Virus record (IMG/VR): IMGVR_UViG_3300028840_008180
Span: 28,083 to 92,082 of that record
Direction: 5' to 3' (one strand)
DNA: 64,000 nucleotides
Origin: a virus
Shown: in pieces, positions 1 to 64,000 of the stretch
How the letters are laid out: the number at the start of each line of letters is the position of its first letter
How positions within the stretch are numbered: position 1 is the stretch's first letter
Notes under the pieces: generated by a model
Seen by the model: only the letters and a program-made list of their open reading frames with translations
Told to the model about the DNA's origin: nothing
The model's database searches: none
Translations under genes and position numbers: made by a program

Positions 1-1092
1 TTCCACGCCACGGCAGTCAAAACCACCGGGAACAATCGCACCGGACAAACCTTCAATGTAAGGTCGCACACTTCGCATGTCTTTGGCCGATTCGAGTGCT
101 TCTGCTGCTATCCATCTTATCTTCACCTTCACGTCGTTAGAAACGCCCGCATGATATAAGGCTTCCTTCAATGAAATGTACGCCTCATCACAATTCTCAT
201 ACTTACCAATGATACCTACTTCGATTTCTGGTAGGTCCACGGCGCTCATGTACTTCTCAACCAGATCACGGTACTTATGAATCCTTACGCCTTGCCGACG
301 CATGTGAAACTTGTCAGCAATAAGATCATCGATGTGCCGATTATAGAACTCGATGGGTACTTGGTAGATTGAGTCGACATCCGGTGCTTCGCAAACAAAG
401 TCACGGGGTAGGTTGGTTAGATGCGAGATTTTATCAAGGATTTTCTCAGGTACCGGGCGGTCGACACGACAGAGTAGTATGTCGGGATTGATACCGAAAC
501 CTTGTAATGATTTCACAGAGTTTTGGAGCGGTTTGGTCTTGAACTCCTTAATAGTCGGTATCCAAAGGATCGGTGCAACCATCAGTACAAGTACGTCATC
601 AGGGTTCTTTTGCTTATATTGCCTAATCGCCTCCAGATAAGGACCTGATTCGAGGTCACCAATCGTGCCACCGATTTCACAGATACAAACGTCACAATCG
701 GCACCCACGGTTTTGAATCGTTCTTGAATTTTATCAGTACAGTGTGGGATGATTTGTACCGTTTGACCTAGATAGTGACCTTCCTCTTCCTCATCCAGTA
801 TTTCTTTGTAAAGCCGACCGCTGGTAAAGATGTTATCAGAGGAGACTTCGATACCCGCAATTCGTTCATAATGCCCTAGGTCTAAGTCGGCTTCGGTACC
901 GTCATTACAAAGAAACACCTCGCCGTGTTGGCGAGGGTTCATGGTTCCAGCGTTGATATTGAGGTAAGGATCGAACTTGACTACCTGGACAGTCGCTCCC
1001 CGCATTTTCAAGAGAAGCCCTATGCTGGCGGAAGAGATACCCTTACCAGTTCCACTGATCACCCCACCGACAACGATAACATACTTGGCCAT
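1..1092 (-). CDS. pyrG: CTP synthase (runs off the left edge of the window)
   Basis: Not in the ORF track. Manual translation gives MAKYVIVVGGVISGTGKG...KFDPYLN...HGEVF..DG.EADLDLGHYER...EIGGTIGDLE...KTKPLQ...VPGGF, the amidoligase and glutaminase motifs of PyrG. Confidence 0.97.
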   Translation of the reverse strand, partial: MAKYVIVVGGVISGTGKGISSASIGLLLKMRGATVQVVKFDPYLNINAGTMNPRQHGEVFLCNDGTEADLDLGHYERIAGIEVSSDNIFTSGRLYKEILDEEEEGHYLGQTVQIIPHCTDKIQERFKTVGADCDVCICEIGGTIGDLESGPYLEAIRQYKQKNPDDVLVLMVAPILWIPTIKEFKTKPLQNSVKSLQGFGINPDILLCRVDRPVPEKILDKISHLTNLPRDFVCEAPDVDSIYQVPIEFYNRHIDDLIADKFHMRRQGVRIHKYRDLVEKYMSAVDLPEIEVGIIGKYENCDEAYISLKEALYHAGVSNDVKVKIRWIAAEALESAKDMRSVRPYIEGLSGAIVPGGFDCRGVE

Positions 1093-1104
1093 AAGATATC
1101 AGAG

Positions 1105-1302
1105 CTAGTCTTCCCCCAATGCTTCCTTAATTTCTACGAGTGGTATAATCCCCGACTGTGGCTTCCCGTTTTCATCAAGCCAAACACCTTTGTAGTGGCT
1201 TTCATTACCTTGCTTGTGAAGAAACACCTCCACTCGTCGGCCAAACCGCTTAAGCTGTATGGTTCGTCCGGTATAATCATTACTCTTCTTCTTCGTCATC
1301 AT
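1105..1302 (-). CDS. hypothetical protein
   Basis: ORF with AGGAG RBS before MMTKKK; operonic spacing. Confidence 0.6.
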   Translation of the reverse strand: MMTKKKSNDYTGRTIQLKRFGRRVEVFLHKQGNESHYKGVWLDENGKPQSGIIPLVEIKEALGED

Positions 1303-1480
1303 CTCTCCTGGGTTTGCGTAATACAACAACGAGACCGTTGTATTGGCCGCCCTCTGTCTTCTCTGGGTGTGAGAAGATGTTGAAGATTGTCCAATCGGTC
1401 TTTTCTTCGATCTCATTCAGTGTTTCGGTAAGCTCAATTCCGGTCGTCCGGATAGCTTTCCAGAGATACTTCGTTTTCAT
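1280..1480 (-). CDS. hypothetical protein
   Basis: 66-aa ORF with GGGAG RBS. Confidence 0.65.
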   Translation of the reverse strand: MKTKYLWKAIRTTGIELTETLNEIEEKTDWTIFNIFSHPEKTEGGQYNGLVVVLRKPRRDDDEEEE

Positions 1481-1492
1481 GGTATCTCCCTT

Positions 1493-1813
1493 CTATTGGT
1501 AGCCAAGCTGATCCCATATGAAATCTTCGTTGACGGCCTCGGGTGGCGCATCAACGTCCTGGGGTATCGGCAATGAGCTAATTCTTCCGGCTCGCTTATC
1601 TTTCAGAATGTCTCGCAGATCAGCGGTGTGGAAGATCATGTTCCATCTTATGGTAAGGTCGGCAACAGGTTCCTTCTCGTTGAAAATCTGTGCTTGTAGT
1701 GGTTCGATCATCTTCCTAAGTCGATCCTTGACATGAATGCCTATGAACTCCCGTGCCCGCATGGACATTTCGTCCAAGATGACCTCCAGTTCCTCATTGG
1801 TCAATTCTTTCAT
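1493..1813 (-). CDS. hypothetical protein
   Basis: GAGGT RBS before MKELTNEE, directly downstream of nrdJ. Confidence 0.65.
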   Translation of the reverse strand: MKELTNEELEVILDEMSMRAREFIGIHVKDRLRKMIEPLQAQIFNEKEPVADLTIRWNMIFHTADLRDILKDKRAGRISSLPIPQDVDAPPEAVNEDFIWDQLGYQ

Positions 1814-1824
1814 TCGTACACCTC

Positions 1825-4020
1825 TTAGATCAGTTCGCATGTCCCGCCTGAGCAGGCAACCTCCTCAAGCGGCTTAGTGTTGTCTTCGAGTTCAACTAAC
1901 CCCATATAATCTACATCGACATAACTGCGTCTCAAATCCAGCCATTTTTTCCAATTATTGACTTCCTTCATCAAATAGGTGCATCGTCGCACGTCTCCAT
2001 CGCAATATCTGTCGGCGAATTGTTTGACTCGTCTGATCCACTCTTCCTTGCGTTTTTGGTGTTCTTCGGTCTCCCCGTGCATCAATTTGCCGTTCAAACC
2101 TAATGCGGCATCACAGGCTGCCCAGAGGTTATCACGAAAGGCAGCTAACCCGTCCACAATGAGACCACTCGCTAGTAACGCTCCATCGCCATAGCGACTC
2201 AAAATTTCTCTCGGTGTATGTACATTTACCATTGGAGCCTGGGGATAGTCCAGATCACCTGAAACCGGTAGGAGACTAACACCGGCGAACCACTTGCGAT
2301 TTTTGTAGATAAAGTCGCAAATGTCGTCCCATTCGTCCTCATGTACGTTGATAGTGTTGCTCACATTATGTGTTAGCCACTCTTGGGTGCAAAGTTCCTT
2401 TCTCTTTCCGCCAGCCACCCAGTTCTGCTGGGTTGATTTAACGTTCTCTAGTAGTTCAACCGCTGACAGATCGTTCTTCGTCTTCGCTCCGTCAGGCACC
2501 TCCACACAAAACGTAATGATTTGATCGGTGTCGTTTGCACTCCATACACTCTTCTCACAAGCCTTTGGGTTGTAACCCTCGAAGTGCGTGAAGACCTCCT
2601 CCATTTCATTGGCCTGAACTCGTCGAAAGTAACGACGGGCGTGGTGCGGGTGAACACCACTAGCCGAACCTAAGATGCAACTGGCGGTGCCTGAGGGCTT
2701 GATGCAAGTACACCGTGCAGCAGGGTTAATACCAATTTTCTTCGCCATCCATTCATTCGTTTCAATGACAAGCTGCGCCATCTCACGTTGTAGTCTGGGG
2801 TTGAATGTTACATGGGGATTATCTTGCATGCCTGTAACGGATACGCCTAGTAACGCTTCCTTTTGAACAATCTCTTCAGTGACCTCCCCGAGGTATGGGA
2901 AAGAAGTGTAACCGGCTTGAAGTGTTCCTAAGATGGCGGCAGCACGGGCGGCTAGTGCAAAGTCTTCCTTGCATTTCACTTTCTTGCCGTTGATCTCTGA
3001 AAGGTTACACATTTGCACGCCGCTTTCACCGGTCTTCCAATGCACGGGCCAACCGCCAATTTCAACACACGGGTTCGGCAACTGCTCAGTTGAGTCGCTC
3101 CAATAGAACGCAGGTTCGCCAAACTGCTTGACAGAGTCAATCAGTTTGGCGAACTGCTCCTTCGTCACCTCGCCCCGCACCAACATAGCTGAGTTGTTAG
3201 ATCGCCCACGTTGTGGATTTTCTCTAAACCAGTTCCCCGTCTTGGCTTGGATCATCTCCTCGTCATCGAGTGAGAAGATGCAAATCGAAGCGGAACGTCG
3301 CACTCCACCCGACAGTACAGCGTCGGACGCATGCATCGTAATGTCGTAAGCGTCGATTGGCCGCAAGTGACTTTGCTTGGTCATGCGATCATCGAGAAGC
3401 TCCCGAATAATTTCCAATGATCTCTTCAATGGTTCTGGTCCTGGTGCTTTACCTGCGCATGAAGAGAGTGGTGAGCCTGCGGGTCGGATTAACGAGTAAT
3501 CAAACTTGACTTCACAATGTCGAAATTCTGGAAACTCTGGATGGTTGAAGTAACTTGCTAGAAGGACGCCAAGTGCATCAGCCCAACCTTCAATCGAGTC
3601 AGGGACTTTGAAGGTTTTTACTTTTTTCTTTTTAGAAACAAGATCGAATGGTGGTAGCTTTACAACGTGGTGCTTCTGGACGGAAAACCCAACACCAGAC
3701 CCGCAAAGGAGAAGCCAGAATGCTTCTTGAAAGAAACGGATGCGGTCGCAAAACGACATTGTACAATTATACAACCTAGCTGGATTTTTCTCGATGGGTC
3801 GGCCACCAAACTGTAGTGCTCGTTGCGAACCGAGTACCCTCTTCTCTTTCATCAACGGTCGTACCCATTCTATTTCCTCTTCAGCTTGTGGGTACCGCCG
3901 CAAGTGCATATCCATAACTCGATCAACTGCTTCATGCCATGTTTCTCGTCGTCGTTCATCGGAGTTGTATCTTGCGTATTTGCTGTAGTACGTATATTCC
4001 TGTAGCGCACGAATTGACAT
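1825..4020 (-). CDS. nrdJ: class II (adenosylcobalamin-dependent) ribonucleotide reductase
   Basis: RETW.E, YNC, SGGVRRSA, NPCVE active-site loop, CNLSE, IKPSGTAS, HNVSNT and C-terminal CSGGTC. Confidence 0.93.
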   Translation of the reverse strand: MSIRALQEYTYYSKYARYNSDERRRETWHEAVDRVMDMHLRRYPQAEEEIEWVRPLMKEKRVLGSQRALQFGGRPIEKNPARLYNCTMSFCDRIRFFQEAFWLLLCGSGVGFSVQKHHVVKLPPFDLVSKKKKVKTFKVPDSIEGWADALGVLLASYFNHPEFPEFRHCEVKFDYSLIRPAGSPLSSCAGKAPGPEPLKRSLEIIRELLDDRMTKQSHLRPIDAYDITMHASDAVLSGGVRRSASICIFSLDDEEMIQAKTGNWFRENPQRGRSNNSAMLVRGEVTKEQFAKLIDSVKQFGEPAFYWSDSTEQLPNPCVEIGGWPVHWKTGESGVQMCNLSEINGKKVKCKEDFALAARAAAILGTLQAGYTSFPYLGEVTEEIVQKEALLGVSVTGMQDNPHVTFNPRLQREMAQLVIETNEWMAKKIGINPAARCTCIKPSGTASCILGSASGVHPHHARRYFRRVQANEMEEVFTHFEGYNPKACEKSVWSANDTDQIITFCVEVPDGAKTKNDLSAVELLENVKSTQQNWVAGGKRKELCTQEWLTHNVSNTINVHEDEWDDICDFIYKNRKWFAGVSLLPVSGDLDYPQAPMVNVHTPREILSRYGDGALLASGLIVDGLAAFRDNLWAACDAALGLNGKLMHGETEEHQKRKEEWIRRVKQFADRYCDGDVRRCTYLMKEVNNWKKWLDLRRSYVDVDYMGLVELEDNTKPLEEVACSGGTCELI

Positions 4021-4168
4021 CTCTTTCTATCCTTCTAATTCTTGTGTGATCCCATTGAAGCGTAGAGATATGTAACAAATTCCATCCAAAAAATTGCACT
4101 TATTATGCGGTTAATTTTAGGTTAATAGGTTAATACAAAAATGTGGCTAAAACAGGTAAAAAAAGCCA

Positions 4169-7100
4169 CTAACCGATCCTTCTGGTGAAGCCATTTTGCT
4201 TCTGTACCATGATGGTTCTGACACCATCAAGCATCTGTCGAAGATGGGTGTTGTGAGTAACAACAAAGACTTGTTTTTCCTTCGCCAACTCACAGATAGT
4301 TTGGTAGATGCTTCTCACTCCTCGCTGGTCGATACTGTCAGAAACCTCGTCAAGGAAAACGAGGGATGGCCATGTTCCACTAGAGAACATCATTACATGA
4401 GCAAACGCCTGGGAGATAGCTAGGTTGATCCGTTTTCGCTCACCACCACATGTGACAGAGTAGCTGTAAGCTTTGCCCTTAATAGGCTTGATGGTGGCAT
4501 CTAAATGTCCATCGAAACTGACCTCCATGCGGCCATCCATCAGGTGTTCCATCCAGTAAGCAATCCTTGCGTTCAATGCCGGTGTAATACCTTCGATGAT
4601 ATAAGAGCGAATACCATTTGGGCCGAATACTTTGATTGCATACTTGTAGTAGGGAATGATTTCTTCTGTCGCCTTTACCTTGACATCTTGATCTTCCTTC
4701 TTCTCGATGATTTCGATAAGGTCTTTGCGAGCTTGTTTCAGAATCTCTACGTAAGGACCACCATCAACTAGTTCATCCTCCTTAGCTTGAATGCTTCTTT
4801 CTGTTTGAGACAGCTTTTCCTTCAGCACCAGTTCTGTTGAGGTGAGGTCAGGTCGTTGCACGCCCCCAAGCTCTTCCAGTCGACTCTTGTCGTTTTGAAT
4901 CGATTTCTTGATTGCATTCAGTTTGATACCAGCAATCCTCTTGAGTTCAGCTAGTTTGGCTAACGTTCCTTCATACTTTGCGATCTCAAGTTTGATGCTA
5001 TCCTTCCGGACTTCATTAGCATTGATCTTTGGTTCCAAATGGTCGATCTTATTGTTGTGAAGTTTGATCACATGCTTGTAGTGTTGTTTGTTAATAGGTC
5101 CATAACAGTGCGGGCACTTGGCACCTTCGGGAAGCTTATTGAGTTTAGCGATCTCTCCCTTGCACTTCTCACGTTCCTTTATCATGTCCCGCATTTCACG
5201 ATCTAGCGATTTGTAGCTAAGTTTCAACTCGTGAATCTTCAAGGAGACCTTGTTGTGATTCTCTTTGGTTTTCTGGAGCGCCTCATCCATGTTGGTCTCT
5301 TTAACGTCCTTATCAGCCAACCCATCTTGAATCGCCACAATTTCATTTTGTGCCCCTTCGTATTCGAGCAACGCCGAGCCGATATCCGTATTTCCGATTT
5401 GACCTTTGAGGACTTCGATTTGACCTTTGAGGGTCTCAATATCTTTGAGACAGTTAGCACGCCACGCTTTGTTTTGTTGCTCAACTTGCGAAATACGATC
5501 AAGGCACGACGCTTCCGATTCCTTGATCTGTTCGTAGGCGGTCATAAGCGATTTCAATTCCGCCTCGGTTGCTTTCAACTCCTTCTTAGCGGTCTCCAAG
5601 TAGTCGTTGTAGACTTCAAGTGACAGAAGGTTCTCGGCAATCGCTCGCTGCTCTTTTGAATCACACTCCAGAAAGTTGTATTCGTTGTGCTGTCCAAAGC
5701 AGACGACGTTCACAAATGCTTTGTGATTCATCTTGAGGATTTCTTCAATTCGCTTCTGCGTGGGTATCTGCCCACCACGACTATCCTCGTTGTTGTTCTT
5801 GGCTGGAGCATCAATCCATGGTGGGCCTCCTTGCCACAATCGGACAGTGTCGGGTTGTCGGGTGCGGACAATCCGGTACCGTACATCGTCGATGCTGAAG
5901 ATGATCTCAACCTCAAGCTTCTTACCTGTCCGGTTGTGGATGGCATCTGTATGCTTAACCTTCTTCCTAATGGTGTTACCATACAAACCGTAGACAACCA
6001 TTTCGGCTATGGTGGAGTTATGTACAACAGTAAAATCGGCCAAGAGAAACAAGTGGTTACCGTCAGTTTGGAAACCATAGTAATTTCCGGTGCCTATTGG
6101 TTGTACCGAAATACCTACCGTTAGCGGGTCTTTGGATTTAGATGTAGGTTGACAAGTTTTACGTGGTACTCTGGTTGGTATTTTTGAACAGTCGCCGCCA
6201 ATATGAACTCGCCAGTAAGTTCCGGTTGCTCCCGTTTGACATTTTTTTTGACATTCTTTGGGGTAAGCTGAGAAGCCTAATGATCTAGCGAGGTAAGCGA
6301 CATCAAATACTAACTTCTTGTTCTTATTTACAAACTCGAAACAGCCGCCGTTAAGGTGCCCATCCGAGTCCATGAGTCCAGCTAAAAGCTCCAAACGTAC
6401 TTGTCTTGAATTAGCCTTGTATTGTAAGGGCACATGTTTGTTGTCTATTAGCTGGTAAGACTTAAGGTCTTTTAGTAAAGAGTTACAATTACGTGGGAAG
6501 CAATCTTTGGGTGATGTGGCTTTATGCTCCATTTGAAGCCATTTACGAACTCTGTCTATCGACCGCCACACAGCGGCAACACTCGGTTTCTCCTCTTGGT
6601 ACCTAGAACAGTACTTCGGATATGATTTTCCAGCCTTCGTGGCAATTTCACTATAACACGCACCATTGAGATGTTGGTTGTAAATGAAAAACTCCGGAGG
6701 GTCGGGGCGAGCATCTAAATTATCACTATGAATGGCTAGGTGCGGAACATCTTTTGAGTTCTTAAATTCACGAACTTGTAAGTTGCGTGATGCTGCCTCG
6801 GTCTTCACCACTTCGTGTACCACCGAGTCAATGTTTGTAATAATGGTTCCGGTCGAATTTCCGTCCCCCAACCAAATACCCAAAAAATACGGATCGATTC
6901 TTATTGGAGCCTTAGGAAAATCTACTGCTGTTCTGTAACCGCCCATTAAGTGCTTAAACGTCTTTGATTGTTTGAGGTAATCCTTGACGCTGATATTGAA
7001 TATTGAAGAGTCCTCTTTGCTTGCGAATTTCGATTTGCTATACCGGTTGTACTTTTTGTCCTTAGTTTTCAACGTTAATATATGAGATTCGTTCACTACA

Positions 7101-7465
7101 TACGAGTCTCCTTTGTTAGGAATGACCCGGTATAGTGGTTCTCGACCACGAGCTAACTTAAGCACTTTGCGGGGTGACGAATCATTTCCCATCACCTCAT
7201 CGCCCACGACTATATCCTCTACCTTTTTGATAGTTCCATCATACATTAAGATGGGTGTGCCCTTACCAAAACATTTCCCCGCAGCATTCGAGTGGTACTC
7301 ATTGCCTGATTCGCTACACTCAAGTTCGTCCCACTCATCTTCATCGTGTAGGTCGAGATTACGACCTTTGATAAGAACGATGTTACCCAGTTCTGTGAAA
7401 TTTATTTCGATAGGTTCTTCGCCGATGCAAAAGAAGTTCTTTGCACGGATGTATTCAATTCTCAT
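4169..7465 (-). CDS. Rad50/SbcC-like recombination ATPase (T4 gp46-like), intein-containing
   Basis: Walker A NAAGK|ST split by an intein, Q-loop FGQ, coiled coil with CPHC zinc hook, CGGE signature, FLDE Walker B, VTH H-loop. Confidence 0.93.
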   Translation of the reverse strand: MRIEYIRAKNFFCIGEEPIEINFTELGNIVLIKGRNLDLHDEDEWDELECSESGNEYHSNAAGKCFGKGTPILMYDGTIKKVEDIVVGDEVMGNDSSPRKVLKLARGREPLYRVIPNKGDSYVVNESHILTLKTKDKKYNRYSKSKFASKEDSSIFNISVKDYLKQSKTFKHLMGGYRTAVDFPKAPIRIDPYFLGIWLGDGNSTGTIITNIDSVVHEVVKTEAASRNLQVREFKNSKDVPHLAIHSDNLDARPDPPEFFIYNQHLNGACYSEIATKAGKSYPKYCSRYQEEKPSVAAVWRSIDRVRKWLQMEHKATSPKDCFPRNCNSLLKDLKSYQLIDNKHVPLQYKANSRQVRLELLAGLMDSDGHLNGGCFEFVNKNKKLVFDVAYLARSLGFSAYPKECQKKCQTGATGTYWRVHIGGDCSKIPTRVPRKTCQPTSKSKDPLTVGISVQPIGTGNYYGFQTDGNHLFLLADFTVVHNSTIAEMVVYGLYGNTIRKKVKHTDAIHNRTGKKLEVEIIFSIDDVRYRIVRTRQPDTVRLWQGGPPWIDAPAKNNNEDSRGGQIPTQKRIEEILKMNHKAFVNVVCFGQHNEYNFLECDSKEQRAIAENLLSLEVYNDYLETAKKELKATEAELKSLMTAYEQIKESEASCLDRISQVEQQNKAWRANCLKDIETLKGQIEVLKGQIGNTDIGSALLEYEGAQNEIVAIQDGLADKDVKETNMDEALQKTKENHNKVSLKIHELKLSYKSLDREMRDMIKEREKCKGEIAKLNKLPEGAKCPHCYGPINKQHYKHVIKLHNNKIDHLEPKINANEVRKDSIKLEIAKYEGTLAKLAELKRIAGIKLNAIKKSIQNDKSRLEELGGVQRPDLTSTELVLKEKLSQTERSIQAKEDELVDGGPYVEILKQARKDLIEIIEKKEDQDVKVKATEEIIPYYKYAIKVFGPNGIRSYIIEGITPALNARIAYWMEHLMDGRMEVSFDGHLDATIKPIKGKAYSYSVTCGGERKRINLAISQAFAHVMMFSSGTWPSLVFLDEVSDSIDQRGVRSIYQTICELAKEKQVFVVTHNTHLRQMLDGVRTIMVQKQNGFTRRIG
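6017..7273 (-). mobile_element. intein (419 aa) with LAGLIDADG homing endonuclease
   Basis: Starts CFGKGT, has block B VNESH, LAGLIDADG-type LGIWLGDG and LAGLMDSDG, ends VVHN followed by Ser+1. Confidence 0.95.
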
Positions 7466-8541
7466 TCAACTTGACTCTTTTCGCAAATGTTCTTCAAAGT
7501 TGCCAGTAACTTATCAAAGTCAAGTCCTTTTGGAACTCCCTTCTCTTTGATGTATTCTTCTAGCATTTCTTCTTGGCCGCACGCAACAATGCGTTGTACG
7601 TCCTCAATCTTGTGCCTCGTTTTTACATCCTCTTTTCCCTTGGGTGAAGAAAACTCGAATGTGAGGATGTTGTGACTCTCCATCAAATCCTTTTTGAGGT
7701 CAACAAGATTTGTTGCAGAGATATCCTTTGGTTCCAACTTGATGAACGTGTTATCAAGGTCAAACGTCTCAAGTTCACTCTCCTTGACGATGAGATGCTT
7801 TGGTGAAAAGTCGTTGATCACATAATCCGTCTCTAACGTTTCTGTGTCCAACAATACCAAGTGCTTCTCTTGGAAGGCTTCTGCGAAATTGATCTCTAGT
7901 GGAGACCCAACATATTCGATGTTGTCGATTCGTTGGGCAGCGTGGTAGTGACCGAGGAAAACTCGTCTCCACGGTCGGAACTTCTCCGCATCAACATTCA
8001 CCATGTCTCCCTCATATTCCACTGACACATCTGCGTGTGTTTTGTAGAACGTATTCAACTGGGCTCCGTGCAATGCAATGTGACCGCACAATACAGGAGA
8101 CTGGCTATATGCGAAATGCTCTAGTTCGTCGAGGGGATTCAACGTGAATGGTAGGAAGTCAATGTCCAGACCTTCAATGTTGATCGTTTCACATTTAGTG
8201 ATGATGTTAACGTTGGGGATCGATCCGAGAGGGATGATGCTACTGATGTCAAGCTTGTCAGCGAACCACATATCATGGTTGCCGATTAACATGTGAAGCT
8301 TGAGAGGGGACCCTTCTTCGCCAACATACTTTTTGATGATTTCGTACGTGCGTTGATAAGGTAAGACCTGAATCTTTTCACGGTCTTGAAAAAGGTCACC
8401 AAGAAAGATGATGTGATGCGCTTCTTTTTCGAGCGCAGTTTCAAAAACCCATTTCAGAGCATCGAGACAGTGCTGCAAACGTCTGAGACTGTCTTTGTGT
8501 GCGGCAACATGAATGTCACCTGTCAGTAAAACCTTTGCCAT
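7462..8541 (-). CDS. Mre11/SbcD-like nuclease (T4 gp47-like)
   Basis: DIH, GDLF, GNHD and GHYH metallophosphoesterase motifs; overlaps the gp46-like start. Confidence 0.92.
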   Translation of the reverse strand: MAKVLLTGDIHVAAHKDSLRRLQHCLDALKWVFETALEKEAHHIIFLGDLFQDREKIQVLPYQRTYEIIKKYVGEEGSPLKLHMLIGNHDMWFADKLDISSIIPLGSIPNVNIITKCETINIEGLDIDFLPFTLNPLDELEHFAYSQSPVLCGHIALHGAQLNTFYKTHADVSVEYEGDMVNVDAEKFRPWRRVFLGHYHAAQRIDNIEYVGSPLEINFAEAFQEKHLVLLDTETLETDYVINDFSPKHLIVKESELETFDLDNTFIKLEPKDISATNLVDLKKDLMESHNILTFEFSSPKGKEDVKTRHKIEDVQRIVACGQEEMLEEYIKEKGVPKGLDFDKLLATLKNICEKSQVE

Positions 8542-9080
8542 TAGAATCCTGGGCCAATACCTGGAGGTCCACCCATCCCAGGTCCTGCCGCAGGTCCGCC
8601 CATCGGGGCAGGTCCCATCGGTGCTCCACCCATCGGCGGTGCGCCGGGCGGTGTTGGCGGTGGTGCCATACCCGGCTGCTCTGCACCAGGGGCAGGAGCT
8701 TGGGGAGGAGGAGTTTCTCCACTATCTTTAGTATCGGCAATAGGCTCCCCAGACAATAGTTTTTCTAACAAAGACCAGACATCTTTTGCATTGAGTTCTT
8801 GCTGTGGTGCTGCGGCCTGTCCTGGGGCCCCAGGAGGCCCGCCTAAGCCCGGTCCACCAAGCGGAGGTCCACCTAGTCCGCCGCCGCCCATTGGCGGTGG
8901 AGGGCCTCCTAAGCCGCCTAATGGCCTTCCTCCAAGACCACCACCCATTGGTTTCGGTCCACCAAGTCCTCCCGGTGGTGCGCCAGGGGGTGGTAAAGGA
9001 GCGCCAGCACCAAGACCCCCCGGAGGAGGTCCGCCTAGCGGCTGTTCGTTGATCTGTTTTATGAACGCTTTGAATCGCAT
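8541..9080 (-). CDS. Gly/Pro-rich protein with capsid-targeting-like N-terminus
   Basis: Starts MRFKAFIKQINE, 4 nt after TATATA; low-complexity G/P body. Confidence 0.7.
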   Translation of the reverse strand: MRFKAFIKQINEQPLGGPPPGGLGAGAPLPPPGAPPGGLGGPKPMGGGLGGRPLGGLGGPPPPMGGGGLGGPPLGGPGLGGPPGAPGQAAAPQQELNAKDVWSLLEKLLSGEPIADTKDSGETPPPQAPAPGAEQPGMAPPPTPPGAPPMGGAPMGPAPMGGPAAGPGMGGPPGIGPGF

Positions 9081-9251
9081 GTCGTATATATGCAAAGAAT
9101 TTTCGATATTCGAGCGAACATTTTGGGTCCGAGGAGCGTCTATGATAGTACTCCGGTGTAAAAGTGCGACAACTGACGGTTGTCTTAACATCGAGAGGAA
9201 AAATACTTCCCGGCGTTCCAGTGGGATGTCGGGCCAAAAATGAGGAATACG

Positions 9252-9332
9252 ATGAGAACTCTATTGTCCAGTTTGTTTAGTCTCAGCCTGTTATCATCGC
9301 TCTATAGCGATGGAATTGGAGGGTCTGTCTAA
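9252..9332 (+). CDS. attenuator leader peptide MRTLLSSLFSLSLLSSLYSDGIGGSV
   Basis: GAGGA RBS at 9242-9246; codons 4-19 are exclusively Leu/Ser/Phe/Tyr; immediately upstream of an intrinsic terminator. Confidence 0.85.
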   Translation: MRTLLSSLFSLSLLSSLYSDGIGGSV

Positions 9333-9400
9333 GCAGTCTTGGACATACGGGGAACAAAAAACCCCTTCGGCCCTCTCAGGAGAGCCGAAGGGGTTTTTTT
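9265..9400 (+). promoter_or_regulatory. ribosome-dependent transcription attenuator (protector/antiterminator/terminator)
   Basis: 1:2 pairs TGTCCA/TGGACA, TGTTTAG/CTAAGCA and CATCGCT/AGCGATG; 2:3 pairs GGAGGGTC(9318-9325)/GGCCCTCT(9369-9376) and GGGG/CCCC; 3:4 terminator. Confidence 0.8.
9356..9400 (+). terminator. intrinsic terminator of the attenuator
   Basis: AAAAAACCCCTTCGGC...GCCGAAGGGG followed by T7. Confidence 0.92.
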
Positions 9401-9509
9401 ATTGGTGTGATATGAAGCCGAAAGCGACAAAACCGAAGCGAAAGCGAAAAAAGAAGTCGTTGGATCACAAAGAGGCTGCGGAGACAGCCGATTGGTCGGC
9501 AGACAAAAA

Positions 9510-9583
9510 GGTACGGTAGCTCAGTCCGGTAGAGCACTTGGTTGAAGCCCAGGGTGTCGTCGGTTCAATTCCGACCCGTGCCA
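9510..9583 (+). tRNA. tRNA-Phe(GAA)
   Basis: Cloverleaf GGTACGG/CCGTGCC; anticodon loop TTGAAGC; T-loop TTCAATT. Confidence 0.93.
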
Positions 9584-9661
9584 CTTGCGGGAATGCCCGA
9601 AGGGATTACATTTCCAGAAAAGATGGTGACAGTCTCTTCATTGTTTTGTCCCGCACAAGTT

Positions 9662-9674
9662 TGATCTTTGACAA
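9662..9674 (+). promoter_or_regulatory. rrn-type boxA antitermination element
   Basis: TGATCTTTGACAA matches the boxA consensus (G[A/C/T]TCTTT[G/A]A[C/A]A); lies between tRNA genes and is flanked by hairpins. Confidence 0.65.
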
Positions 9675-9733
9675 TTTGGTAAACTCAGTGATCTTCGTGC
9701 CAAATCCAGGGCGTGCGAAAGTGCGCCCTATTT

Positions 9734-9815
9734 GGGTCGGCATCCCATTGGTGAGGGAAGCAGTCTGTAAAACTGTGGTCTAACGACTTTGGTGGTTCAA
9801 TTCCACCCCGGCCCA
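9734..9815 (+). tRNA. tRNA-Tyr(GTA)
   Basis: GGGTCGG/CCGGCCC; loop CTGTAAA; long variable arm. Confidence 0.93.
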
Positions 9816-9821
9816 CTTAAG

Positions 9822-10187
9822 CTATGATTGATCGGCTTGCCACGGCATGCCGGTGTATTTGGCAAACTCCTCATCGGACATTTGGTCACCCAGCTTGGTC
9901 GGATTGTAGCCGAGGGACTTGAGACGCCACATTTCGGCCTCTACGTCTTCGGCACCATGACGGGCCATATCGTCCCAGTGAAGTGTTTTGAGTTCGGGAG
10001 ATTCGCTAGCGTTCATTACGTCGCCGCCGAAATCGTCTGCTGCGTTGTGAAGCTGGTACTCGGGTGGGGGAACATCACCAAGAGAGCGATTTGTTTGATC
10101 TACGGTGTTTATCTCACCGGTGTTATCATCCGGCTCCGAGTCGGACTGATTTTCCATTCGGTCGTGGTAACTTTGAAAACTGAACAT
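9822..10187 (-). CDS. acidic hypothetical protein
   Basis: ORF starting 5 nt after TATATA; MFSFQSY N-terminus. Confidence 0.65.
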   Translation of the reverse strand: MFSFQSYHDRMENQSDSEPDDNTGEINTVDQTNRSLGDVPPPEYQLHNAADDFGGDVMNASESPELKTLHWDDMARHGAEDVEAEMWRLKSLGYNPTKLGDQMSDEEFAKYTGMPWQADQS

Positions 10188-10222
10188 GGGGGTATATAGC
10201 TGCTAGCTCGATAAATAGATCG

Positions 10223-10822
10223 ATGCGATACAGCCAATTTGGACAAGATGAGTGGGTTCTGAAGACCATCCCTGATGGGAAGTACTTCGTGGATATCGGC
10301 GCAGGCGACGGCATTAGATTCAGCAACACGTTTGCCCTTGAGCGGGCCGGTTGGAAAGGTATCTGCGTCGAACCCCACTTGGCACAATACAGAAAGCTGC
10401 GGCAAAACAGGAGATGCCACCGGTGCCGCTACGCAGTAGCGGCACGAAGCAACACGATGGTGCCCTTTTGGGAAGGCTTGGGTGGCCTCAACGGACTGTC
10501 GGGAATAGTGGGATATTTTCAAGATGACCATCGGCGAAACCCATCAAAGGGCCGAATAGTAGCCAGGAAGACAATATCGCTGGTTGATCTTTTGAAGAAG
10601 TTCGGCGCACCTGAGGCAATCGACTATCTAAGCATCGACACAGAGAACTCTGAATACATGATCTTGAAGGCTTTCGATTTCTCATACACCTTCAAGAGTA
10701 TCACGATTGAGCACAACAACCTCGAAAAGAAGCGTGAGGCAACGAAGAGGTTGCTCGAATCTCACGGTTACAAACGAGTTGGTATACTTGAGGTCGACGA
10801 CCTATATCTTTACGATCACTAG
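10223..10822 (+). CDS. FkbM-family methyltransferase
   Basis: YSQFGQD, FVDIGAGDG, SNT, GWKGICVEP, IDYLSIDTE. Confidence 0.9.
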   Translation: MRYSQFGQDEWVLKTIPDGKYFVDIGAGDGIRFSNTFALERAGWKGICVEPHLAQYRKLRQNRRCHRCRYAVAARSNTMVPFWEGLGGLNGLSGIVGYFQDDHRRNPSKGRIVARKTISLVDLLKKFGAPEAIDYLSIDTENSEYMILKAFDFSYTFKSITIEHNNLEKKREATKRLLESHGYKRVGILEVDDLYLYDH

Positions 10823-10904
10823 GCCCTGTGGTGGAATGCTAGACACGGCTGGCTTAAACCCAGTTGCCCGTATGGGCGTGCAGGTTGGAATCCTGCCAGG
10901 GCTA
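10822..10904 (+). tRNA. tRNA-Leu(TAA)
   Basis: GGCCCTG/CAGGGCT; loop CTTAAAC; long variable arm; atypical T-loop TTGGAAT. Confidence 0.9.
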
Positions 10905-11035
10905 CTTGTTTTCACACGAAATCACTAACGAAAGGAGAAACACTCGGTTCCTGATGCTCTGGCGGCTGCGTAGGCCGAAAAGATCAGAGATTGGGCAGAC
11001 GGGCCGATTCACCCCCAACACTGTTGGAGGTTATC

Positions 11036-12205
11036 ATGAGCGAGAAAACTCATGTAAACGTCGGTACCATCGGTCACATCGACCATGGTAAAACAACTCT
11101 TACGGCTGCGATCTTGGCGGTCCAGGCAAGTAAGGGTCTAGCAATTAAGGTTCCCTATGGCAAGATTGCTACTGGCGGAATCGTCCGTGACGATCAGAAG
11201 GTTGTTACGGTAATCACGAGTCACGTTGAGTATGAGACAGAGGACAGGCATTACGCCCATATCGACTGTCCAGGCCACGCAGATTACGTCAAGAACATGA
11301 TCACGGGTGCGGCCCAGATGGACGGGGCAATTTTGCTCGTCTCTGCCGCAGATGGGCCGGAACCCCAGACTCGGGAACACGTTCTGTTGGCAAGACAGGT
11401 CGACGTTCCGAACATCGTTGTCTTCCTGAACAAGTGCGATCTTGTGGAGGACGAGGAATTGATCGAACTGGTCGAGTTGGAAGTCAGAGACCTGTTGACC
11501 GAGTACGGATTCGATGGCGACAATGCCACGGTTGTCCGAGGTAACGCCAAGGGCGCAATGGATGACCCAGAGAACCAGGGTGAGTGCATCACAGAGTTGA
11601 TGAACGCCTTGGGCAAGAACATCCCAGAGCCAATCCGGCAACTCGACAAGCCGTTTATGATGGCTATTGAAGGAGTCTACTCCATCGTTGGCCGAGGAAC
11701 GGTAGTCACTGGTAAGATCGAGCAGGGCAAAGTACAGCCCGGTGATAAGGTGGAGGTCGTAGGTCTGCAAGATAGATCAGAAACGGTCTGCACAAGCATC
11801 GAGCAGTTCAACAAGCAACTGCCTGAAGGGAAAGCTGGTCAGAATGTTGGATGCCTGCTTCGGGGTGTCAAGCATGACGAGGTCCAGCGAGGGCAAGTGC
11901 TGTCGGCTATCAACGCCATACAGCCCTACACTCGATTCAAGGCAGAGACCTATGTTCTGGGTAAGGAAGAGGGCGGAAGGCATACACCGTTCTTCGGTGG
12001 TTACAAGCCCCAGTTCTTCTTCCGAACAACAGACGTGACAGGCATAGTCAATCTGGTGGACGCCGAAATGGTGATGCCAGGAGACCATGTTACGGTAGAA
12101 GTTGAGCTAGATAAACCCGTTGCCCTTTACAAGGGGAACAGATTCGCTGTCCGTGAGGGCGGCAGGACGGTTGGCTCCGGTCGTGTGATCGAAGTCCTAG
12201 CGTGA
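11036..12205 (+). CDS. tuf: elongation factor Tu
   Basis: [53 protein letters not shown]; GGAGG RBS. Confidence 0.98.
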
Positions 12206-12238
12206 GATTACGAGCCTTAGCTTCGGCTAGGGCTCTAC

Positions 12239-12327
12239 GGAAGCGAGGCAAATAATGGTTCGTTGCGGCACTCTGCTAAAGTGTTCCGGGGTAACAGCCG
12301 GTGCTGGTTCAATTCCAGTCGCTTCCG
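12239..12327 (+). tRNA. tRNA-Ser(GCT)
   Basis: GGAAGCG/CGCTTCC, G73; loop CTGCTAA; long variable arm. Confidence 0.9.
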
Positions 12328-12331
12328 CTTT

Positions 12332-12413
12332 GGATAGGATGGTGGTTGGCTCACCAAACGGTCCCGAAAACTGTACCTCGTAAGAGGCCAGAGTTCGATT
12401 CTCTGCCTATCCG
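12332..12413 (+). tRNA. tRNA-Ser(CGA), atypical (C33)
   Basis: GGATAGG/CCTATCC, G73; loop CCCGAAA; long variable arm. Confidence 0.75.
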
Positions 12414-12418
12414 CTTAC

Positions 12419-12502
12419 GGAAGTGATCCGGCTGGATGAGGAGCGAATTTTGAAAGTTCGTGGGTGTAAAAAGCCTTTAGGGTTCGAGTCCCTACGCTTC
12501 CG
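12419..12502 (+). tRNA. tRNA-Ser(TGA)
   Basis: GGAAGTG/CGCTTCC, G73; loop TTTGAAA. Confidence 0.88.
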
Positions 12503-12513
12503 CTTGGAGGAAA

Positions 12514-12687
12514 ATGGAACTAGAAGAACACAAAAAAATGCTAATCAAGAACGTTGAGTGTCTTAGAGACAAGTGGCACCGTGTCGATATGGGTCACAAC
12601 AAGATGATCGAAAACATCAAAAAAGCCCAAGCTCTCGAAGAGCTACAAGCTATCGAAACGATTTACAGTACTTGGTTAGATGCTTAG
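12514..12687 (+). CDS. 57-aa hypothetical protein, paralog of the next ORF
   Basis: Not in the ORF track. GGAGG RBS; MELEEHKKMLIKNVECLRDKWHRVDMGHNKMIENIK...WLDA. Confidence 0.75.
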   Translation: MELEEHKKMLIKNVECLRDKWHRVDMGHNKMIENIKKAQALEELQAIETIYSTWLDA

Positions 12688-12694
12688 GAGGAAC

Positions 12695-12868
12695 ATGACA
12701 TTTGAAGAGGATAAGAAGCCGCTGATCGATTTGATTACATGGTATCGAGACAAATGGCATAAGGGTGACTTCGGTCACACTGAAATGATCGAGAAGATCA
12801 AGGAAACCGACGATCCGAAATTACTGGAATTGTATTGGAAGATTACGGATGGTTGGTTAGATTACTAA
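12695..12868 (+). CDS. 57-aa hypothetical protein
   Basis: GGAGG RBS; shares RDKWH.GH..MIE.IK...WLD with the previous ORF. Confidence 0.75.
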   Translation: MTFEEDKKPLIDLITWYRDKWHKGDFGHTEMIEKIKETDDPKLLELYWKITDGWLDY

Positions 12869-12869
12869 T

Positions 12870-12955
12870 GGCCTCGTGCCGGAACAAGGTAGACGGACCA
12901 GACTGAGATTCTGGGGAGCGTTACGCTCGTGCAGGTTCGATTCCTGTCGAGGCCA
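12870..12955 (+). tRNA. tRNA-Leu(GAG)
   Basis: GGCCTCG/CGAGGCC; loop CTGAGAT; long variable arm. Confidence 0.92.
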
Positions 12956-12960
12956 CTTAT

Positions 12961-13040
12961 GGCGGTGTACGCAAAATGGTAAAGCGGCAGTACTCAAAAT
13001 GCTGTGATGTTGTTTGTCGGTTCGAGTCCGACCACCGCTA
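12961..13040 (+). tRNA. tRNA-Leu(CAA)
   Basis: GGCGGTG/CACCGCT; loop CTCAAAA. Confidence 0.88.
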
Positions 13041-13044
13041 CTTT

Positions 13045-13119
13045 GGCGAGGTAGCCCAATAGGTAGAAGGCGGTAGTTTCAAGAACTACAGGTTGCGGGT
13101 TCGACTCCCGCCCTCGCTA
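13045..13119 (+). tRNA. tRNA-Leu(CAA), short variable loop
   Basis: GGCGAGG/CCTCGCT; loop TTCAAGA; variable loop AGGTT. Confidence 0.85.
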
Positions 13120-13124
13120 CTCAC

Positions 13125-13199
13125 GCCGGGGTAGCCCAACTGGCAGAAGGCGCATGATTTAGGATCATGAGGTTGAGGGTTCGACTCCCTCCCCCGGTA
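13125..13199 (+). tRNA. tRNA-Leu(TAG), short variable loop
   Basis: GCCGGGG/CCCCGGT; loop TTTAGGA; variable loop AGGTT. Confidence 0.85.
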
Positions 13200-13204
13200 C
13201 TTAT

Positions 13205-13290
13205 GGCCTTGTGTCGGAATAGGTAGACGAGTGGCGCTCAGACCGCCATGGGTGTAATTGCCCGTGCAGGTTCGATTCCTGTCAAGGCCA
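13205..13290 (+). tRNA. tRNA-Leu(CAG)
   Basis: GGCCTTG/CAAGGCC; loop CTCAGAC; long variable arm. Confidence 0.92.
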
Positions 13291-13292
13291 CT

Positions 13293-13712
13293 TTATCGTT
13301 TGATAGGAATAGCCCACGGAGTTTCTGGGATTTCTTCAGCGGCAGCAAGAGCGTCTTCAACGGCTTGTCGCATGTCGGGGCCGATGCCCTTCATGACCCA
13401 TTCCTTTTTGCTTGGGTCAGCTTTGATTCGCTTGACGTACTCCGCTACTTTGTCTCGTTTGATAGGAATAGCCCACGGAGTTTCTGGGATTTCTTCAGCG
13501 GCAGCAAGAGCGTCTTCAACGGCTTGTCGCATGGCGGGGCCTAAGCCCTGCATGACCCATTCCTTTTTGCTTGGGTCAGCTTTGATTCGCTTGACGTACT
13601 CCGCTACTTTGTCTCGTGCTCCAGCAGCGATGCCCGCACCCATGTCTCCAAATGCTCCTTTGATATCCCCGTAGCTGCGAGTTTCTAACCATTCATTGAA
13701 TGAGCGTCTCAT
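13293..13712 (-). CDS. hypothetical protein with a 53-aa tandem duplication and capsid-targeting-like N-terminus
   Basis: MRRSFNEWLE start with GGAGG RBS and upstream TATATA. Confidence 0.75.
   Translation of the reverse strand: MRRSFNEWLETRSYGDIKGAFGDMGAGIAAGARDKVAEYVKRIKADPSKKEWVMQGLGPAMRQAVEDALAAAEEIPETPWAIPIKRDKVAEYVKRIKADPSKKEWVMKGIGPDMRQAVEDALAAAEEIPETPWAIPIKR
13296..13617. repeat. 159-bp near-perfect tandem duplication
   Basis: Copies start at 13296 and 13455. Confidence 0.95.
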
Positions 13713-13749
13713 TTCATACCTCCACGGTATATATGGCCTTGCGTCGGGA

Positions 13750-14319
13750 TTAGTAGTACCTGAAATCATTCGCATGCCTCTTGCGAATGATTTCTTTCAA
13801 CTGAGGTGTGAGAAGTTTTTTGAATATCGCTGATCGGGTTGTATTCTTTCTCCTAATCGCCTTAGGTGGTGGTAACCCAATACGTTTGAAGACCTGGGGG
13901 ATGGCATCTTCTATGTTCTCCAAACGTATGACAACATCAACAAGCGATCTCCCCTGCTTATCACATGTGAAAGCTTTGATGTCTACGAAGTGCTTGTAAC
14001 GCTTATTGCGAACATAGGTGTCGAAATCACACCGGGCGGACGCCATGTTTCGCTTTTTCTCAAAAGCGAAACATGACAGAATGCGGTCGAAGGGGTTTCG
14101 GATCGTTGTAAAGACGAAATAGTCGCCCCATCTCCGTCCGGTTTTCTCAATAAATTGCTTTACCTTGTAGGCAGCATCGTGCCGACCCACCGGTTTTGCC
14201 CGCAAACCCTGGTCGTAGACCCGACATTTATAGGCTCGAAAGTGCGAGTGCAGGCTGCTAGAGCCGCATTTCTGATTGGCCAGAAAGATGAACTTGTGAG
14301 TGTGAGATATAACGGTCAT
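13750..14319 (-). CDS. sulfotransferase family 2 protein
   Basis: KFIF..QKCGSSS (5'-PSB-like), TIRNPFDRILS (3'-PB), IRLEN, C-terminal D..F.Y. Confidence 0.8.
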   Translation of the reverse strand: MTVISHTHKFIFLANQKCGSSSLHSHFRAYKCRVYDQGLRAKPVGRHDAAYKVKQFIEKTGRRWGDYFVFTTIRNPFDRILSCFAFEKKRNMASARCDFDTYVRNKRYKHFVDIKAFTCDKQGRSLVDVVIRLENIEDAIPQVFKRIGLPPPKAIRRKNTTRSAIFKKLLTPQLKEIIRKRHANDFRYY

Positions 14320-14379
14320 ATCAGTATTTACCCCAGACGGCATATCCGTTAGGATATTAAGGGGTAAAAGGAGGATGGT

Positions 14380-14772
14380 ATGATCATCAAAGAAGTCGAA
14401 GTCGTCATCAATGTGGAATACGGAGGTTTCTCTCTTGATACAGAGATGGCCCTCTGGTTGATGGAGAACAAGGGGTGGACGAGCACAAACGTCGACAGTG
14501 GTGAGGATGAGACCGAGTTCGATTTGATATCACTCGGTGATATGTTCCTCCGCTCGAAGAAATACGACGAGGTCGGGTTCAGAATGAACCCCGACCTCGT
14601 CGAGTGCGTTAAAACCCTCCAAAAGAAACACGAAGGTACGAATTGGTCTGGTGTTGCATACAACGACATCCCAAAGGTCTTGCAATTAAATGTCGTTCAT
14701 GTAGAGGTTCACCTTACCGTCGAGCCTGTGTATGACGGCATTGAGAATATAGCATGTTGGTCCAAGATGTAG
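14380..14772 (+). CDS. hypothetical phage protein
   Basis: GGAGG RBS; VVINxxYGGFSL N-terminus. Confidence 0.75.
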   Translation: MIIKEVEVVINVEYGGFSLDTEMALWLMENKGWTSTNVDSGEDETEFDLISLGDMFLRSKKYDEVGFRMNPDLVECVKTLQKKHEGTNWSGVAYNDIPKVLQLNVVHVEVHLTVEPVYDGIENIACWSKM

Positions 14773-14855
14773 CCAGGATGACGGAATTGGTAGACGACAA
14801 TCGCTTAGAACGATTGGTCCGTAAGGGCGTGCGAGTTCGAGTCTCGCTCCTGGCA
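14772..14855 (+). tRNA. tRNA-Leu(TAG)
   Basis: GCCAGGA/TCCTGGC; loop CTTAGAA; long variable arm. Confidence 0.92.
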
Positions 14856-14859
14856 CTTA

Positions 14860-15000
14860 CTAGATAAACCCGAATACTCTGAGAAATACAAGGGTACTGA
14901 ATAAAGCTGCTGCGGCTGAACCAATGGTTCGGATTAGTTCCATTGTGTGGTTGTGCTTGTTCAACCACGTCTCGACTCGATTTCTACGATGGTCTGTCAT
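14860..15000 (-). CDS. 46-aa membrane peptide
   Basis: AGGAGG RBS; MTDHRRNRVETWLNKHNHTMELIRTIGSAAAALFSTLVFLRVFGFI. Confidence 0.65.
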   Translation of the reverse strand: MTDHRRNRVETWLNKHNHTMELIRTIGSAAAALFSTLVFLRVFGFI

Positions 15001-15064
15001 AAACACCTCCTACTAGTATTATACTGTCGTTGTTAATAAAACTTAAGGGTGCAAGGAGAGGGAA

Positions 15065-15487
15065 ATGTCAGTGAAGAAGATTACGGTAAAGAGATTGGAG
15101 TGGTCGGAACTGAAGGATAGTCAAAGACATCGAATCAGGAAAAAGGTCGCTCGCCACGCTTCTGAAGTACAGGCTAAGCACAACTACATGAAGCGACTGA
15201 AGCGATCCCGAACAACCAGTGATGCTCCCTATGTACTTCTTCCTAAGAGTGTGATCAAGCCGAAGAACGGCTTTTGGGTTGTCTGGCGGCGGTTAGGCAC
15301 CGAGGCTGTTGTCACTCGTCGGACATTGGTTCACAAGGTGACGTGGGAGTTATACGGCCCACGGGAGAATGGTGTCCGATTTGTTCTAAAGGCACCCTTT
15401 CCAGTGAATGTCACCTGTACTCAGGATAGGAAGGTTTGGGAGGATTTTGCCGCTTCGTTGTCGGTAGGTCATCGATTGGGAAACTAG
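15065..15487 (+). CDS. basic hypothetical protein
   Basis: ORF with RBS. Confidence 0.65.
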   Translation: MSVKKITVKRLEWSELKDSQRHRIRKKVARHASEVQAKHNYMKRLKRSRTTSDAPYVLLPKSVIKPKNGFWVVWRRLGTEAVVTRRTLVHKVTWELYGPRENGVRFVLKAPFPVNVTCTQDRKVWEDFAASLSVGHRLGN

Positions 15488-15498
15488 CGAATTTACGC

Positions 15499-15526
15499 TA
15501 AAGTCTCGTAAACTATCTGCCGATAC
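15499..15526 (+). promoter_or_regulatory. sigma28-like promoter
   Basis: TAAAGTCT...GCCGATAC with TAAA-N16-GCCGAT spacing. Confidence 0.8.
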
Positions 15527-15545
15527 AAGCGATAGGAGAAAAGTT

Positions 15546-15830
15546 ATGGGAATACCAGCTTACGGAGACGTACTGACTCGTAAAGTGACTTTGCCCAACA
15601 AGCAAGTCCTGAGTATCGGTGTTTTGACAGCCCATGTTGGGGTCGGCGCAGTGCCGGAATTGACGGTCTCACTTCAAGACGAAGGTGGAATTGCTACCGC
15701 TTCACTGAAGACCGCCCTCAATTCAACCAATGATCTTCGATACGTTGCCAACATGTTGAATCAGGTGGCAACACGTATCGATCAGGTCAACGAAGAGGCC
15801 AAGGACGATTACTACGAAGAAGATGAGTGA
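15546..15830 (+). CDS. hypothetical protein
   Basis: ORF with AGGAG RBS. Confidence 0.7.
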   Translation: MGIPAYGDVLTRKVTLPNKQVLSIGVLTAHVGVGAVPELTVSLQDEGGIATASLKTALNSTNDLRYVANMLNQVATRIDQVNEEAKDDYYEEDE

Positions 15831-16043
15831 TCCCAATAGCGACAATACTGACAGTACTTGCTATAGTACCACGTCTGTCGCTTACAAATTGGGCAAATAC
15901 GTGTCCTGTCAGCGATCCGTTTTGCACGTCGTCGTAGTAGTATCCGTTTAAGCCACCGGAGCATTGGGCATCTCAGCCTTCATTGCTATCTATAATCGGC
16001 ACAAGAAAGTGAAACGGAGTAGAAGAAAAACGTTAGGAAATAC

Positions 16044-16127
16044 GGAATCGAAGCGAATTGGCTAAGCAGCCTATCTCGAAAGTAGGTGCGGGTAACACCG
16101 TTGGGAGTTCGAGTCTCCCCGATTCCG
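16044..16127 (+). tRNA. tRNA-Ser(CGA)
   Basis: GGAATCG/CGATTCC, G73; loop CTCGAAA. Confidence 0.88.
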
Positions 16128-16175
16128 CTTAAAGGTTAAGGTGAGATTGGTAGGAAATTATCGGGAGAATGAAAA

Positions 16176-16316
16176 ATGGAATGGCTTGGTAATTGGATCG
16201 CCGCTTGGTTAGACATGATCTGTGGTTTCATCTCGGTGGTTACCTTGTGCATCTGGCGTCCGTGGTGGGATTTCCAGTTTCGTGCGTATTGGGCAAATAA
16301 AATACTCCGGAAGTGA
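16176..16316 (+). CDS. 46-aa Trp-rich hydrophobic peptide
   Basis: MEWLGNWIAAWLDMICGFISVVTLCIWRPWWDFQF...; overlaps the 5' end of the next tRNA. Confidence 0.45.
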   Translation: MEWLGNWIAAWLDMICGFISVVTLCIWRPWWDFQFRAYWANKILRK

Positions 16317-16388
16317 AGCGAATGGTTAGCAAGCCGGTTGGAAGCCGGTCGCCCTCACGGGTTGCAGGTTCGACTCCTGTCACTTCCG
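16309..16388 (+). tRNA. tRNA-Ser(GGA)
   Basis: GGAAGTG/CACTTCC, G73; loop TTGGAAG. Confidence 0.88.
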
Positions 16389-16400
16389 CTTATGATCTCC

Positions 16401-16793
16401 ATGAAAGGCAATTTGAAGTACAGTGATATCGCTGCGGGGCACCGCCCGCAAGCGGCGGTCTATCTCCCTAAAGAATTTGGAGACTACTACCGTGCGTTGG
16501 TACCTAAAGCGAAGGACATACAACCACAAACCTACCCTCCGCACGTTACCGTTGTGAGGACTGGGCTTGAGACGCCGCCAAACATGGAGCCGTGGGGAAA
16601 GTACGAAGGTGAAATCATTGAGTTTACCTACAACCCAGTGGTAGTGACAGACGGTATGTACTACTACTTGGATGTAGAATCGGAAAGGATCGCCGAAATC
16701 CGAAAGGAGTTAGGGCTTCCACGCTACCGTTTCGGCGATAACAAGAAGTACCACATTACGATTGGGAATGTCAAACATCATGCCACTTCCTAA
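16401..16793 (+). CDS. 2H phosphoesterase superfamily protein
   Basis: Two HxT motifs (PHVTV, YHITI) at typical spacing. Confidence 0.8.
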   Translation: MKGNLKYSDIAAGHRPQAAVYLPKEFGDYYRALVPKAKDIQPQTYPPHVTVVRTGLETPPNMEPWGKYEGEIIEFTYNPVVVTDGMYYYLDVESERIAEIRKELGLPRYRFGDNKKYHITIGNVKHHATS

Positions 16794-17112
16794 AGCATGT
16801 GACCGAGCCACCCAGGACCTGATTGTGGACTTGTACGAAAACTACGAGTACCCAATCCAGACCATCTCTAAAATGACGGACGTATCGAGATACTATGTCC
16901 GCCAAGTCTTAGACCAACGACGTGTTGAGCGTCGACCGCAAGCAAGCTGGCTTCGCACCTCTAAAGAGCGAGAGGACGAGGTTGTGCGACTCTATGTTGA
17001 AGAGCGGCTACCGATGCGTCTCGTGGGAGAGGAACTGTCGATGTCTGATTTCACAGTTCAGAGAGTTCTAAAACGTCGAAACGTTCAGACCCGCAAACGG
17101 AAAGACTACTGA
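16780..17112 (+). CDS. tandem helix-turn-helix protein
   Basis: Two repeats of V.LY......I....vS...V..VL....V..R. Confidence 0.75.
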   Translation: MPLPKACDRATQDLIVDLYENYEYPIQTISKMTDVSRYYVRQVLDQRRVERRPQASWLRTSKEREDEVVRLYVEERLPMRLVGEELSMSDFTVQRVLKRRNVQTRKRKDY

Positions 17113-17117
17113 GTGTT

Positions 17118-17501
17118 TTACTTGTAGAACCTTGAGTTCCCGTTGCTGTCGATCTCCCAATGGATTCCGAACTTGTTCTCCAGGTCCGAAACCATGTCTG
17201 ACCGAGCTTTCCGGAGGGCGGGGATAACGTAGCGACCGTAGACATTATCCATTGCCTTGTACTCACCTATCGTCTGGGTTATTTGCCGGATCATCCGGAT
17301 GAATTGACTGGGGTCAATCTCAAAATTCTCTCCCATTACCCTAACGACGGCTGTGGATCGTCTTACCTCTACCATTTGCGTCCGTTGCTCGATCACGACG
17401 GGTGGCGTCTGTTTTGCGGGCGCAGGTACGGGCGCACGAGTGGATTTTGCCGTGTCTTTGAGTTGCCAGCGTGGCGACGGTATCATGTTTCCGCTACTCA
17501 T
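17118..17501 (-). CDS. hypothetical protein
   Basis: AAGGAG RBS; sigma28-like promoter at 17523-17550. Confidence 0.7.
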   Translation of the reverse strand: MSSGNMIPSPRWQLKDTAKSTRAPVPAPAKQTPPVVIEQRTQMVEVRRSTAVVRVMGENFEIDPSQFIRMIRQITQTIGEYKAMDNVYGRYVIPALRKARSDMVSDLENKFGIHWEIDSNGNSRFYK

Positions 17502-17522
17502 GACGTTATCTCCTTTATCTTG

Positions 17523-17622
17523 GTATCGGCATTATAGCTGCTTTTCTTTAGTTCGTAAATGTCAAATGTGTTAGGCAGGGTGTGAGAAATTCGCTCAAGT
17601 TTCCCATGTTAGATGTCGATAC
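17523..17622. promoter_or_regulatory. divergent pair of sigma28-like promoters
   Basis: Minus TAAA-N16-GCCGATAC (17550-17523); plus TCAA-N16-GTCGATAC (17595-17622). Confidence 0.75.
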
Positions 17623-17720
17623 CATTATTAGGGCCCAAAACATGGGCGATTTGCCTCCTGTGATCAGCCCGCCCCCGAAATTGCAGCACCGGGGGCGGGC
17701 TAAAGGGTATAGGAAGAACA

Positions 17721-18068
17721 ATGGAAGAAGACAGAATAATATGCGACGAACTGGCTTTGGACCTCATGATCAACATGGAGTTACCGAGGCGAGAAAGGAA
17801 AAAGAAGGCAAAAAGGCGTTTCAGCAGGGCTCCGAGGGTAGCGGCGGTGATGTCTTCGCATTCGTCTGTAGAGACGGTAACAAGTGAGTGGCCTGACACC
17901 ATAGATCACTTCGAGACACAGAAAGCTCTAATAAGAGAACTAGATCGGGCGGCAATGGAATTATCGGAAGCAGAGCGGAAGTTAGATGTGCAGAAGCCGC
18001 AAAAGGTATCGGGCTTCAAGAAATTCAAATCAGGCTTCAAAAAGATCAAATCAAATCGAGCGTCTTGA
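17721..18068 (+). CDS. hypothetical protein
   Basis: ORF with AGGA RBS after a GC hairpin (about 17666-17701). Confidence 0.6.
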   Translation: MEEDRIICDELALDLMINMELPRRERKKKAKRRFSRAPRVAAVMSSHSSVETVTSEWPDTIDHFETQKALIRELDRAAMELSEAERKLDVQKPQKVSGFKKFKSGFKKIKSNRAS

Positions 18069-18507
18069 AAAGGAGTCGCCTCTCAAGTGGACCTAATGGT
18101 TTACCGTTAAGGTCTTTAAGTTGGTAGAATAGGAATGAATCTGTGCCGGTGTCTACCATTTCATAGAACTTTGAGTCAACGGCATTGTCCCATGTTGGGG
18201 TAGCTGGATGTAGCCGAAGGTCCGCTACTTTCTCATCGAACTCACGGAATGTCCATTCTTTTTCATCAACGACGATCTGTTTGTTAGGTGACCAATACTC
18301 TGACTTTGTCTTTAGAAATGGCACATCCTTCTCAAGCATGTTAAAGATGAAAGTCATGTCATGACCTTGCTCTTTAAGGTAGTTGGCTAGAGCGGTGGTG
18401 TGCTCCCACACATCACGCTCGTTACTTGCCTCCTTCACACCTTGAACCAACCCTCGGATCGTTTCGGGTACGGTGCCGTAGACTTCTAGCCACTGTTTGA
18501 ATCTCAC
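18046..18507 (-). CDS. hypothetical protein with capsid-targeting-like N-terminus
   Basis: MRFKQWLE. Confidence 0.7.
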   Translation of the reverse strand: MRFKQWLEVYGTVPETIRGLVQGVKEASNERDVWEHTTALANYLKEQGHDMTFIFNMLEKDVPFLKTKSEYWSPNKQIVVDEKEWTFREFDEKVADLRLHPATPTWDNAVDSKFYEMVDTGTDSFLFYQLKDLNGKPLGPLERRLLFKTLDLI

Positions 18508-18719
18508 ACGAACTCCGCAGCCTCTTCAGGTTCTAGGTACATGTCTGTCCGAGAGTCGTAGTACTTACCCTCTTTGGGGTCGTAGTAGACTACTCTTCCG
18601 TTCTTCATTCTGAATGGCCCTTCCAAACCGGGCCTCTCTGGATACTCTTCGGGGTCAATAGGCGGCATCGCTTGCCAGTCTTCTTTCATTTGGACCCATT
18701 TGATGAATTTGATATGCAT
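18504..18719 (-). CDS. small hypothetical phage protein
   Basis: GLEGPF...YYDPKEGKYYD motif; GGGAG RBS; upstream TAGATA. Confidence 0.7.
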   Translation of the reverse strand: MHIKFIKWVQMKEDWQAMPPIDPEEYPERPGLEGPFRMKNGRVVYYDPKEGKYYDSRTDMYLEPEEAAEFV

Positions 18720-18791
18720 AAGCACTCCCTTCTTCGACAAGCTATCTATGACGTTTGGGTTCCAATATACTCTCCATCGCCATATATATCC

Positions 18792-19220
18792 ATGATGAAG
18801 AGCTTCAAAGAATACAAAGCCACCCGTGATTTCCAGCAGGAGTGGCACGACAATTTGAGATTTGCCAAGAGAATCTACAAGGACTACCTCGTCGACAAGG
18901 TGAATCCGTTTGAAAGACTTGAGGACCACAATCTGATTGTCGGTGCATTTCGTGCCCTCAACCATCCGAAGATTAACCACCACCTAAAGCGAGTTGAAGA
19001 GATGCGACCAAACTATCAGGATTTGGAGGTCGCCCAACTAGGTCCGCCATCGGCAATAATGATGGACAACGAAGGAATAATGCTGCACCCGTCGACAGAA
19101 CACCAGGATGCTCAGGGTCAACTGGAGCGGAAGGCTCGACGGTATTACTACCGAATGAGAGACTTAGGAGATTGGCTTAGCTCTCGCTCACTAGAACCGA
19201 CACCGGCGATATCGACTTAG
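18792..19220 (+). CDS. hypothetical protein with capsid-targeting-like N-terminus
   Basis: MMKSFKEY start directly after TATATA. Confidence 0.7.
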   Translation: MMKSFKEYKATRDFQQEWHDNLRFAKRIYKDYLVDKVNPFERLEDHNLIVGAFRALNHPKINHHLKRVEEMRPNYQDLEVAQLGPPSAIMMDNEGIMLHPSTEHQDAQGQLERKARRYYYRMRDLGDWLSSRSLEPTPAIST

Positions 19221-19231
19221 CGGAGAGAATC

Positions 19232-19654
19232 ATGCGATTCGGCCAATGGCTCCTACTCAACGAAGTTCCGCACAAGACACTCAGAGTGCCTATCGAATAC
19301 GAGGGTAACTTCATCATGATCATTGATCTGAAAGTGGAGGATTGGCGGATTGATGAAGAGGATGAAGAGACAAAGCTTATCCAACGCCGGTTGATGATGG
19401 CCCTACCGCCACCACCACCATACTACGGCTTCATACCCGATTCCGGTGGCCGCTATCTTTATTATGACGGAAACGAGGAGTATCGCTTTGAGCTTACCAG
19501 AACCGAACCATCTAGGGGAATCAACCTAGACGAGTTGAATATCGGAGGCTCCTGGTGGGATTATGTCGAGGGAGTAGACCAGGACAATAACATGGTTAAG
19601 AAACCGTCACCACCAATACCCTCTCGTATCCCTCAAAGGGTCCGTACCCAGTAG
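19232..19654 (+). CDS. hypothetical protein with capsid-targeting-like N-terminus
   Basis: MRFGQWLLLNE; GGAG RBS. Confidence 0.7.
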   Translation: MRFGQWLLLNEVPHKTLRVPIEYEGNFIMIIDLKVEDWRIDEEDEETKLIQRRLMMALPPPPPYYGFIPDSGGRYLYYDGNEEYRFELTRTEPSRGINLDELNIGGSWWDYVEGVDQDNNMVKKPSPPIPSRIPQRVRTQ

Positions 19655-20661
19655 TGGTTCTTCCGATATCCGTCGTCATCACGTAGCCTGTGTCGGTACG
19701 CTTGTCGCTCTAAAAGCCGGTTGATGAATGCTCTGGCGTCTTTTGGTGGCTCGCACCTCAAAAGAGAAGCAAACTGCGCCCGATCCGCCACCTTCTCAAA
19801 GGTTAAACCCTTCTGGGTGAAGATGTCTTCTCCATAAGTGAAAACGGGTCTCTCAACCAACATCGCCTCCAGAACACTTGTGGAGTTGATAGCCACCATC
19901 GCTTTCATGTGTTGGTACAAGTCTAGCTTATTGATCTTCGCTTTAGAAATGTCTACCATGCCTGACGGCACCCGTGTTGGCTTGTTATTTGCCGGGTGAT
20001 TCTTGACTAGGATTTTGATGCCAGGGGGCACAACCTTCCTAATGTGCTCAAGAAATTGATGGTTGTTTTTGAATGGGGTGAAACGGAACTTGAAGTCTGG
20101 CTTCCCGTCACTCGTAGGCGTATCCACTTGTAGCGGCACGTAAATATAGTCTCTGTAACCTACAGCGCTGCCCACGTTCCACTTGTTCTTGATGTACTTG
20201 TACTCCACTGGATTGTCAGGAGCGCCTCGTAACTCTGTTATTCCCGCCTGTCGGATGGAGGATAACGGCCCTGCACCTTGGTCGTCAATGTAGAAACACT
20301 CGTTCCACGGCAACCAACCGTACTCGGAGAAGAGAAATTTGGCCTTAATCTTGTTCTGCAACCACTTACCCGTGTCGTCATTGCCGTTTCCCAGACAGAT
20401 GTAATCGGAATCGAGCTTGCCAATTTGGTCGGCTAACTGGCTATGACTAGACCACGACCGGTTCGGAAGGTCGGTGAGTTTCGTGACAATGCTGTTCCTG
20501 ACAGATGGTTTGTACTTACCTGTCTTAAACCACCCTTTTCTGGCAATAGAGGAGTGCCAGAGCACACCCACGACCTCATGTTCCGTGGAACGGAACATGA
20601 GGTCGAAATCGCATGCGTTGATGCTATATCGTTTCGTTGCAATGATGATTATTTTAGACAT
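19633..20661 (-). CDS. KpsS/KpsC-like capsule-synthesis glycosyltransferase
   Basis: EYGWLP, YVPLQV.., VK.HP, INSTS.LEA motifs. Confidence 0.75.
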   Translation of the reverse strand: MSKIIIIATKRYSINACDFDLMFRSTEHEVVGVLWHSSIARKGWFKTGKYKPSVRNSIVTKLTDLPNRSWSSHSQLADQIGKLDSDYICLGNGNDDTGKWLQNKIKAKFLFSEYGWLPWNECFYIDDQGAGPLSSIRQAGITELRGAPDNPVEYKYIKNKWNVGSAVGYRDYIYVPLQVDTPTSDGKPDFKFRFTPFKNNHQFLEHIRKVVPPGIKILVKNHPANNKPTRVPSGMVDISKAKINKLDLYQHMKAMVAINSTSVLEAMLVERPVFTYGEDIFTQKGLTFEKVADRAQFASLLRCEPPKDARAFINRLLERQAYRHRLRDDDGYRKNHYWVRTL

Positions 20662-20673
20662 AGGAGATTTCTT

Positions 20674-21348
20674 CTACGCAACAGCCACGATATCCATAAG
20701 TGTGTAATCAAACAAAACATTGATGAAATCGCATGGCTCGGAAGCATCGCCTGCCCAGCCAACGCTGTCACAACCACTACCACCCGTGTTGAAATTGGTT
20801 ACACAATTACCATTAGAGCCCGATGTATAGATTTGGAAATCGAGACGGGCGTATGTTAGGTCTGGGTAACAAATTGTCGTTGCCCCAAGGGCTGTACCGG
20901 TTGATCCATTGCTAAGCAATTCTACAACAATGGCAGATGTTCCACACGGTAAACCACTAGTTGATCCATAGTAACACCCTGCTGTGGGAGGTTGGTTGGT
21001 GAAGGCTCCGGACCACGAGGCGTTGAGTGTATCGACTTGCGTTTGGGTTAGTTGTGGGCATGCCCAAGCGGCGGCAAAGTCGTCACAGTTGCCACTGCAA
21101 CCGTTGCCGCTTCCGCCGAGGTTTGTGCCGGTACCGAAGGTAACTGTTATACTTGATGGCGTCGTATCTGTATCGCAAAGACCACATGTAAGGCCAGCCG
21201 GTGGTGGTGCTGGTCCTGTTGGGCACGTACATTCTGCGCAACAATGCCCACAACAGCAGCACTCAAGAAATGCCTGTGAGCCGCAGATACAGTCCTGAAG
21301 CTGCTGCGCAAACCCACTCATATCAAATCTCATGCCAACCATAATCAA
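20674..21348 (-). CDS. Cys/Gly/Thr-rich protein, possibly virion-associated
   Basis: CCCCGHCC tract; more than 20 Cys. Confidence 0.6.
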   Translation of the reverse strand: MIMVGMRFDMSGFAQQLQDCICGSQAFLECCCCGHCCAECTCPTGPAPPPAGLTCGLCDTDTTPSSITVTFGTGTNLGGSGNGCSGNCDDFAAAWACPQLTQTQVDTLNASWSGAFTNQPPTAGCYYGSTSGLPCGTSAIVVELLSNGSTGTALGATTICYPDLTYARLDFQIYTSGSNGNCVTNFNTGGSGCDSVGWAGDASEPCDFINVLFDYTLMDIVAVA

Positions 21349-22058
21349 CTCCTAGCTAAGTACTTATGCCAAACTTCTTCAAATTCCTCGTACCCCCTTT
21401 CACCGCCCAACCATGGTTTTTTTCCGACAAAGTGCAGCCCAATGTAATCCCGGTTCCTTTTGGCGAGACGTTTCGTCGTATTCCATTTCATTGGTAATCG
21501 GGTGAGGGTGAAACATTTTCGGCGTATCGCCTGCATCAGAACCGTTTGGTCTGCGAGGTGTGCCCTCTTCATAGTACTCATTAACTTGATGATCTTGTCA
21601 TAAACGGTGGGTTTGAGTTTGTTTAAGAGGATCAACCCGCTGTTGTATTCCCGATGGCTTGCGTGGTAGACAAACCCCGCTTCTGTTCGGAGCTTCATAT
21701 CCAGCAACGGTTGAATCGAATCCACAAACACCATATCCGAGTCGATGAAGAGGAGTCGGTCGTAACTGCACACTAATCTAAAAATCTCCAACTTGAAGAA
21801 TGCATTTTTCAGTGGTGGTGTGTGCTTTGGAAGTTGCCTATACTTTGATCGGTCGGGTTGAATGAATTGACATCGTGGATAGGTCTTGAGGCAGAGATTT
21901 CGATCCTTCTCGGTCAGGTCGATATCCAAACACAACATGGTTTCATCAAAACCCTTAGTGTGCATCTGGATGCTGTTCATCAGGGCTCGAAACCCAGGAA
22001 GGAATTTACTTGTAAGTACGGTGCAAACACACTTCATAAACCTACCGTCTCGTGCCAA
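21345..22058 (-). CDS. glycosyltransferase family 8
   Basis: KLEIF, LFIDSD, NSG, DQ, HFVG.KPW. Confidence 0.85.
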   Translation of the reverse strand: MARDGRFMKCVCTVLTSKFLPGFRALMNSIQMHTKGFDETMLCLDIDLTEKDRNLCLKTYPRCQFIQPDRSKYRQLPKHTPPLKNAFFKLEIFRLVCSYDRLLFIDSDMVFVDSIQPLLDMKLRTEAGFVYHASHREYNSGLILLNKLKPTVYDKIIKLMSTMKRAHLADQTVLMQAIRRKCFTLTRLPMKWNTTKRLAKRNRDYIGLHFVGKKPWLGGERGYEEFEEVWHKYLARS

Positions 22059-23113
22059 ATTTGCCTAATATGCCCATCGAAATACGGCTTAAGTTCCGTG
22101 TATCGATGTTGTATCTGTTCTCCCAACTCTCCGATGCGGGCAACATGATCCTCAACTTGATCTTCGATATCCCTATCGGTAAGCTTCAATACTCTTCCGC
22201 CTCCCCTGTAAAGGAGATTATCACCGTCCACTTTACAACTCTTTGAGGCGATTGGGAGGAATGGGCATCCAGAAAGGAAGGACATGACTGTTCCGTGGTG
22301 TCGGCCTGTGATGTTCAGAGATGCTTGTGAGCACAGCCGGATATAGTCTTTGAAGTAGACCACATTGACACGCTCCACCGGTAATTTGTATCGTTTCATG
22401 AACTCGTTGAAAAACACATCATCGCCCTTGATCATGCTGGGCCAGCCAACCAGAACAATTTCGTATTGGTGCTTGTACTGTAGCAACTGATCAACGATTC
22501 TCTTGTATCCCTTCATCGCCACGTCAGTGGACACGGTTTTCAAACATGTCCCACCACCAACCATAATGATATTATCTCGCCACGTATCAGCTTTTTTGTG
22601 CGTGCAGGTAAGGTCGGGGAAGAGCTTAACTTTGGGGAATAGGGGTTTCACTCGGTCGAATGACATGGGCTCCCGCACGCTTACGCCGACGCAGTCGGCG
22701 TAAGCGTGCTGTGCTTGCCTGTTGTTCCCCTTACTGTGGATATTGTGCGTGTAGTTCACCATGTAGGTTTTTACGCCTGCGTTTTTTGCCTTGTGGATGA
22801 GTGAGAAGATTCCCTTCGAGACGTTGGAAAGGCGATCTTTGCTATACTCGCCCATTCCGCCCTCACCGTTGATGATCATGAAGTCGTAATTCTGAATACT
22901 CAATCCACCGGTGGTACGGGTGATGCTTTTCCCGCCACGGTAAACACGTTCTCTCATTGTGATCCGCCGCCCGTTGAGGAGCGACCGGAGGGTGATACAG
23001 TCTATGTCTGTTTCTGGCTGGTATTTCAGGATGTTCTCGTACAACGCCGCCGTGTTTGCTTGGCAGCCCAGATTTGGGTTGGTAGAAGTATCACAAGTAA
23101 GCAAAATTCGCAT
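22034..23113 (-). CDS. polysaccharide pyruvyltransferase family protein
   Basis: NLGC, INGEG, SVREPMS, PD, TGRHHG. Confidence 0.8.
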   Translation of the reverse strand: MRILLTCDTSTNPNLGCQANTAALYENILKYQPETDIDCITLRSLLNGRRITMRERVYRGGKSITRTTGGLSIQNYDFMIINGEGGMGEYSKDRLSNVSKGIFSLIHKAKNAGVKTYMVNYTHNIHSKGNNRQAQHAYADCVGVSVREPMSFDRVKPLFPKVKLFPDLTCTHKKADTWRDNIIMVGGGTCLKTVSTDVAMKGYKRIVDQLLQYKHQYEIVLVGWPSMIKGDDVFFNEFMKRYKLPVERVNVVYFKDYIRLCSQASLNITGRHHGTVMSFLSGCPFLPIASKSCKVDGDNLLYRGGGRVLKLTDRDIEDQVEDHVARIGELGEQIQHRYTELKPYFDGHIRQIWHETVGL

Positions 23114-23151
23114 TGATAACTCCTTCTGTATATAGCCAGGAGATTTGAACA

Positions 23152-23781
23152 ATGGGATTTGATTACAGCCAACCTTACAAGTATTGGAACAATCGTTTCG
23201 AGGAACAGGGGCAGGAGTATGTAGCTCACCGCCAGCTTCGGAACTACGACAAGCAGAAGGAGATCATCGGTAATGCCGTGAGGCCATTCCTGGTGAAGCG
23301 GTCTAAGACCTTGGACTTTGGTAGTGGTGTTGGTCGCTTCCAAGACATGTTGTGGCGGCATTCGGATGAGGTCTACGCATTGGATTATGTCAAAGGTGCT
23401 TTGGGAATCTTGAAGGAGAGTTGGCCTCAGACGGAGACGGTATGCCATGGTCACTTACCGCTCCCGTTTAGCACCGGGACATTTGACCTCATTTGGACGT
23501 GTACGGTGTTGCAGCATATTGTGGAGCAGGATTACTTCGAGGGGACGTGCAGAGAACTCTACCGTATCGCTGCTCCTGGTGGGAATTTCCTGATGGTTGA
23601 GAATGTCTCAGATGATGCGCCGCATGTTAAGCCGAGGGCCGCTCTCGATTACGCAGAAGCGATAGGTTTCGATCCGATGCACATTGAGAAGATATCGGTC
23701 GACCACAAGGATAGTCACTGGGTGATTTACGGTCGCAAACCTATACCCGCATGCATCTCCAACAATTCGACTTGCTTATGA
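23152..23781 (+). CDS. class I SAM-dependent methyltransferase
   Basis: LDFGSGVGR, LPF...FDLI....VLQH. Confidence 0.88.
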   Translation: MGFDYSQPYKYWNNRFEEQGQEYVAHRQLRNYDKQKEIIGNAVRPFLVKRSKTLDFGSGVGRFQDMLWRHSDEVYALDYVKGALGILKESWPQTETVCHGHLPLPFSTGTFDLIWTCTVLQHIVEQDYFEGTCRELYRIAAPGGNFLMVENVSDDAPHVKPRAALDYAEAIGFDPMHIEKISVDHKDSHWVIYGRKPIPACISNNSTCL

Positions 23782-24749
23782 ACGGGTTGTCTCTCTTGGA
23801 TCATGTACTTGTCTAACCACCAGAGCATCCGGAGTTGTTGTAGCTTCATCTCCTTGGCGTCATAGTCCTTTTTGAGCATCTTCGTTAAGCCTCGCTCGAC
23901 ATTCGGGTCGTAGACAACGGTCCCCGAGTTAGAGAAGAACGATTTGCCGCAACAATAGACTGGTGTTAGAGAGACAATGTTGTCGATGATCGAGCCAGAG
24001 TTGACACATGACGTGAATACTGCCTTCTGCATGAGGTTAAAGACTGAGTTGTTAACAACATGGAAGTTCTTATGGCTCTTGAGAGTCTTCTTCTGGAACC
24101 TTTCTAACTCTCGCTTTCCGTGGGCGGGCGAGTCACCGATACCGGGGTGTGGCTTATATACGACATGTAACTTGTGTTGGGTGGCGAAATCAAGCGTTCT
24201 CTGGATTAGTTCCTTCAATCCGATTTTACTGTAAAATACCACAGAGGCGTCGTAAAGTACCTGTCCTGGGACGAAAATGTATGGTACGTCCGGAATCTTG
24301 TCGCTCTGGGGCTGCGCTCTCTTTGAAAGGTGGCTCTTCATCATGCTCCTCCGAAGACCTTCTACGGAGGTTCGAGATGGACATTCCTTGATGAGGTTTC
24401 GGATGGTATCGTAGTAGTGCGAATCACCGAAGAGCTTCTTACGGTCCACCACAATGGATTTAGGGAGCCATCCGTGATCGTAGCATGTGACCGGCTTTCC
24501 AGCCTTACGGTGTTGCTTGTATCTCGCTGTTCGCTTCTCGTGGCCGTAAGGGCTAAGGCAGATGTAGTAGTCGAAAACCCCATTCTTGTACGTCTTGAAG
24601 CCCGTATTCTTCACACGGTGGTTTGCAGACCAAATCTGATGGCCACATTTGACAAGCTCTTTGCAAATTCCTTGCCAAATCTTGTATCGCCAATCGTATG
24701 TCGAACCACCGGCATGAGGGTAGTTAATGAGGTCAATGAGAATCTTCAT
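23727..24749 (-). CDS. second KpsS/KpsC-like glycosyltransferase
   Basis: DHGWLP, FVPGQV..D, YKPHP, VNSG. Confidence 0.75.
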   Translation of the reverse strand: MKILIDLINYPHAGGSTYDWRYKIWQGICKELVKCGHQIWSANHRVKNTGFKTYKNGVFDYYICLSPYGHEKRTARYKQHRKAGKPVTCYDHGWLPKSIVVDRKKLFGDSHYYDTIRNLIKECPSRTSVEGLRRSMMKSHLSKRAQPQSDKIPDVPYIFVPGQVLYDASVVFYSKIGLKELIQRTLDFATQHKLHVVYKPHPGIGDSPAHGKRELERFQKKTLKSHKNFHVVNNSVFNLMQKAVFTSCVNSGSIIDNIVSLTPVYCCGKSFFSNSGTVVYDPNVERGLTKMLKKDYDAKEMKLQQLRMLWWLDKYMIQERQPVHKQVELLEMHAGIGLRP

Positions 24750-24828
24750 ACAGTTTAGTTAGTACTGCCATTGACAAAATCGGGTCCTATCATCTATCGT
24801 ATAAGAGTCTCGTTTTAGGAGGAAAACC

Positions 24829-25107
24829 ATGAGAGTGGCCGTACACTTCGAGGTCTCAGAGGGAGGTAGTGTCTACCACAAGACCAAGATTGTGGAGACG
24901 GACTTTCTTGAAGAGGAGATGGATGCGATAGAGTTTGCCCACCGCAAGGATGAGACATTCTGTTGGTTACCGTTTCGAGACCTCCAGATCAAGTTGATCA
25001 AAACTGCTCTACCTGACATGTTCGTCGATCCGCTCCATTTCTCATACGACTTCCGACGTGCTGTGATCAATCAAAAGGGCGTCAGTAACGCCAAGCTAAA
25101 GAAATAG
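24829..25107 (+). CDS. hypothetical protein
   Basis: AGGAGG RBS; upstream TTGACA. Confidence 0.7.
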   Translation: MRVAVHFEVSEGGSVYHKTKIVETDFLEEEMDAIEFAHRKDETFCWLPFRDLQIKLIKTALPDMFVDPLHFSYDFRRAVINQKGVSNAKLKK

Positions 25108-25139
25108 CCCTCCCCCAGATTCAAGGTCTGGGGCAGGGC
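25107..25139. terminator. hairpin between convergent units
   Basis: GCCCT-CCCCAGA...TCTGGGG-AGGGC inverted repeat. Confidence 0.55.
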
Positions 25140-25202
25140 CAAGCACGTCGCTTCTAGCCCGAGCCCAGGCAAAATCAGCACCTGTACTCCTTGGAGAGAG
25201 AG

Positions 25203-25269
25203 TTGCCACGGTGGGACTCTAACCCACGTCCTCGAAAATGATCGAGGTGTTCACCGACACTTCATGACG
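25203..25269 (-). ncRNA. tRNA-like cloverleaf (degenerate, CAT-containing loop) inside a larger structured region
   Basis: Acceptor-like CGTCATG/CGTGGCA, D-like GTGT/ACAC, stem CTCGA/TCGAG, T-arm GTGGG-TTAGAGT-CCCAC. Confidence 0.5.
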
Positions 25270-25325
25270 ACTCTGGGCCAAGCGGAAACTAAATTGTCAG
25301 CGCACCATGTAGGGGTGCGCACGAG

Positions 25326-25463
25326 CTATTGGTTGATGACATGTTCGATCATCTTCATAGCCCTTTCATACCCTCTAATTGTACCTACTTGATAGCCTAT
25401 GTAAAGACCAATCAGGGTGCCTATGACAAACATCCAAAAAACCGCACGCTTGAAAATTCCCAT
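25326..25463 (-). CDS. 45-aa membrane peptide
   Basis: GAGGA RBS; MGIFKRAVFWMFVIGTLIGLYIGYQVG... Confidence 0.6.
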   Translation of the reverse strand: MGIFKRAVFWMFVIGTLIGLYIGYQVGTIRGYERAMKMIEHVINQ

Positions 25464-25471
25464 TGTATTCC

Positions 25472-25918
25472 TCAAATTCGATATTCTAGTTCATCTGGGT
25501 CTTCCTTCCAATAGTTCCAACGGGCGTACTCTTCGGCGTATTGATCGTCGACTTCCTGCATCTTCCACCGGGCCATCTGCTCAATGGCGTCGGTTTTACT
25601 GATAAATGGTCGGGGCATAAACGACTGCCACTCGTTTGGGATAGGGCGGGATTCCAACGCCACGCCGTCTCTCGTCCACGATAGGGCTTTTCCATACTCC
25701 TCGTAGTCTGGATACGTGGTTAGTTTGGGGAAGACGTAAGCCCAAAATAATGCGAATCGCTTCAGGGCTAACTTCCTACCGCTATACTCAGCCCAATAGA
25801 TATTGTGGCGATCTAACGACTCGATGAAGCGATATTTCCCTTGCTGGAGATCGTAAGCGAGGATACGATATTCCTCGTATTTGGCGACAACCATTGATGA
25901 TGTCGAACTGTGTAACAT
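25472..25918 (-). CDS. hypothetical protein
   Basis: GGAGG RBS; sigma28-like promoter TAAA-N16-GCCGATAA at 25963-25936. Confidence 0.75.
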   Translation of the reverse strand: MLHSSTSSMVVAKYEEYRILAYDLQQGKYRFIESLDRHNIYWAEYSGRKLALKRFALFWAYVFPKLTTYPDYEEYGKALSWTRDGVALESRPIPNEWQSFMPRPFISKTDAIEQMARWKMQEVDDQYAEEYARWNYWKEDPDELEYRI

Positions 25919-25995
25919 AACTACCTCCTATCTCGTTATCGGCATATTGAGGGCTTTCCTTTAGGAGAAACGTATATAATCACACAGGAGGAATT

Positions 25996-26418
25996 ATGGC
26001 CATAGTCGTCCCTAACGAGGGTGAGCTAGAACTGCTCGAAAAGATGATCAAAGAAGCCTTAGGCACTGATGAGAACTACAGTCTGAAGCTCTACGGCAAC
26101 AACTACACGCCCGTCGCAACAAGCACCTCGGCGGACTTCATTGAACCGGTATTTACCAATTATGCGGCAAAAACACTTACCAGGGCCGGATGGGACAGCC
26201 CCATTACCTTAGCCAATGGTGAAGCGTATATCGAGTACGCAACCGAACAGGTCTGGACGTGTGGGGTCGTGGGAGACACGGTCTACGGCTACTTCATTGA
26301 GGGATCAACTTCTGGAAAGGTCTTGTGGGCTGAGAGATTAGAGTCGGCGGTGGTACTTACGAGCGGAGATGACCTCAAGATAACACCCTCCTTCACACTT
26401 CGTAGTCGGGAGGGTTAA
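25996..26418 (+). CDS. putative virion structural protein
   Basis: VPNEGE..L, LKLY.N..TP, VYGY and WAER pattern resembling small tail-associated proteins; upstream TATATA. Confidence 0.6.
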   Translation: MAIVVPNEGELELLEKMIKEALGTDENYSLKLYGNNYTPVATSTSADFIEPVFTNYAAKTLTRAGWDSPITLANGEAYIEYATEQVWTCGVVGDTVYGYFIEGSTSGKVLWAERLESAVVLTSGDDLKITPSFTLRSREG

Positions 26419-26882
26419 TGGCAACGTACATAATCGTACCAGACGGTGGTGCTGATGTTGATGGTTGTGCCGAGGCATACCATGTGAAGACGTTTGACTA
26501 TGAGTTCGGAGAGAACGATTACGCATTCGTCAAACGTAAGGCTGAGGGTGGCTACCTTGAAGAGGTGGTCATTGAAGAGGTCCAGGTCGGCCAGGATCAG
26601 TATGGTCACGACTTCATTACGTATAAGGATACGTGGCACTCCATCTGGAATGAGAATGAATTGGTCGCCGAACAAGATGCTATCGATGTTGCTATCGATT
26701 ACTGGGAGACCCAGATTGTAAGATTAGAGGCGGTCCCATTGTGCGAGGGTGATAACGAAGACCTCTTATTCAGTGACGTTTTGGAACGAATTGAAGCAAT
26801 GATTGAAAGGTTGCAGAATATAACAGATATCAAGATTCCCTTGGGTGGATATTATCAAAGAACCGTCAGTGTAGGGCGGTAA
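26418..26882 (+). CDS. acidic hypothetical protein
   Basis: Coupled to the previous ORF. Confidence 0.7.
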   Translation: MATYIIVPDGGADVDGCAEAYHVKTFDYEFGENDYAFVKRKAEGGYLEEVVIEEVQVGQDQYGHDFITYKDTWHSIWNENELVAEQDAIDVAIDYWETQIVRLEAVPLCEGDNEDLLFSDVLERIEAMIERLQNITDIKIPLGGYYQRTVSVGR

Positions 26883-26921
26883 TTTCTCAACTTTCGTACC
26901 CGAAATGCCGATACATAGAGT

Positions 26922-28340
26922 ATGGAGACTCTTCTTAAGATCGGGACAGTTTACTCCCGTTTACACACAAGCGACGATTGGTTGAAAGAAAAGTTCTGGC
27001 GTGCCTTCAGGAAACGTGAACTGAACTACTATCACAACCCTCTGTATAAAGCGAAGAAGTGGGATGGCTTTCGGGATTTCTTCACCAGAAAGGCCGGTCA
27101 ATTTCTAACAGGGCTTCTGCCTGAAGTTGTTTACAACCTCAGACGATGTAAAACGAATTATAAGGTAGTGGATACCCGCCAGCCAATCGACTTCCTGCGG
27201 AAGTCGATTGGCGAGGACTTCATCTGGTGCCGGGACCATGAGAAGCCGATCATTTTGCGTGACTATCAAGTAGACTACACCAACCAGATACTGAAGTACA
27301 AGCGGGGTCTTGTCTACGCTCCCACCTCATCGGGTAAGACCTATTGTATGATTAGTGCTTTGAAGTGCCTTCCCCCGAAGACACATGCGCTTGTTCTGGT
27401 GGATCGAAAAGAGCTTGTTTGGCAAAACTACGAGGAGATTAGGAAGTTTGGGTTTGATGATGTCGGTGTCTTCTACGGCGAAAAGAAGGACCCTAATTAC
27501 ATCACCGTATGCCTCATCAACAGCGCACCTAAACTAAGCAAGTATTACCCTGAGATTCGGGCGGTCATTGTTGATGAAATACACGACATGATTTCGGATC
27601 GGTGTATTGCTCTCTACAAGCAACTCCGCAGCGCTGATATCCGTATCGGGTTCTCTGCTACTCCGTTTCGCTCTGGTGGTAAAGATCATTGCCATAAAAT
27701 GAAGGTGAAGGGACATATGGGTGGCGTTTTGAAGACGGATGCGGTAGAAAGTGGCCGCTTGACTACTGCTGATCTTCAAGATCGAGGCGTCTTATCCTCA
27801 TCAGACTGCACGTTCTTCATGGTTGAAGAACCTCAGAGGCAGTATGACATCTATCAGGATGCTGTTACTTTCGGCATTGCCCAGAATGATTACCTTCACC
27901 ACAAAGTGGTGAAGTTGATGGAAACCCTTAAAGGTCGGACACTTCTGGTTGTCGAGCGGATCGAGCACGGCGAGAAGCTTAAGGAGATGATACCCGGATC
28001 ATTTTGGCTACATGGTAGTCAGAAGAAAGGGATTCGTCAGCAAACCGTGGAGGAACTGAAGTTCCATGAAGGCGATTTTGTTGGTATTGCTGTTGATAGT
28101 ATTGTCAATAAGGGTGTAAACGTCTTTATTCATAACCTCGTAAACTGTGCTGGGGGAAAAGCCGAGCATCTGGTGATTCAACGTATGGGTCGTGGCCTTC
28201 GCACGGCGGATGACAAAGAGGGCCTCAATTACTACGACTTCTTCTTCACAATCAACCCCTACCTCGAAAAGCACTCCGAAGAACGCATCAGAATCCTCAA
28301 AGCTGAGGGTCACAACGTGAAAATTGTCGACTCTCTCTAA
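26922..28340 (+). CDS. uvsW: UvsW-like SF2 helicase
   Basis: LRDYQ, PTSSGKT, DEIH, SAT, QRMGRGLR; sigma28-like promoter at 26887-26914. Confidence 0.88.
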   Translation: METLLKIGTVYSRLHTSDDWLKEKFWRAFRKRELNYYHNPLYKAKKWDGFRDFFTRKAGQFLTGLLPEVVYNLRRCKTNYKVVDTRQPIDFLRKSIGEDFIWCRDHEKPIILRDYQVDYTNQILKYKRGLVYAPTSSGKTYCMISALKCLPPKTHALVLVDRKELVWQNYEEIRKFGFDDVGVFYGEKKDPNYITVCLINSAPKLSKYYPEIRAVIVDEIHDMISDRCIALYKQLRSADIRIGFSATPFRSGGKDHCHKMKVKGHMGGVLKTDAVESGRLTTADLQDRGVLSSSDCTFFMVEEPQRQYDIYQDAVTFGIAQNDYLHHKVVKLMETLKGRTLLVVERIEHGEKLKEMIPGSFWLHGSQKKGIRQQTVEELKFHEGDFVGIAVDSIVNKGVNVFIHNLVNCAGGKAEHLVIQRMGRGLRTADDKEGLNYYDFFFTINPYLEKHSEERIRILKAEGHNVKIVDSL

Positions 28341-28350
28341 TACCTACTGT

Positions 28351-28767
28351 ATGCGATTCGAGGAATACTACAAACGACGGCTAGACGAGGATAAAGCAGG
28401 TCCACATAAACCCGCCCGTTCCAATGTAGCCTACGAGTTGGGTGTGGCGGCAGCTACTGGTACGTTGGCGGGGAGTAAGATACAGGGTAAGAACATCATA
28501 GTCCAGAAACTCCGTCCGGTGGTAATGGATGCTTTCAGGATATTCCGCCGAAAGGGTTTCCACCCACAGGATATCGAAGAGATGCTTTTGGATAGCTTGC
28601 GATTGGCCATTCTCTACACGAGTGCTGAAGGTGGCATCCGAGGTGGTTACAAGAGCAGCATGCCAGTTGCGGAGTTCATGCGTCGTAGCAAAAAGAAACA
28701 CGCTGGTTATAAATCGCTAGATAAAGACGAAGATACGCCAGAAGAACCCGAACCCGATCTTGAATGA
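28351..28767 (+). CDS. hypothetical protein with capsid-targeting-like N-terminus
   Basis: MRFEEYYKRRLDE, 4 nt after TACCTA. Confidence 0.65.
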   Translation: MRFEEYYKRRLDEDKAGPHKPARSNVAYELGVAAATGTLAGSKIQGKNIIVQKLRPVVMDAFRIFRRKGFHPQDIEEMLLDSLRLAILYTSAEGGIRGGYKSSMPVAEFMRRSKKKHAGYKSLDKDEDTPEEPEPDLE

Positions 28768-29552
28768 TTACGTACAGCAGCATTGGTCACATGGGTCGCT
28801 TGGGAAACCAACTATTTGAATTTGCTGCGACTATTGGTACGGCCATCAAGAACGACATGCCCTACATGTTTCGCCCGTGGTACTACAACCAGTTCCTTCA
28901 AAACCCAATCCCCACCGACAAGAACCTGAAAGTGCCTGCTAAGAGGTTTAGAGAGCAGCATTATTACTACCAGGATATCCGGTTAACGGAACCGACTGAT
29001 CTCGTGGGCTTTTTCCAGAGCGAGAAGTACTTTAAGCATTGTGAGTCACTCATCCGATATCACTTTGAGCTTAGACATGACTTACGAGATTACCTAAAGA
29101 AGAAGTACAAGCGGATGCTTGATCAAAAGCCTTGTTCCCTCCATGTGCGGCTGACAGATTATCTCGTCCGTGGTAACTTTGCGAACCTTACGAAGGACTA
29201 TTACAAAAAGGCAATACGCCATGTGACGGAACACTTCAATAATGACCCAATATTCTTAATCTTCTCAGATGACATCAAATTGGCTAAGCGATTGTATCGG
29301 AGTAAGCGATTCGTTTATATCCACGAAGAGCTTGATATACTTGACATGTTCTTGATGTCGATGTGTGACTCACACATTATCGCTAATTCGAGTTTTTCGT
29401 GGTGGGGCGCATGGCTTGCCAACAACCAAAAGGTGGTTGCGCCTGAGCGTTGGTATAAAGGTAGGAAAATGAATCCAAACGTACCCTTCATAAAGGGCGG
29501 TTGGCACGAGATGCGGGACTTGCGGCCCGAACCTTGGGTGATCATCGACTAG
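28764..29552 (+). CDS. alpha-1,2-fucosyltransferase-like (GT11)
   Basis: GRLGNQLF, GFFQSEKYF, HVR..DY, FSDD, IIANSSFSWWGAWL. Confidence 0.92.
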   Translation: MITYSSIGHMGRLGNQLFEFAATIGTAIKNDMPYMFRPWYYNQFLQNPIPTDKNLKVPAKRFREQHYYYQDIRLTEPTDLVGFFQSEKYFKHCESLIRYHFELRHDLRDYLKKKYKRMLDQKPCSLHVRLTDYLVRGNFANLTKDYYKKAIRHVTEHFNNDPIFLIFSDDIKLAKRLYRSKRFVYIHEELDILDMFLMSMCDSHIIANSSFSWWGAWLANNQKVVAPERWYKGRKMNPNVPFIKGGWHEMRDLRPEPWVIID

Positions 29553-30403
29553 AACTTTAGGGTTAGGCATTTGCATGCCCCACCGGCCTTGATAAACTCG
29601 CTCATATCAATAGGATGGCAGGTGTAACCCTCGTTTCTCAGTAACCTCATTGTGTTTTCACAATGTGTGGGGATGATGACATCTTTACCCAGGATGACGG
29701 AGTTGCATGCGAAATTGTTGGCGTCGGCTTGGCTGACACGGATAGTTTTGAAGGTACTTTCAATTTCGTGCTGCTCGTGGTCAGCGAAAGCGCCTGGGTA
29801 GTACATAACCTTTTCGTCGTCTAGCGGACAGAAGCATGTATCCAGGTGGTAGAATTGCTTGTTGGAAAGCTTCAGTGGGAGTGTATTAACACCCAGTAAT
29901 TTACCGATCAAATCGATGGCAGCGTAATCCGTGCGGAAACCGTACCCACAACACAGTAGATCGCCTGCGAATAAGGCGTCACCTGCACCTTCAAAGGAGT
30001 GCTGATTGAGGATATGGATGAACTTGAATCGACGTTGAAACATGTTCCAGCTATTCTTTCGGGTCCGAGCCCAACAAAGCCAATACTCTTCTTCTGGTTG
30101 CCTTTCCTTGTGTTTGAAACTCGCCAGCACAAAATGGTCACCGTACACCAAACCTGAATTTGCTGAAAAGACGCCATCAGGACAACCAGGAAGCTTCACT
30201 TTGATGGTAAAGGCACCGAGTCTAGCTAACGTATTAACAAGCTCCACCCATTGTGAACACGCCTTCTCTTTGTTCACATTGTTCTTTTCAGGATGCATCC
30301 AAGGATTGATTTTGTATGTCACGTCATACGTGGAGAACGGTGTAGAAACCAAGACGCAGCCGTGCGGAAACAGTTGTTTGTGCAGATACTCTTGTTCGTG
30401 CAT
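29549..30403 (-). CDS. amidinotransferase/dimethylarginine dimethylaminohydrolase (pentein) family protein
   Basis: INPWM, PD.VF.AN, FEGAGD, YHLDTCF, EF.KAGG..KC; promoter TAAAGTTT...GACGATAC at 30450-30423. Confidence 0.9.
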   Translation of the reverse strand: MHEQEYLHKQLFPHGCVLVSTPFSTYDVTYKINPWMHPEKNNVNKEKACSQWVELVNTLARLGAFTIKVKLPGCPDGVFSANSGLVYGDHFVLASFKHKERQPEEEYWLCWARTRKNSWNMFQRRFKFIHILNQHSFEGAGDALFAGDLLCCGYGFRTDYAAIDLIGKLLGVNTLPLKLSNKQFYHLDTCFCPLDDEKVMYYPGAFADHEQHEIESTFKTIRVSQADANNFACNSVILGKDVIIPTHCENTMRLLRNEGYTCHPIDMSEFIKAGGACKCLTLKF

Positions 30404-30447
30404 AGCGATCCTCCTATTTAAGGTATCGTCACTAATCGCACGAAACT

Positions 30448-30804
30448 TTAGCCTTCTGGGCTGATATCCTCAGGTTCGGGGGTAGAATCACCTAATCCTG
30501 GTAGTTCAGGAGGGGTTGCCGCCTTGCCTACTTTTGTGAGCCCATCGAGCCTATCCACCTCATTGATAAGCTCTTGTATGGATTTCTGACCATGGCTGCC
30601 GATCCAACCCTGAATTTCTGAGAGGTAACTCCGTAATTCGGAGTACTTTTCAAGGTCTTTGGGCAGTCGGGGGTATTGGTCTATCCGAGCGGAAAGAACG
30701 TTGTTCACGGTTTCATCATCTGCGCCTGCTGCGCCAACGGCGTCAAGCACAATCCGCCTCGCCTCGCCATGAGTGATTTCTTCTAGCCAGAGCTTGAACC
30801 TCAT
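30448..30804 (-). CDS. hypothetical protein with capsid-targeting-like N-terminus
   Basis: MRFKLWLEE. Confidence 0.7.
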   Translation of the reverse strand: MRFKLWLEEITHGEARRIVLDAVGAAGADDETVNNVLSARIDQYPRLPKDLEKYSELRSYLSEIQGWIGSHGQKSIQELINEVDRLDGLTKVGKAATPPELPGLGDSTPEPEDISPEG

Positions 30805-31565
30805 TCATCCTCCACTATAATTGGTATTGGTAGATACTTAGGTGGTACCGCCAATAATTTCCCGTTCCTTTCGATGGGAATCTTGTTCCATGGGTTGTTT
30901 TTCTGGGGAATGATATCCGGATCACCATAGATCATGAAAGCCCAACCCCTCCAAACCTTGTGGAATTTCTCCCAAGACCACGTCTGGATAGATAAGCTAC
31001 GGTCTGCGTTATCAATAACCTTGATAATCTTCTTATTTGGGTCATAGTGAACGAGAACAAGCATATGTCCCTTGATATCAAAGGCAACGCCCCGTCGCTC
31101 AATCTTACAACCCCGTATGAGTAAATCGGTACGTGTCGTATCCTGCGGCCAGACGACTCGATATTTGATCTTCTTTTCATCTAAGAGAGCCTTAACCGGT
31201 GGCCACCAAGCTCCGTCTTGGCATCTAGGGTCACCACCATCTTCCGGGTCCTTCGTGATATCGTAAAGGCTTTTGATTTCTGCGTAGCGTGCCAACATTT
31301 CCAGACTACACCAAACGCAGTTGCCATTTTCGTTAAGTACCCTATCTTTACGTGGTATAGGAACTTGAACGCCTCTTAACTCTTTGTTCTCAGGGACTTT
31401 TTTTGTTTGATAGAAGTTATTAAGTGGCCCTGGCGCTCCATCTAGCCCTGAAGAAACTGAGTAAACGCATTGATCCAGTGCGACTGCTTGGATGTGAGAG
31501 GTGGGAACTCCCAGCAGTACACTTAGGATCATGATAACCGAAACGAGTCGGTGTAACATATTCAC
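30801..31565 (-). CDS. putative secreted papain-like/C39-type cysteine peptidase
   Basis: Hydrophobic N-terminus; N..GNCVWCS, GHML.LV, IDN as a possible triad. Confidence 0.55.
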   Translation of the reverse strand: MNMLHRLVSVIMILSVLLGVPTSHIQAVALDQCVYSVSSGLDGAPGPLNNFYQTKKVPENKELRGVQVPIPRKDRVLNENGNCVWCSLEMLARYAEIKSLYDITKDPEDGGDPRCQDGAWWPPVKALLDEKKIKYRVVWPQDTTRTDLLIRGCKIERRGVAFDIKGHMLVLVHYDPNKKIIKVIDNADRSLSIQTWSWEKFHKVWRGWAFMIYGDPDIIPQKNNPWNKIPIERNGKLLAVPPKYLPIPIIVEDE

Positions 31566-31617
31566 CCCCTAAATTGCTGTTTCCACTACGTATATACCGC
31601 ATCAAGATGAGAAAGCT

Positions 31618-32418
31618 ATGAACCCATACCTAGAAGCAAAATTTGCCAATTTTGGATTTGGTGACGAAGAATCCGAACAAAGCATTAAAGACCGGAGTCC
31701 AAATTTCCCAAGTGAGGATGGAGATGGTAACCTTCCGCTTCATAGTTTCGACCTGGATTACGCTACGGACCTTATTAGTGAACATCCAGTTGGTATGAAA
31801 CAACCACGTAAACTCTTTATCGATAAAGTGATATGGGGAGAAGACGTTGGCGCACTACGTTTGACCTTCGGTACCGTGAACGACATAATCATTGACCGCC
31901 TTTCAACCGACCTTGAAGGTATGCCAGTTTGGATCACGAAGAGGATCATGAACATCAACCGAGAGTTCTTTTCGCAACGAGAGCAAGAGGTGGTGCAGGA
32001 GATTTTCAAGAATCTGGAAGAGATCGATGAGACGCAGATCGATAGCCCTCTACGCAACTATCAAGACTTCGAGAAGCTGGTAACGGCTGTTGCCTATCGC
32101 ACAGGAATGGTAGCAAATGATCCGCTCTTCATAGACGGGGTCACAAAGATAAGCGACGAGCGGTACTTGGTTGTATTCGGCGTGCGAGGCATGGGTCAGG
32201 GAGCACCAGAACAAAGCCGGGTGAATGAAGTCTTAATCGACATGAACTTTGATCCTAAAACTGGTGTCATCAAGATCATTGAGGGTAACATCGAGTCGAT
32301 GCATAAGAAAGGAATGGAATGGGCTCTGGTACCTTCGGACTTCATTATTCACTTCATGCCATCACAACCTAAAGATGAGATTGTGTCATCGATTTCAACC
32401 ATCATGAAATGGTTTTAA
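31618..32418 (+). CDS. hypothetical protein
   Basis: 266-aa ORF; shares the palindromic GTATATAC site with the divergent gene. Confidence 0.75.
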   Translation: MNPYLEAKFANFGFGDEESEQSIKDRSPNFPSEDGDGNLPLHSFDLDYATDLISEHPVGMKQPRKLFIDKVIWGEDVGALRLTFGTVNDIIIDRLSTDLEGMPVWITKRIMNINREFFSQREQEVVQEIFKNLEEIDETQIDSPLRNYQDFEKLVTAVAYRTGMVANDPLFIDGVTKISDERYLVVFGVRGMGQGAPEQSRVNEVLIDMNFDPKTGVIKIIEGNIESMHKKGMEWALVPSDFIIHFMPSQPKDEIVSSISTIMKWF

Positions 32419-32660
32419 GATTGGAATAAGACACCGCCGTTGTTTCCACCATCACCAAGATACTTGCACTCATAGCTCTTTGGCTTCGGTGAACTACGCC
32501 CGTGCTTTCTGGATAGCTGCTTCAATGCGCAGTTCAGCTTATCCCGTAGCATCACCGCTTCTTCGTGAGAAAGTGAAACTGTTTGGGTGAATTTACCCTC
32601 CACTTGGTTGACTTCAAAAACAAGATCGCCCAAGGACGCTTTGACATGTATTCCTACCAT
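32415..32660 (-). CDS. hypothetical protein
   Basis: AGGAG RBS. Confidence 0.6.
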   Translation of the reverse strand: MVGIHVKASLGDLVFEVNQVEGKFTQTVSLSHEEAVMLRDKLNCALKQLSRKHGRSSPKPKSYECKYLGDGGNNGGVLFQS

Positions 32661-32670
32661 GGTTTTACTC

Positions 32671-33129
32671 CTAAATCCAAGGTGGTGCTTTCTCTGGGGG
32701 TTTATAGAGTGGTAATTTGCCCTCTCGAAGAATCTGTTTGACGTGGTCGATGGCTTGACCTATGTTATAAATGGTCTCTAATAGGTCGGGATCATCCTCT
32801 TCAGAACGAACACCCACCTTGAGGTCCTCATATTGTTCGGTGGCAGCATCAACCAGCATCTCTAACACTGCCTTCGGAATCATGGGGTCGGGAACGCTAT
32901 CGCAGATGGTTGCGTTAACGATATTGCCGCAAAGCCGTTCTTCCACCAGCGGGTCTATCCAGTACATTTCGCCGCACTTCCAACACTTGATGATCTCGAC
33001 TTCTTGATGTTGTTGGCCTGGGTAGAATCCGACGATCCAGTTCATAGCACAGCAGTCGGGGCACTCTCGACATTCATAGGGTATGTCTTCCCTACCGAGC
33101 CACTTCAAATTCATATTGATATTCGACAT
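32671..33129 (-). CDS. Zn-ribbon hypothetical protein
   Basis: CPDC...CWKC. Confidence 0.65.
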   Translation of the reverse strand: MSNINMNLKWLGREDIPYECRECPDCCAMNWIVGFYPGQQHQEVEIIKCWKCGEMYWIDPLVEERLCGNIVNATICDSVPDPMIPKAVLEMLVDAATEQYEDLKVGVRSEEDDPDLLETIYNIGQAIDHVKQILREGKLPLYKPPEKAPPWI

Positions 33130-33820
33130 GGAAGAACTCCTTAATCCCTTCCGTTAGGCCCGGTTCATAGAGCCCGAAGTCGATGTGGAAGATCGAGTCA
33201 ACCGTTAGTTTATGATCTTTCAACCACTCATGCAAGACCGGTGACAAAAGGGCGTAGTACGGGCTGAGTTGACCGTTAGCTACCCACCGTAGCAATGCAC
33301 GTCCCTCTACCGCTTTTTCCACGTTCTCCCGTGTTAATTCCTTCAATCGGGTTGTGAGAAACTCCTTATCATCCATGAGTAGCCCCGTGACACGTTTTTC
33401 GTCGTTCCGGTCAACTCCCCGCTCCTCGGCGGTAAGTGGTTGGGCTATTTGGTAATCGTACAGTTTCTTCCAAAGATACCACCTCTTCCAAGCCCTCTCA
33501 CCTAACAAGCAACTTGGGGTGACACACAGGAGGTAATCTTTGTTCTTCTTCGTCATGGACTTTAGTATGTCGAACTGCGCCCGGACGTATAACGGATAAT
33601 CACTATCCTCTATCTGCCTGTCCTTTTCACGCAACAGTTTGTAACAACATTTGAACAGGTAGGTCTTGCGAGGGTCGCCACGATTCGCCCTTCCCATCTG
33701 GTCAGGGCATGCCCGGCGCATGTTGTCCTTGAACAAACAAGCAATCTTGTATGCCTTCGCTTCCATTGAAGTCATCTCATAGTTGAGAATCGTTTCAAGG
33801 CATCTTATTTCCATTGACAT
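33092..33820 (-). CDS. hypothetical protein (start uncertain)
   Basis: Long ORF in the operon. Confidence 0.7.
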   Translation of the reverse strand: MSMEIRCLETILNYEMTSMEAKAYKIACLFKDNMRRACPDQMGRANRGDPRKTYLFKCCYKLLREKDRQIEDSDYPLYVRAQFDILKSMTKKNKDYLLCVTPSCLLGERAWKRWYLWKKLYDYQIAQPLTAEERGVDRNDEKRVTGLLMDDKEFLTTRLKELTRENVEKAVEGRALLRWVANGQLSPYYALLSPVLHEWLKDHKLTVDSIFHIDFGLYEPGLTEGIKEFFHVEYQYEFEVAR

Positions 33821-34148
33821 AGATTCTGACATTGTCGGCGGTCCAATAAGCACTACCAAGTTTTTTCTTGCCGGTAATATAGATGGCAATCATGCCGTTT
33901 CCCACTTTGAAGTTGATCCTAAAATTGGCCTCATATGAGCTAGCTGAATCGTTTCCAAGTAAGTAACTGTTGAAAGCCCCTTTCTCCTTAAAGAACTCCA
34001 GTACCATCTTCAATCGGCACGACCTAACGAAGGTGCAAGACAGATTCACATCGACCGATTCGATGGACTTCTTGAGACACTTTCCCAAGAACCTCAACAT
34101 CATGGCCCTATGAGCATTATTCAGTCGTGGGAACTCTTCGTAAATCAT
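33795..34148 (-). CDS. YE[ED]FP-family protein 6
   Basis: MIYEEFPRL; ATGA-coupled. Confidence 0.75.
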   Translation of the reverse strand: MIYEEFPRLNNAHRAMMLRFLGKCLKKSIESVDVNLSCTFVRSCRLKMVLEFFKEKGAFNSYLLGNDSASSYEANFRINFKVGNGMIAIYITGKKKLGSAYWTADNVRIYVNGNKMP

Positions 34149-34483
34149 CCGACCATCGTTCCATCTCGGTAAATCCAGAAACAGTGGTAACCATTACAAT
34201 TAAACAACTTCGTGTAGACTCTTATCTTTATACGAGGTTGCAACCCGTGCCCAGTTATCTCTTCTATCTCAATGGTGTGGCTTTCCAACCCGTTCTTATT
34301 CATAAAAAACTTACAGACGCACGCAAGGTCATTTTCTATACAACGCCTCACCAAACCAAACCCGACGCCACCACCGTACAAGTTCCGAAATCTCTTCACC
34401 ACATTCCTACACGTTGCGTCTATCAACTTCAGCAACGTCGTTGTCGCTACATCTTTCAAGTCTGGGAACTCTTCGTACCTCAT
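34145..34483 (-). CDS. YE[ED]FP-family protein 5
   Basis: MRYEEFPDL. Confidence 0.75.
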   Translation of the reverse strand: MRYEEFPDLKDVATTTLLKLIDATCRNVVKRFRNLYGGGVGFGLVRRCIENDLACVCKFFMNKNGLESHTIEIEEITGHGLQPRIKIRVYTKLFNCNGYHCFWIYRDGTMVG

Positions 34484-34818
34484 GCAACTACCCTTCGCTC
34501 TACCGCCATCTGCCCGTCTGGCACCAGTAGAAAATCCAGGTTCTGTAGGTTCTTCTGAAACCCCAGGTAGACACTAACCTCAATATCACCACGATCATTT
34601 CTCTTTACAAAGTACGATGAAACAAGCATTGCACTCTTACTCTTGAAAAACCGTAGGACCTCCCTAATACCTAGGTCGATGGCACTTACCAACCTCTCCG
34701 ACTCAAATATCCAGACACCGTAGTGCTCGAAAATCGCATTCGTACAAGAGGATTTGATTAACTTTACAACCACGTCCTCGCTACCACCTCTCAGATTCGG
34801 AAACTCTTCGTATCTCAT
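34480..34818 (-). CDS. YE[ED]FP-family protein 4
   Basis: MRYEEFPNL. Confidence 0.75.
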   Translation of the reverse strand: MRYEEFPNLRGGSEDVVVKLIKSSCTNAIFEHYGVWIFESERLVSAIDLGIREVLRFFKSKSAMLVSSYFVKRNDRGDIEVSVYLGFQKNLQNLDFLLVPDGQMAVERRVVA

Positions 34819-35180
34819 CCCACGATCCTCCATCGACCATCCGACACGCAAACAATATATGGAAAGATGCGGGGGTAACCCTTCCGCATGTCGAAACTTA
34901 CCAACCAATGATCCGGTGTGCCTAGTGCTTCTATAGTAATACCACTAGCCTCGAAGGCGTGCTTAGAGTTGAAGAATTGTTGCAGTCGTTCCAAGTCTAT
35001 CCGCACGTACCTCAAATGTGTCCGTCTCGCCGAGTCGAGGTGATGCTGCTCCACCATACCAAAGAAACTGTAACTGATAAGTAGCGAATCTCTGATCGAA
35101 TTGCGTATAGATTGCTCCACCAACTTGCTAAGTGGTATAGGTCTCGCATTCTTCAAGTTTGGGAAGTCTTCGTATTTCAT
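34815..35180 (-). CDS. YE[ED]FP-family protein 3
   Basis: MKYEDFPNL. Confidence 0.75.
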   Translation of the reverse strand: MKYEDFPNLKNARPIPLSKLVEQSIRNSIRDSLLISYSFFGMVEQHHLDSARRTHLRYVRIDLERLQQFFNSKHAFEASGITIEALGTPDHWLVSFDMRKGYPRIFPYIVCVSDGRWRIVG

Positions 35181-35545
35181 CTCGTTACAACCCATCTCAT
35201 GTTGTCGATCCTAATTCCAAATACGAGACAACCATGCTTCGGCCCAAAAGTACCGAATCTTTCGTAGGTAAAGTATAACCGCCACTTCTTCCCTGCAACC
35301 CTTGTTACTTGTGTAGCCGAAGACTTAAACGCACGTTTATTTTTGAAGAAACGACGCACCTCATTTAAGCCGTTTTGCACCTTGGTCAACTCTGGATTGA
35401 GGTTCGCAAGCTCTACAACTGTTGGCCCCTCAGTGTACCAATATCTAAGTGACTTTTCAATGGCACGTTGAAACGATTTACCCATCAACGATACCACCCG
35501 AGTTCGGTTAGCCGTTAAGAGGTCTGGGAAGTCTTCGTAATTCAT
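35177..35545 (-). CDS. YE[ED]FP-family protein 2
   Basis: MNYEDFPDL. Confidence 0.75.
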   Translation of the reverse strand: MNYEDFPDLLTANRTRVVSLMGKSFQRAIEKSLRYWYTEGPTVVELANLNPELTKVQNGLNEVRRFFKNKRAFKSSATQVTRVAGKKWRLYFTYERFGTFGPKHGCLVFGIRIDNMRWVVTR

Positions 35546-35898
35546 TCCACCACCCATTGGTTATTTTTGAGAAGAACGCTGAAGGTTACTCTACATGTAC
35601 TTGAACGTCTTAGAAAGCTAACATTGATACTCCACCTGGGCCCGGTTCCCTTATGCGTACTAACATACGAATGCTGAAAGGCATCTTTTTTCTCAAAAAA
35701 GCGACAGATGCTTTCCAAATCCCGACGCAAATCAAGCATATCTTCGAGCAAAGCCCGCATAGATGATGGGTGGCCGTTTACGTCGGTGTACAACCTCTTA
35801 AGCGATGCGGCTGTCGCCTTCATGAATACCACCTTCAAGAAAATCGCCAGCTTAGTCCCGTCCGCCGTTTGTAGGTTTGGGAAATCTTCGTACAACAT
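35542..35898 (-). CDS. YE[ED]FP-family protein 1
   Basis: MLYEDFPNL; GGTGG RBS. Confidence 0.75.
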   Translation of the reverse strand: MLYEDFPNLQTADGTKLAIFLKVVFMKATAASLKRLYTDVNGHPSSMRALLEDMLDLRRDLESICRFFEKKDAFQHSYVSTHKGTGPRWSINVSFLRRSSTCRVTFSVLLKNNQWVVE

Positions 35899-35919
35899 AT
35901 CACCACCTGTAGTATCTTC

Positions 35920-35960
35920 CACCACCACTCTCCTGCGGGTGCAGGAGAGTGGTGGTGGTG
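35920..35960. repeat. perfect GC-rich inverted repeat (about 18-bp stem)
   Basis: CACCACCACTCTCCTGC-GGGT-GCAGGAGAGTGGTGGTG. Confidence 0.85.
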
Positions 35961-35983
35961 CCGTACCATTGGTTCTATCTCTT

Positions 35984-36027
35984 TTATCGGATTTTGGTTA
36001 AAGATTGTTGAGGCTTTCTTCCGATAC
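35984..36027. promoter_or_regulatory. overlapping divergent sigma28-like promoters
   Basis: Minus TCAA-N16-TCCGATAA; plus TAAA-N17-TCCGATAC. Confidence 0.65.
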
Positions 36028-36362
36028 CAAGAAAATACCACTATCGATACTACCTTAAGCGCAATGTTAATACAAGATTACTTTCGAGATGACTTACGTT
36101 TTACCGTCCTTCACACATCTGACACTGACCTGAAACAATCACGTAGTCGGAAACCTGACTAGGGCCAGTATACATTACAGGCGTATACTTTCGTGAGTCG
36201 TTGTAGTTTCCTAACGCCCTCCAATGGCCATAGGGCGTTAGCTGTTTTACAATGAAGCCTCAAACAAACATGTATGGATCATGTTTGTAATGGTATTGAA
36301 CTTAAAGAGTGAGAGTAGTTGTTATTCTCTTGATTACCCCCCTCTAGGGCCAGGAGCCTGTT

Positions 36363-37574
36363 ATGCGCTGTCAGGACTACTTGAAGAAAGGTTTCAAGGT
36401 CATTCCACTACAAGTGCGAAGTAAGGAACCTTGTTTCAAACAATGGAACAAACAGTGGTACCGGAAGACGGCCCAGATCATCACTTTCTTTCAAAAGCAT
36501 CCTAATGCCAACATCGGCGTACTGCTTGGTGACTTCTTAGACATTGAAGCCGATGATGAAGCGGCAAACGAATTGTTAGATTTACTTGTAAGTGATTACC
36601 CGCACCCAACCTACCAAAGTTCTAAGTCTCGACACCACCTCTTCAGAAACATATACCCGTCATTGACAAGAAAGACATTCAACGGTATCGAGTTCAGGGC
36701 ATTCAAACATCAATCGGTGTTACCGCCGAGTATTCATCCTGATGGAACGGTTTACACTTGGATTGATTTCAACGGTGGTGAAGTTCCTAATCCGCCGTAC
36801 AAAATCATCCAATATCTTCGACAGAGAAAGGTCTTCCCCGCTGGTAAGTATCTCATGCCCTGGTGTTCGGAGTGTGGCCGAAACTTGGTGGTTAAGAAAC
36901 GAAATTTTCAACGAGAGATAGAGGTTTTTCGTAGGTTAGGACAGAAGTGGCAGTGTGTTAATTGTCGTAGTAAGGAGGTTACGGAGCGTTGTAAATCTTT
37001 GAAGTACGCCAAGAGGAAGGTTGAGAGGCAGAAGCGTAGGCATATCCGAAGACAACAGAAGGACGAATTAAAGATTGGTGTTCAAAAGGGTCGTCGAGCC
37101 CGGATTGATATCATACGCAAGAGGCTATTGAAGGTTCCCGGCAAGGGCGAGAAAGAGTTCGGAATCATATTGGACATTCTCACCGAATGCTACGGTAAGA
37201 AACTCTTCAAGTATAAGCGACAGCGGCCATTCATCGTCCCTGAGGCTAAGTATCAAGAGCAATTTTTCTTCATCGACTTCTTCATTTATCCGTTTCGGAT
37301 GTGTATCGAAATAGATGGTAGTTCGCACAACCGGAAATCGCAACAAGCTTGGGATAGGTGGCGCAGTTCGATCTTAGAATCGCACAAGATCAAGGTGGTC
37401 CGTTTTTCTGACAAACTTGTGTTGCGTGATCCTGGGGCCGTTGTTAAAGAGCTTTTGGAAGAGATGTCTTGTTTTGACGGATGGGTTGGTAAGGATTTGA
37501 TCCGCAAGTTTAAGGAATGCCCGGTATACCTTGCCCAAGCGTATATTGAGGGTAAGTTTCGGAAACATCGCTAA
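36363..37574 (+). CDS. Prim-Pol domain fused to a Zn ribbon and a DUF559/Vsr-like endonuclease
   Basis: N-terminal VIPL....K.P, NIG, DIEAD, H..F, VLPPSIHPDG..Y.W; central CxxC..CxxC; C-terminal FIDF..IEIDG.SH..D..R...L....VVRF. Confidence 0.8.
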   Translation: MRCQDYLKKGFKVIPLQVRSKEPCFKQWNKQWYRKTAQIITFFQKHPNANIGVLLGDFLDIEADDEAANELLDLLVSDYPHPTYQSSKSRHHLFRNIYPSLTRKTFNGIEFRAFKHQSVLPPSIHPDGTVYTWIDFNGGEVPNPPYKIIQYLRQRKVFPAGKYLMPWCSECGRNLVVKKRNFQREIEVFRRLGQKWQCVNCRSKEVTERCKSLKYAKRKVERQKRRHIRRQQKDELKIGVQKGRRARIDIIRKRLLKVPGKGEKEFGIILDILTECYGKKLFKYKRQRPFIVPEAKYQEQFFFIDFFIYPFRMCIEIDGSSHNRKSQQAWDRWRSSILESHKIKVVRFSDKLVLRDPGAVVKELLEEMSCFDGWVGKDLIRKFKECPVYLAQAYIEGKFRKHR

Positions 37575-37606
37575 AGTCTTCCCCTCCCTCTGCCGATCTA
37601 AGAGAT

Positions 37607-38914
37607 ATGTCTATCTCCGATTTCAACGTATTACCAAAGATCGCCAGGGATACCGATATAGGGTACTTCTGTCCGGAGCCATTGATCGGAGATTTCACAA
37701 AACCGTTTGAGGGCAAGTTCATCATTTCGACGGGTGTTGGTCGTATTCGGTGCGACATCTCACAAGTTTCTCTCAAGAGGCTCGTCTACAATTTGGGTGA
37801 GAGTTTCTTCCGGAAAAGTCGCACAATCCTCACTTGGGACATCAAGAGGTTCATCAGTTACCTGAGAATGGTCCAGAAGGGCTCATATAAGCCCCTAGAG
37901 GGCCGTATGATCGATTTGAAATACGGTTTGGCATATCTAGCCCAATCTCATAGGAAGCCACCAGAGAGCCTCATAGAGGCTCTGGCGCTATCTCCTGATA
38001 TCCATACTGACCCTCTATGGAGGAAAGTAAACGCATTAGTTCACACCCCTCTAGCGACAGAGGTTCTTCCGGCGATGGAGACGAGAGGAGTGTTCGACAT
38101 GAGTGTGCCGGAAGTTAAGTACTCAAACTACGAGATCGAAGGCCAGGTGAATGGTCGTCTGTCCACTCCGAAGTTGTCAAACAGATTCCTGACGGTTCAT
38201 TCTCTCACACCCCAGCAGAAGGTACATCTTTCTCCGAGGCGGCGAAATGACCGAGAAACGTACATTTTCATCGAGGTAGATTTCGTTCACATGGAGGTGT
38301 CGATGCTTCAGTGGCTTACTGGAGATGCGGTATTAGGGAGCGATTTGGCGAAATCTACCGACTTTTACGAGACGCTTTTTAACTTCAAAGGAAACGCAGA
38401 GAAGAAGCGAAAGGCGGGAAAGGCGGTCTTTCTGCCTGTGGCTTATGGGCTCCAATCTGCAAATTTGGCAAAAAGGCTAAAGATGTCAGAATTAGCCGCC
38501 GATACCATTATTAGAGAGCTTAAAGATCGGTTCTCAAAATGCTTCTCCTGGCTTGATGAGCGGGAGGAACTTTTGGCCGATAAACCTATTGCCACAGACT
38601 ACCTTGGCCGCAGGCGAGATTTTTCCGGTGAACCATCGCACAAGCGAAGGAATTTCGAGGTTCAATCGCCAGCGGCTACGGTATGTCTGGAGAAGTTAGT
38701 TCATCTTTATCGGGCGTTGCCTGACAATGTGTTATTTCACATTCATGACGGCTACATCCTAACGTGCAAGATGGAAGACTTCATGGAAGTTGCAAAGATA
38801 GCGAAGGACGTACTGGAATCCGAATCGGAGCTTTGTCCTGGTCTTCGGTTCAAAACGAAATGCCGAGTAGGTAGAAACCTCTTCCAATTAAAGGAAGCCA
38901 AACCGAGAGGTTAG
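37607..38914 (+). CDS. short family A DNA polymerase-like protein
   Basis: NGRLS, motif A DF..ME, motif B R..GK.......YG, NF.VQS.AA, motif C HIHD; promoter at 37572-37599. Confidence 0.8.
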   Translation: MSISDFNVLPKIARDTDIGYFCPEPLIGDFTKPFEGKFIISTGVGRIRCDISQVSLKRLVYNLGESFFRKSRTILTWDIKRFISYLRMVQKGSYKPLEGRMIDLKYGLAYLAQSHRKPPESLIEALALSPDIHTDPLWRKVNALVHTPLATEVLPAMETRGVFDMSVPEVKYSNYEIEGQVNGRLSTPKLSNRFLTVHSLTPQQKVHLSPRRRNDRETYIFIEVDFVHMEVSMLQWLTGDAVLGSDLAKSTDFYETLFNFKGNAEKKRKAGKAVFLPVAYGLQSANLAKRLKMSELAADTIIRELKDRFSKCFSWLDEREELLADKPIATDYLGRRRDFSGEPSHKRRNFEVQSPAATVCLEKLVHLYRALPDNVLFHIHDGYILTCKMEDFMEVAKIAKDVLESESELCPGLRFKTKCRVGRNLFQLKEAKPRG

Positions 38915-38916
38915 AC

Positions 38917-39246
38917 ATGATTGAATTACGCCCCGCTTCGATGAAACTCGAAATCGGCCCCGGAGCAAGTTTTCCGGAATATCTGGATGACATCACCCAC
39001 CGCTTCATTGATGTTATCGGTGGTGACCCCACCCAGCAGACTCACCCTTGGGTGAACGATCATCAGTCGGTTACGTTCTCAATGCGGCGACCGACGACAC
39101 ACGACCTAGCGAATCTCGCTTGTATTGTAGCGCAAATCAAGCCTGATCGAATCGATTACCTAAACGCCTGCGGAGACCACTGCATTGTGTATTGGATGCA
39201 GTGGGATGCAGAACAAAAGGAGGAGAAAGATGAAAACTCTACTTAG
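38917..39246 (+). CDS. hypothetical protein
   Basis: GAGG RBS. Confidence 0.65.
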   Translation: MIELRPASMKLEIGPGASFPEYLDDITHRFIDVIGGDPTQQTHPWVNDHQSVTFSMRRPTTHDLANLACIVAQIKPDRIDYLNACGDHCIVYWMQWDAEQKEEKDENST

Positions 39247-40261
39247 TCTCAGTTTAGTCTTGGTACTCGCAGCAGCAGCAGTGCAGGCCCAAGAAAGTCC
39301 GAAGAAGATTGCCATCGGCCTAGATGCTGATGCGAATGAACTGTTCCAGGCGCAGCAAGTAGCTGATCCTGTCGAACCGCCTGTTACAACCCCTGTGACA
39401 GACCCGGTACCACCTACACCACCAGCCGATGAAATCATCCAGATAAAAGGTCCGGATGGTGTGAAGACTGTGATTGTCAAACCACAGTCACCTCGCCAAA
39501 GGTACGGCTACGCTGGTCACGGCGGTATCCAGTGGGGTGGCCGAGGTTACAGTGATTGGGGAGATTACAACCACGCCTCAACTGCCGCTGAAGGCTATCT
39601 GAGTGGCGTTGGAAGATTAAGAGAAGGTCAAGCGAGATTCCTTGAAGGTCTCGGTCGTTACCAGAACATGCACCAGGAGGCCAGAACGAAAGCTATCGAG
39701 AACTGGTCTTTCGGCGTGGAGACTTGGTGGTACCTGAAAGATCAGTACCGTGAGCGAAAGTATGGTAAAGACTGGATCGACAAAGAGAACCACCGCCTTG
39801 ACCAGATTGAGCGGCGTAAAATGTTGGAATGGCGGAAGAAGGACTTCATCGCCAAAGGCATGCTTCCTAAACCTCAGCCACAATCTTGTGTCATCCGTGG
39901 TAGGAAGTACAAGACTGTCGATGAGTGGAAAGGGACGGCGGACCATATCCTTCACCAACTGGAGCTACAGGAGAGGGATATCAGGAACGCCCTGAAGAAA
40001 CTCCGCAGCACCGACGCCTTCAGACGAGTGGTTGAGTGGGAGAGGATGTCCGAATACGAAAGGCACCGCTATCGCACGAAGCAGAAAGCTGCTGCCGTTC
40101 TGGGTGAGCCTACCCCCGACCTAATCACCCGTAAAGGTAGGGAGATGGCCGAACTCTCTCTCGAAGAGGCTCAGCGTCAGGTCCTGGCCAAGCAGAAGGC
40201 CGTTAAGGAGTTTATCAAGATCAAAGGGAATGTGGTCATAGACCCAGTAGGAGGTAAGTGA
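39230..40261 (+). CDS. secreted hypothetical protein
   Basis: Signal peptide MKTLLSLSLVLVLAAAAVQA; AGGAGG RBS. Confidence 0.75.
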   Translation: MKTLLSLSLVLVLAAAAVQAQESPKKIAIGLDADANELFQAQQVADPVEPPVTTPVTDPVPPTPPADEIIQIKGPDGVKTVIVKPQSPRQRYGYAGHGGIQWGGRGYSDWGDYNHASTAAEGYLSGVGRLREGQARFLEGLGRYQNMHQEARTKAIENWSFGVETWWYLKDQYRERKYGKDWIDKENHRLDQIERRKMLEWRKKDFIAKGMLPKPQPQSCVIRGRKYKTVDEWKGTADHILHQLELQERDIRNALKKLRSTDAFRRVVEWERMSEYERHRYRTKQKAAAVLGEPTPDLITRKGREMAELSLEEAQRQVLAKQKAVKEFIKIKGNVVIDPVGGK

Positions 40262-40752
40262 TGAAGAAGAGATTTCACCATAACTTCCAGAATGATAGCG
40301 ATGAAGGATTCTGGATTGTTTTTCTAATCGTAGTGGTGATGCTGATCCTTGCCATGAGCTTTGGATGCGGGAAAACCGTCGAGCCAACAATGACATCGGA
40401 AAGAGTCCAAACCCCACAATTTGGTGAGGAAGTTGTTGGCCCAGCGACATCGTTTGAGCAAGCAATGGAACTTGCTCAACGCCATAATCGTTCCGTTCTC
40501 CTCATTTTCAGTTCTACATGGTGTGATCCTTGTAAGATTATGGAAAATGAGGTCTGGTCCTCGCCAACTGTGCAGCGAAAACTGAAGAAGTTTATCGTCT
40601 ACAAGGTTGATGTGGATCGGCAACGGAGTTTAGCGAACAAGTTTGGTGTCCGTACCGTCCCGACGTACATCATCCTAGATGAGGATGCCAAGCCTGTTCG
40701 CATTGGTTCCGGCCAGCGCAATCACAGCGAGATTATGCGTTGGTTGGATTGA
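40258..40752 (+). CDS. membrane-anchored thioredoxin-family protein
   Basis: WCDPC, VDVD, VPT; N-terminal hydrophobic/lipobox segment. Confidence 0.85.
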   Translation: MMKKRFHHNFQNDSDEGFWIVFLIVVVMLILAMSFGCGKTVEPTMTSERVQTPQFGEEVVGPATSFEQAMELAQRHNRSVLLIFSSTWCDPCKIMENEVWSSPTVQRKLKKFIVYKVDVDRQRSLANKFGVRTVPTYIILDEDAKPVRIGSGQRNHSEIMRWLD

Positions 40753-40778
40753 TCTGACCTCTTTAGGTTAGAATGATG

Positions 40779-40820
40779 AAAACCACCCCCTGCGGCTTTG
40801 CCCGCAGGGGGTGGTTTTTT
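40779..40820. terminator. bidirectional intrinsic terminator
   Basis: AAAACCACCCCCTGCGG...CCGCAGGGGGTGGTTTTTT between convergent genes. Confidence 0.85.
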
Positions 40821-40823
40821 GCG

Positions 40824-41273
40824 CTAGTAGCTAGGCGTAGCGAATAAGACGCACCAGTACAACCTACCACTTTTGCTTTTCGCTATAGCGGTTCCGATGT
40901 GCGTGAATTTACCTAGGATGTTCTTCCGGTGCCCCTCTGACTCCATCCAGCCTCTTGTTACGCCGTCGACGCTGTGGTAGCCAGCGGCGATATTCTCGGC
41001 GACCATATAGTAGTCGTACCCTTCTACTTCTACACGGTCTGACGGTCGGCTACCGCCTTTTCCGTAGTGGCTTAGTTGGTCTCTTTTGGCCATGTAGCTG
41101 GCATGTTTTTGAGCGGCGGTGTTGAGTCGCTCGTCAACGACCAGATAGTTGAGCTTGTATTCTTCTCGAATGTTGTTGTGTTCATAGACAAGGCCGTCCA
41201 TTTCGATTGGTGTGTAGGATGCGCAGCCTACGAGTAAACAAAGGCCGAAGAGTAGTGGTAGGAATGGTCTCAT
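40824..41273 (-). CDS. CAP (SCP) domain lipoprotein
   Basis: LVGC lipobox, HN..R, AAQ.HA..MA, AENIA.G, WM.S.GH..NIL. Confidence 0.9.
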   Translation of the reverse strand: MRPFLPLLFGLCLLVGCASYTPIEMDGLVYEHNNIREEYKLNYLVVDERLNTAAQKHASYMAKRDQLSHYGKGGSRPSDRVEVEGYDYYMVAENIAAGYHSVDGVTRGWMESEGHRKNILGKFTHIGTAIAKSKSGRLYWCVLFATPSY

Positions 41274-41476
41274 ATTCTCTCCTAATTTACGGGAGTTTGT
41301 AGGTGAAGATTTTTCCTCCCAGGATAGATAGTGAGAACCTTCCTTTATTTCCTTTTCGTAAGTTCATTGCGATAGCGATCCGTCTCGTGATATTTTTGGG
41401 GAAATCCTAATAAAATCTGTAACTTTTACTAAGGTTTATGAATAGATACTGTCGTTAATAGGATAGGGACCCATTT

Positions 41477-41941
41477 ATGGAGAATGATATGTCAAAGAGA
41501 AAGAGTGGTTGGCCTAAGGGTAAAGAGATTCGTCAGATTTTGTTGCACTATGTGGATGTTGGGAATTTGTCGCCCTTTAAGGCTGATGCGTTTATTGATC
41601 GATGTAAGGATATGATGAGGGACATCATTGAACAACTTCAGGAGCAAGGAGTGGCTCTTATCACAATACCCGTGAGACCCGGTTGTGCTACCCGCATGGA
41701 GGTGATGCCTTTGATCGAGTCGGACTCTTCATTTGATGTCGAACCGCAGTCAATGGTAGAGTGGAGTGAAATCAGCAAGCCACAATGTGAAGAGAGCAAT
41801 CCACCGCAGGACGACCACCCAGATGAAGATCATAAGAGGTGGTTTCAGGAGTTCAAAAAGTCGGTACAGGATGAACACATCAAGGTTACGCTCGATGAGG
41901 AGGAGTTGACACTTGATGTGAAGATTGCCGAAGAGGAATAA
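41477..41941 (+). CDS. hypothetical protein
   Basis: 154-aa ORF. Confidence 0.7.
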   Translation: MENDMSKRKSGWPKGKEIRQILLHYVDVGNLSPFKADAFIDRCKDMMRDIIEQLQEQGVALITIPVRPGCATRMEVMPLIESDSSFDVEPQSMVEWSEISKPQCEESNPPQDDHPDEDHKRWFQEFKKSVQDEHIKVTLDEEELTLDVKIAEEE

Positions 41942-41952
41942 GGATATGCCCG

Positions 41953-42059
41953 TGGTCGGAAGCACCTCGGTATCTGTCCAAGGATGGCCTCACGGATGAT
42001 TGGACAGGAGGTTAGGAACGAATCGACGGATCGATTGTGATATCGAGGTATTCCGACCA
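41953..42059 (+). ncRNA. candidate structured RNA (three-way junction) upstream of the sigma factor gene
   Basis: TGGTCGGAA/TTCCGACCA, ACCTCGGTATC/GATATCGAGGT, TGTCCAA/TTGGACA, AATCGA/TCGATT. Confidence 0.55.
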
Positions 42060-42105
42060 AGACTTATATGCGTACAAACCTGTATTTTTAACCCCTAGGA
42101 GAAAG

Positions 42106-42690
42106 ATGGATTACATCCTTAACACGTTTCCCATCCAAGACATTGAGTACCAAAGGCTGGATGAAGAGTTCGGTGACTTGGTACACTACGCTGCTTGGCA
42201 GCTAGTTCAAAAGAATGTCAAAAACAACCACACAGATGATCAGGAAGATATCGCCCAAGACATACGATGGGCGACCATCCGTGCTGGTTCTTATTTCAAA
42301 CGTCAAGTGTACCTGGAGAGGTGCATGAAGATCGTGCGTGATTATGTTCGAGATGAGGTTGTCGTTACAATCTTGGACGAGCTAGAGAATCTATGGCACA
42401 ATAGAACGAAGCATGGCGCTAACAAGCAGAAGTTTGGTAGGCACCAAGAAATTCTTCTGGATGAACTTGTCAATCGTTATGTTCCATCGAAGGTGCGGCC
42501 TCGTAAAGATGCGCCGTTGGACATTGATAAGAAGTTTACCACATATTGCAAGGCGATTATCTGGAATTGTCAGAAGAGTTTGGGTAAGAAGATTACTCGT
42601 GAGAAATCGATTCGTTCAGGAATCGTAAGTTTATCCGAGTATGATTACCTTGTTTCACAGTCCGGTGAAATATCTGTTGTCAAGAAATGA
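42106..42690 (+). CDS. region-2-only sigma factor (T4 gp55-like late sigma)
   Basis: LVHYAAWQL...EDIAQD...A (regions 2.1/2.2) and KFTTYC..II.N (regions 2.3/2.4); no region 4. Confidence 0.65.
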   Translation: MDYILNTFPIQDIEYQRLDEEFGDLVHYAAWQLVQKNVKNNHTDDQEDIAQDIRWATIRAGSYFKRQVYLERCMKIVRDYVRDEVVVTILDELENLWHNRTKHGANKQKFGRHQEILLDELVNRYVPSKVRPRKDAPLDIDKKFTTYCKAIIWNCQKSLGKKITREKSIRSGIVSLSEYDYLVSQSGEISVVKK

Positions 42691-42744
42691 TTTTCTCTTA
42701 ATTCAATTCGTCTTCCTGCCGATACATTAGAAAGTGGAGGAAGA

Positions 42745-44214
42745 ATGAATAACGAACATGATGCTGACCGAGCAGAACTTGAGCGTCTCAATCTGCACAA
42801 TCCTGATGATGTTGAAAACGAATATTTTGACTGGCCTGACGAGTTTCTACAAAGGATACTTGGGTCGCTACTATGTGATCCATACTTTCTAATCCAAGGA
42901 ATGGACTTAATCAAGCCCGAATACTTTCGGGAGAACGTCCATCGCTTTCTTTGTAAGACGACCTTAGATCATTACAAGAAGTACAACAAGCAACCCGACG
43001 AACACATTCTTGAAGCTGAAATCCGAGAGCACATTGGTACTGGTTTGAGTTTGGAGTACTATCTCGCTGAAATGCGAATGGTATGTGACGCATACGAACC
43101 GGGCCTTGAGCGTCGGGAGTATTTCTTAGACAAGATCACCGAGTTTGCAAAGACTCAATCACTACGCCTAGCGTATCATAAGACACTCTCGCTCTTTGGT
43201 ACCAAAGATGCTGGGAAGTGGGCGAAGATTAGGGCGCTCCTTGAAGAGGCATTTCTTGTCGAGCGTAACGTCGAGATAGGTCTTGATTATTTCGAGACGA
43301 TTGAAGAGCGTTACAAGCGTGTTATGCAAGGCAAAGAGGAGAAGGAGTATTTCCCAACTGGGTTCCCGTTAATCGATCAGGCATTAGGTGGCGGGATGCT
43401 AAGGGGTGAGGCCGGTGCTTTCGCCGGAATGAGTGGTTCTGGTAAGAGTCTCGCACTCGTCAAGGTGAGCAAGGAGAACCTACTCAGAGGCAAGAACGTT
43501 CTTTACGTCTCATTGGAGTTGGATGAAGACCTCGTTGCGGAACGTTTCGACTCGATGATCACAAATTATCCGATTCGATCATTGTACTTCGATCCGATAC
43601 CACGGAATGTGAAGGTTGCGTTAGACGAAGAGCGTGGTCACTGTGGGTGTCTGGTGATCAAGCAATTCCCCGCTGGTGCCGCCGACGTTTCCACGGTAAG
43701 GGCGTACATCGCACAACTGAACCTGCATGACTTCGTACCCGACCTTGTGATCATTGATTACGTTGGTGAGTGTAGAGATATTCCTGGTATCAAAACATAC
43801 GAAAGTCGCCAACGACTAATTCGTGATATGAGAGGTTTGGCAACCGAGCTTGATATCTGCCTCCTAACAGCCATGCAGGTTAATCGTGGTGGTCGTGATG
43901 CAATGGAGAACAAGGGTTATCTTGATGATGATGTCTTGGCTGATAGTATTGGTCAGGTCCGCCCACTGGATGCCCTTTGGACCATCAGTCAAAACGATAC
44001 AGAACAGAAAGCTGCGGTGGGTACGATTTTCATATCAAAGCACCGTAGAGGTGTTGGTAGGTTAAGGTTTTACTTCGAGCGTGATATCAATACGTTGGAG
44101 ATGAGAGAGATCAGTAAGGAAAAATATGAAAAAGAGTTAAGTAAAGTGAAGGATAAGTCGATAGATGAAATAGAGATGGAGAAGCTATCTGGTGATACCA
44201 AAGGCTTCTTCTAA
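42745..44214 (+). CDS. DnaB/gp41-like replicative helicase
   Basis: PTGF..ID..LGGG, GMSGSGKS, SLE, IIDY, TAMQ.NR, ADS, K.R; promoter at 42698-42725. Confidence 0.92.
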   Translation: MNNEHDADRAELERLNLHNPDDVENEYFDWPDEFLQRILGSLLCDPYFLIQGMDLIKPEYFRENVHRFLCKTTLDHYKKYNKQPDEHILEAEIREHIGTGLSLEYYLAEMRMVCDAYEPGLERREYFLDKITEFAKTQSLRLAYHKTLSLFGTKDAGKWAKIRALLEEAFLVERNVEIGLDYFETIEERYKRVMQGKEEKEYFPTGFPLIDQALGGGMLRGEAGAFAGMSGSGKSLALVKVSKENLLRGKNVLYVSLELDEDLVAERFDSMITNYPIRSLYFDPIPRNVKVALDEERGHCGCLVIKQFPAGAADVSTVRAYIAQLNLHDFVPDLVIIDYVGECRDIPGIKTYESRQRLIRDMRGLATELDICLLTAMQVNRGGRDAMENKGYLDDDVLADSIGQVRPLDALWTISQNDTEQKAAVGTIFISKHRRGVGRLRFYFERDINTLEMREISKEKYEKELSKVKDKSIDEIEMEKLSGDTKGFF

Positions 44215-44238
44215 TACTTTTAACACAAGGAGAATACG

Positions 44239-44709
44239 ATGAAAGTAAAAGTTGGCGATAACGAGGTCAACCTTGATCCGAAAAACCTTGACGTGGATGA
44301 GGTGAATATGAACGAGTTCCTGAAGGAATTTGCAGGCACCTACAACCACTACGCAACACAGTGGGCGACAGCGCAGTATATTCAGCGCAGCGCCGAAGAT
44401 CGCTATGATATCACTTACGCTGAGCGGTTCCGATTCTATAAGGAGAACGATGGCGGGAGCGATAAGTTGGTCGAGGCTAAAGTGAAAGTTCACGATGCCG
44501 TTGTGGAGGCTAAGAGAAAGGTACAGCAATCGAAGTATGTAACGACGTTGCTTAACAGTTACCTCCGCTCTCTCGACAAAGCTTACGAGAGTGCTTTGAA
44601 TCTAGGTTACAACATCCGAAAGGAAATGGATAAGTTGTATCCGAAAAGCGTGAGTGAATTTCCCAAAAACGTAGATGAAGAGGTCGCAAAGGTATGTGCG
44701 GCTGAATAG
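44239..44709 (+). CDS. UvsY-like recombination mediator (tentative)
   Basis: Helical protein of about 150 aa in a replication/recombination context; weak resemblance only. Confidence 0.5.
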   Translation: MKVKVGDNEVNLDPKNLDVDEVNMNEFLKEFAGTYNHYATQWATAQYIQRSAEDRYDITYAERFRFYKENDGGSDKLVEAKVKVHDAVVEAKRKVQQSKYVTTLLNSYLRSLDKAYESALNLGYNIRKEMDKLYPKSVSEFPKNVDEEVAKVCAAE

Positions 44710-44757
44710 TGGGAATATGATGTTTGTATAGACCTTGACGACTATGGGTCTAGTTAA

Positions 44758-44796
44758 GCCGCCCGAGGTTAGAAAACCTCGGGCGGCATTTTTTTT
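44758..44796 (+). terminator. intrinsic terminator
   Basis: GCCGCCCGAGGTT...AACCTCGGGCGGC-A-T8. Confidence 0.88.
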
Positions 44797-44954
44797 GCTC
44801 AACTTATGTTTCGTTTATGTCGATGATATGAATAGGAGATAACGATGATTGGTAACATACCATTCATGATATTCTGCGTAATACTCGCAACTAGTTTATT
44901 CGTATCAATAGCGGGAATCTACCATGTGAAAACGTAGAAGGATTGGGAAGACGT

Positions 44955-45554
44955 ATGATAGACCCTACCAAGATGACACGGTATGGATTGAACCAACACC
45001 AGCTAGAAGAGACGGCTCTCTTCAGCGTTCTTGCGGTGCAAGCAAATGCCGCATCTTCCGCTAAGCGGTTGGATTGGATACTGAGGTACCTTCGGAAAAT
45101 CTTCAAGAAGGATCGCCGAACTGGCCCATTTGCAATCCTACAGAGGTGGCTTGCTTTCCACTCTATTGCCGAACTTCGTGCCATGATGAAGTCTCTGGGC
45201 ATTGGTAAACACGGCATGAAGAGTCGTGCCTTCTTTGAGTTGGTATACAGCGGTCTTGATCTCAAGACTTGCACTCTGGAAGACCTGGAGAAGATACATG
45301 GTATCGGACGAAAAACCTCACGGTTTTTCGTCCTCCACACTCGCCCTAAGGTACGGGTGGCGGCACTGGATACACATATCTTGGCGTACATGCGTGACCA
45401 GGGGTTTGATGTTCCGCAGTCTGCGCCTGGAAGTGCCAAGCGGTACAACGAGATTGAGCAGCAATTCATTGAGCATGCTGACTCGCTGGGGCGTGACATA
45501 GCTGAGTTTGATCTCGAAATTTGGAATGAGTACTCGAAGAATGGAGCAAAGTGA
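44955..45554 (+). CDS. HhH-GPD DNA glycosylase/lyase (8-oxoguanine glycosylase-like)
   Basis: I.GIG.KTSRFF HhH motif with Lys; A.LDTHIL catalytic Asp; Y.EIE; D..IW. Confidence 0.8.
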   Translation: MIDPTKMTRYGLNQHQLEETALFSVLAVQANAASSAKRLDWILRYLRKIFKKDRRTGPFAILQRWLAFHSIAELRAMMKSLGIGKHGMKSRAFFELVYSGLDLKTCTLEDLEKIHGIGRKTSRFFVLHTRPKVRVAALDTHILAYMRDQGFDVPQSAPGSAKRYNEIEQQFIEHADSLGRDIAEFDLEIWNEYSKNGAK

Positions 45555-45850
45555 TGGATTACATTAAGTATACCGAGTTCAATGATTGGGAGGGTGAGAC
45601 ATGGCATTTCTACATCCCCATCAAAGGGAATGAAGAGGCCGTTACTGACCTGCGAGGGATATGTGATGGTGAGTGTTACTGCGTAGCTGACGAACTAATT
45701 CCCGAAGAGGAGGTTGATGTTCTCGTTAAGCACTCTGCGGTTGGTTACATGCGTAAGCATAATAAGCTTTCGGGAAAATTAACACCGACTGAAGACCTTT
45801 ACAAAGGTGGTATCGTTAAGATGATGGAGGAAAATGATGGCGGAAAATAG
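45551..45850 (+). CDS. hypothetical protein
   Basis: Coupled ORF. Confidence 0.7.
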   Translation: MMDYIKYTEFNDWEGETWHFYIPIKGNEEAVTDLRGICDGECYCVADELIPEEEVDVLVKHSAVGYMRKHNKLSGKLTPTEDLYKGGIVKMMEENDGGK

Positions 45851-46244
45851 CAAGATTGTCGGAATGGAGCGGGTAGACCTTCCTCTCGACCATCCTGAAC
45901 GGACGCATATCAAACCCAAGAAGAAGACCAAGTGTAAGAACTACAGTCGGTACAAAGGTATTCACAAGCCGCATTGTTTGGGTGGACCTGGGTGTGATGC
46001 CTGCTGGGAGAAGTACCACGCCAACTGTGAGCACCCTTTTGGTGAGTTGTCTTACAAGATTGACGAGTCGTTCATCGGTAAGGGTGAACCAATAAAGCTT
46101 CTGACGTGCAATAGGTGCAAAATGGTTTTCCCCAACTGGCAGTGGGTGCCCTCATCTTTCCTGGTTGAGAAGCTTATCGAAGTCCAGACGAAGATTGAAG
46201 ACCTTGAGTTTACTGTTGCTGAGTTACAACGTAGATTGTACTAG
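45834..46244 (+). CDS. Cys/His-rich hypothetical protein
   Basis: Coupled ORF with CxxC pairs. Confidence 0.65.
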   Translation: MMAENSKIVGMERVDLPLDHPERTHIKPKKKTKCKNYSRYKGIHKPHCLGGPGCDACWEKYHANCEHPFGELSYKIDESFIGKGEPIKLLTCNRCKMVFPNWQWVPSSFLVEKLIEVQTKIEDLEFTVAELQRRLY

Positions 46245-46248
46245 AACT

Positions 46249-47001
46249 ATGATGAATAGCGATTTCCTATTTCGTGATATTCCGATTCTCCACATAGAGC
46301 CGACGAAGTGGTATGGGTCCGCCAGAGAGCTTTTTACAGACAAGGACTTTCACAAGTACCTTCAGGAGTTTTGGCCGATCTTCGCAGCTAGGGCGAATGA
46401 TCTCTGTCTCCAGAATGGGAAGCTTGGTCAGGAATGTGGGAAGATGCGAGAGCGTGCGCTGATGTATCTCTTCTACCGCTACCTGGGGGAGGACGCCTAC
46501 CGGTGCTACCTGGACGATACCTCGATCAAGGTGAATGAGAGAGGGAAGGACACTCTGTTGTTCAACAGGGATGTGTCGATCAAGACGATTACCTCCAACG
46601 GTAGGGACTTCAGCCAACTGAAGGTTAGTTGGATTGAGGACAAGGAGATGGCGAATGAGGTGGCGAGCACCTGGAAGCCGCTGTACGACCTCCTGCTTTG
46701 TCGCCTGAAGTGGGGTTCGGATGACGAGGGAATCTACTACATCTACCAAAGAACGCAGCAGGAGGTCATAGCGGGCTCTGAGGAGGTTTTGAAGACCTCT
46801 GGCGGGTACGGAAAGGGGACTTCACTCAGCAAAGAGGTGTGCGAAAAGCTCGTCAATCACCCCGACACCTTGAAAATTCCCATCACCATGCCAGAAGAGT
46901 ACCGGGACGAGAATTTTCTCACGAGGCTATTTGACCGTATTTACTTCGAGGTGGATCGTGGCCGGTACGTCGAGCGCTACCGAATAGATGGTCGAAATTG
47001 A
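46249..47001 (+). CDS. ThaI-like PD-(D/E)xK restriction endonuclease
   Basis: K.G.E.G..RER.L and D......SIKT pattern recalled from the ThaI family. Confidence 0.55.
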   Translation: MMNSDFLFRDIPILHIEPTKWYGSARELFTDKDFHKYLQEFWPIFAARANDLCLQNGKLGQECGKMRERALMYLFYRYLGEDAYRCYLDDTSIKVNERGKDTLLFNRDVSIKTITSNGRDFSQLKVSWIEDKEMANEVASTWKPLYDLLLCRLKWGSDDEGIYYIYQRTQQEVIAGSEEVLKTSGGYGKGTSLSKEVCEKLVNHPDTLKIPITMPEEYRDENFLTRLFDRIYFEVDRGRYVERYRIDGRN

Positions 47002-47052
47002 CCTTCAGTCCCCTATATTAAGCTGACACAGTTTATTAGATGGGACTTTTCT

Positions 47053-47577
47053 ATGGTCAAACACATGCTATTTCTTAGGTGGTGGCTTTTCATCGTACTG
47101 GTAAGCCTCGGTGGCTATATTGCTTACTCTTTTGGTGTCTTTCATGAAGCCTGGGAACAGGATCAGACGAAGCTCAGTTTCGTTATCGTCGCTATTTTCA
47201 GCTTCATATCGCTTTGGTGCGGCAGCGCTACCTGGGCGGTGAGTAGAAGCTTTGGGAAGAAGGGCATTCCAGAGGAAGCTTTGAAGAAGATTGAATACGC
47301 TGAAGATACCGGTTGGTTCGTCAGCGATATGCTTCTCAACTTAGGTATGATTGGAACCGTGTGTGGGTTCATTATGATGCTGATGGGTGGCTTTGGCGGC
47401 GTTGATGTAGCAAACCCTGCCTCGGTTCAGACAATGCTGTCGAAGCTGAGTGCTGGTATGGCTACTGCGCTGTACACCACTTTGGCTGGATTGATCACAT
47501 GCGTGTTACTCAAGATGCAATGCTTCAACCTTGGTCAGGGCATTGAGAAACTGAGGGCGGATGAAACGATCAAGTAA
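47053..47577 (+). CDS. MotA/TolQ/ExbB proton-channel family protein
   Basis: LGMIGTV.G and GM.TALYTTL.GL; 4 hydrophobic segments. Confidence 0.88.
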   Translation: MVKHMLFLRWWLFIVLVSLGGYIAYSFGVFHEAWEQDQTKLSFVIVAIFSFISLWCGSATWAVSRSFGKKGIPEEALKKIEYAEDTGWFVSDMLLNLGMIGTVCGFIMMLMGGFGGVDVANPASVQTMLSKLSAGMATALYTTLAGLITCVLLKMQCFNLGQGIEKLRADETIK

Positions 47578-48232
47578 ATATCGACAATACCACTCGTGGA
47601 CAGCGTTTCTGGACTTGCTGTTTAATACGTTGCTCGCTTTTGCAGCGTTTTTTATGTTGGCGTTCCTATTGGTGAACCCAAAGGTCAAGTTTGACAAGAA
47701 CGTTGAAGCGAAAGCCGAGGTCATCATCACGGTGACGTGGCCTAAGGAGAATCACGACGACGTGGACACCTACGTCGAGGACCCAATCGGTGCCCTCGTA
47801 TTCTTCCAACGCAAGGAAGACGGGTTGATGCACCTGGATCGAGATGACCTGGGGCACGATAACGACTACATCAACACCCCCGCTGGTAGATTCAAGTACG
47901 ATGAGAACCGTGAGATAGTGACCCTTCGGGGTCTTATTCCGGGGGAGTACACGATAAATGTCCATATGTACTCGAAGCGAGACCAGGGCCCGGTAGAGGT
48001 TACGGTTATGCTGGAAAAGATCAACCCCTCATTGAAGCTTTATGGTATGCGAGCGGTGACCCTTACGAACCATGGAGATGAAGAGACAGCTTTCCGATTC
48101 ACAATCGACAAAGATGGGGAAATCACGAATATTTCTCACCTGAAGAAGGTGTTGGCTGGTCCTAGAGTGCAACAGTCGCCAATCGATTCGGACCACGGTG
48201 AGGAAAGGTATGAAGGAGAGCCCGGCGAATGA
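47561..48232 (+). CDS. ExbD/MotB-like partner protein
   Basis: F.DLLFN transmembrane helix with conserved Asp; beta-rich domain (W....D.D.YV, GEY.INVH.Y). Confidence 0.7.
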   Translation: MKRSSKYRQYHSWTAFLDLLFNTLLAFAAFFMLAFLLVNPKVKFDKNVEAKAEVIITVTWPKENHDDVDTYVEDPIGALVFFQRKEDGLMHLDRDDLGHDNDYINTPAGRFKYDENREIVTLRGLIPGEYTINVHMYSKRDQGPVEVTVMLEKINPSLKLYGMRAVTLTNHGDEETAFRFTIDKDGEITNISHLKKVLAGPRVQQSPIDSDHGEERYEGEPGE

Positions 48233-49008
48233 TTCCACTGTTTCGAGAACTGATCGTTGAACTCAATTCCGACTGCAATCGGGATTGCTTCTTCTGCCCC
48301 AGACATAGTGACAATACCGGTCACCGAAAGTTCCATGGAAAGAAGATCGTACAATTCATGCCCACTGAATTGGTCCAGAAGATTCTGGGCGAAGCCAAGG
48401 AGATGGGCTTCAAGGGATACGTAACCTTCCATCACTTCAGCGAACCGTTTCTCGATCCTCGACTCATCGAGTTTGCCAAGCTAGCGAAATTGTATGGGAT
48501 GCACCCGTTTGAGCACACCAACGGGGACCTCCTCCGCAAGAACGATGAGTTGTGCGAGCAAGTGAAGGAAACCTTTGCCCACATCGTTGTTGGTCTGTAC
48601 GACCATTGTAGTGAGGAGGAGCGGGAGGAGCAGAAGAAATTTTGGCTTGAGCGACTAGCTGGCATGAAAGTTTTGTTTAGCTGTGTCGATGATGTATTCG
48701 TGCGGTCTCACTACACCGAGAAGAACCTGGATGGTTTCCAGAGTAAGAAGGGTATTCGACCATCCAAGCCCAAATGGCCCAACGGCAAGTGTAGCAACCC
48801 TGGATTGAAGATGCTCATCCACTATACCGGTAAGATGGCACTCTGTTGTGAGGATATGTGTGAGGAGTTCGATCTCGGAAGTGCCCACGACACGTCTATT
48901 TGGGACCTCTGGTACTCAGAGAAGCATGTCAAGATATATCAGAACCTTCAGGAGGGGAAGCGGCACATGTATCCCCTGTGCTCGCAATGCCCGATTACAC
49001 CGTTTTAG
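48229..49008 (+). CDS. radical SAM protein with SPASM/Twitch domain
   Basis: CNRDCFFC, EPFL, TNG, C-terminal C...CC.D...C..C. Confidence 0.88.
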   Translation: MIPLFRELIVELNSDCNRDCFFCPRHSDNTGHRKFHGKKIVQFMPTELVQKILGEAKEMGFKGYVTFHHFSEPFLDPRLIEFAKLAKLYGMHPFEHTNGDLLRKNDELCEQVKETFAHIVVGLYDHCSEEEREEQKKFWLERLAGMKVLFSCVDDVFVRSHYTEKNLDGFQSKKGIRPSKPKWPNGKCSNPGLKMLIHYTGKMALCCEDMCEEFDLGSAHDTSIWDLWYSEKHVKIYQNLQEGKRHMYPLCSQCPITPF

Positions 49009-49016
49009 GAGGAGTG

Positions 49017-49250
49017 ATGTGGAAACCTGATAAGTACGATGATCCTATTGAGCTTACCTTGGTCAAGATGAATGGGACGTATTGGGCACTGAACGACGAT
49101 GATTTCGATCACTGCTCGAACTGCGCCTCGGATTATAGCCACTCCCAGAACGCAGAGATACGAGCATTGGCCGACAAGTTCGAGTACCTAGGAACAATTC
49201 GTATTCCGAAAGCATACTTTGAAGATGAAAGTGGCCCGTATGTGGCCTAA
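49017..49250 (+). CDS. hypothetical protein
   Basis: AGGAGG RBS before MWKPDK. Confidence 0.6.
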   Translation: MWKPDKYDDPIELTLVKMNGTYWALNDDDFDHCSNCASDYSHSQNAEIRALADKFEYLGTIRIPKAYFEDESGPYVA

Positions 49251-49262
49251 GATGGAGGAAGC

Positions 49263-49931
49263 ATGATTAGTGCATTCGACGCTATTGGACTTACAGCGAT
49301 GTTCGTGATTTGCGCATCGTTACTGTTGTGGATCATTATTGGCGCAAAGGGTTGGTGGTGGTTGAAGCTACCCGTCATTGCACTCACGCTCTACTTTGGT
49401 GTTGCTGTGTGGTACAGCGTGGATTCCTACCTTGGCTGGCCGTCGAAACACGATCCGCCACGTCTATTCCAGGTCAACTGGGTGATTGTGGACGAACCCG
49501 CAAAGGGAACTTCCGACCCTGGTGCTATCTACGTTCTCCTAACGAAGCTCGACCACCCCGACGACAAGAAGCAAGCGGAGTCTAGTTGGAGTAAGTATCT
49601 GTCGATCTTAGGCTATGTCGGAAGCAAGGATTCGCCCCGACTCTACCAAGTGCCCTACAGCAGGCCGCTACACGAGAAGATGGCCAAAGTCCAGGGAATG
49701 CTCATGAAGGGTAAGTTCGTTATGGGCGAGTTCACGAAAGGTAAAGGTATGGGCCAACCCGGAAACGGAGACGGTGAAGGTGACGGTAAGGGCAACGGTA
49801 AAGGTGAGGGAGAAGACGGTAAGAAGGGTAAAGGAAAAGGTTACAGAGGTGATAACTGGGGTATGGGAGATTGGCATTTCTATCAGTTACCACCACCAAA
49901 GCACATCCCGAAAATTGATGGGGGTGGATAA
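49263..49931 (+). CDS. membrane protein, probably the third member of the MotA-like module
   Basis: 2 transmembrane segments, LGWP, PR.Y..PYS..LH, Gly-rich linker, FY.LPPP. Confidence 0.7.
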   Translation: MISAFDAIGLTAMFVICASLLLWIIIGAKGWWWLKLPVIALTLYFGVAVWYSVDSYLGWPSKHDPPRLFQVNWVIVDEPAKGTSDPGAIYVLLTKLDHPDDKKQAESSWSKYLSILGYVGSKDSPRLYQVPYSRPLHEKMAKVQGMLMKGKFVMGEFTKGKGMGQPGNGDGEGDGKGNGKGEGEDGKKGKGKGYRGDNWGMGDWHFYQLPPPKHIPKIDGGG

Positions 49932-50021
49932 ATAGAGTACTGGGGATTTTCGGACTCCAAAGAACCTAGGGTATGGGCAAGCAGGTTGACGCCCGGCCCG
50001 CAACGAAAAAGGGAGGTAGAT

Positions 50022-50546
50022 ATGACATCACTTCCAGGTTTTAGGGATGCGTTTTTCGCACCCGTACACGATGAGTTTAATAGGCTCTTTGACCAATTTT
50101 TTGGTCCCGATAGTCTTCACGCAGTCCGGAGCAAGGGCCGCTCCGGTTACCCGAAATTGGACGTTATTGAAACGGATCGAGAGTACGTGGTAGAAGTCGA
50201 GGTGCCAGGAGTTGACCCCGACCAGTTGGCGGTCGAAATCGTTCCTTTCGAGGACGATCAAGAGTTCGTCACAACGTCAGGTCACAAAATGACACTTAGC
50301 GGCAGAAAGGTCCTGAGACTTAGTGGAAAGAAGGATTACAATTATCAGTACCCAGAAGGTACTACGTGGCACATGAAGGAGATGCGTCGATCTAAGTTTA
50401 CAAGGGAAGTGGTCCTTCCTGAGTACCTTTCCGATGCCGAACCGGATGCTACATACGAGAAAGGTGTACTGAAACTCGTATTCGAGAAGCCGGTATCGTT
50501 GAAGAAGCCTGAGCCCAAGACGATTCCTATCACTAAGAAGGCGTAA
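50022..50546 (+). CDS. Hsp20/alpha-crystallin small heat-shock protein
   Basis: P.LDV.ET, EVPGV, F.R...LP, A.Y..GVL. Confidence 0.92.
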   Translation: MTSLPGFRDAFFAPVHDEFNRLFDQFFGPDSLHAVRSKGRSGYPKLDVIETDREYVVEVEVPGVDPDQLAVEIVPFEDDQEFVTTSGHKMTLSGRKVLRLSGKKDYNYQYPEGTTWHMKEMRRSKFTREVVLPEYLSDAEPDATYEKGVLKLVFEKPVSLKKPEPKTIPITKKA

Positions 50547-50584
50547 AGCCTAACTCAAATCCTGCGACCGGAATGAACCAGCAA

Positions 50585-50623
50585 AACCGCTCTAAGAGAT
50601 GTTATCTTAGAGCGGTTTTTTTT
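50585..50623 (+). terminator. intrinsic terminator
   Basis: AACCGCTCTAAGA...TCTTAGAGCGG followed by T8. Confidence 0.88.
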
Positions 50624-50661
50624 GTATGACCGTGCTAAATACCCCAAGACCAGGAGATATC

Positions 50662-51273
50662 ATGCGAAAGACTTTTTTCGAGTGGATTAGTAATAGGACC
50701 GGTGAGTTGTTAAATGAGGATGAGCGGTATGCGGCAGTTCAACCTATGCGAGCCGCCTCTAAAGGAGTTCAGCAAGCGGTCGAAGCGTTGATGACCGCTC
50801 TCGACACCGCCGCAAAATTTGACCGAACTAATCGAGTGGCGACATTAGTCCAACAGTTTCGGTCCAAGGTATGGGAACAAGACAGTCAGGGTAATTATCT
50901 ATTAGAATTGATAGGTCAATACCCAGAAAATGTCCCCCCAAATTATGTTAATACATTGACAGCAGCGGTGCGTGATATTCTTGCCATGGGTCGTGGGCCT
51001 GCTCAGGGCGGCGCAAGGGGTGGTGAGGAGTTGTGGGGCCTACCCCCGGAACAAGCCCAACCACTTAGAGACGCATTGAAGAATGCCCGACAGGTCCTTA
51101 GTGGTTTCCAGAAAGCTCTCGACGCATTCAATACTGCTTATGGTAGATCGGGAGCAGCGCCTGCCGCACCTGCCGCACCTGCCGCACCTGCCGCACCTGC
51201 CGCCCAAGGCTATCGACCAGCAGGCCAAGCTCAACCTCAAGCCCCAGCTACGCAAGTGGCCCAACAGGCATAA
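50662..51273 (+). CDS. hypothetical protein with capsid-targeting-like N-terminus and PAA repeats
   Basis: TAAATA and AGGAG upstream; MRKTFFEW...LLNE; 9-bp CCTGCCGCA repeats at about 51160-51203. Confidence 0.75.
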   Translation: MRKTFFEWISNRTGELLNEDERYAAVQPMRAASKGVQQAVEALMTALDTAAKFDRTNRVATLVQQFRSKVWEQDSQGNYLLELIGQYPENVPPNYVNTLTAAVRDILAMGRGPAQGGARGGEELWGLPPEQAQPLRDALKNARQVLSGFQKALDAFNTAYGRSGAAPAAPAAPAAPAAPAAQGYRPAGQAQPQAPATQVAQQA

Positions 51274-51310
51274 GGTTTAACTCGAATCCTGTGATCGAAA
51301 TGAATCACCG

Positions 51311-51353
51311 CCAGCCGCCCAAGATAACATCTCTTGAGCGGCTGGTTTTTTTT
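51311..51353 (+). terminator. intrinsic terminator
   Basis: CCAGCCGC...GCGGCTGG followed by T8. Confidence 0.88.
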
Positions 51354-51406
51354 GTTCAAGATTCTTTCCTAGGATGTCGATGTAAGTGGTATGGAAGGAG
51401 GTTAAC

Positions 51407-51511
51407 ATGGGATTTGTAGCAGGCGTTCTAGTGACGTTGTTTGTTGTCGGCATCATTGCCGTGATTGCTTACATTTGGATCATCATCAAGATGATGGATA
51501 TGATGCCGTAA
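51407..51511 (+). CDS. 34-aa membrane peptide
   Basis: AAGGAGG RBS; sigma28-like promoter at 51356-51383. Confidence 0.65.
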   Translation: MGFVAGVLVTLFVVGIIAVIAYIWIIIKMMDMMP

Positions 51512-51562
51512 GAACCACCACCTTCCACGCCTAGCGTGGAAGGTGGTGGTGGCGTCTTCACC

Positions 51563-51611
51563 CCCTACTCATCCGGCGCAGGGCCTACCTCAGGGGTGAT
51601 GCCATTCAAGA
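51563..51611. repeat. direct repeat, copy 1 (copy 2 at 53555-53602)
   Basis: CCCTACTCATCCGGCG...GCCTACCTCAGG.GTG.TGCCATTC.AGA in both copies. Confidence 0.85.
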
Positions 51612-51681
51612 TAACTGCGGGCCACATAACAAGTTACGTCAAAATGCCCGTACCCTTAAAGGATTTTTGGGTAGGTTGCCC

Positions 51682-51796
51682 TTGACAACCATTGGCAGTT
51701 TGGCTATATTCAGAGATTACCGTCAAAACTGGGTAAATCGCTTAGAAAAAAAAGACGGTAAAGTACTTGACAAGTTTCCCAATATTAACCTAGAAT
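51682..51796 (+). promoter_or_regulatory. two tandem sigma70-like promoters
   Basis: TTGACA-N17-TATATT and TTGACA-N18-TAGAAT. Confidence 0.7.
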
Positions 51797-51810
51797 TGGA
51801 GAATACTCTG

Positions 51811-52266
51811 ATGAACTTCTTAGAAGCCGTGGATAGGATTGCGGCGCTGATGGAACAGTACCGTGATCACCAGCATTCTGATGACGGGTATTTGACGAAG
51901 CGGGAGGCGCTGGTTCTTTCGGCCCTTGAAGAGGGCGATTTAGGAATCACGCAGATCGTTGAAAAGTTGAGTGCCACAAGTACGATCAGTGAAGCGGCGG
52001 TTAGTAACATCTTGAAGCGACTTTTTGCGGAAAAGGGTTACGTCAAGAAGTACATCAGTCCGAAGAATCAGCGGATCAAGATGGTTCGTTTGATGAAGAA
52101 GGGCCGTGATGCATTGGAACGTGATCGACAACATCGACAGGAGCGGTTTGAGGCCCTTCGTGCGGCGATGAATTTAACGCCCGACGAGGAGCGATTTGCT
52201 GTTAAGCTCCTTCTGCGGGCGATAAAGGCGTTTGGCAAACTGGGAAAAACCGACGTAGTGAGTTGA
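51811..52266 (+). CDS. MarR-family winged-helix regulator
   Basis: LT.RE..VL..L, S.AAVS..LKRL...GYV......N.R...V.L..KGR. Confidence 0.85.
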   Translation: MNFLEAVDRIAALMEQYRDHQHSDDGYLTKREALVLSALEEGDLGITQIVEKLSATSTISEAAVSNILKRLFAEKGYVKKYISPKNQRIKMVRLMKKGRDALERDRQHRQERFEALRAAMNLTPDEERFAVKLLLRAIKAFGKLGKTDVVS

Positions 52267-52320
52267 GGAATGTTCCTTAGGCTCATTACGTCCTCATTCT
52301 TTATCTTTGGGGAGATCGAA

Positions 52321-53508
52321 ATGAGCCGTCATCTTGCGTGGGTTGCATTGATTGCGTTGGCCCTTGGGTGCAATCAAGAAGAGCCGCCGATTAAACCATC
52401 CGAAAAGGAACCACTGGCTGATATTGTTGAAACCAGTGAACGTGGGCTTCAAGATGTCGCTAGGGTCATTGCAAAGTTTGAAGATGGCAGAGATGCTATC
52501 CTTGACCGGATCGAGTCTTTGGGGGTCAAGAATGCTGCCGATTTGAGTACTAATCCCGATGCTATGATTTTAGCGAGGGAACTTGTAGAACTGGTTGATC
52601 ATCTTGACCAGACCTTGAAGTGCTATGAAGAACTCAAATCAATGGGTTTTGAAGCTGCTTCGGCCAAACGTAGGTTGGCAGCATCCTCTGCTATGAAAAA
52701 CGTGGATACCTGGGCGGGGGTTGTAGACGCAAGTAATACAGAATTGCGAAGAACTATGAAAGATCACGACATCATCATATTTGATGATGAAGTTGGCGAG
52801 ATACTCGAATCGGAGTTAGAAAAGCGTAAAGAGCGACATCAGTTAGAGTTGGAAAAACGTCGTAAAGAGGAAGAGTATCGTCGCCGTAAAGAATTGGCAA
52901 AGCAACGCCAGTTGGAAGAAGATCGCCGCCGAAGGGAGTTGGCTGACCAACGCCAGCGGGAGGAAGAGGATCAACGCCGCAAGGAATTGGCGAAGCAACG
53001 CCAGTTAGAAGATGATCGCCACCGAGCGGTCGGTTTGGACGCCTTTGTTGATTTTTTCCGCCAGTTCCCACCAAGAAAAGCTCACGCCGTCGTTGAAGTG
53101 GGTGAATTAACGAAGCAACAGGAGGAAGGATGCCCCACCAAATGTTGTATCCCTGGTGTATTTGCGATTAACAGAACAAATATCAATATCACCCAAAAAA
53201 ATTCTCCCAATTCAACGATCAACATTAGGGTGGGAGGATCGGCACCTATGGGGTCGCCATATACGGGCGGTGGTCATATCATAGCTGTCGTACCTAGTGA
53301 CGAAACATTTTACTGGGCCGAACAATGTAAGCAACTACAGGGTGCGTATAACGAACTGGTACGGATACAAGTGTACTACCGTAGTAGGGGATATATTGAA
53401 TCGATGTCACATAGGAAAAAACAAAAGGAAGTATGGGATCAATGGAGGCATGCTTACAACAAATATTGTGAGTCGGTCAAACGTCGTACATTGGAGTATA
53501 AGGGGTAA
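52321..53508 (+). CDS. lipoprotein with charged coiled-coil repeats
   Basis: ALGC lipobox; RRKELAKQRQLEED x3. Confidence 0.75.
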   Translation: MSRHLAWVALIALALGCNQEEPPIKPSEKEPLADIVETSERGLQDVARVIAKFEDGRDAILDRIESLGVKNAADLSTNPDAMILARELVELVDHLDQTLKCYEELKSMGFEAASAKRRLAASSAMKNVDTWAGVVDASNTELRRTMKDHDIIIFDDEVGEILESELEKRKERHQLELEKRRKEEEYRRRKELAKQRQLEEDRRRRELADQRQREEEDQRRKELAKQRQLEDDRHRAVGLDAFVDFFRQFPPRKAHAVVEVGELTKQQEEGCPTKCCIPGVFAINRTNINITQKNSPNSTINIRVGGSAPMGSPYTGGGHIIAVVPSDETFYWAEQCKQLQGAYNELVRIQVYYRSRGYIESMSHRKKQKEVWDQWRHAYNKYCESVKRRTLEYKG

Positions 53509-53554
53509 AGAAACGCCCTTCCGCCTATAGGTGGAAGGGCGTTATGCGACCACT

Positions 53555-53602
53555 CCCTACTCATCCGGCGTGAGCCTACCTCAGGAGTGGTGCCATTCGA
53601 GA
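53555..53602. repeat. direct repeat, copy 2
   Basis: Matches 51563-51611. Confidence 0.85.
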
Positions 53603-53943
53603 CGACCGCAGCGATCCTTTCGGATTTCGCATGGTTTGAGGGCGTCTTTGGGAACGAAGAGGATTACTTCGTCGCCGATGCCCTCCATATCGCAGGAGAA
53701 CACCCTGATGAGCCATCCGCCATCGGTGGCCTGGACGTTCAGTTCCTGCATGTAGAACCGAGCCTGCCAGCCGAAGGCTCGCAGGTCGTCGTCCGTGACC
53801 TTGGGGTAAAGTTGCTCTCCTCTCCGGTTTTGAGATTCGAGCGTGGTCATGGCGGACCATAGGTTAATGGGCGCAACCATGGTGTAGTTGGGGTCTTTGG
53901 GCTGGGGCTTATCCTCCAGCCACTCGTCAGCGAGCCATTTCAT
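53581..53943 (-). CDS. hypothetical protein
   Basis: GGAGG RBS. Confidence 0.7.
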   Translation of the reverse strand: MKWLADEWLEDKPQPKDPNYTMVAPINLWSAMTTLESQNRRGEQLYPKVTDDDLRAFGWQARFYMQELNVQATDGGWLIRVFSCDMEGIGDEVILFVPKDALKPCEIRKDRCGRLEWHHS

Positions 53944-53960
53944 GTAATGGCCTCCGGGGT

Positions 53961-54587
53961 TTAGCGGTACAGTTGATGCACCGAACAGTATGGTGCAAAC
54001 TCATCGTTATTCTTTCGGGTTACTCTGGCTTCGTAGCTAAGGTCAAACATCGGGTTGGCGTGGTCCTCTGCGAGTTGTTTGCGCACGTTTTGCAACTCCT
54101 TCCACATCCTCACAGCGCCAATCTTTCTGGGGTCGGCCCGCAACTTATCTTGCCACGGGTCGGGTTCGTCCCGATCAGACCAAACCGTCCTCTCTTGAAT
54201 CACCCACCACCAATCGGGATCGTTTCTAGCATGGTAGTCTTCACGCTCTTGAATCGCTTGCTGAATGGTCCAACGACGTGGACCCAACATGCGTTCATTA
54301 TGTTCTTGTACCACGACGGCACCTTCGAGTCGGATTCCGCAGATGGGGCAGAAGTTGAAGTGCGGGTGGTAGATCGGGGTCTCACGATCTTTCATGTAAT
54401 AGGGAACTTTCTTCCCGTCAACGGTTTTGGTGTAAGTCCTCACACCTTCACCAGGGCCGTCAACCTCCTCGAACCACTGGTACCATCCTGGTTCGCTTCG
54501 GCCATCCCATTGGCCTTTGCATTGGAGGCACTGATAGAGGGCACAGCCGTCGTCGGTATATCGCACATATCGCCATAGTGGAGGCAT
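53961..54587 (-). CDS. Zn-ribbon hypothetical protein
   Basis: CLQC...FCPICG; AGGAAGG RBS. Confidence 0.7.
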   Translation of the reverse strand: MPPLWRYVRYTDDGCALYQCLQCKGQWDGRSEPGWYQWFEEVDGPGEGVRTYTKTVDGKKVPYYMKDRETPIYHPHFNFCPICGIRLEGAVVVQEHNERMLGPRRWTIQQAIQEREDYHARNDPDWWWVIQERTVWSDRDEPDPWQDKLRADPRKIGAVRMWKELQNVRKQLAEDHANPMFDLSYEARVTRKNNDEFAPYCSVHQLYR

Positions 54588-54803
54588 TTGGTCACCCTTC
54601 CTTTCTGGCGGGGAGTAGAGCAAGTGCCGTGCCAAAAGTCGAAAAACCCTATTTTGGCGTGCAAAAATGTGCAAAATGGGGCATTAGGCGTAACAAATTA
54701 GCCGCAAGCGTAACGAATGTTCCGGAAAACAGAACTGGGGATGTGGAAGCACAAATCGATTTGTCCACAAGAAATCTTCTCAAAGATACAAACAATCTTG
54801 TGC

Positions 54804-55598
54804 TCATGGCTGGAGATATCTGACGATCCACAGATTCTCGGGGCGGAACCGTAGTTCCTTTTCATAGGGGATATGCTCTGGTTGAGCGTCCTTGCGAGCG
54901 GCGACTTGAATAATAGCGACTTGGCTGGGGTCGATCTCACGCATTTGTTCAAAGCTTCCCGTGAAACCTATCACCCCCATCTCATAAGCAGGTTGATCTC
55001 CACCTTCTGAGCTTGTGATGGTGGTTTCTAACTCTTGGAACAAGCTGTATATCTGTTTGGGTGTTTTAATATATTGGTTGATTAGTGAGGAGTCACCCCA
55101 TTCAATTTTTTCAATTACACTCTTGGGTAAGCCATAGTCTTCTAATATACCGAATAGTTCGCCTTCGAGTTCTTCATCATGTGGATCAATCCGTCCTAGC
55201 ATGCTATCCCACACGGTTGACGCTGGAACTTGTCCTTGAACTAGCTCTGCCACAAATTTGATTTCTTCGTAGATTTGTTGTGCTCGATACCAGTCGTAGG
55301 TTACAGAAATAAGGTCCGGAGCCTCGCTCATTGGACCACCGCCCAGGCCAACTTTTCCTCCAAGTTCCCTTCTACTCTTCAGTCTTCCCGATTGGCGGAC
55401 GGCGTCGATAGCTGTTGTGACATGGTAGAGATTCTGTTCTTCTGGGGGTGCCTCTTCCATTTCGGGATCGATCACGTTGGGGTCGACAAACTCCCCCGCT
55501 TTTCTTTGAACCCCTGGTTCATGGGTGAATGGAAACTCCTTCTGCCTTCCGCCGAGGAGCGACTTCCACTTCGCTTCTAACCACAACTTGAAGTTCAT
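54804..55598 (-). CDS. putative ADP-ribosyltransferase-fold protein with capsid-targeting-like N-terminus
   Basis: MNFKLWLE; LYHVT...G.L, ISVT.D, E.E near the C-terminus. Confidence 0.55.
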   Translation of the reverse strand: MNFKLWLEAKWKSLLGGRQKEFPFTHEPGVQRKAGEFVDPNVIDPEMEEAPPEEQNLYHVTTAIDAVRQSGRLKSRRELGGKVGLGGGPMSEAPDLISVTYDWYRAQQIYEEIKFVAELVQGQVPASTVWDSMLGRIDPHDEELEGELFGILEDYGLPKSVIEKIEWGDSSLINQYIKTPKQIYSLFQELETTITSSEGGDQPAYEMGVIGFTGSFEQMREIDPSQVAIIQVAARKDAQPEHIPYEKELRFRPENLWIVRYLQP

Positions 55599-56053
55599 GT
55601 CTCTTCCCTCCAAAAATCAGTAGATCGTCGGTCACGATCCCAAACATAAGCGAATTTTTCGGCTTCATCTTCATCCATTGGCATATCAAACATCTCTTGA
55701 ATGGCATGAGCTAGTTCGTGGACGATTGTGGTTTCGATCCCCACTTTACATTCTGCCCCATACTCCTCGCAGGCTTTTTGGATGTTACCCATATCCAGCA
55801 TGATGACAGGATGGGTGGAAGTACCGCTGGCATATTTGCCTAACTCATCAAGACCAGTAACGTAGGCGATGTCAAAGTCTCTGAAAACTCGGATTTCAGG
55901 CAACAAGTTTGCCTTCAAACCCTTAACAATACCATCTACGAGAACAGTTAGTTGCGGCTCTTCGTCTTCCTCATAGTCCCAACTGGCGTCGTAGTCGTGA
56001 CTGCGGTGCGGTAAGCCATCCTGCCAATCTTCCAACCACTGCTTGAAGTTCAT
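55595..56053 (-). CDS. putative zincin metallopeptidase with capsid-targeting-like N-terminus
   Basis: MNFKQWLE; TIVHELAHA followed by E..AE.FA. Confidence 0.65.
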   Translation of the reverse strand: MNFKQWLEDWQDGLPHRSHDYDASWDYEEDEEPQLTVLVDGIVKGLKANLLPEIRVFRDFDIAYVTGLDELGKYASGTSTHPVIMLDMGNIQKACEEYGAECKVGIETTIVHELAHAIQEMFDMPMDEDEAEKFAYVWDRDRRSTDFWREET

Positions 56054-56346
56054 ATCTTATTACCCTCATCATCTTCCAATGTGTTAACTAATCCCTTCTC
56101 TCGCATACGAACCCAGTATTTCCACGAAGGGTCGTCGGGCGAGTTGCCGATACCGACAACGTGAATGGGGCCGTGCCGCTTTAGCTCTAGCAACGCTTTC
56201 TCTGTATCACCCATCCCAGGGCTATTAGACCACCACTCGTAGATGGCGACATAATCTTCACCGATATCAATTTCGCCGCCCACCGAGCCATCTTCGCTTC
56301 TCCAATTAGAAATAGACTCGTTGATTAGCCATAGTTTGAAGTTCAT
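56050..56346 (-). CDS. small protein, possibly GNAT-like, with capsid-targeting-like N-terminus
   Basis: MNFKLWLINE, 5 nt after TAGATA; PG.G and YW motifs (weak). Confidence 0.6.
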   Translation of the reverse strand: MNFKLWLINESISNWRSEDGSVGGEIDIGEDYVAIYEWWSNSPGMGDTEKALLELKRHGPIHVVGIGNSPDDPSWKYWVRMREKGLVNTLEDDEGNKI

Positions 56347-56380
56347 GGTGTTATCTAGCTCACTCATACTCATTTAGGTC

Positions 56381-56995
56381 ATGGACGATCTAGTGAAAAG
56401 GGTGAGAGACAGCTTTTCTAAGTCTGCCATTCCGGCGCAGGCGTTGTTGTCGAAGTTCAAGTATCTCAATACGAACTTATCGGAGCGGGCGTTCTTCTAT
56501 GATCCGAAGTATTTTCCGTTTTATTTCCACCTGGGTCGCCACTTGGAGAGCAAGTCGCTACTCGATATGACGTTAGGGGTTGGTATTCCTACGAGTTGTT
56601 TTCTGCTGGGTTGTAAGACAGTTGAGCGTGTATCTGCTTTCCACAGACAGGAGACCGAGCATTATCCTATTCGCTTGGCCAAGCACAATATCAGGACGGT
56701 CTACAAAGGTCCTTCTTCGTATTGGGTTGGGAACATTGATGACCTGGAGTTCCAAAAGAATCTGAAGGCGTGCGAATGGGATGCGGTGATCATATCCATT
56801 CCTTTGTCTTACGACGACTGTCTTTCCTATCTTCGTTTAATCTGGCCCAGCGTCTCTAGGGGCGGGTTACTAATAATGGATCACGTTAACTATGATAAGG
56901 CGATGGAGCAAGCGTTTCATGACTTTGCTCGCACTAATAATCGGAAGACGGAAACTTTCGATACGAAGTACGGTGTTGGGCTCATTTTCAAGTAG
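56381..56995 (+). CDS. degenerate class I methyltransferase-like protein
   Basis: C-terminal W..V..GGL.IMD pattern; SAM-binding motif is atypical. Confidence 0.55.
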   Translation: MDDLVKRVRDSFSKSAIPAQALLSKFKYLNTNLSERAFFYDPKYFPFYFHLGRHLESKSLLDMTLGVGIPTSCFLLGCKTVERVSAFHRQETEHYPIRLAKHNIRTVYKGPSSYWVGNIDDLEFQKNLKACEWDAVIISIPLSYDDCLSYLRLIWPSVSRGGLLIMDHVNYDKAMEQAFHDFARTNNRKTETFDTKYGVGLIFK

Positions 56996-57000
56996 GTAAT

Positions 57001-58098
57001 ATGGGATACGAAGTACAAATTAGCTTCTATGAGAAGCAAGCAGATGGCGAAGACTTCAACAGAGATGATTTGAAAGTCAAAATCGCTAAGCTAGGTGACC
57101 CTCTGACGGAGGTTGCTCCCGATCATCTCGCAGCCCACATCATGAAGGAGTTCTCCAGATCAGACATCTGGGTGGACAAGGTCGAGATATTTGAGTGGGT
57201 GAAGAAGTCTGTCTCTTTCAAAGAGGCGAAGGGCGGCGGCGTATTGATTGGCGGCAAGAAGTACAACCCGTCGCTCAATGAGATCATGAAGCTAGCGGCA
57301 GAAGCTGCGCAGCCACAACCTCAACAGCCGCTGCCGCCGCAGCAGCCGCAGCCGCAGCCGCAGCCGCAGTATCAGCAGCAACCGCAACCGCAGCAACAAC
57401 AGTCGCCACTCATTTTACCCGGCCAACAGCAGCAACAACAACAGCAGCCGATGTACGAGCAGCAGCAGCCACAGTACCAACAACCACCACAACAATATCC
57501 GCAACAGCCTGGGCGGAAGGTTTGGCCACACGAGCAGATACAGGCACCAGCATATGTACAAGGCCACCCTACGTATGCCGGGACGCAACAGGAGGCGTAC
57601 CCGGCTGAGAAACAACAGCAGTTAAACCTTCAGAATAAAACTTCGATGGCGGGGTTGCGATATGCGGAAAGGGTTGAGGTATGCGATCCGCCACCGGAGT
57701 TACGAGCGGACATACCGAGTTTAGCGATCACGCCAGGGAAGCAGTATCGCATCATGGATGAAAAGCCAGTAGGGAACCCGAGAGCCCCAGGAGGCCGAGA
57801 TATGGCCTACAAGATCGTGAATGATATGGGGAAGGAGGTCTATGTCGGCTGTCATTACTTTCGACAACCGCAGTATGTTCGTCAAGAAACTTCTTACTTG
57901 GATAACACTGGGTATCTACAAAATACTGTGCAATATGAGGATCACGGCTATGAAGCCCAACAGCATCAGCCTCGACTTCTCTATCAAAACGAACAACCCA
58001 TGTACAGAAGCACCGCAAACCCAGGAGCCCACGACCCCAGAATCAACCAAGCCCTCTCCAGAATGGACGCAGCCGTTAGAAGGAGAACCCACAGATGA
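57001..58098 (+). CDS. Gln/Pro-rich protein with C-terminal beta domain
   Basis: Poly-QP linker; EVCDPP...T.GK.Y...YK..ND.GKEV.V..HYFRQ. Confidence 0.75.
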   Translation: MGYEVQISFYEKQADGEDFNRDDLKVKIAKLGDPLTEVAPDHLAAHIMKEFSRSDIWVDKVEIFEWVKKSVSFKEAKGGGVLIGGKKYNPSLNEIMKLAAEAAQPQPQQPLPPQQPQPQPQPQYQQQPQPQQQQSPLILPGQQQQQQQQPMYEQQQPQYQQPPQQYPQQPGRKVWPHEQIQAPAYVQGHPTYAGTQQEAYPAEKQQQLNLQNKTSMAGLRYAERVEVCDPPPELRADIPSLAITPGKQYRIMDEKPVGNPRAPGGRDMAYKIVNDMGKEVYVGCHYFRQPQYVRQETSYLDNTGYLQNTVQYEDHGYEAQQHQPRLLYQNEQPMYRSTANPGAHDPRINQALSRMDAAVRRRTHR

Positions 58099-58862
58099 CA
58101 TGGAAGCCACTGAGCAAGGAAGAGATAAGGAAGATGAACGAGAAGTGGAAGGCTCAACAAAGAAGGATGGAGAGGGTTAGGGATTTAGTCTCTCCCGACC
58201 GGCCTAAGACTTCTGAAGAAGCTTATCCGGACGAGTTACCTGAAGACGACTTCGTTAGGATGTCGAATCTCAACGGCATCACACATCGGCCTGAATGGGA
58301 CTCCACGTTGCCTGAGCGGATGTTCGCCCAGGACATGAAATACGCACAACACAAAGAGGTGTGCGATCCGCCCGAGGAATTGGTAGACGATATCACAGAC
58401 TTAGGTTTCACGGGTGGTAAGGAGTATGTCATTTTGGACCAAGTGGTTGTGCCGTCACCTGAGAACTCGGCTGGCGACTTCCTCTACAAAGTCGAGAATG
58501 ATGACGGCAAAGAGGTCTGCGTTTCAATTCATTACTTTCGGCAGAGACAGAGGATACGTCATGAAAGGTGGGATATAGAGACAAGGGACAATATTGTCGA
58601 ATATGGGGAGAGTGATGGACCTCCAGATGACCCAAAGGGTTACCCTCACTACTCCAAGTTCTATGACGCATATTGCGAGAAGAGGGAGAAGGAGTTCAGG
58701 TCTCAGCTAGTAGAAGAGCAATCTGCTAATCCAGAGTTGGTAGAGGCGATCAGGACTTCATTGAGGAATCGAGGAAGATTAGATGAATCACAAACAGCGA
58801 CAAGAAAAGAAAAAGAAGAATCGAGCGAAGAAGGCGAAAGCCAAGGTCCGGAAACGACGTGA
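58095..58862 (+). CDS. protein sharing the C-terminal domain of the preceding gene
   Basis: Same EVCDPP...HYFRQ domain. Confidence 0.75.
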   Translation: MTWKPLSKEEIRKMNEKWKAQQRRMERVRDLVSPDRPKTSEEAYPDELPEDDFVRMSNLNGITHRPEWDSTLPERMFAQDMKYAQHKEVCDPPEELVDDITDLGFTGGKEYVILDQVVVPSPENSAGDFLYKVENDDGKEVCVSIHYFRQRQRIRHERWDIETRDNIVEYGESDGPPDDPKGYPHYSKFYDAYCEKREKEFRSQLVEEQSANPELVEAIRTSLRNRGRLDESQTATRKEKEESSEEGESQGPETT

Positions 58863-59223
58863 GTGGATTCGTAAGAAAGCTCGTGAGATCAAAGAGGACG
58901 AGAAGTGGCAGAAGCACTTTGAAGTGAAAGGGACTACCATTCGTAACGAACCACAAATAACACCACAGACACAGGTGGACGACCCAGCTAGAGTTGCATA
59001 CGTGCGTAAGAGGTTGGAACACAACATGAAGATTCTCAAAGCTCTCGAAGAGGAAATGGAGAACGAAGAGATGGCAAGGTCGGAGTTGAGTGACAACCTC
59101 GAAGCCGCTGGCGCAGTGACACTAAAAGATAAGATGGAACGAATTGGACGGATAGCAGAACAAGAGGTAGCAGATGGAAAATATGAAACAAAAGGAACAG
59201 ACGAGACACCCACCGAAGCTTGA
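58783..59223 (+). CDS. basic coiled-coil hypothetical protein
   Basis: GAGGA RBS; overlaps the previous ORF. Confidence 0.65.
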   Translation: MNHKQRQEKKKKNRAKKAKAKVRKRREWIRKKAREIKEDEKWQKHFEVKGTTIRNEPQITPQTQVDDPARVAYVRKRLEHNMKILKALEEEMENEEMARSELSDNLEAAGAVTLKDKMERIGRIAEQEVADGKYETKGTDETPTEA

Positions 59224-59389
59224 TCTTCGGGGACCTATTGGCGACCCTATTATTCAGCGACTTAACCCCGATGACTTCTCATGTGAGATCGTGATTGACG
59301 ACAAAATTTCGATCACAATGTGGCTTGAACAATGGCAAAAACTTTCAAAGCATTTGAATGAAATTTTCTCAAAAGAAAAACATACATAG
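59174..59389 (+). CDS. hypothetical protein
   Basis: Short ORF with GAGG RBS. Confidence 0.5.
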   Translation: MENMKQKEQTRHPPKLDLRGPIGDPIIQRLNPDDFSCEIVIDDKISITMWLEQWQKLSKHLNEIFSKEKHT

Positions 59390-59503
59390 ACTCAAGTTTT
59401 GACTTTCAAATACCGATACAACTTATATGTGCTCACCTTTCACGTCGAAAAGTGACACAACGACTACTGTCGACTTTCAATTACTTTTACAGAAGGAGTT
59501 ACT

Positions 59504-60547
59504 ATGACAACTTTCGACAACTTTGATTTCAGTTTTGATGTAGACGTGATGCAACAGGACTTGACTAGGGTTGAACGCAAACCCGGTGAACGGAGCCAAA
59601 AGAACTCTGACAAGTATGTTGTTTTCCCCAAAGGCGAAGGCTCACTTATCGTGAGAATCCTGCCCGCCAACACACCTAAAGGTGCCAAGCTTCCATATGC
59701 TTGTACCCGTCTTCACTACATCAACGGACGTGGCTATCACTGCCTCCGTGAACTAGAAGATGAAAAGTGGCGTGGCGAATGCCCTATTTGCAGCTACTAC
59801 TCGTTCCTCTACAAGATGGCCGATGAGGCTAAGACGAAAGATGACAACGACGCCATTGTCGCACTCGCAAGGAAGATCAAGCCTATTGAGCGTTACTACT
59901 ACAACGTAATTGTTCGAGAGGAGTATGATTCCGAAACCAAGAAGACGAAGACCGATGTGGGTCCGAAAATCCTTGGTGTAGGAAAGACCTTGCATGGACG
60001 TATCTTACAGGCGTTCATCGGGAACAAGAAGTTCAGGAAAAAGGCTATCGGTAACATCGCACATCCGTTGACCGGTAGAGACCTAAACATCGTTAAGTCT
60101 ACTGCCATTGGTCATGATGGGAATGAATATCCCAGCTATGACCAGTCTGAATGGGAAGATGAGACTGTGCTTGGTGATGACAAGCAGATTAAGAAGTGGC
60201 TGGGTGCTCTTTACGATCTCGAAGCGGAGCGCCGTGAGAACATCAACACGGCGGATGAGCTTCAACATCAAGTTGATATCTACATGGGTAAGACCGACGA
60301 TGAAGCGTTGGACTTCAATCCCGCTGAGTTGGAGTTACCGAGTAGCTTGAAACTCTCGACAGATGTTGGAACGAAAACTACCGCTCCCGACCCCGAGACA
60401 GTAATGGAAGAGAGGTCAACCCCTTCACCTGTGGTGGAAACCACTGAGAAGGTGGATACGGACCTACCTTTCGATATTGACCTGGATGACCTTCCAGACA
60501 TCGGTGGCGATTGGGCTGACGACCTTCAAAAGAAGGGTGGCAACTAG
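59504..60547 (+). CDS. single-stranded DNA-binding protein (gp32-like)
   Basis: VRILP, H, C....CPIC, RYYYNV, GPKI...GK, P..G.D, Y..S, acidic tail; promoter at 59392-59419. Confidence 0.88.
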   Translation: MTTFDNFDFSFDVDVMQQDLTRVERKPGERSQKNSDKYVVFPKGEGSLIVRILPANTPKGAKLPYACTRLHYINGRGYHCLRELEDEKWRGECPICSYYSFLYKMADEAKTKDDNDAIVALARKIKPIERYYYNVIVREEYDSETKKTKTDVGPKILGVGKTLHGRILQAFIGNKKFRKKAIGNIAHPLTGRDLNIVKSTAIGHDGNEYPSYDQSEWEDETVLGDDKQIKKWLGALYDLEAERRENINTADELQHQVDIYMGKTDDEALDFNPAELELPSSLKLSTDVGTKTTAPDPETVMEERSTPSPVVETTEKVDTDLPFDIDLDDLPDIGGDWADDLQKKGGN

Positions 60548-60555
60548 TGCCTTTA

Positions 60556-60598
60556 ACCACCCGCCCCGGCATCGCCGGGGCGGGTGGTTTTGTTTTTC
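60556..60598 (+). terminator. terminator-like hairpin
   Basis: ACCACCCGCCCCGGC-ATC-GCCGGGGCGGGTGGT followed by T-rich tract. Confidence 0.75.
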
Positions 60599-60622
60599 AC
60601 ATTACTATTTGCAAGAGGAACT

Positions 60623-61801
60623 ATGACGAAGAAGAAATCTACTAAGAAAGAAACAGGGGCAATCGACTGGGCATCTTTGTCCGGTCACTACGGGATGGAA
60701 ATACTTGACAAGGTTGAGAGCATTCCATACTACATCGACACGGGTATCTTATCTTTGAATTACGTATGCTCTGGCAAGTTCATCAATGGTGGGATTCCGC
60801 TGGGTCGCATCGTCGAGATATATGGCGATTCATCTACCGGCAAGACCTTGATAGGCACAAACATACTAAAAGGAGCACAGAAGCGTAATGGTGTCCCGAT
60901 TCTGCTCGACGCTGAGCAATCTATGAGCAAGGAGTTTGCTGTAATTGCATCCAAGGTCGATCCCACCAGATTCCTGATCATGTCGTCACCGACACTGGAG
61001 GGATGTTTCAACAAGATATACGGGAGCATTAAGAAGGTTCGGGAGCAGGCACCTGGAGACTATCCGATTGTGGTTGTGTACGATTCTATCGCTGCGTCAC
61101 CAAGCGAGCGTGAATGGGCCGAAACGGAATTAGATATGGAAACTGCTACGAAAGCTGAAATAAAGACTGCTGGTGCTGGTGCAACCAAACCCGGAGAGCG
61201 TGCAAAGACGTGCTCGAAACACTTTAGGAATCTGCCGAAGTATCTGAGGGATAACAATGCTTCGTTAGTTGTTATCAATCAGTTGCGACAACAGATTGGC
61301 GTGATGTTTGGCGATGACCGAATTGGTGCTGGTGGTGGTCGGTCGCTTGAGTATTACACAGCCGTTAGGTTGTACATGCAAGCGAAGAAGGTACCAAAGG
61401 ATGATAAGGGTAATGTTCTTGGCGTCAACATTACTGTGAGGAATACGAAGAACAAATGCTTCCGACCGTTTGTTGAAGCCGAGCAGATGCGACTCTATTT
61501 CGATCAGGGCATCGATCCGTTTGGTGGCTTGTTGTCGCTATTTATTCGGACTGGAAGAGTGAACACTAAAGGTGGTGGGAACTACTGGGTCGAGGAGCCA
61601 TATGCTAATGGCGAGGAGATCAAGTTCAAGGCCAACAAGGAGAAGAACACGGTTCCGCCTGAGGTCTTGTTGAAGTGCCCGGCTTTGGTAGATGCCGACA
61701 GTTCTGAAGAGGTTCAATACTATATTGACCTATACCAGAGTGCGATCACTGCTACTGAAGAGATTGCTTCTGAAGATGAGTTCAAAGGAGGAGAAGATTG
61801 A
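60623..61801 (+). CDS. uvsX: RecA/UvsX-like recombinase
   Basis: GGIP.GRIVEIYG.SSTGKT, DAE, YDSIAA, INQLR, GG..L.YY, KNK..PF. Confidence 0.93.
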   Translation: MTKKKSTKKETGAIDWASLSGHYGMEILDKVESIPYYIDTGILSLNYVCSGKFINGGIPLGRIVEIYGDSSTGKTLIGTNILKGAQKRNGVPILLDAEQSMSKEFAVIASKVDPTRFLIMSSPTLEGCFNKIYGSIKKVREQAPGDYPIVVVYDSIAASPSEREWAETELDMETATKAEIKTAGAGATKPGERAKTCSKHFRNLPKYLRDNNASLVVINQLRQQIGVMFGDDRIGAGGGRSLEYYTAVRLYMQAKKVPKDDKGNVLGVNITVRNTKNKCFRPFVEAEQMRLYFDQGIDPFGGLLSLFIRTGRVNTKGGGNYWVEEPYANGEEIKFKANKEKNTVPPEVLLKCPALVDADSSEEVQYYIDLYQSAITATEEIASEDEFKGGED

Positions 61802-62175
61802 GTGCGATCATTCCCATACTACTGGCGCTAGCTTGCTTCATCATTGGTGGTGCCCACGCTGACTTTCACCGCAAGTTCACCAAGTTGTCATTTGGATTCC
61901 TAACAGCTTCCGTATTGTTGGGGGCCTGGGTGGTAACCGCTGCGTTTGCGCCAGTAGTATGTGTGGATGTGAGATACTATCCTGTTGTGACGGAACAACT
62001 CTCTAATGGTGTTGAACGTGATATCACAATCATAGAAGGTCGTGTCATCAATGTTAACCAAGAACTTGGTCTTAGGGTTCCGGAGGGCGGAAGTGTCTGT
62101 AGGATGTCGTATAAGAAGTCGTGGCTGGGTATCAAGTTCTTTCCGTCATCGAAGTATCAAGTGGTGACCGACTAA
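61798..62175 (+). CDS. membrane hypothetical protein
   Basis: Two hydrophobic segments; GGAGG RBS. Confidence 0.6.
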   Translation: MSAIIPILLALACFIIGGAHADFHRKFTKLSFGFLTASVLLGAWVVTAAFAPVVCVDVRYYPVVTEQLSNGVERDITIIEGRVINVNQELGLRVPEGGSVCRMSYKKSWLGIKFFPSSKYQVVTD

Positions 62176-62717
62176 ATGAGCTTGTAGTAGCCCGGTCTGA
62201 TCATATAGACTTCATGACCTTCCCGATCTAACTCATTTCGCACTTGTGTGTAGTAGTTGCGAATTGTCGACTCGTTGAGTTTGTGCATCCCGAGTCGAGA
62301 GTATAGCTCTTTAGTTCCCAAAGCTTTCCCAGTCAACAAACGGTTGCGAATCTTTGTACACACGACCTCTTTTCGGTTTGCGGGGGGCTGATTTTTTTTT
62401 TGAGAACGGGCTTGCTTGTGGGGCGTGTTATTCGTTATAACCTCATAGTCGGCATCGTCGTTATATGTGGCATCGCAGAACGCTTTTATGAGATGAGGCA
62501 TCGGTAGAATGGTAACGTTTTTCGCTTTTACTTCTAAAAGCTCTGCGCCAAACGCCCTGGAAAACTCGACGAGGTACCGAAGGTTTTTCCTCTGGGTGAA
62601 GAAGTGCCGGATGTTATCCTTAACCTTACCACTTGAAGCTACCTTCGGTTCGTTCACACGGACCAGGAGGCACAGGGCGCTCTTTCGGAGTTTGGGTTTG
62701 GATTTCTTAGATTTCAT
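62172..62717 (-). CDS. basic hypothetical protein, possible C-terminal winged helix
   Basis: ORF downstream of TAAA-N16-GCCGATAA (62795-62768). Confidence 0.65.
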   Translation of the reverse strand: MKSKKSKPKLRKSALCLLVRVNEPKVASSGKVKDNIRHFFTQRKNLRYLVEFSRAFGAELLEVKAKNVTILPMPHLIKAFCDATYNDDADYEVITNNTPHKQARSQKKNQPPANRKEVVCTKIRNRLLTGKALGTKELYSRLGMHKLNESTIRNYYTQVRNELDREGHEVYMIRPGYYKLI

Positions 62718-62884
62718 TGCTAAACCAGGGTCGGGTTCTTTCTCGTATGTTCTATCCTCTATTCCTTTTATCGGCAAGATCAAATCTGATCTTTATCTTT
62801 ATCCTTTTGTTGGATATGCTAGGGGTGTTCTGCCGATAAAGTATTTGTAGGCTAGAGCCGCAAAACGCAATAGTGAGGTTAGTC

Positions 62885-64000
62885 ATGGGAGCGCCACCCG
62901 AGAAGAAAAAAAAGGCACAGCACATTAGCTTTACGTCGACCCGTCGATTCGGCGTCGAGCTAGAACTGAATAGCTTTGACGGGGAGAACCGTCCGCCCAA
63001 AGGGGATCAACCTAAGGGGATCGGCGAGATTGCGCAGATTGTTGCGAAAGCCGCCCCAGCGGATGGTTGTGAAATTCGAGCGTGGGAGCACACGCATAAC
63101 AACTCCTGTTGGGTTGCCAAACCCGACTCTAGTTGCGGCCTCGAACTCTGCTCCCCTCCGAAGAAAGGTTGGAAGGGCCTTAAGGATATCCTAACGGTTG
63201 TCAAAGCCTTGCACGCCAATGACAAGATCAGGTCAGACAACCGCTGCTCTCTCCACGTCCATGTTGAGGTAGCGGACCTCGATGAGGAGCAGGTCGCTGC
63301 TATCGTAGCATGGTGGGTGAAGTGTGAACCTGTCATCATGGACGCCATGCCAATGTCCAGAAAGAGAAACAGGTACTGCCAGTTGATAGGTATGAACAAC
63401 ACCTTTCAACACGATGCCGAGTATTCGCACACCGATCTCATCAACCGTGTCGGCGATGTGAAGTACTATAGCATGAACACCAACCAATATAGTCGAGGGG
63501 GACGACGCACGTTGGAGTTCCGAACCATCGAAGGCTCCGGATGTCAGGATGCCTATCTGGTGAAGCAGTGGTGCCGGTTTATCATCCACTTCGTTGAAAT
63601 GTCCGCCAAGCTTCGTAGGCCGCAGCACTACCACGAACCAAAGAACGAAGAGGATCGTTACAACATCACACCTTGGACCGGTTTGGTATGGCTTGACCCG
63701 CAAGACGTACTAACGTTCCTCGGTTTCAACAATATCCCGGCAGCTATTCCCGGTCATCGGAAGACGACCGAGTACACGTTGTCGAAAGGCATGGAACAGA
63801 CCCGTAACTGGTTTGTCGCCAGAATGATGAAGTTCATGTCGAAGCACAAGCCCGGTGGCATGCGACACTACGCCAACCAACAGCTTGCCGAAATTATCAA
63901 ACGAGATGAAGCTAAGGGCCTGAAACTTGACCCGGAGGTGCATCTTTCACCATCAGAACGTGCCGATGACCACATCTTTGGTGAGGATTTTCGGTTCTAA
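62885..64000 (+). CDS. putative amidoligase (COOH-NH2 ligase, glutamine-synthetase-like fold)
   Basis: FGVELE, W....D.S, E..SP, C.LHVH, KY..N, TLEFR. Confidence 0.85.
   Translation: MGAPPEKKKKAQHISFTSTRRFGVELELNSFDGENRPPKGDQPKGIGEIAQIVAKAAPADGCEIRAWEHTHNNSCWVAKPDSSCGLELCSPPKKGWKGLKDILTVVKALHANDKIRSDNRCSLHVHVEVADLDEEQVAAIVAWWVKCEPVIMDAMPMSRKRNRYCQLIGMNNTFQHDAEYSHTDLINRVGDVKYYSMNTNQYSRGGRRTLEFRTIEGSGCQDAYLVKQWCRFIIHFVEMSAKLRRPQHYHEPKNEEDRYNITPWTGLVWLDPQDVLTFLGFNNIPAAIPGHRKTTEYTLSKGMEQTRNWFVARMMKFMSKHKPGGMRHYANQQLAEIIKRDEAKGLKLDPEVHLSPSERADDHIFGEDFRF

Follow-up and report, generated by a model that had tools for sequence, protein, structure and literature searches.

The tRNA array and its leader

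The window analysed here, a stretch of 64,000 nt from a 92,082-bp contig of a large uncultured phage, carries an array of 14 tRNA genes with 11 distinct anticodons, all specific for Phe, Tyr, Leu or Ser (L/S/F/Y), and these are the only tRNA genes of the contig. Thirteen were found by ARAGORN, both in the window and in the whole contig. The fourteenth, Ser(TGA), was recovered by ARAGORN at a relaxed threshold only, and its score with the Rfam tRNA-Sec model is 27 bits; it is real but weak, and with it the count of 14 tRNAs and 11 anticodons given in the preliminary description is reached. The array comprises:

9510-9584, + strand: tRNA-Phe(GAA)
9662-9674, + strand: boxA-like element TGATCTTTGACAA, candidate Nus-type processive antitermination site
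9734-9816, + strand: tRNA-Tyr(GTA), with a long variable arm (bacterial type)
9822-10187, - strand: probable gene, 121 aa (coding score +30 versus +12 for the opposite frame)
10223-10822, + strand: FkbM-type methyltransferase gene (Pfam PF05050, E = 2e-15)
10822-10905, + strand: tRNA-Leu(TAA) (ARAGORN)
11036-12205, + strand: EF-Tu gene (Pfam GTP_EFTU, D2 and D3 domains; Shine-Dalgarno GGAGG at 11027-11031)
12239-12328, + strand: tRNA-Ser(GCT)
12332-12414, + strand: tRNA-Ser(CGA)
12419-12503, + strand: tRNA-Ser(TGA), weak (relaxed ARAGORN, Rfam)
12870-13291, + strand: five tRNA-Leu genes, GAG, CAA, CAA (76 nt), TAG (76 nt) and CAG
13293-14343, - strand: two genes, for a 160-aa protein of unknown function and a 197-aa sulfotransferase (Pfam PF03567, E = 3e-12; coding scores)
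14772-14856, + strand: tRNA-Leu(TAG), second copy
14994-15022: sigma70-like, promoter-like site ahead of the last Ser tRNA genes
15499-15524, + strand: sigma28-like motif (TAAA, 16 nt, GCCGAT), candidate internal promoter 5' of the last two Ser tRNA genes
16044-16128, + strand: tRNA-Ser(CGA)
16309-16389, + strand: tRNA-Ser(GGA)

The start of the EF-Tu gene, previously placed at 10991, was corrected to 11036; this EF-Tu is 60-68% identical to those encoded within tRNA clusters of IMG/VR jumbo phages. A family search with the 121-aa product of 9822-10187 gave no match. The two 76-nt Leu tRNAs are class-I-like and of odd shape.

The array does not run unbroken along the + strand, since the probable - strand genes at 9822-10187 and 13293-14343 break it. 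Moreover, the sigma70-like site at 14994-15022 and the sigma28-like motif at 15499 may drive the last Ser tRNA genes. Because of these - strand genes and internal promoter-like sites, any control exerted from upstream may reach only part of the 14 tRNAs; Ser(GGA), the sole gene for its anticodon, sits in the last segment. The boxA-like element may act in Nus-type antitermination; a 20-mer of this site recurs in the L/S/F/Y operon of a 436-kb relative (G004), and a variant is present in another related locus (L025).

A short leader lies 178 nt 5' of the first tRNA gene and shares its strand; the intergenic region that holds it is divergent, and upstream there is no + strand gene that would need termination. 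Its elements are:

9141-9148, + strand: candidate extended -10 box TATGATAG, proposed tentatively as the leader promoter
9242-9246, + strand: Shine-Dalgarno sequence GAGGA, read directly, 5 nt 5' of the ATG
9252-9332, + strand: leader ORF of 26 codons plus TAA (ATG at 9252, TAA at 9330-9332)
9261-9308, + strand: sensor tract of 16 codons (7 Leu, 7 Ser, 1 Phe, 1 Tyr)
9356-9400, + strand: intrinsic terminator (14-bp GC-rich stem 9362-9375:9380-9393, A/U extension, run of seven T)

The ORF, its ribosome-binding site and its tract are as first described. The tract, LLSSLFSLSLLSSLYS, uses 12 distinct codons and, in agreement with the earlier claim, includes codons for 11/11 anticodon species of the downstream array. 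It is the longest run of L/S/F/Y codons in the six frames of the whole contig, the runner-up being 10 codons long. Given the measured frequency of such codons (0.258), about 5e-5 runs of at least 16 are expected in the contig, and 16 L/S/F/Y codons would cover all 11 anticodon classes with a probability of about 0.01. Codon choice in the leader is atypical, as its codon-usage score is -33 per 100 codons versus +14 to +48 for well-supported neighbouring genes; within the tract it is maximally diverse rather than optimal.

The terminator is the only strong one on the + strand across 8000-19000 (11 kb). It is symmetrical, reads as a terminator on the - strand too, and could additionally end the - strand gene at 9822-10187. 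A promoter search 5' of the window's leader found nothing convincing, and no RNA sequencing run containing this DNA was found. The box at 9141-9148 is one of two TAYNATAN motifs on the + strand of 8501-17500 and resembles the TACTATAA and TACCATAG boxes located 25-50 nt 5' of leaders in related phages, most of which have a sigma70-like promoter at this distance. With a poor -35 and a distance of about 105 nt to the leader ATG, it is proposed only tentatively as a promoter.

Conservation and codon matching in related phages

Using EF-Tu similarity to find related loci in IMG/VR jumbo-phage contigs, we identified nine distinct loci in which the leader unit precedes clusters of EF-Tu and exclusively L/S/F/Y tRNA genes. 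Each homologous locus retains the codon tract together with a Shine-Dalgarno sequence, a start codon (ATG or GTG in the nine loci), a stop codon, GGGG, an A-rich spacer and a strong terminator, and the tracts of the relatives cover 9-11 of the 11 anticodon classes. On this point, a check proposed in the preliminary description, the homologous loci bear out its reading. The order of residues differs among loci while the L/S/F/Y composition is kept. Between the leaders of loci L024 and L031, for instance, Ser and Leu have been swapped and one codon has been inserted or deleted, which leaves the frame intact. The last leader codons are complementary to the terminator arm of their own locus (GGCTGC/GCAGCC in six loci, GGAGGGTC/GGCCCTC here). 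With seven sequences and about three helix types, a formal test of base-pair covariation is underpowered, and a cross-duplex matrix did not discriminate between the types.

The preliminary description had raised the question of whether other tRNA clusters possess leaders that follow their own anticodons, and they do. In G004, three leader and terminator units each head one of three tRNA blocks, and the leaders match 11/11, 11/11 and 16/17 anticodons of their own block, as against 2-6 of those of the other blocks. In another relative, G001, the leader that heads the non-L/S/F/Y block lacks Leu, Ser and Tyr and includes each of the 16 amino acids outside the L/S/F/Y set. Windows with these block-matched properties occur 1-3 times in 507 kb of six-frame background, and 6/8 matches are the leaders themselves. 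The device is not universal, since the non-L/S/F/Y block of the complete relative G003 has no obvious leader.

These comparisons bear on two alternatives. The leader could encode a small hydrophobic peptide that has a function, its own terminator simply ending this tiny gene, the tRNAs being transcribed independently and the codon match being incidental. Such a Leu/Ser-rich peptide could be amphipathic, and a tail pattern G-x-G-C-[VI] is semi-conserved among the relatives. We nevertheless regard this as very improbable: only L/S/F/Y membership of the tract is conserved and not its sequence, its codons are maximally diverse instead of optimal, and the leaders of other blocks are chemically unlike it and yet match their own tRNAs. 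Moreover, the conserved tail codons are complementary to the terminator arm of each locus, which points to a constraint at the RNA level. It is harder still to credit that the frame arose by chance beside a bidirectional terminator separating divergent and convergent transcription units. On paper the terminator does function on both strands, and the - strand gene at 9822-10187 is directed at it, but a run with this coverage and in this position has a joint probability far below 1e-6, and the layout recurs in nine independent loci and, with matched codons, in other tRNA blocks.

Alternative folds and a model of attenuation

Two further RNA structures were obtained by folding:

9265-9345, + strand: 1:2 hairpin (anti-antiterminator), in the minimum-free-energy fold
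9318-9376, + strand: antiterminator three-way junction, obtained with the tract masked

The minimum-free-energy fold (z = -5.0) contains both the 1:2 hairpin and the terminator, as had been proposed. The 1:2 hairpin pairs with a probability of 0.98 when no ribosome is present and of 0 when one is placed at most positions of the tract, so that in the model this hairpin would sequester segment 2 when the tract is ribosome-free. The proposed 2:3 pairing forms under masking of the tract only, with a dG of -24 to -26 kcal/mol in constraint folding. Three helices make it up: an outer one (9318-9325:9369-9376), a stop-codon hairpin (9326-9333:9338-9345) and a GGGG:CCCC helix (9349-9352:9362-9365). 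With a ribosome masked at the stop codon, the GGGG:CCCC helix (-6 kcal/mol) is the sole remaining competitor of the terminator; without any ribosome, the 1:2 hairpin is present and termination is predicted. The same antiterminator topology was obtained by folding for L024, L027, L030 and L031.

We also scanned stall positions. With the A site at ten codons between 9264 and 9291, the probability of the antiterminator is 0.74-1.0 at 9/10, the exception being 9270 (0.40). The value falls to about 0 when the ribosome sits on the start codon or at 9309 and beyond, or is absent altogether, and it is low (0.03-0.44) at 9258-9261, 9270, 9294-9300 and 9306, which suggests that the tract codons are unequal sensors in the stall model. 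The folds made with and without ribosome constraints thus favour the attenuator reading and follow a trp-type logic, in which a stall in the tract would lead to the antiterminator, and a ribosome at the stop codon, or none, to termination. At equilibrium the terminator is the most stable structure in every case, so the switch must be kinetic, as in trp.

A strong fold (z = -5) and conserved hairpins and terminator would also be expected of an untranslated structured RNA, for instance a processing site or an element that binds a protein or, in the manner of a riboswitch, a tRNA, with the reading frame as a by-product. Against this, a Shine-Dalgarno sequence and a start codon are found in 9/9 loci, the sole indel between the close relatives L024 and L031 is a whole codon, with frame and amino-acid set kept despite high nucleotide divergence, and Rfam families, including the T-box, gave no match at E <= 1. 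We give this explanation slightly less credence even than the small peptide.

We show here the anatomy of the sequence, how rare it is statistically, the folds it can adopt in silico, its conservation, and its co-variation with tRNA content in relatives, and these findings make it likely that the leader is a ribosome-mediated transcription attenuator that gauges the supply of charged tRNAs and feeds back on the synthesis of tRNAs and EF-Tu. The core of the preliminary description, a translated leader with codons matched to the downstream tRNAs and trp-type attenuator geometry, is therefore supported by constraint folding, conservation and co-variation. The phage would probably make its Leu, Ser, Phe and Tyr tRNAs and EF-Tu only when the matched codons are read slowly.

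Leader translation, the in vivo events of termination and read-through, how far the controlled transcript extends and what physiologically triggers the switch are inferred in the scheme that follows. Transcription would begin 5' of 9252 and a ribosome would load onto the leader. If all charged Leu, Ser, Phe and Tyr isoacceptors were plentiful, the ribosome would reach the TAA at 9330 and cover about 9318-9344, the 5' strand of the antiterminator. With the antiterminator blocked, the terminator (9362-9393 and the T run) would form and transcription would end before tRNA-Phe. If any sampled codon were slow, the ribosome would stall within 9261-9308 and keep segment 1 off segment 2. The freed segment 2 (9318-9345 and the GGGG at 9349-9352) could then pair with the left arm of the terminator, and RNA polymerase would read through into tRNA-Phe and tRNA-Tyr and on to the methyltransferase, EF-Tu and the Ser and Leu tRNAs, probably aided by the boxA-like site at 9662. 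As the output, tRNAs and EF-Tu, would restore the very decoding speed that is measured, the unit would behave as a negative-feedback controller of ternary-complex supply.

It is tempting to suggest that the natural trigger of such an attenuator is a host anti-phage tRNA nuclease, which would make the unit an inducible counter-defence replacing cleaved isoacceptors. Phage tRNAs can indeed replace tRNAs cut by anticodon nucleases, a layout with one codon per isoacceptor would sense the loss of any single species, and the odd-shaped tRNAs of the array (76-nt class-I-like Leu) might evade a nuclease. However, no link between the leader unit and a defence system was seen in the window or in the relatives, and the sensor would be blind to the difference between cleavage, low abundance, poor charging and high codon demand. 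Furthermore, the leaders of the relatives together span all 20 amino acids, and a design of this breadth is more in keeping with general supply control than with a reaction to a single nuclease. We thus consider a nuclease trigger unlikely, though a good deal less so than the alternatives to attenuation itself.

Comparison with known systems

Our literature search found no description of leader-peptide attenuation governing tRNA genes. Large sets of phage-encoded tRNAs resembling the present array are known from T4, T5, KVP40 and huge phages. Such sets have been proposed to offset codon usage or the loss of host tRNAs. In the literature that we searched, no codon-matched leader and terminator is reported ahead of them. 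The Escherichia coli tufB operon (thrU-tyrU-glyT-thrT-tufB) likewise co-transcribes tRNA and EF-Tu genes; growth rate and the stringent response regulate its promoter, whereas the phage unit has an attenuator matched to its own tRNAs. We know of no leader-peptide attenuator in the tufB operon.

T-box riboswitches also sense tRNA status and operate a terminator/antiterminator switch 5' of translation-related genes. They are untranslated and directly bind one uncharged tRNA via a specifier codon and the T-box motif. In contrast, the phage leader, which has no T-box match, would sense many tRNAs at once through the translating ribosome. Another parallel is the pheM leader of E. coli pheST, where leader-peptide attenuation governs a component of the translation machinery and its output increases the amount of charged tRNA. 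However, pheM senses Phe alone and yields a synthetase, whereas the phage leader would sense four amino acids through 11 anticodons and yield tRNAs and EF-Tu.

In design, the unit resembles the multivalent enterobacterial leader-peptide attenuators (thrL for Thr and Ile; ilvL/ivbL for Leu, Val and Ile; also trpL, hisL, leuL and pheL), although it matches the Rfam leader families neither in sequence nor by covariance model. These attenuators likewise combine a short translated reading frame, enriched in regulatory codons, with alternative 1:2, 2:3 and 3:4 hairpins ending in an intrinsic terminator, and the position of the ribosome decides between termination and read-through, a stall leading to read-through. 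Unlike them, the present leader is carried by a phage and would govern tRNAs and EF-Tu instead of enzymes of amino-acid biosynthesis. Its tract, moreover, combines four amino acids, with almost all of their synonymous codons present once or twice, and thus samples isoacceptors rather than one amino acid.

A probable translated switch ahead of the tRNA genes

The short frame that heads the tRNA array (hereafter the leader) could be read directly as the preliminary description had given it, with a ribosome-binding site and a run of 16 codons for Leu, Ser, Phe and Tyr (L/S/F/Y). GAGGA at 9242-9246 lies 5 nt 5' of the ATG at 9252, and the 26-codon frame ends with TAA at 9330-9332. Codons 4-19 (9261-9308, hereafter the tract) specify only these four amino acids, through 12 different codons. 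This run is the longest of its kind in the six frames of the whole contig, the runner-up having 10 codons, and about 5e-5 runs of such length are expected in the contig at the measured L/S/F/Y codon frequency of 0.258. All 11 anticodon classes, the distinct anticodons of the downstream tRNA genes, are touched by about 1% of random draws of 16 L/S/F/Y codons. The codon usage of the leader scores -33 per 100 codons, against +14 to +48 in well-supported neighbouring genes. The leader is also the sole plus-strand frame that might need termination in its divergent intergenic region.

The leader region is much more stably folded than shuffled controls (z = -5.0), with a long hairpin (9265-9345) followed by a terminator made of a 14-bp stem (9362-9393), an A/U extension and seven T. 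No other strong plus-strand terminator occurs between 8000 and 19000. This one lies 110 nt 5' of tRNA-Phe, as expected for the intrinsic terminator of an attenuator. A trp-type geometry with alternative 1:2, 2:3 and 3:4 pairings had been proposed here, and it was examined in silico by masking ribosome-covered RNA and folding only the RNA already made when the terminator left arm emerges. With a ribosome held in the tract, this masked folding predicts a three-way-junction antiterminator of -24 to -26 kcal/mol, which combines the pairing of 9318-9325 with 9369-9376, a hairpin at the stop codon and the pairing of GGGG (9349-9352) with CCCC (9362-9365). With a ribosome on the stop codon, only a GGGG:CCCC helix of -6 kcal/mol remains; without a ribosome, segment 2 is taken by the 1:2 hairpin. 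The predicted antiterminator thus uses the 5' arm of the terminator and depends on ribosome position.

It had further been claimed that a stall anywhere in the tract frees segment 2. Our per-codon stall scan bears this out at nine of the 10 A-site codons between 9264 and 9291 (antiterminator probability 0.74-1.0), but not at 9270 (0.40) nor throughout the tract edges, where the probability ranges from 0.03 to 0.73. It is about zero for a ribosome at the start codon or at 9309 and beyond, and also when no ribosome is present, so that the modelled sensing window coincides with the tract. In equilibrium folding the terminator always wins; the decision must therefore be kinetic, as in trp.

The tRNA operon and its possible control

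ARAGORN detected 13 tRNAs in the contig, each specific for Phe, Tyr, Leu or Ser. The fourteenth gene of the preliminary description, Ser(TGA) at 12419-12503, was recovered only at a relaxed threshold; its cloverleaf is degenerate and scores 27 bits against an Rfam tRNA model (tRNA-Sec). The proposed one-to-one match between leader and array holds for these 14 genes, whose 11 anticodons suffice to decode all codons for these four amino acids and are each represented in the tract, which thereby provides the regulatory codons typical of leader-peptide attenuators (11 of 11 downstream anticodons sampled). Two Leu-anticodon tRNAs of 76 nt, at 13045-13120 (CAA) and 13125-13200 (TAG), lack the long variable arm that is normal in bacterial tRNA-Leu, and each adjoins or sits near a normal long-arm gene of identical anticodon. 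A relative (genome G004, locus L029, 9334-9810) has four short Leu tRNAs of this kind.

Probable minus-strand genes, at 9822-10187 (coding score +30) and at 13293-14343 (including a sulfotransferase), divide the array into three plus-strand segments.

Plus-strand segments of the tRNA array, with two features named in the text
Segment A, plus strand: leader, tRNA-Phe, tRNA-Tyr
9662-9674, operon strand: boxA-like TGATCTTTGACAA, soon after the first tRNA
Segment B, plus strand: methyltransferase, Leu(TAA), EF-Tu, three Ser tRNAs, two small paralogous ORFs, five Leu tRNAs
11036-12205: EF-Tu gene
Segment C, plus strand: ORF, Leu(TAG), further ORFs, Ser(CGA), Ser(GGA)

No plus-strand terminator was found between the segments. 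As 14 of the 16 tract codons are for Leu or Ser, the tract is sensible only if segment B is controlled, and we infer that this segment is under leader control. The two small paralogous ORFs between its Ser and Leu tRNA groups (12514-12687 and 12680-12868; 57 and 62 aa) have high coding scores and no family match.

Upstream of the leader, we found no convincing promoter, the sole candidate being a TATGATAG box at 9141 whose -35 is poor. In the relatives, a sigma70-like promoter (CTTGAA, about 17 nt, TACTATAA) lies 25-50 nt 5' of most leaders. Promoter-like sites are present within the array at 14994-15022 and 15499, from which the last Ser tRNAs could be driven independently. A sigma28-like motif (TAAA, 16 nt, GCCGAT) occurs at 15499-15524 on the plus strand and at 17550 on the minus strand; the former copy is inside the array, 5' of an ORF (15546-15830) and of the final two Ser tRNAs.

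The boxA of rrn operons, a Nus factor element with a TGCTCTTTAACAA-like consensus, is located early in an untranslated operon. TGATCTTTGACAA agrees at 11 of 13 positions with the E. coli boxA consensus. A 20-mer containing this element is identical in the L/S/F/Y operon of G004 (L029, 7640), and a variant is found in locus L025 (7555), all on the operon strand; across the window, the motif with one mismatch allowed is not more frequent than expected by chance. This element may act in processive, rrn-type Nus antitermination that would carry the polymerase along the long untranslated transcript.

Leaders and tRNA blocks in related phages

The window comes from a single virus record of 92,082 bp (bases 28083-92082), which is a fragment of a large phage. 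It encodes ribonucleotide reductase, several helicases, primase, DNA polymerase, DnaB and UvsX, and an SbcCD-like pair on the minus strand ends at 8541. The SbcC/Rad50-like gene (4169-7465, minus strand) carries a Hint domain and a LAGLIDADG homing-endonuclease domain, indicating an intein. The DNA occurs in sediment and seawater metagenomes, and the leader does not vary among contigs of three DNA runs aligned to 8600-13400, two of which possibly represent the source sample. Among GenBank phages, DNA searches with 8500-17000 (near mode) and 9150-9520 (distant mode) gave nothing beyond a 56-nt tRNA-Phe match, and tblastn with EF-Tu retrieved only bacterial-type EF-Tu of at most 61% identity from contaminated or prophage records, and no cultured relative. 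A neighbouring 216-aa protein had a single weak match in IMG/VR, and a metagenome pattern search for terminators like that of the window gave none. The FkbM-type methyltransferase inside the operon (10223-10822) has its best IMG/VR relatives, at 38-47% identity, mostly on giant-virus MAG contigs and not in phages; the 22 giant-virus loci contain no syntenic tRNA cluster, only one unrelated tRNA-Ile.

EF-Tu relatives 60-68% identical to that of the window were found on IMG/VR contigs of 49 to 533 kb. In loci L024-L032 and L056, the gene again lies within a cluster whose tRNAs are almost all specific for Leu, Ser, Phe or Tyr, and just 5' of each such cluster is a short frame with a Shine-Dalgarno sequence, an ATG or GTG start and an L/S/F/Y tract covering nine to 11 of the 11 anticodon classes. 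The short ORF expected of leader-peptide attenuators, with Shine-Dalgarno sequence and start codon, is present in the window and in nine homologous loci. The tract is followed by the stop codon, GGGG, an A-rich spacer and a strong terminator.

Leaders of L/S/F/Y clusters in relatives (locus:coordinates)
L024:4024-4107
L025:6908-6982 (L026 identical)
L027:587-670
L028, near 2614-2697
L029:6292-6372
L030:2323-2403
L031:4634-4714 (L032 identical)
L056:792-866

Amino-acid order varies freely among these tracts, and membership of the four-residue set is retained. L024 and L031, for instance, differ by Ser/Leu exchanges and a one-codon indel that preserves the frame. The three-way junction is likewise predicted in L024, L027, L030 and L031. 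In relatives whose leader ends in Gly-Gly-Cys, GGCTGC in the final codons complements GCAGCC in the terminator left arm; the window has a different terminator arm (GGCCCTC) and a correspondingly different tail (GGAGGGTC). The semi-conserved Gly-Gly-Cys tail can thus be explained at the RNA level, since the tail codons complement the left arm. Covariation statistics are weak, with seven sequences and about three helix types, and the seven-sequence alignment with its cross-duplex energy matrix did not distinguish cognate antiterminator pairings from non-cognate ones, since G-rich faces C-rich sequence in all arms. In a generic profile of upstream pairing by the left arm, the drop that was expected appeared in L024, L031 and L056 only; for most loci the profile was uninformative. 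An IMG/VR pattern search for GGCTGC...GGGG...CCCCGGCAGC returned only contigs already known through EF-Tu, plus 64 chance matches. No leader was seen in loci L042 and L048. A conserved gene of about 99 aa, S24-peptidase-like by eye, directly follows the attenuator or first tRNA in L024 (4292-4588), L027 (from 768) and L030 (from 2501), and is absent from the window's contig.

The preliminary description had proposed looking in relatives for leaders that co-vary with their own anticodon sets, and such leaders exist. G003 (533 kb) and G004 (436 kb), two complete or near-complete genomes, each encode about 60 tRNAs, those for Leu, Ser, Phe and Tyr being clustered apart from the rest. In G004, two more leader-plus-terminator units head the remaining tRNA blocks.

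Further leaders of genome G004
Leader 2, L063:5335-5421, terminator L063:5483-5519: heads Asn, Lys, Ile, His, Gln, Arg, Cys and Gly tRNAs
Leader 3, L064:4850-4960, terminator L064:5030-5062: heads Met, Pro, Gly, Asp, Thr, Glu, Val and Ala tRNAs

The three G004 leaders sample 11 of 11, 11 of 11 and 16 of 17 anticodon species of their own blocks and only two to six of the others, giving a diagonal matrix. In genome G001, the block for the 16 other amino acids is headed by a leader (L073:17450-17587) that includes each of these 16, a single Phe and neither Leu, Ser nor Tyr. With thresholds set after the leaders had been seen, windows with such properties number one to three per 507 kb of six-frame background, and six of eight matches are leaders. 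A crude genome-wide short-ORF scorer, which misses leaders whose frame is open far upstream, ranked true leaders first in two of five stretches. Unlike in G004 and G001, no obvious leader or strong terminator heads the non-L/S/F/Y block of G003 (L066-L072, genome position 145 to about 55000). A functional peptide, an untranslated RNA and a chance run of codons would all be hard to reconcile with this co-variation of leader and tRNA content.

Leader 2 of G004 contains two TGG (Trp) codons. In the analysed parts of this genome we found no tRNA-Trp(CCA), and the only candidate reader is a TCA-anticodon tRNA in block 3. Suppressor-like tRNAs of G004 lie at 191389-191459 and about 219242-219319 (minus strand), with anticodon TCA in the third block and a further CTA, and the L/S/F/Y cluster of G003 includes one of 91 nt with anticodon CTA (L027, 7227-7317). 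They may serve stop-codon read-through or recoding.

Possible function and comparison with known attenuators

We consider it fairly probable that these jumbo phages split the genetic code into tRNA blocks, each with its own ribosome-read sensor sampling every isoacceptor once or twice. The leaders would then act as modular feedback devices that measure the supply of aminoacyl-tRNA/EF-Tu ternary complex codon by codon and top up only the deficient block; that of the window comprises Leu, Ser, Phe and Tyr tRNAs, mostly with long variable arms, plus its own EF-Tu. Such feedback could operate during host shut-off, codon-usage mismatch or tRNA attack. The last case corresponds to the hypothesis of a counter-defence, with the sensor triggered by attack on tRNAs; the sensor, however, would respond alike to tRNA cleavage, low abundance, poor charging and high demand.

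If modular feedback is indeed at work, a translated sensor of decoding speed at each isoacceptor codon, feeding back on the same tRNAs and EF-Tu, would represent a new regulatory logic for the translation apparatus and extend the classic attenuator naturally to several inputs. The sorting of tRNAs by amino acid in large phages would thereby be explained, and there would be a concrete, testable handle on when and why phage tRNAs are expressed, be it codon demand, host shut-off or anti-tRNA defence. The leaders would also be compact parts of about 150 nt reporting the availability of defined tRNA sets. Since they combine an ordinary Shine-Dalgarno sequence with an intrinsic terminator, these elements should be testable in E. 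coli or in reconstituted translation, even though the phage is uncultured.

Between 8500 and 18000, the Rfam models Leu_leader, His_leader, Thr_leader, Trp_leader and Phe_leader had no match at gathering score or E <= 1, nor did the T-box model, with its specifier loop and conserved T-box motif, match. Our full-text literature search found no account of tRNA genes, of phages or otherwise, being controlled by leader-peptide attenuation; to our knowledge, bacterial tRNA genes are regulated at their promoters, via growth rate and the stringent response. The window unit displays every structural hallmark of an attenuator that we tested. By mechanism it is probably a trp-type attenuator, closest to the multivalent thr and ilv leaders; its tract samples isoacceptors instead of repeating one codon. 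The point of departure from known leader-peptide attenuators is the type of gene regulated: these control amino-acid biosynthesis or synthetase genes, whereas the output here would consist of tRNA genes, an FkbM methyltransferase gene and EF-Tu.

Follow-up and report, generated by a model that had tools for sequence, protein, structure and literature searches.

A phage tRNA block with unusual bodies

One stretch of phage DNA carries a group of Phe, Tyr, Leu and Ser tRNA genes, many of which have bodies that depart from the standard bacterial form. An earlier note had explained these departures as escape from nucleases or toxins that recognise the host versions. We asked whether the odd bodies are such devices, products of decay or inherited marks of working tRNAs. 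The analysis was based on a window of 64,000 nucleotides from a virus record that is a 92 kb fragment of a huge phage, about 18% complete according to CheckV. The record is present in DNA runs of marine sediment and seawater only and encodes a T4-like replication module with gp32, UvsX/RecA, DnaB, PolA and an intein-bearing SbcCD.

Fourteen tRNA genes, all on the plus strand, surround an EF-Tu gene between positions 9510 and 16389 of the window (Table 1; genes are named below by their first position). ARAGORN returned 13 of them at its default setting and added the fourteenth, Ser-TGA 12419-12503, with -ps90. Twelve of the 14 scored above the gathering threshold of the Rfam tRNA model (RF00005, 29 bits) with 33-64 bits. 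Ser-CGA 12332 and Ser-TGA 12419 fell below it, yet ARAGORN folds both. The acceptor, anticodon and T stems drawn by ARAGORN are intact in all 14 genes, and each retains the N73-C-T trailer of the clade; CCA is not encoded. A tRNA array unit has been defined by at least 20 tRNA genes and at least 2 per kb (PMC4758250) in the same orientation. The block holds 14 genes in 6.9 kb (2.0 per kb) in one orientation, on a fragment that represents about 18% of the genome.

Table 1. Features of the tRNA block, with positions in the window
Feature	Position	Strand	Evidence
tRNA-Phe(GAA), canonical body, G37 instead of A37	9510..9584	+	ARAGORN; Rfam 63.2 bits; anticodon loop TTGAAGC
tRNA-Tyr(GTA), type II, C8	9734..9816	+	ARAGORN; Rfam 50.2 bits
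tRNA-Leu(TAA), type II, predicted compensated C19-G56 elbow pair	10822..10905	+	ARAGORN; Rfam 51.5 bits
EF-Tu gene inside the tRNA block	11036..12205	+	Pfam GTP_EFTU and domains D2, D3
tRNA-Ser(GCT), A8 G9, 4-bp D stem, G49.U65	12239..12328	+	ARAGORN; Rfam 41.6 bits
tRNA-Ser(CGA), A8, C33, weak D stem	12332..12414	+	ARAGORN; no match to Rfam tRNA model
tRNA-Ser(TGA), A8 directly followed by 3-bp D stem	12419..12503	+	Relaxed ARAGORN threshold only
tRNA-Leu(GAG), type II, A37	12870..12956	+	ARAGORN; Rfam 50.9 bits
tRNA-Leu(CAA), 81 nt, unpaired 10-nt variable region, intermediate form	12961..13041	+	ARAGORN; Rfam 50.9 bits
tRNA-Leu(CAA), type I, 5-nt variable loop AGGTT, G37, G1.U72, A73	13045..13120	+	ARAGORN; Rfam 64 bits
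tRNA-Leu(TAG), type I, 5-nt variable loop AGGTT, G37, A73	13125..13200	+	ARAGORN; Rfam 61.8 bits
tRNA-Leu(CAG), type II, A37	13205..13291	+	ARAGORN; Rfam 51.9 bits
tRNA-Leu(TAG), type II, A37	14772..14856	+	ARAGORN; Rfam 43.5 bits
tRNA-Ser(CGA), A8 A9, D stem with 2 Watson-Crick pairs only	16044..16128	+	ARAGORN; Rfam 35.7 bits
tRNA-Ser(GGA), A8 A9, 2-bp D stem, G49.U65	16309..16389	+	ARAGORN; Rfam 33.1 bits

The EF-Tu gene was used as a marker for finding related loci. Copies in loci L002-L010 are 65-68% identical and lie in the same tRNA context, and the layout of EF-Tu with Phe, Tyr, Leu and Ser tRNAs is common to L002-L010 and L034. Another relative, L001, has 22 further tRNAs around its EF-Tu. 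The contigs of the relatives reach 436-533 kb. The EF-Tu of the window itself is equidistant from many phyla.

Short tRNA-Leu bodies are conserved and carry a leucine signature

The short variable loop claimed for Leu-CAA 13045 and Leu-TAG 13125 was confirmed, as ARAGORN draws both with 76 nt and the 5-nt loop. Longer arms had been ascribed to the second copies with the same anticodons. This holds for Leu-TAG 14772, which has a 4-bp variable arm, but not for Leu-CAA 12961, in which the 10 nt of the variable region stay unpaired. A variable region of at least 10 nt that forms a stem-loop, the hallmark of class II tRNA-Leu, was found in 10822, 12870, 13205 and 14772 and is lacking in 13045, 13125 and 12961. 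A form similar to the arm-less 12961 lies at L003:7216.

Short Leu tRNAs recur in the EF-Tu-linked relatives with strong compensatory change. In an alignment of 19 unique sequences from these loci, 97.4% of the cells obey cloverleaf pairing and 19 of 20 pairs have changed on both sides. As controls, none of 500 shuffled alignments attained the observed pairing and covariation, and slid alignments were only 35-46% paired. Across the phage clade the short bodies occur with all five Leu anticodons. Leu(TAG) genes of 75 nt in Bacteroidota arrays come closest to 13125, and type-I Leu neighbours are scattered across several phyla.

The E. coli leucine identity set comprises A73, the A15-U48 Levitt pair, G18 G19 and A20a in the D-loop (PMC9976931). 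All 19 short Leu tRNAs of the alignment have A73 and U48, and the short bodies also retain an AA..GGYARA D-loop. The triple signature of A73, U48 and the D-loop motif was present in 24 of 27 long and 18 of 22 short phage Leu tRNAs, and in 0 of 83 phage tRNAs of other isotypes. Judged by these sequence elements, the short Leu tRNAs carry the bacterial leucine acceptor signature. Type-I tRNA-Leu is leucylated by the LeuRS of S. coelicolor, but the E. coli enzyme does not charge it (PMC6614811), so that one cannot count on charging by the LeuRS of this host. In one complete 533-kb relative, no LeuRS gene was found. Type-I tRNA-Leu is a stand-alone gene in many Actinomycetota and is the sole Leu-UAA gene of a Herbiconiux genome with 46 tRNAs.

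These data bear on a recoding of sense codons, in which the type-I "Leu" tRNAs would stem from another isotype and decode UUG and CUA as another amino acid. When short Leu tRNAs are excluded, the nearest whole-sequence neighbours of 13045 do include Pro, Cys and Asp tRNAs. Nevertheless, neither A73 nor U48 nor the Leu-type D-loop is missing, G3.U70 is absent and, among long tRNAs, 13125 is closest to a type-II Leu tRNA. Moreover, the same body serves as the sole Leu-UAA decoder of an actinobacterium and is leucylated in Streptomyces (PMC6614811). We give recoding hardly any credence.

Ser tRNAs with A8 keep the ordinary fold

As had been noted before, all five Ser tRNAs have A8. This contrasts with T8 in all eight Leu and Phe tRNAs. 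The single-nucleotide linker between acceptor and D stem reported for four of them was not reproduced: for the four Ser genes called at -ps95, ARAGORN draws 2-3 nt. In 12419, the direct succession of A8 and D stem was read by eye from the sequence and not taken from an ARAGORN drawing.

An alternative fold with an 8-bp acceptor and a 4-bp T stem had been proposed for 12239 and 16309, with A8 in the eighth acceptor pair as in allo-tRNAs or tRNA-Sec. Such a fold can be drawn because N65 is U in both genes, and A8-U65 can likewise be drawn in several copies from L002, L003 and L006. In addition, the best Rfam match of 12419 was the tRNA-Sec model, but its 27.3 bits lie well under the cut-off of 47 bits. 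Across the clade, all four bases (U, C, G, A) are found at position 65, and they track position 49. Of 21 unique A8 Ser tRNAs, 20 can form the pair 49-65 (as G.U, G-C, U-A, C-G or A-U) but only 10 the pair A8-N65. The covariation of 49-65 beside an unchanging A8 contradicts the 8/4 fold, which must be considered very improbable, and supports the ordinary 7/5 fold.

Anticodon loops, an exchanged elbow pair and possible decay

The anticodon loops corroborated A37 in Leu GAG, CAG and TAG (14772) and G37 in Phe and in Leu CAA (13045); G37 occurs in Leu TAG (13125) as well. Likewise, C33 was verified in Ser-CGA 12332 (loop CCCGAAA), while the second Ser-CGA gene at 16044 has U33. The T-loop TTGGAAT of Leu-TAA 10822 is also real and places G at position 56, a base seen in only 2 of 902 unique tRNAs examined. 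The earlier note had missed its counterpart. The D-loop of 10822 reads GAATGCTAGA and that of its orthologues GAATTGGTAGA, so that, on sequence, the elbow is a compensated swap from G19-C56 to C19-G56.

Some of these features could also mean that at least one of the 14 genes is non-functional, a redundant duplicate that drifts towards a pseudogene and is tolerated beside another copy. Ser-CGA 12332 combines C33 with an imperfect D stem, escapes the Rfam tRNA model and has a second copy in 16044. Furthermore, 12419 appears at the relaxed ARAGORN threshold only, and 16044 and 16309 have 2-bp D stems and 33-36 bits in Rfam. Against decay, the three intact stems and the trailer are preserved in every gene, the short Leu family covaries strongly, and the odd Ser bodies have orthologues in relatives with compensated stems. 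Such stems separate 12419 from its orthologue at L003:9504, and the body of Ser(GGA) 16309 has an orthologue at L003:9768. Decay of at least one gene is possible but doubtful. Ser-CGA 12332 is possibly impaired, and the two genes under the Rfam threshold may work poorly.

The same bodies occur in bacterial tRNA arrays

The 21-mer of the D-arm of the A8 Ser(GCT) gene 12239 was found in 105 species genomes, nearly all Bacteroidota, and in 27 viral contigs. It lies mostly within long tRNA arrays that also hold type-I Leu. In the 80 loci examined, the median density is about 11 tRNAs per 8 kb. The unique Leu genes of these loci, 79 in total, all measure 74-81 nt with a variable region of at most 8 nt, and no long-arm Leu was present among them. 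Position 8 of the Tyr tRNAs in Bacteroidota arrays is C in 27 cases versus T in 23. The variant bodies occur in many other viral contigs as well.

L-arrays spread by horizontal transfer, also in Bacteroidetes (PMC8421152). From the likeness of the tRNAs only, the host phylum is likely Bacteroidota; the scatter of type-I Leu neighbours over several phyla and the equidistant EF-Tu speak against a firm assignment. The earlier note had called for a comparison with host tRNAs, and in two genomes of this phylum, Pontimicrobium and Chitinophaga, the variants indeed differ from the housekeeping set. There, the Leu, Ser and Tyr genes that lie scattered show the canonical form, with U8, type II Leu, G37 for CUN and A37 for UUR, and the odd forms are extra copies. 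Ser(GCT) with A8 and short Leu are therefore supernumerary in the Bacteroidota arrays.

This comparison can be read as nuclease or toxin escape, with positions 8, 32, 33 and 37 and the variable arm selected against recognition by host tRNA-cutting enzymes. The variants depart from the housekeeping tRNAs of the two genomes at exactly these sites. Leu-CAA and Leu-TAG each occur in two body types in the window, which would serve as insurance. The flanks of the anticodon loop differ in 9 of 11 same-anticodon pairs of the clade, although without consistent direction. Precedents exist, as the tRNA sets of mycobacteriophage C1 and T5 are proposed or shown to resist tRNA-targeting defences (PMC10264068, PMC11464382, PMC11555353), and phage tRNAs with changed loops are predicted or shown to be resistant to VapC, PrrC, PARIS and retron effectors. 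A statement in PMC12803027 names tRNA arrays putative anti-defence systems, and human SLFN11 cleaves type II tRNAs according to the title of a reference cited in PMC13056530. However, the variants are no phage invention, as the same bodies are kept in bacterial chromosomes, and type-I Leu is also a housekeeping gene. No nuclease, tRNase, toxin, RNA repair or anti-defence gene was seen in the window. It also counts against escape that no bacterial nuclease is known to read position 8 or the long arm. The odd shapes occur in bacterial arrays and in related huge phages, and thus are inherited family traits rather than proven anti-nuclease devices. Escape is in our view rather unlikely, though traits of a lineage may still have been selected for evasion across the whole mobile pool.

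A mobile tRNA pool as the probable source

The odd bodies are present in the window, conserved and covarying in the relatives, and distributed over phages and bacterial arrays. We consider it fairly probable that the block is a functional phage-borne member of a horizontally mobile "L-array" tRNA pool. The stretch would then belong to a long tRNA gene array on a huge phage, as its Phe/Tyr/Leu/Ser section, and the genes would be working tRNAs. Type-I or arm-less Leu, A8 Ser, C8 Tyr, the swapped purines at position 37 and the absence of an encoded CCA would be heritable marks of tRNA lineages in this pool. The pool would be common to huge phages and supernumerary bacterial L-arrays, for which the Bacteroidota arrays are the clearest case here. 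In infected cells, the block would supply additional decoders for Leu, Ser, Tyr and Phe, a second set encoded on one strand beside the phage EF-Tu. Leu and Ser identity is independent of the anticodon, and host synthetases would presumably charge the tRNAs. That the genes are expressed and charged, and that the odd features themselves bring any advantage, is what we infer from the sequences.

A more far-reaching idea, which we hold to be improbable, is that huge phages and L-arrays share one ancient mobile parallel tRNA set. Its bodies would be built throughout so as not to depend on the housekeeping recognition rules of the host, and in this phage clade it would travel with its own EF-Tu and trimmed synthetases as a semi-autonomous translation module. 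If true, such a set would have short-arm Leu, non-U8 Ser and Tyr, a C-U trailer that replaces CCA, position-37 purines exchanged in a way that avoids the substrates of TrmD and MiaA and, in this phage clade, an EF-Tu with a rewritten switch I. Translation would then persist when host tRNAs are cut, unmodified or depleted.

Comparison with known systems

Like the phage tRNAs with proposed or shown resistance to defences (PMC10264068, PMC11464382, PMC11555353), the block contains isoacceptors that are unlike host copies around the anticodon loop. Unlike in those tRNAs, the differences reach the body (position 8, variable arm, D stem length) and are common to chromosomal arrays; a matching nuclease is not known. 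With allo-tRNAs and tRNA-Sec (8/4, 9/3 and 8/5 folds; PMC7609411), the Ser tRNAs share the Ser-type long variable arm and G73, as well as a position-8 purine for which pairing with 65 is possible in some cases, but here they have ordinary Ser anticodons and the 7/5 fold.

The tRNA-Leu(CAA) of Streptomyces coelicolor (PMC6614811) likewise has a 5-nt variable loop and occurs beside type-II isoacceptors. A bacterial LeuRS is proven to charge it, whereas the phage copies are predicted substrates. The phage copies differ further in being phage-borne, in having the anticodons CAA and TAG in the window, and in ending the variable loop with U48 instead of C48. Animal mitochondrial type-I tRNA-Leu also lacks the long arm, and A73 is important there too. 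In contrast to it, the phage copies retain every element of the bacterial D/T elbow (G18 G19, T54-C56), and their cloverleaf is stable.

The structural marks seen here find no description in the cited tRNA-array papers. The fragment has 14 tRNAs with protein genes including EF-Tu interspersed, unlike L-arrays. Leu tRNAs of type I and type II occur together in the phage clade, but the Bacteroidota arrays examined have short Leu only. As in L-arrays, a single strand carries the tRNA genes, with a density of about 2 per kb; L-arrays are likewise supernumerary to the housekeeping set, horizontally spread and often located beside homing endonucleases. The individual tRNA bodies of the window match those of the Bacteroidota arrays.

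Results

Gene content of the window

The window spans positions 28083-92082 of a 92-kb IMG/VR virus record with an estimated completeness of ~18% (CheckV), and its gene content is that of a large T4-like phage (see table). Annotation of the window revealed no tRNA repair or tRNase genes. A distant phage-database search with the tRNA block returned matches to EF-Tu and to single tRNAs only, and no annotated related phage. The sequencing runs that contain the block were derived from DNA of marine sediment and seawater, with no RNA run among them. A tandem 159-bp unit (two copies, 97% identity, 13296-13617) was observed immediately after tRNA-Leu(CAG), within an ORF on the minus strand (13293-13775).

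Features annotated in the window
Feature	Position	Strand	Remark
SbcC/SMC-like ATPase, 1098 aa	4169-7465	-	Interrupted by an intein (Hint domain, LAGLIDADG homing endonuclease)
FkbM-type methyltransferase and sulfotransferase	10223-10822, 13750-14343		Between tRNA genes
EF-Tu, complete	11036-12205		Among tRNA genes
Capsule-synthesis-like, glycosyl-, pyruvyl- and methyl-transferases	19633-24749, 28764-29552		A run, downstream of the tRNA block
SbcCD			Intein in SbcC
Class II ribonucleotide reductase			
gp32, RecA/UvsX-like protein, DnaB-like helicase, prim-pol, PolA			
Sugar-modifying enzymes			Many

The tRNA genes and their bodies

ARAGORN detected 13 tRNA genes at 9510-16389, each on the plus strand, and only at a relaxed threshold did it call one more, Ser-TGA (12419-12503). 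Together the 14 comprise Phe, Tyr, seven Leu genes that represent all five Leu anticodons and five Ser genes that represent all four, and the rest of the 92-kb record contained no further convincing tRNA. Two Ser genes, at 12332 and 12419, score under the Rfam tRNA threshold.

The non-canonical tRNA bodies described for this block in the earlier note do exist, and the description is accurate for the most part. Two Leu tRNAs, CAA 13045 and TAG 13125, are indeed short, with 76 nt and the variable loop AGGTT, and their Rfam tRNA scores are among the top ones in the window (64 and 61.8 bits). Second copies with longer arms had been claimed for both anticodons. Leu-TAG 14772 does have a normal long arm, but the variable region of Leu-CAA 12961 is a stemless stretch of 10 nt. 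Position 8 is A in all five Ser genes, as described, T in every Leu gene and in Phe, and C in Tyr. The unusual position 37 was likewise confirmed, with A37 following G36 in Leu GAG, CAG and TAG(14772) and G37 following A36 in Phe and CAA(13045). Ser-CGA 12332 carries C33, and at least this one of the Ser genes may be impaired in function. The T-loop TTGGAAT was found in Leu-TAA 10822, and G56 is rare, occurring in 2 of 902 unique tRNAs examined. The D-loop of this tRNA has G18 C19, in contrast to G18 G19 in its orthologues, so that the G19-C56 elbow pair is preserved in reversed order.

Two structural claims for the Ser tRNAs did not hold. A one-nucleotide linker had been proposed for four of them, which was not reproduced, as ARAGORN places 2-3 nt there in the four Ser genes called at -ps95; in 12419, by our own reading of the sequence, the D stem starts right after A8. 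An alternative fold with an 8-bp acceptor and a 4-bp T stem was also unsupported. The clade yielded 30 unique Ser tRNAs, of which 21 have A8; in 20 of these 21 a pair between positions 49 and 65 is possible (G.U, G-C, U-A, C-G or A-U), compared with only 10 of 21 for A8 and 65. Position 65 thus tracks 49 and not 8, as in the ordinary 7/5 fold, and this covariation contradicts the 8/4 fold for the A8 Ser tRNAs.

Conservation of the short Leu tRNAs in viral relatives

Searching with the EF-Tu protein yielded ten viral contigs (L001-L010) of 49-533 kb, one of them rated complete, with EF-Tu proteins 65-68% identical. The Phe/Tyr/Leu/Ser neighbourhood is common to nine of these ten and to the further locus L034. 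Leu tRNAs of 73-77 nt occur in most EF-Tu relatives, with all five anticodons represented. An alignment of 19 unique short Leu copies was analyzed for covariation. Standard pairs made up 97.4%, and two-sided changes were seen in 19 of 20 pairs. As controls, 500 shuffles and slid alignments were used; none of the shuffles was as good, and slid alignments were 35-46% paired. T8, A73 and U48, the last base of the variable loop, were invariant.

Whole-sequence nearest neighbours were uninformative for the isotype of 13045, where stem drift dominates, and identity elements were counted instead. A73, U48 and an AA..GGYARA D-loop form the leucine identity set of E. coli (PMC9976931). This triple signature is present in 18 of 22 short and 24 of 27 long phage Leu tRNAs and is absent from all 83 phage tRNAs of non-Leu isotypes.

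The discriminator is followed by C-T in 124 of 142 genes of the clade (9510-16389, L001-L010 and L034) and never by CCA; in the window, 13 of 14 tRNAs have N73-CTT. The most frequent trailer of tRNAs in Bacteroidota arrays is C-A (575/870). The C-T trailer may be a clade-specific signal for 3' processing.

Two further observations concern these relatives. At L001:2445-10509, EF-Tu lies within another tRNA block (Met, Lys, Glu, Gly, Gln, Pro, Asn, Asp), in which many anticodons occur twice with different body lengths, e.g. Gln 76/72, Pro 75/72 and Lys 74/84 nt. At L004:5221-5311, adjoining a short Leu-GAG, the complete 533-kb relative encodes a long-arm tRNA of 91 nt whose anticodon, CTA, reads UAG; this tRNA may be an amber suppressor.

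The same bodies in chromosomal arrays of Bacteroidota

Ser-GCT 12239 has a D-arm of 21 bases (A8 G9, 4-bp stem, 11-nt loop), to which exact matches were found in 27 viral contigs and 105 species-representative genomes. These genomes are nearly all Bacteroidota (Chryseobacterium, Aquimarina, other Flavobacteriaceae, Saprospiraceae, Chitinophaga). At all 80 bacterial loci examined the match was a tRNA-Ser(GCT), and the median of ~11 tRNAs per 8 kb means that most of these loci are long arrays. Among the other Ser tRNAs in the arrays, 25 have C8 and 2 have T8; for Tyr the counts are 27 with C8 and 23 with T8. All 79 unique Leu genes are short, with 74-81 nt and a variable region of at most 8 nt; G37 in Phe and Leu-UAA and A37 in Leu-UAG are also common.

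The complete Pontimicrobium genome contains both kinds of tRNA. Canonical bodies (U8, type-II Leu, G37 in CUN and A37 in UUR tRNAs) are found in its nine scattered genes for Leu, Ser and Tyr, whereas the odd forms lie in a 21-gene array. The genes around this array (RecJ, OmpA, OsmC) are ordinary chromosomal ones, and none of phage type was seen nearby. The same split was found in Chitinophaga agrisoli. The condition set by the earlier note, that host tRNAs should not share the unusual features, thus has a mixed outcome: the housekeeping copies in the likely host phylum do not share them, but the extra copies in the same genomes do. Taking tRNA likeness alone, the host may tentatively be placed in the Bacteroidota.

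Type-I tRNA-Leu in other bacteria

A second pattern, made from the short-Leu D-arm, matched at least 120 loci. Among the matches listed, 116 of 120 were tRNA-Leu of 74-77 nt, mostly single genes in Actinomycetota, with some in Planctomycetota and some within arrays (Cyanobacteria, Myxococcota, Actinomycetota and a Hyphomicrobiaceae MAG). Such type-I genes are found at loci L272-L391 (L274:2732-2806). In a Herbiconiux genome with only 46 tRNAs, Leu-UAA is represented by a single gene, which is of the 75-nt type-I form.

Synthetases and EF-Tu

Synthetases of the relatives included IleRS and MetRS, short forms of a ValRS-like protein and of ThrRS, and a SerRS core. No LeuRS was found in the relatives searched, and the idea that phage synthetases serve the odd tRNAs was dropped. 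The 533-kb relative G003 encodes a ThrRS that lacks its N-terminal domains, a ValRS-like protein of 507 aa and an arm-less SerRS-like protein; immediately upstream of L122:691-1695 in G003, an ORF encodes a cpYpsA SLOG protein.

In the phage EF-Tu, switch I is rewritten, and IAKGGTxRDxxKxVTI, common to all ten close viral relatives, replaces ..IDxAPEExxRGITI. The same form occurs in a Bdellovibrionota MAG and in a Verrucomicrobia MAG, there in a normal tRNA-Thr/tuf/tRNA-Trp context and together with canonical U8 Ser tRNA. A longer related form, VAKASESQGRRDPTKILTI, was found in PVC bacteria and a few others. EF-Tu was not decisive for the host, since these MAGs share its switch I and the nearest bacterial copies (57-64% identical) are scattered across many phyla.

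Discussion

The block is best read, from sequence comparison, as a phage-borne portion of a mobile pool of array-type tRNAs. The unusual features of the block would then be marks of lineage, probably maintained by selection for a working cloverleaf. The earlier note had taken them as escape from nucleases or toxins. That phage tRNAs evade tRNases by means of altered loops has been hypothesized before, with experimental examples in some cases, and it is a possible explanation here, as the loop flanks differ in 9 of the 11 pairs of tRNAs that share an anticodon within one phage. However, these differences have no direction, and nothing in the window suggests a tRNA conflict. We know of no nuclease that matches the odd features. 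Phage tRNA genes are now discussed chiefly as counter-defence, so that unusual features are readily taken for evasion. A mobile tRNA pool common to huge phages and chromosomal arrays provides a null model that such claims have to beat. It also offers matched pairs for cleavage and charging assays, namely type I versus type II Leu tRNAs that share an anticodon, and A8 versus U8 Ser(GCT).

tRNA-Leu has been described as type II in almost all bacterial cases, and the type-I tRNA-Leu(CAA) of Streptomyces coelicolor is leucylated by its own LeuRS but not by the E. coli enzyme (PMC6614811). The widespread single-gene type-I Leu in Actinomycetota contradicts reviews in which the long arm is always present, animal mitochondria excepted; recent reviews greatly understate how common short-arm tRNA-Leu is across bacteria, arrays and phages. 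Long, horizontally spreading arrays that add supernumerary tRNA genes are documented, Bacteroidetes included (PMC8421152; arrays also in PMC4758250). In the literature searched on arrays and non-canonical tRNAs, which was of limited coverage, phages or arrays with short-arm Leu or A8 Ser are not mentioned. In summary, supernumerary tRNAs of phages and L-arrays and bacterial type-I tRNA-Leu were already known, and the genes described here add to them.

Follow-up and report, generated by a model that had tools for sequence, protein, structure and literature searches.

Few surfaces in bacterial translation are as conserved as the amino-acid pocket of EF-Tu, which underlies the "thermodynamic compensation" by which all aminoacyl-tRNAs are bound equally well. 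Second EF-Tu-type factors for particular aminoacyl-tRNAs or atypical tRNAs exist in which the aminoacyl pocket or the tRNA surface is altered, namely SelB and the nematode mitochondrial EF-Tu1 and EF-Tu2. A phage EF-Tu is nothing new in itself: factors G, Tu, and Ts of elongation have been listed for huge phages, and it was proposed that such factors maintain translation efficiency (Al-Shayeb 2020, PMC7162821). Here we analyzed a 64,000-nucleotide stretch of viral DNA (the window), in which an earlier sequence-only reading had noticed a full-length EF-Tu gene between tRNA-Leu(TAA) and tRNA-Ser(GCT). Analysis of open reading frames and tRNA prediction with ARAGORN confirmed this arrangement, with all three genes on the same strand. 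The explanation that we favor, and hold to be fairly probable, is that the phage owns a working EF-Tu of Planctomycetota-type origin and altered specificity, which would be made together with the phage tRNAs.

The EF-Tu gene belongs to the phage

The window is part of a 92-kb IMG/VR virus record. On the 5′ side of the EF-Tu gene, the record carries tail sheath, baseplate hub, and head-tail adaptor genes; around the gene and on its 3′ side lie genes for ribonucleotide reductase, SbcCD, helicases, primase, polymerase, a gp32-like SSB, and UvsX, a T4-like set for replication. The identical EF-Tu protein is also encoded on a 339,821-bp contig, and ten members of the same EF-Tu clade were found in tRNA arrays on IMG/VR viral contigs of 49-533 kb. 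Five of these ten contigs share the tail sheath of the window phage at 58-66% identity, among them a CheckV-complete 533-kb record that carries 56 tRNAs. The carrier is a phage of roughly half a megabase. When the relatives were searched for EF-Ts or another translational GTPase, none was found, nor was a mini EF-Ts (PF00889, E up to 1).

The record is labelled "provirus" and bacterial tuf normally adjoins tRNA genes, which would fit a piece of bacterial chromosome joined to the phage DNA by integration or mis-assembly. We consider this extremely improbable. Phage structural genes on the 5′ side and replication genes on the 3′ side stand within one record, and the same arrangement recurs on ten other viral contigs, including the complete 533-kb one. 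Moreover, no bacterial protein is more than 71% identical to the window EF-Tu, and the array in which the gene lies holds 13 tRNAs for only four amino acids (ARAGORN). The gene belongs to the phage and not to its host.

The gene most likely encodes a working EF-Tu

The gene occupies window positions 11036-12205 on the plus strand, a stop-free frame of 389 codons plus stop, and a Shine-Dalgarno sequence, GGAGG, lies at 11026-11030, 5 nt ahead of the ATG. The protein matches the Pfam families GTP_EFTU (PF00009), D2 (PF03144), and D3 (PF03143), with a G domain of approximately residues 1-197, domain 2 at approximately 205-295, and domain 3 at approximately 296-389. It scored 580.6 bits against the TIGR00485 equivalog, whose cut-off is 522.4. 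An AlphaFold2 model of the protein (pLDDT 86, pTM 0.83) aligned with both 1EXM (GTP form) and 1TTT (ternary complex) at a TM score of 0.94, and its structural matches also include 2C77 and 1D8T.

The P-loop (G1), T61, DCPGH with His84, and NKCD (G4) are present in the window protein and in 99-100% of the phage clade. K89, N90, and R288, together with Q329, T338, and E378, which we take from established structural work to be the tRNA-body contacts, were all retained in the window protein, as were H66, E215, T228, N273, and T382. Across the phage clade, the GTPase, Mg-binding, tRNA 5′-end, and T-stem contacts are 97-100% conserved. These data suggest that the gene most likely encodes a working EF-Tu, predicted to act as a GTPase and to bind tRNA. 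The window copy does bear six private substitutions at highly conserved sites (I62V, M112E, D196G, L211M, I244V, and P295I) and, thus, could be somewhat impaired.

The same conservation bears on whether the protein works outside translation, as a capsid-assembly chaperone or scaffold, a subunit of another phage machine, or a decoy. The T4 major capsid protein binds EF-Tu and Q-beta replicase uses it, and the parts that changed in the phage clade, the aminoacyl pocket and the N-terminal arm, both touch the aminoacyl-tRNA end. We regard such a role as very unlikely, however, given the 97-100% conservation of the catalytic and tRNA contacts and the position of the gene in a tRNA array in 10 of the 10 viral relatives examined.

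The tRNA array and its leader

All array features described here are on the plus strand. A leader ORF of 26 codons (9252-9332), in which residues 4-18 consist exclusively of Leu, Ser, Phe, or Tyr, is followed by a strong intrinsic terminator consisting of a hairpin and a T-run (9356-9400); the fold of 9330-9420 has a free energy of -38.7 kcal/mol (z = -5.1). The relatives L003-L011 and L035, of which L005 is a stretch of G279, have equivalents of the leader ORF 5′ of the Leu/Ser/Tyr/Phe tRNA and EF-Tu array. The leader ORF and terminator precede the array in the window and in all nine of the nine relatives with this array type, and in all relatives the T-run is found 56-72 nt past the leader stop.

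The first array gene is tRNA-Phe(GAA) at 9510-9584 (ARAGORN; Rfam 63.2 bits), followed by tRNA-Tyr(GTA) at 9734-9816 (ARAGORN; Rfam 50.2 bits), an FkbM-type methyltransferase gene at 10223-10822 (PF05050, E = 2.3e-15), and, directly 5′ of EF-Tu, tRNA-Leu(TAA) at 10822-10905 (ARAGORN; Rfam 51.5 bits). The EF-Tu gene has its own leader of 130 nt (10906-11035) with a hairpin at 11015-11027, the 3′ arm of which overlaps the GGAGG. In the relatives, this leader is about 125 nt long and has shared blocks, and the hairpin before the ribosome-binding site shows compensatory changes. On the 3′ side, tRNA-Ser(GCT) (12239-12328) starts 33 nt past the EF-Tu stop and is followed by tRNA-Ser(CGA) (12332-12414); both were called by ARAGORN, and neither reached the Rfam gathering score. 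Five tRNA-Leu genes follow at 12870-13291 (ARAGORN, Rfam), two of which (13045-13120 and 13125-13200) measure 76 nt and have a short variable loop. The last members are tRNA-Leu(TAG), tRNA-Ser(CGA), and tRNA-Ser(GGA) within 14772-16389 (ARAGORN). The phage tRNAs include class-I-like Leu tRNAs, and tRNAs with the stop-codon anticodons CUA or UCA occur in relatives.

As judged from the architecture, that is, the common strand and the conserved leader ORF and terminator, EF-Tu is probably co-transcribed with the array tRNAs. Co-transcription from the leader is made less certain by two ORF calls on the other strand within the array, 13293-14343 and the unconfirmed 9822-10187, as well as by a weak site at 10129-10145 that resembles a terminator. 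A promoter and terminator scan around the EF-Tu gene gave results no better than shuffled sequence.

A probable Planctomycetota-type origin of the gene

The window EF-Tu is a member of a large EF-Tu clade (FastTree support 100). In a more careful tree, the clade was supported at 100/98, and in an IQ-TREE C20 analysis it was supported at 95 together with its chromosomal sister. The nearest bacterial relatives are Planctomycetia, at 68-71% identity, compared with at most 64% for other phyla, and Planctomycetia formed the nearest bacterial branch in all trees. Nesting inside Planctomycetota received an SH-aLRT of 93 in the C20 tree and 95/94 in the careful tree, although an AU test with fewer rows and LG+G4 did not reject a phage clade outside the sampled Planctomycetota (p 0.11). 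Matches in the GenBank phage collection reached at most 61% identity and were mostly unannotated or host-like records. The closest database proteins include P0002-P0023, P0097 on a 7.8-Mb contig, and P0109 on a 2.3-Mb contig.

The inherited motifs agree with this placement. Switch I (19 residues, 41-59; 11156-11212, plus strand) and the G5 loop G-N-A-K (residues 169-172; 11540-11551, plus strand) are both present as previously quoted. Sixteen residues of the former fit the form I-A/T-K-G-G-T-V-R-D-x-x-K-T-V-T-I, with the Mg-binding Thr (E. coli T61, window T58) retained; the latter departs from the consensus G-S-A-L and keeps Ala174. The association of IAxGGxVRDxxKxVT with Planctomycetota held up: when 201 genomes of the phylum were sampled, 24 of the 30 that matched best had the form, and outside the phylum it was found in only 2 of about 77 named genomes (MAGs L040 and L043). 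The latter come from a broad genome sample used as a named outgroup set; its scan was dominated by the universal HADYVKNM motif, not by the nearest genomes. In the phage clade, 84-86% of members have GNAK, and roughly every second Planctomycetota-type housekeeping row has it as well (e.g., P0029 and Fuerstiella P0077), so the variant appears compatible with function there. Both features had been presented as departures from the usual EF-Tu motifs. The comparison shows that they are ordinary in the housekeeping EF-Tu of many Planctomycetota; they are inherited traits and not phage inventions, and they record only the ancestry of the gene.

Taken together, the trees and motifs suggest that the gene descends from a Planctomycetota-type, most likely Planctomycetia, tuf. 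Nearest homologues outside Planctomycetota, which would have counted against the sequence-only reading, were not what the searches gave, so this check did not refute it. The earlier proposal that switch I points to the host stands as regards Planctomycetota-type ancestry. As evidence for the present host it is weaker, because the clade is old (at most 71% identity to any bacterial protein, and a long stem) and marks an ancestral donor. A host check with a second gene, for a 740-aa amidotransferase-like protein, found only phage-like relatives.

Close pairs within the phage clade had dN/dS values of 0.03-0.04, and the clade is under strong purifying selection. One relative, L035, has a frameshifted EF-Tu copy, which would mean either that some lineages can do without the gene or that the assembly contains errors.

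A remodelled aminoacyl pocket and a lost N-terminal arm

The features that are peculiar to the clade, and that the sequence-only reading overlooked, are an aminoacyl pocket of changed make-up and an N-terminal arm that has been lost. We compared 74 phage-clade, 80 Planctomycetota-type, and 107 other alignment rows. Only nine columns separate the phage clade from Planctomycetota, and these include positions 216, 218, 257, and 272 (E. coli numbering). Position 216 is D in 100% of Planctomycetota-type and 97% of other rows, whereas it is G in 91% of the phage clade; position 218 is F in 100% and 95%, respectively, whereas the phage clade has H (84%) or Y (11%). G257S is found in 85% of the clade and D272Q in 81%, against G in 93-100% and D in 91-96% of bacterial rows. 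In the window protein, the corresponding alignment columns hold the pocket residues G213 and Y215 (E. coli D216 and F218; 11672-11680, plus strand) and the pocket-rim residues S254 and Q269 (E. coli G257 and D/E272; 11795-11842, plus strand). Four residues of the canonical six-residue pocket (H66, E215, D216, F218, T228, N273) are thus kept, with D216 changed to G and F218 to Y. The N-terminal arm (about 9 residues, with K2, F5, R7, and P10) is missing from the window protein and from 95% of the clade; it is still present in the basal members L004, L006, and P0093.

D216, F218, G257, and D/E272 surround the pocket for the esterified amino acid and the 3′ end of the tRNA. Their replacement would make the pocket larger and less acidic, and thus the preference for aminoacyl groups should change. 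Here we extrapolate from E. coli variants that were engineered and bear additional mutations: the six mutations of EF-Sep include D217G and F219Y (UniProt numbering), D217G is also found in EF-pY, and both variants show improved binding of bulky or negatively charged aminoacyl groups (PMC6386890). Nothing ties the phage EF-Tu to phosphoserine or phosphotyrosine.

A like pocket (G216, a changed 218, and S257) was present in the two rows checked, L053 and L111, of alphaproteobacterial chromosomal paralogues. A single origin of this pocket and that of the phage clade was rejected by an AU test (p 0.004), suggesting that the alphaproteobacterial pocket arose independently. We also considered pocket convergence between the clade of the window protein (clade I) and a long-branched clade from tRNA arrays (clade II). 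FastTree, quick IQ-TREE, and careful IQ-TREE differed as to one or two origins of the two clades, and a one-clade constraint scored better than the quick free IQ-TREE tree; convergence was therefore kept only with the alphaproteobacterial paralogues.

If the phage simply needed more ordinary EF-Tu, to serve extra tRNAs or as a back-up during host shut-off, the pocket and N-terminal changes would be without consequence. The role in translation efficiency proposed for phage elongation factors (Al-Shayeb 2020, PMC7162821), the conservation of all catalytic and tRNA-body contacts, and the 56 tRNAs of the complete relative are in line with this. Even so, we find it unlikely: the changed sites show no or almost no variation across about 190 bacterial rows and are fixed in the phage clade at dN/dS 0.03-0.04, another set of extra EF-Tu copies acquired a like pocket independently, and mutating the same residues shifts the amino-acid preference of E. 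coli EF-Tu (PMC6386890). The earlier suggestion of a back-up or specialized EF-Tu is thus narrowed, with "specialized" favored over plain "back-up", since near-invariant pocket residues were replaced under strong constraint.

A pocket insensitive to an abortive-infection effector, to a phage-made inhibitor of host EF-Tu, or to a pocket-binding thiopeptide would also account for changes at these sites, and would let the phage go on translating once host EF-Tu is disabled. Lit and type IV Thoeris both cleave EF-Tu, and Avs7 co-opts it via domains II-III (PMC13581612). All clade-specific changes lie in those segments of domain 2 from which the GE2270A site (2C77, 1D8T) is also built. One of them, G257S, is presumably a GE2270A-resistance mutation of E. 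coli EF-Tu, although a search for it as such a mutation found no report in the literature covered. On the other hand, the Lit-site region and the Doc target T382, toxin targets that had been put forward as relevant, are identical to those of Planctomycetota-type housekeeping EF-Tu and, thus, would offer no escape from such toxins. To our knowledge, no EF-Tu-directed defense of this kind exists in Planctomycetota. Furthermore, no inhibitor gene was identified, and the alphaproteobacterial paralogues with the like pocket adjoin TonB-dependent receptor genes and ORFs lacking Pfam matches, with no recognizable antibiotic or defense cluster around them. We therefore judge an escape from defense or inhibitors to be improbable.

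A proposed role in decoding

We propose that the phage uses this EF-Tu as a working translation factor of altered specificity. An ancestor of the contractile-tailed megaphage lineage would have acquired a Planctomycetota-type tuf gene, and the lineage would have kept it, under strong purifying selection, in the Leu/Ser/Tyr/Phe part of its tRNA array. The array would be transcribed behind a leader ORF rich in the same four amino acids and then a terminator, an order by which array output would rise when decoding of these codons slows. The protein presumably binds GTP and aminoacyl-tRNAs and brings them to host ribosomes, and because the lineage encodes no EF-Ts, it would be recycled by that of the host. 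The changed pocket would alter which aminoacyl groups, and hence which aminoacyl-tRNAs, are held tightly. A further step, which we put forward tentatively and regard as rather doubtful, is that EF-Tu and the phage tRNAs form a partly private decoding channel, accepting aminoacyl-tRNA combinations that host EF-Tu binds poorly or rejects, with its supply set by a leader peptide that senses the speed of Leu, Ser, Phe, and Tyr decoding.

A large natural family of viral EF-Tu proteins has thus replaced D216 and F218, two of the residues that synthetic biologists mutate for non-standard amino acids, and the same two positions are also changed in unrelated bacterial extra copies. If substrate preference is altered, the family would show how megaphages adapt decoding to the tRNAs that they carry, would provide ready-made scaffolds for genetic-code expansion, and would give a concrete function to phage translation-factor genes that have so far only been listed. 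The Planctomycetota ancestry also offers a lead to the host of this lineage of megaphages, which are uncultured, come from marine and sediment settings, and reach 533 kb.

Comparison with known systems

Housekeeping EF-Tu (TufA/TufB; TIGR00485; 1EXM, 1TTT, 1OB2) has in common with the phage protein the three domains, the GTPase motifs, the Mg-binding Thr, His84, and the contacts to the tRNA 5′ end and T-stem. The phage protein differs in lacking the N-terminal arm and in the replacement of D216, F218, G257, and D272, and its gene lies inside a tRNA array instead of the str or tRNA-tuf-secE-nusG context. The Planctomycetia proteins (Fuerstiella, Pirellulaceae, and Planctomycetaceae MAGs) share the IAKGGTVRDxxKTVTI switch I and the 68-71% identity, and about half of the Planctomycetota rows share the G5 motif of the window, but the Planctomycetia proteins are 397-398 aa long with a full N-terminal arm and a canonical IEDVF / TG.EMF / AGDNVG pocket. 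The short-N chromosomal paralogues of some Planctomycetia (L156-L164) are the sister of the phage clade and share with it a short N-terminus and an altered pocket (IENVF, TQVESF). Among the variant paralogues of Hyphomicrobiales, the two rows checked (L053, L111) match the phage clade in G216 and S257; unlike the clade, the alphaproteobacterial paralogues keep a long N-terminus and have the switch I VAKASAAQG.RD. Both sets of paralogues, unlike the phage gene, lie in ordinary bacterial neighborhoods without tRNA arrays.

Compared with SelB and the nematode factors, the phage protein has no extra domains and its tRNA-body contacts are unchanged. The likeness to EF-Sep and EF-pY lies in the window protein having exactly G and Y at UniProt sites 217 and 219. 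Yet it keeps H67, E216, T229, and N274, where the EF-Sep/EF-pY set has H67R, E216N/V, T229S, and N274W; it has G257S and D272Q in addition, and most members of the phage clade have His at 219 in place of Tyr. Finally, the huge phages of Al-Shayeb 2020 (PMC7162821) resemble the present system in encoding EF-Tu on a phage of more than 200 kb with many tRNAs. That study listed factors G, Tu, and Ts without analyzing them, whereas here EF-Tu occurs without an accompanying EF-Ts or EF-G and is described as a defined clade with a donor lineage and pocket changes.

EF-Tu gene and tRNA array

ARAGORN called 13 tRNA genes between positions 9510 and 16389 of the window, all on one strand and all for Leu, Ser, Tyr or Phe. 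Rfam supported 9 of the 13, tRNA-Leu(TAA) included; the two Ser tRNA genes adjoining the EF-Tu gene were not confirmed by Rfam. Inside this array, an uninterrupted ORF of 389 codons (11036-12205, + strand, with GGAGG 5 nt upstream of the ATG) encodes EF-Tu. Its start codon lies 130 nt downstream of the end of tRNA-Leu(TAA) and its stop codon 33 nt upstream of tRNA-Ser(GCT). The sequence-only reading had placed a full-length EF-Tu between these two tRNA genes, and the ORF and the ARAGORN calls bear this out; the switch I and G5 motifs that it quoted were also found in the translation.

Pfam recognized all three EF-Tu domains, TIGR00485 scored 580.6 bits against a cut-off of 522.4, and the alignment with solved EF-Tu structures covered the full length of the protein. 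An AlphaFold2 model, made from an alignment of 43 relatives, reached a mean pLDDT of 86 and a pTM of 0.83, and was weaker only at the mobile switch I and II. It superposed on two EF-Tu structures, the GTP form (1EXM) and the ternary complex with Phe-tRNA (1TTT), each with a TM of 0.94. Six substitutions are private to the window copy: I62V, M112E, D196G, L211M, I244V and P295I in E. coli numbering (window residues 62, 109, 193, 208, 241 and 292, at 11219-11221, 11360-11362, 11612-11614, 11657-11659, 11756-11758 and 11909-11911), at sites conserved in 82-99% of all other aligned rows.

Also in or abutting the array are genes for an FkbM-type methyltransferase (10223-10822, +) and a sulfotransferase (13750-14343, -), and an ORF that matches a 2H phosphoesterase domain weakly and below threshold (16338-16793, +). 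Two tRNAs with Leu anticodons, CAA and TAG (13045-13120 and 13125-13200), are class-I-shaped, with a length of 76 nt and a variable loop of 5 nt. Their Rfam tRNA scores, 64 and 61.8 bits, are the highest in the array, and they adjoin normal long-arm tRNAs of the same anticodons. The same kind of tRNA was seen in two viral relatives, L008 and L035.

Phage origin and viral relatives

The 92-kb IMG/VR record has a CheckV completeness of 18%. The 28 kb upstream of the window encode a tail sheath (phrog_23, E = 1.4e-76), a sheath stabiliser, a baseplate hub, a head-tail adaptor and thymidylate synthase, and within the window are genes for ribonucleotide reductase, SbcCD, helicases, primase, polymerase, DnaB, a gp32-like SSB and UvsX. 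An identical EF-Tu protein also occurs on a contig of 339,821 bp. Because of these structural and replication genes and this second contig, the 'provirus' label, which might have favored host DNA as the source of the EF-Tu gene, does not mean host DNA, and we find that source scarcely credible.

Scanning IMG/VR gave EF-Tu genes with 65-68% identity to that of the window, on viral contigs of 49-533 kb (L002-L011). All ten lie in tRNA arrays, nine of them with Leu, Ser, Tyr and Phe tRNAs around EF-Tu, as in the window. Five of these records carry the tail sheath of the window phage at 58-66% identity, and one of the five, at 532,729 bp, is complete by CheckV. This complete genome (G279) carries 56 tRNA genes, with 44 different anticodon assignments among them, and those for Leu, Ser, Tyr and Phe again cluster around EF-Tu. 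TIGR00116 detected no EF-Ts in it, nor did PF00889 with E values of up to 1 allowed; a second translational GTPase was likewise not found. Among the tRNAs of G279 (L298-L324), e.g. at 491736-491826, three have the anticodon CTA, one of these adjoining the EF-Tu gene in the array, and one has TCA; these anticodons hint at stop-codon suppression.

The protein database contains dozens more relatives of 386-392 aa at 68-77% identity, one of them filed under a Planctomycetota MAG. The EF-Tu gene of L035, a 146-kb relative (8001-9172), bears three frameshifts, which reflect either decay of this copy or a faulty assembly. Phage-type EF-Tu was also observed on chromosome-sized contigs: L240 (1,121,947 bp), with four tRNAs within 1.5 kb of the gene, and those encoding database proteins P0097 (7.8 Mb) and P0109 (2.3 Mb). 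These contigs could represent integrated megaphages or elements of very large size.

Ancestry of the phage EF-Tu

The closest named bacterial proteins come from Planctomycetota (Planctomycetaceae, Pirellulaceae, Fuerstiella), at 68-71% identity. The best identity was 69% within a sample of 201 Planctomycetota genomes and 64% in 80 named genomes of many phyla. Switch I occurs in three forms: the canonical IDxAPEExxRGITI, VAKASESxGRRD and IAKGGTVRDxxKTVTI. The last was present in 24 of the 30 best-matching Planctomycetota genomes and, outside this phylum, in two MAGs only (Bdellovibrionota and Verrucomicrobia), and the G5 motif GNAK occurs in about half of the Planctomycetota-type rows, the nearest ones included. 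This distribution agrees with the sequence-only reading that this switch I is typical of the phylum; the form, like GNAK, is an inherited housekeeping trait, not a phage peculiarity.

In a FastTree analysis of 261 rows, the short-form phage clade (74 rows) had support of 100 and a long stem, and was nested among Planctomycetia. Under LG+C20, IQ-TREE supported the clade plus a chromosomal sister group at 95 and the nesting at 93; a careful LG+G4 search gave 100/98 for clade plus sister and 95/94 for its union with six Planctomycetia rows. Placing the phage clade outside the sampled Planctomycetota was not rejected by the AU test (p 0.11). Judged by these supports and this p value, descent from a Planctomycetota-type EF-Tu is solid, and nesting within Planctomycetia is likely, not proven. 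We infer a planctomycete host.

Sister to the phage clade is a second, short-N EF-Tu carried by some large Planctomycetota genomes (L156 9647-10828, - strand; L157, L159-L164), found in 7 of 81 genomes of one order and in one further genome. These paralogues have an altered pocket (IENVF, TQVESF) and are chromosomal, with ordinary bacterial neighbors (DUF1559, DapB, QueG, PGK) and without tRNAs.

The altered aminoacyl pocket

We compared alignment columns between three sets of rows: 74 of the clade, 80 of Planctomycetota type and 107 others. No more than nine columns set the clade apart from Planctomycetota; four of these nine are almost invariant in bacteria. Position 216 (E. coli mature numbering; window G213) is G in 91% of the clade and D in 100% of Planctomycetota-type and 97% of other rows, and position 218 (window Y215) is H in 84% or Y in 11% of the clade and F in 100% and 95%, respectively. 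Both residues (UniProt D217 and F219) line the pocket that takes the esterified amino acid. Position 257 (window S254) is S in 85% of the clade and G in 100% of Planctomycetota-type and 93% of other rows; position 272, D/E (window Q269), is Q in 81% and D in 96% and 91%, respectively. About nine N-terminal residues, with K2, F5, R7 and P10, are absent from 95% of the clade. Basal members (L004, L006, P0093) keep the N-terminal residues and have an intermediate pocket.

Conserved in the clade are the P-loop, T61, DCPGH, NKCD, K89/N90/R288, Q329/T338/E378, H66, E215, T228, N273, helix D, Q114/E117/H118 and T382, the target of Doc, and dN/dS between close pairs is 0.03-0.04. Set beside this conservation, a non-translational role for the phage EF-Tu appears very improbable. 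A plain extra copy of EF-Tu would fit the conserved residues, with the pocket changes then of no functional consequence, and we consider it unlikely. The changes at 257 and 272 also bear on a replacement EF-Tu that resists a defence or an inhibitor: we take residues 257 and 272-273 to be part of the domain 2 cleft in which A76 sits and GE2270A binds, and the change G257S presumably confers resistance to GE2270A. With the Doc target kept, such a replacement seems equally unlikely.

Repeated origin of the pocket variant

A metagenome scan with the motif IEG[V/I]HxIxGRGT matched at least 120 stretches of DNA. Among the matches listed, all 80 loci were EF-Tu homologues with 47-73% identity to the window protein, and many lay in tightly packed tRNA arrays, with as many as 32 tRNAs in 6 kb. 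They split into three groups: I, the clade of the window, II and III. Clade II has a long stem, short N-termini and a switch I that is IAKGG-type or canonical, and one member comes from a complete viral genome of 427 kb that has terminal repeats. Its canonical switch I (IDKAPEEKARGITIN; L181, L182, L207, L209, L219, L254, L255) arises within IAKGG-type sequences (L178, L183, L188, L205), suggesting reversal or recombination of the loop. Group III consists of alphaproteobacterial chromosomal paralogues with a long N-terminus and a VAKAS-type switch I (VAKASAAQG.RD): L111 4549-5754 from a Bradyrhizobium oropedii isolate, L053, and metagenome loci L179, L190, L227 and L248. They have G216 and an altered 218 (H, R or Q), with S257 in both rows checked (L053, L111); the L111 gene adjoins TonB-dependent receptor genes, with no tRNAs nearby.

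One joint origin of I, II and III was rejected (AU p 0.004). By this rejection, the same pocket solution has arisen at least twice, on each occasion in 'extra' copies of EF-Tu.

Leader elements of the array

Upstream of the array, a 26-codon leader ORF (9252-9332, +) encodes only Leu, Ser, Phe and Tyr at residues 4-18 and is followed by a strong terminator (z = -5.1; ORF and terminator, 9252-9400). Such an ORF, with a T-run 56-72 nt downstream, precedes every Leu/Ser/Tyr/Phe and EF-Tu array among the relatives scanned (L003-L011, L035), for example at L003 4024-4107, L004 6908-6982, L005 581-664, L008 6292-6372, L009 2323-2403, L010 4634-4714 and L035 792-866. It occurs once in the whole 533-kb genome, to which L005 belongs, and in L004 and L008 tRNA genes alone were found between it and the EF-Tu gene. 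The leader ORF and terminator look like an attenuator that would sense decoding of exactly the codons served by the array.

The EF-Tu gene has its own leader (10906-11035, +), of which an equivalent of about 125 nt is conserved in L002, L003, L005, L008, L009 and L035, with the blocks CTCTGG, AAAAGA and GATTGGG in common. A hairpin upstream of the ribosome-binding site shows compensatory changes among relatives, and in the window (11015-11027) it overlaps the Shine-Dalgarno sequence. This leader architecture supports the proposal that EF-Tu is co-regulated with the array tRNAs.

Proposed function and comparison with known EF-Tu variants

Taken together, we favor, with some reserve, a functional EF-Tu that would be produced together with the phage tRNAs and recycled by host EF-Ts, and whose re-tuned pocket would bind a spectrum of aa-tRNAs unlike that of host EF-Tu. 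Phage EF-Tu genes as a category were already reported, without analysis, by Al-Shayeb et al. 2020 (PMC7162821); our literature search for the EF-Tu pocket variant found no paper. Among engineered E. coli EF-Tu variants, EF-Sep carries six mutations, D217G and F219Y among them, and EF-pY also has D217G; once the acidic side chains are gone, bulky or negatively charged aminoacyl groups are bound better (PMC6386890).
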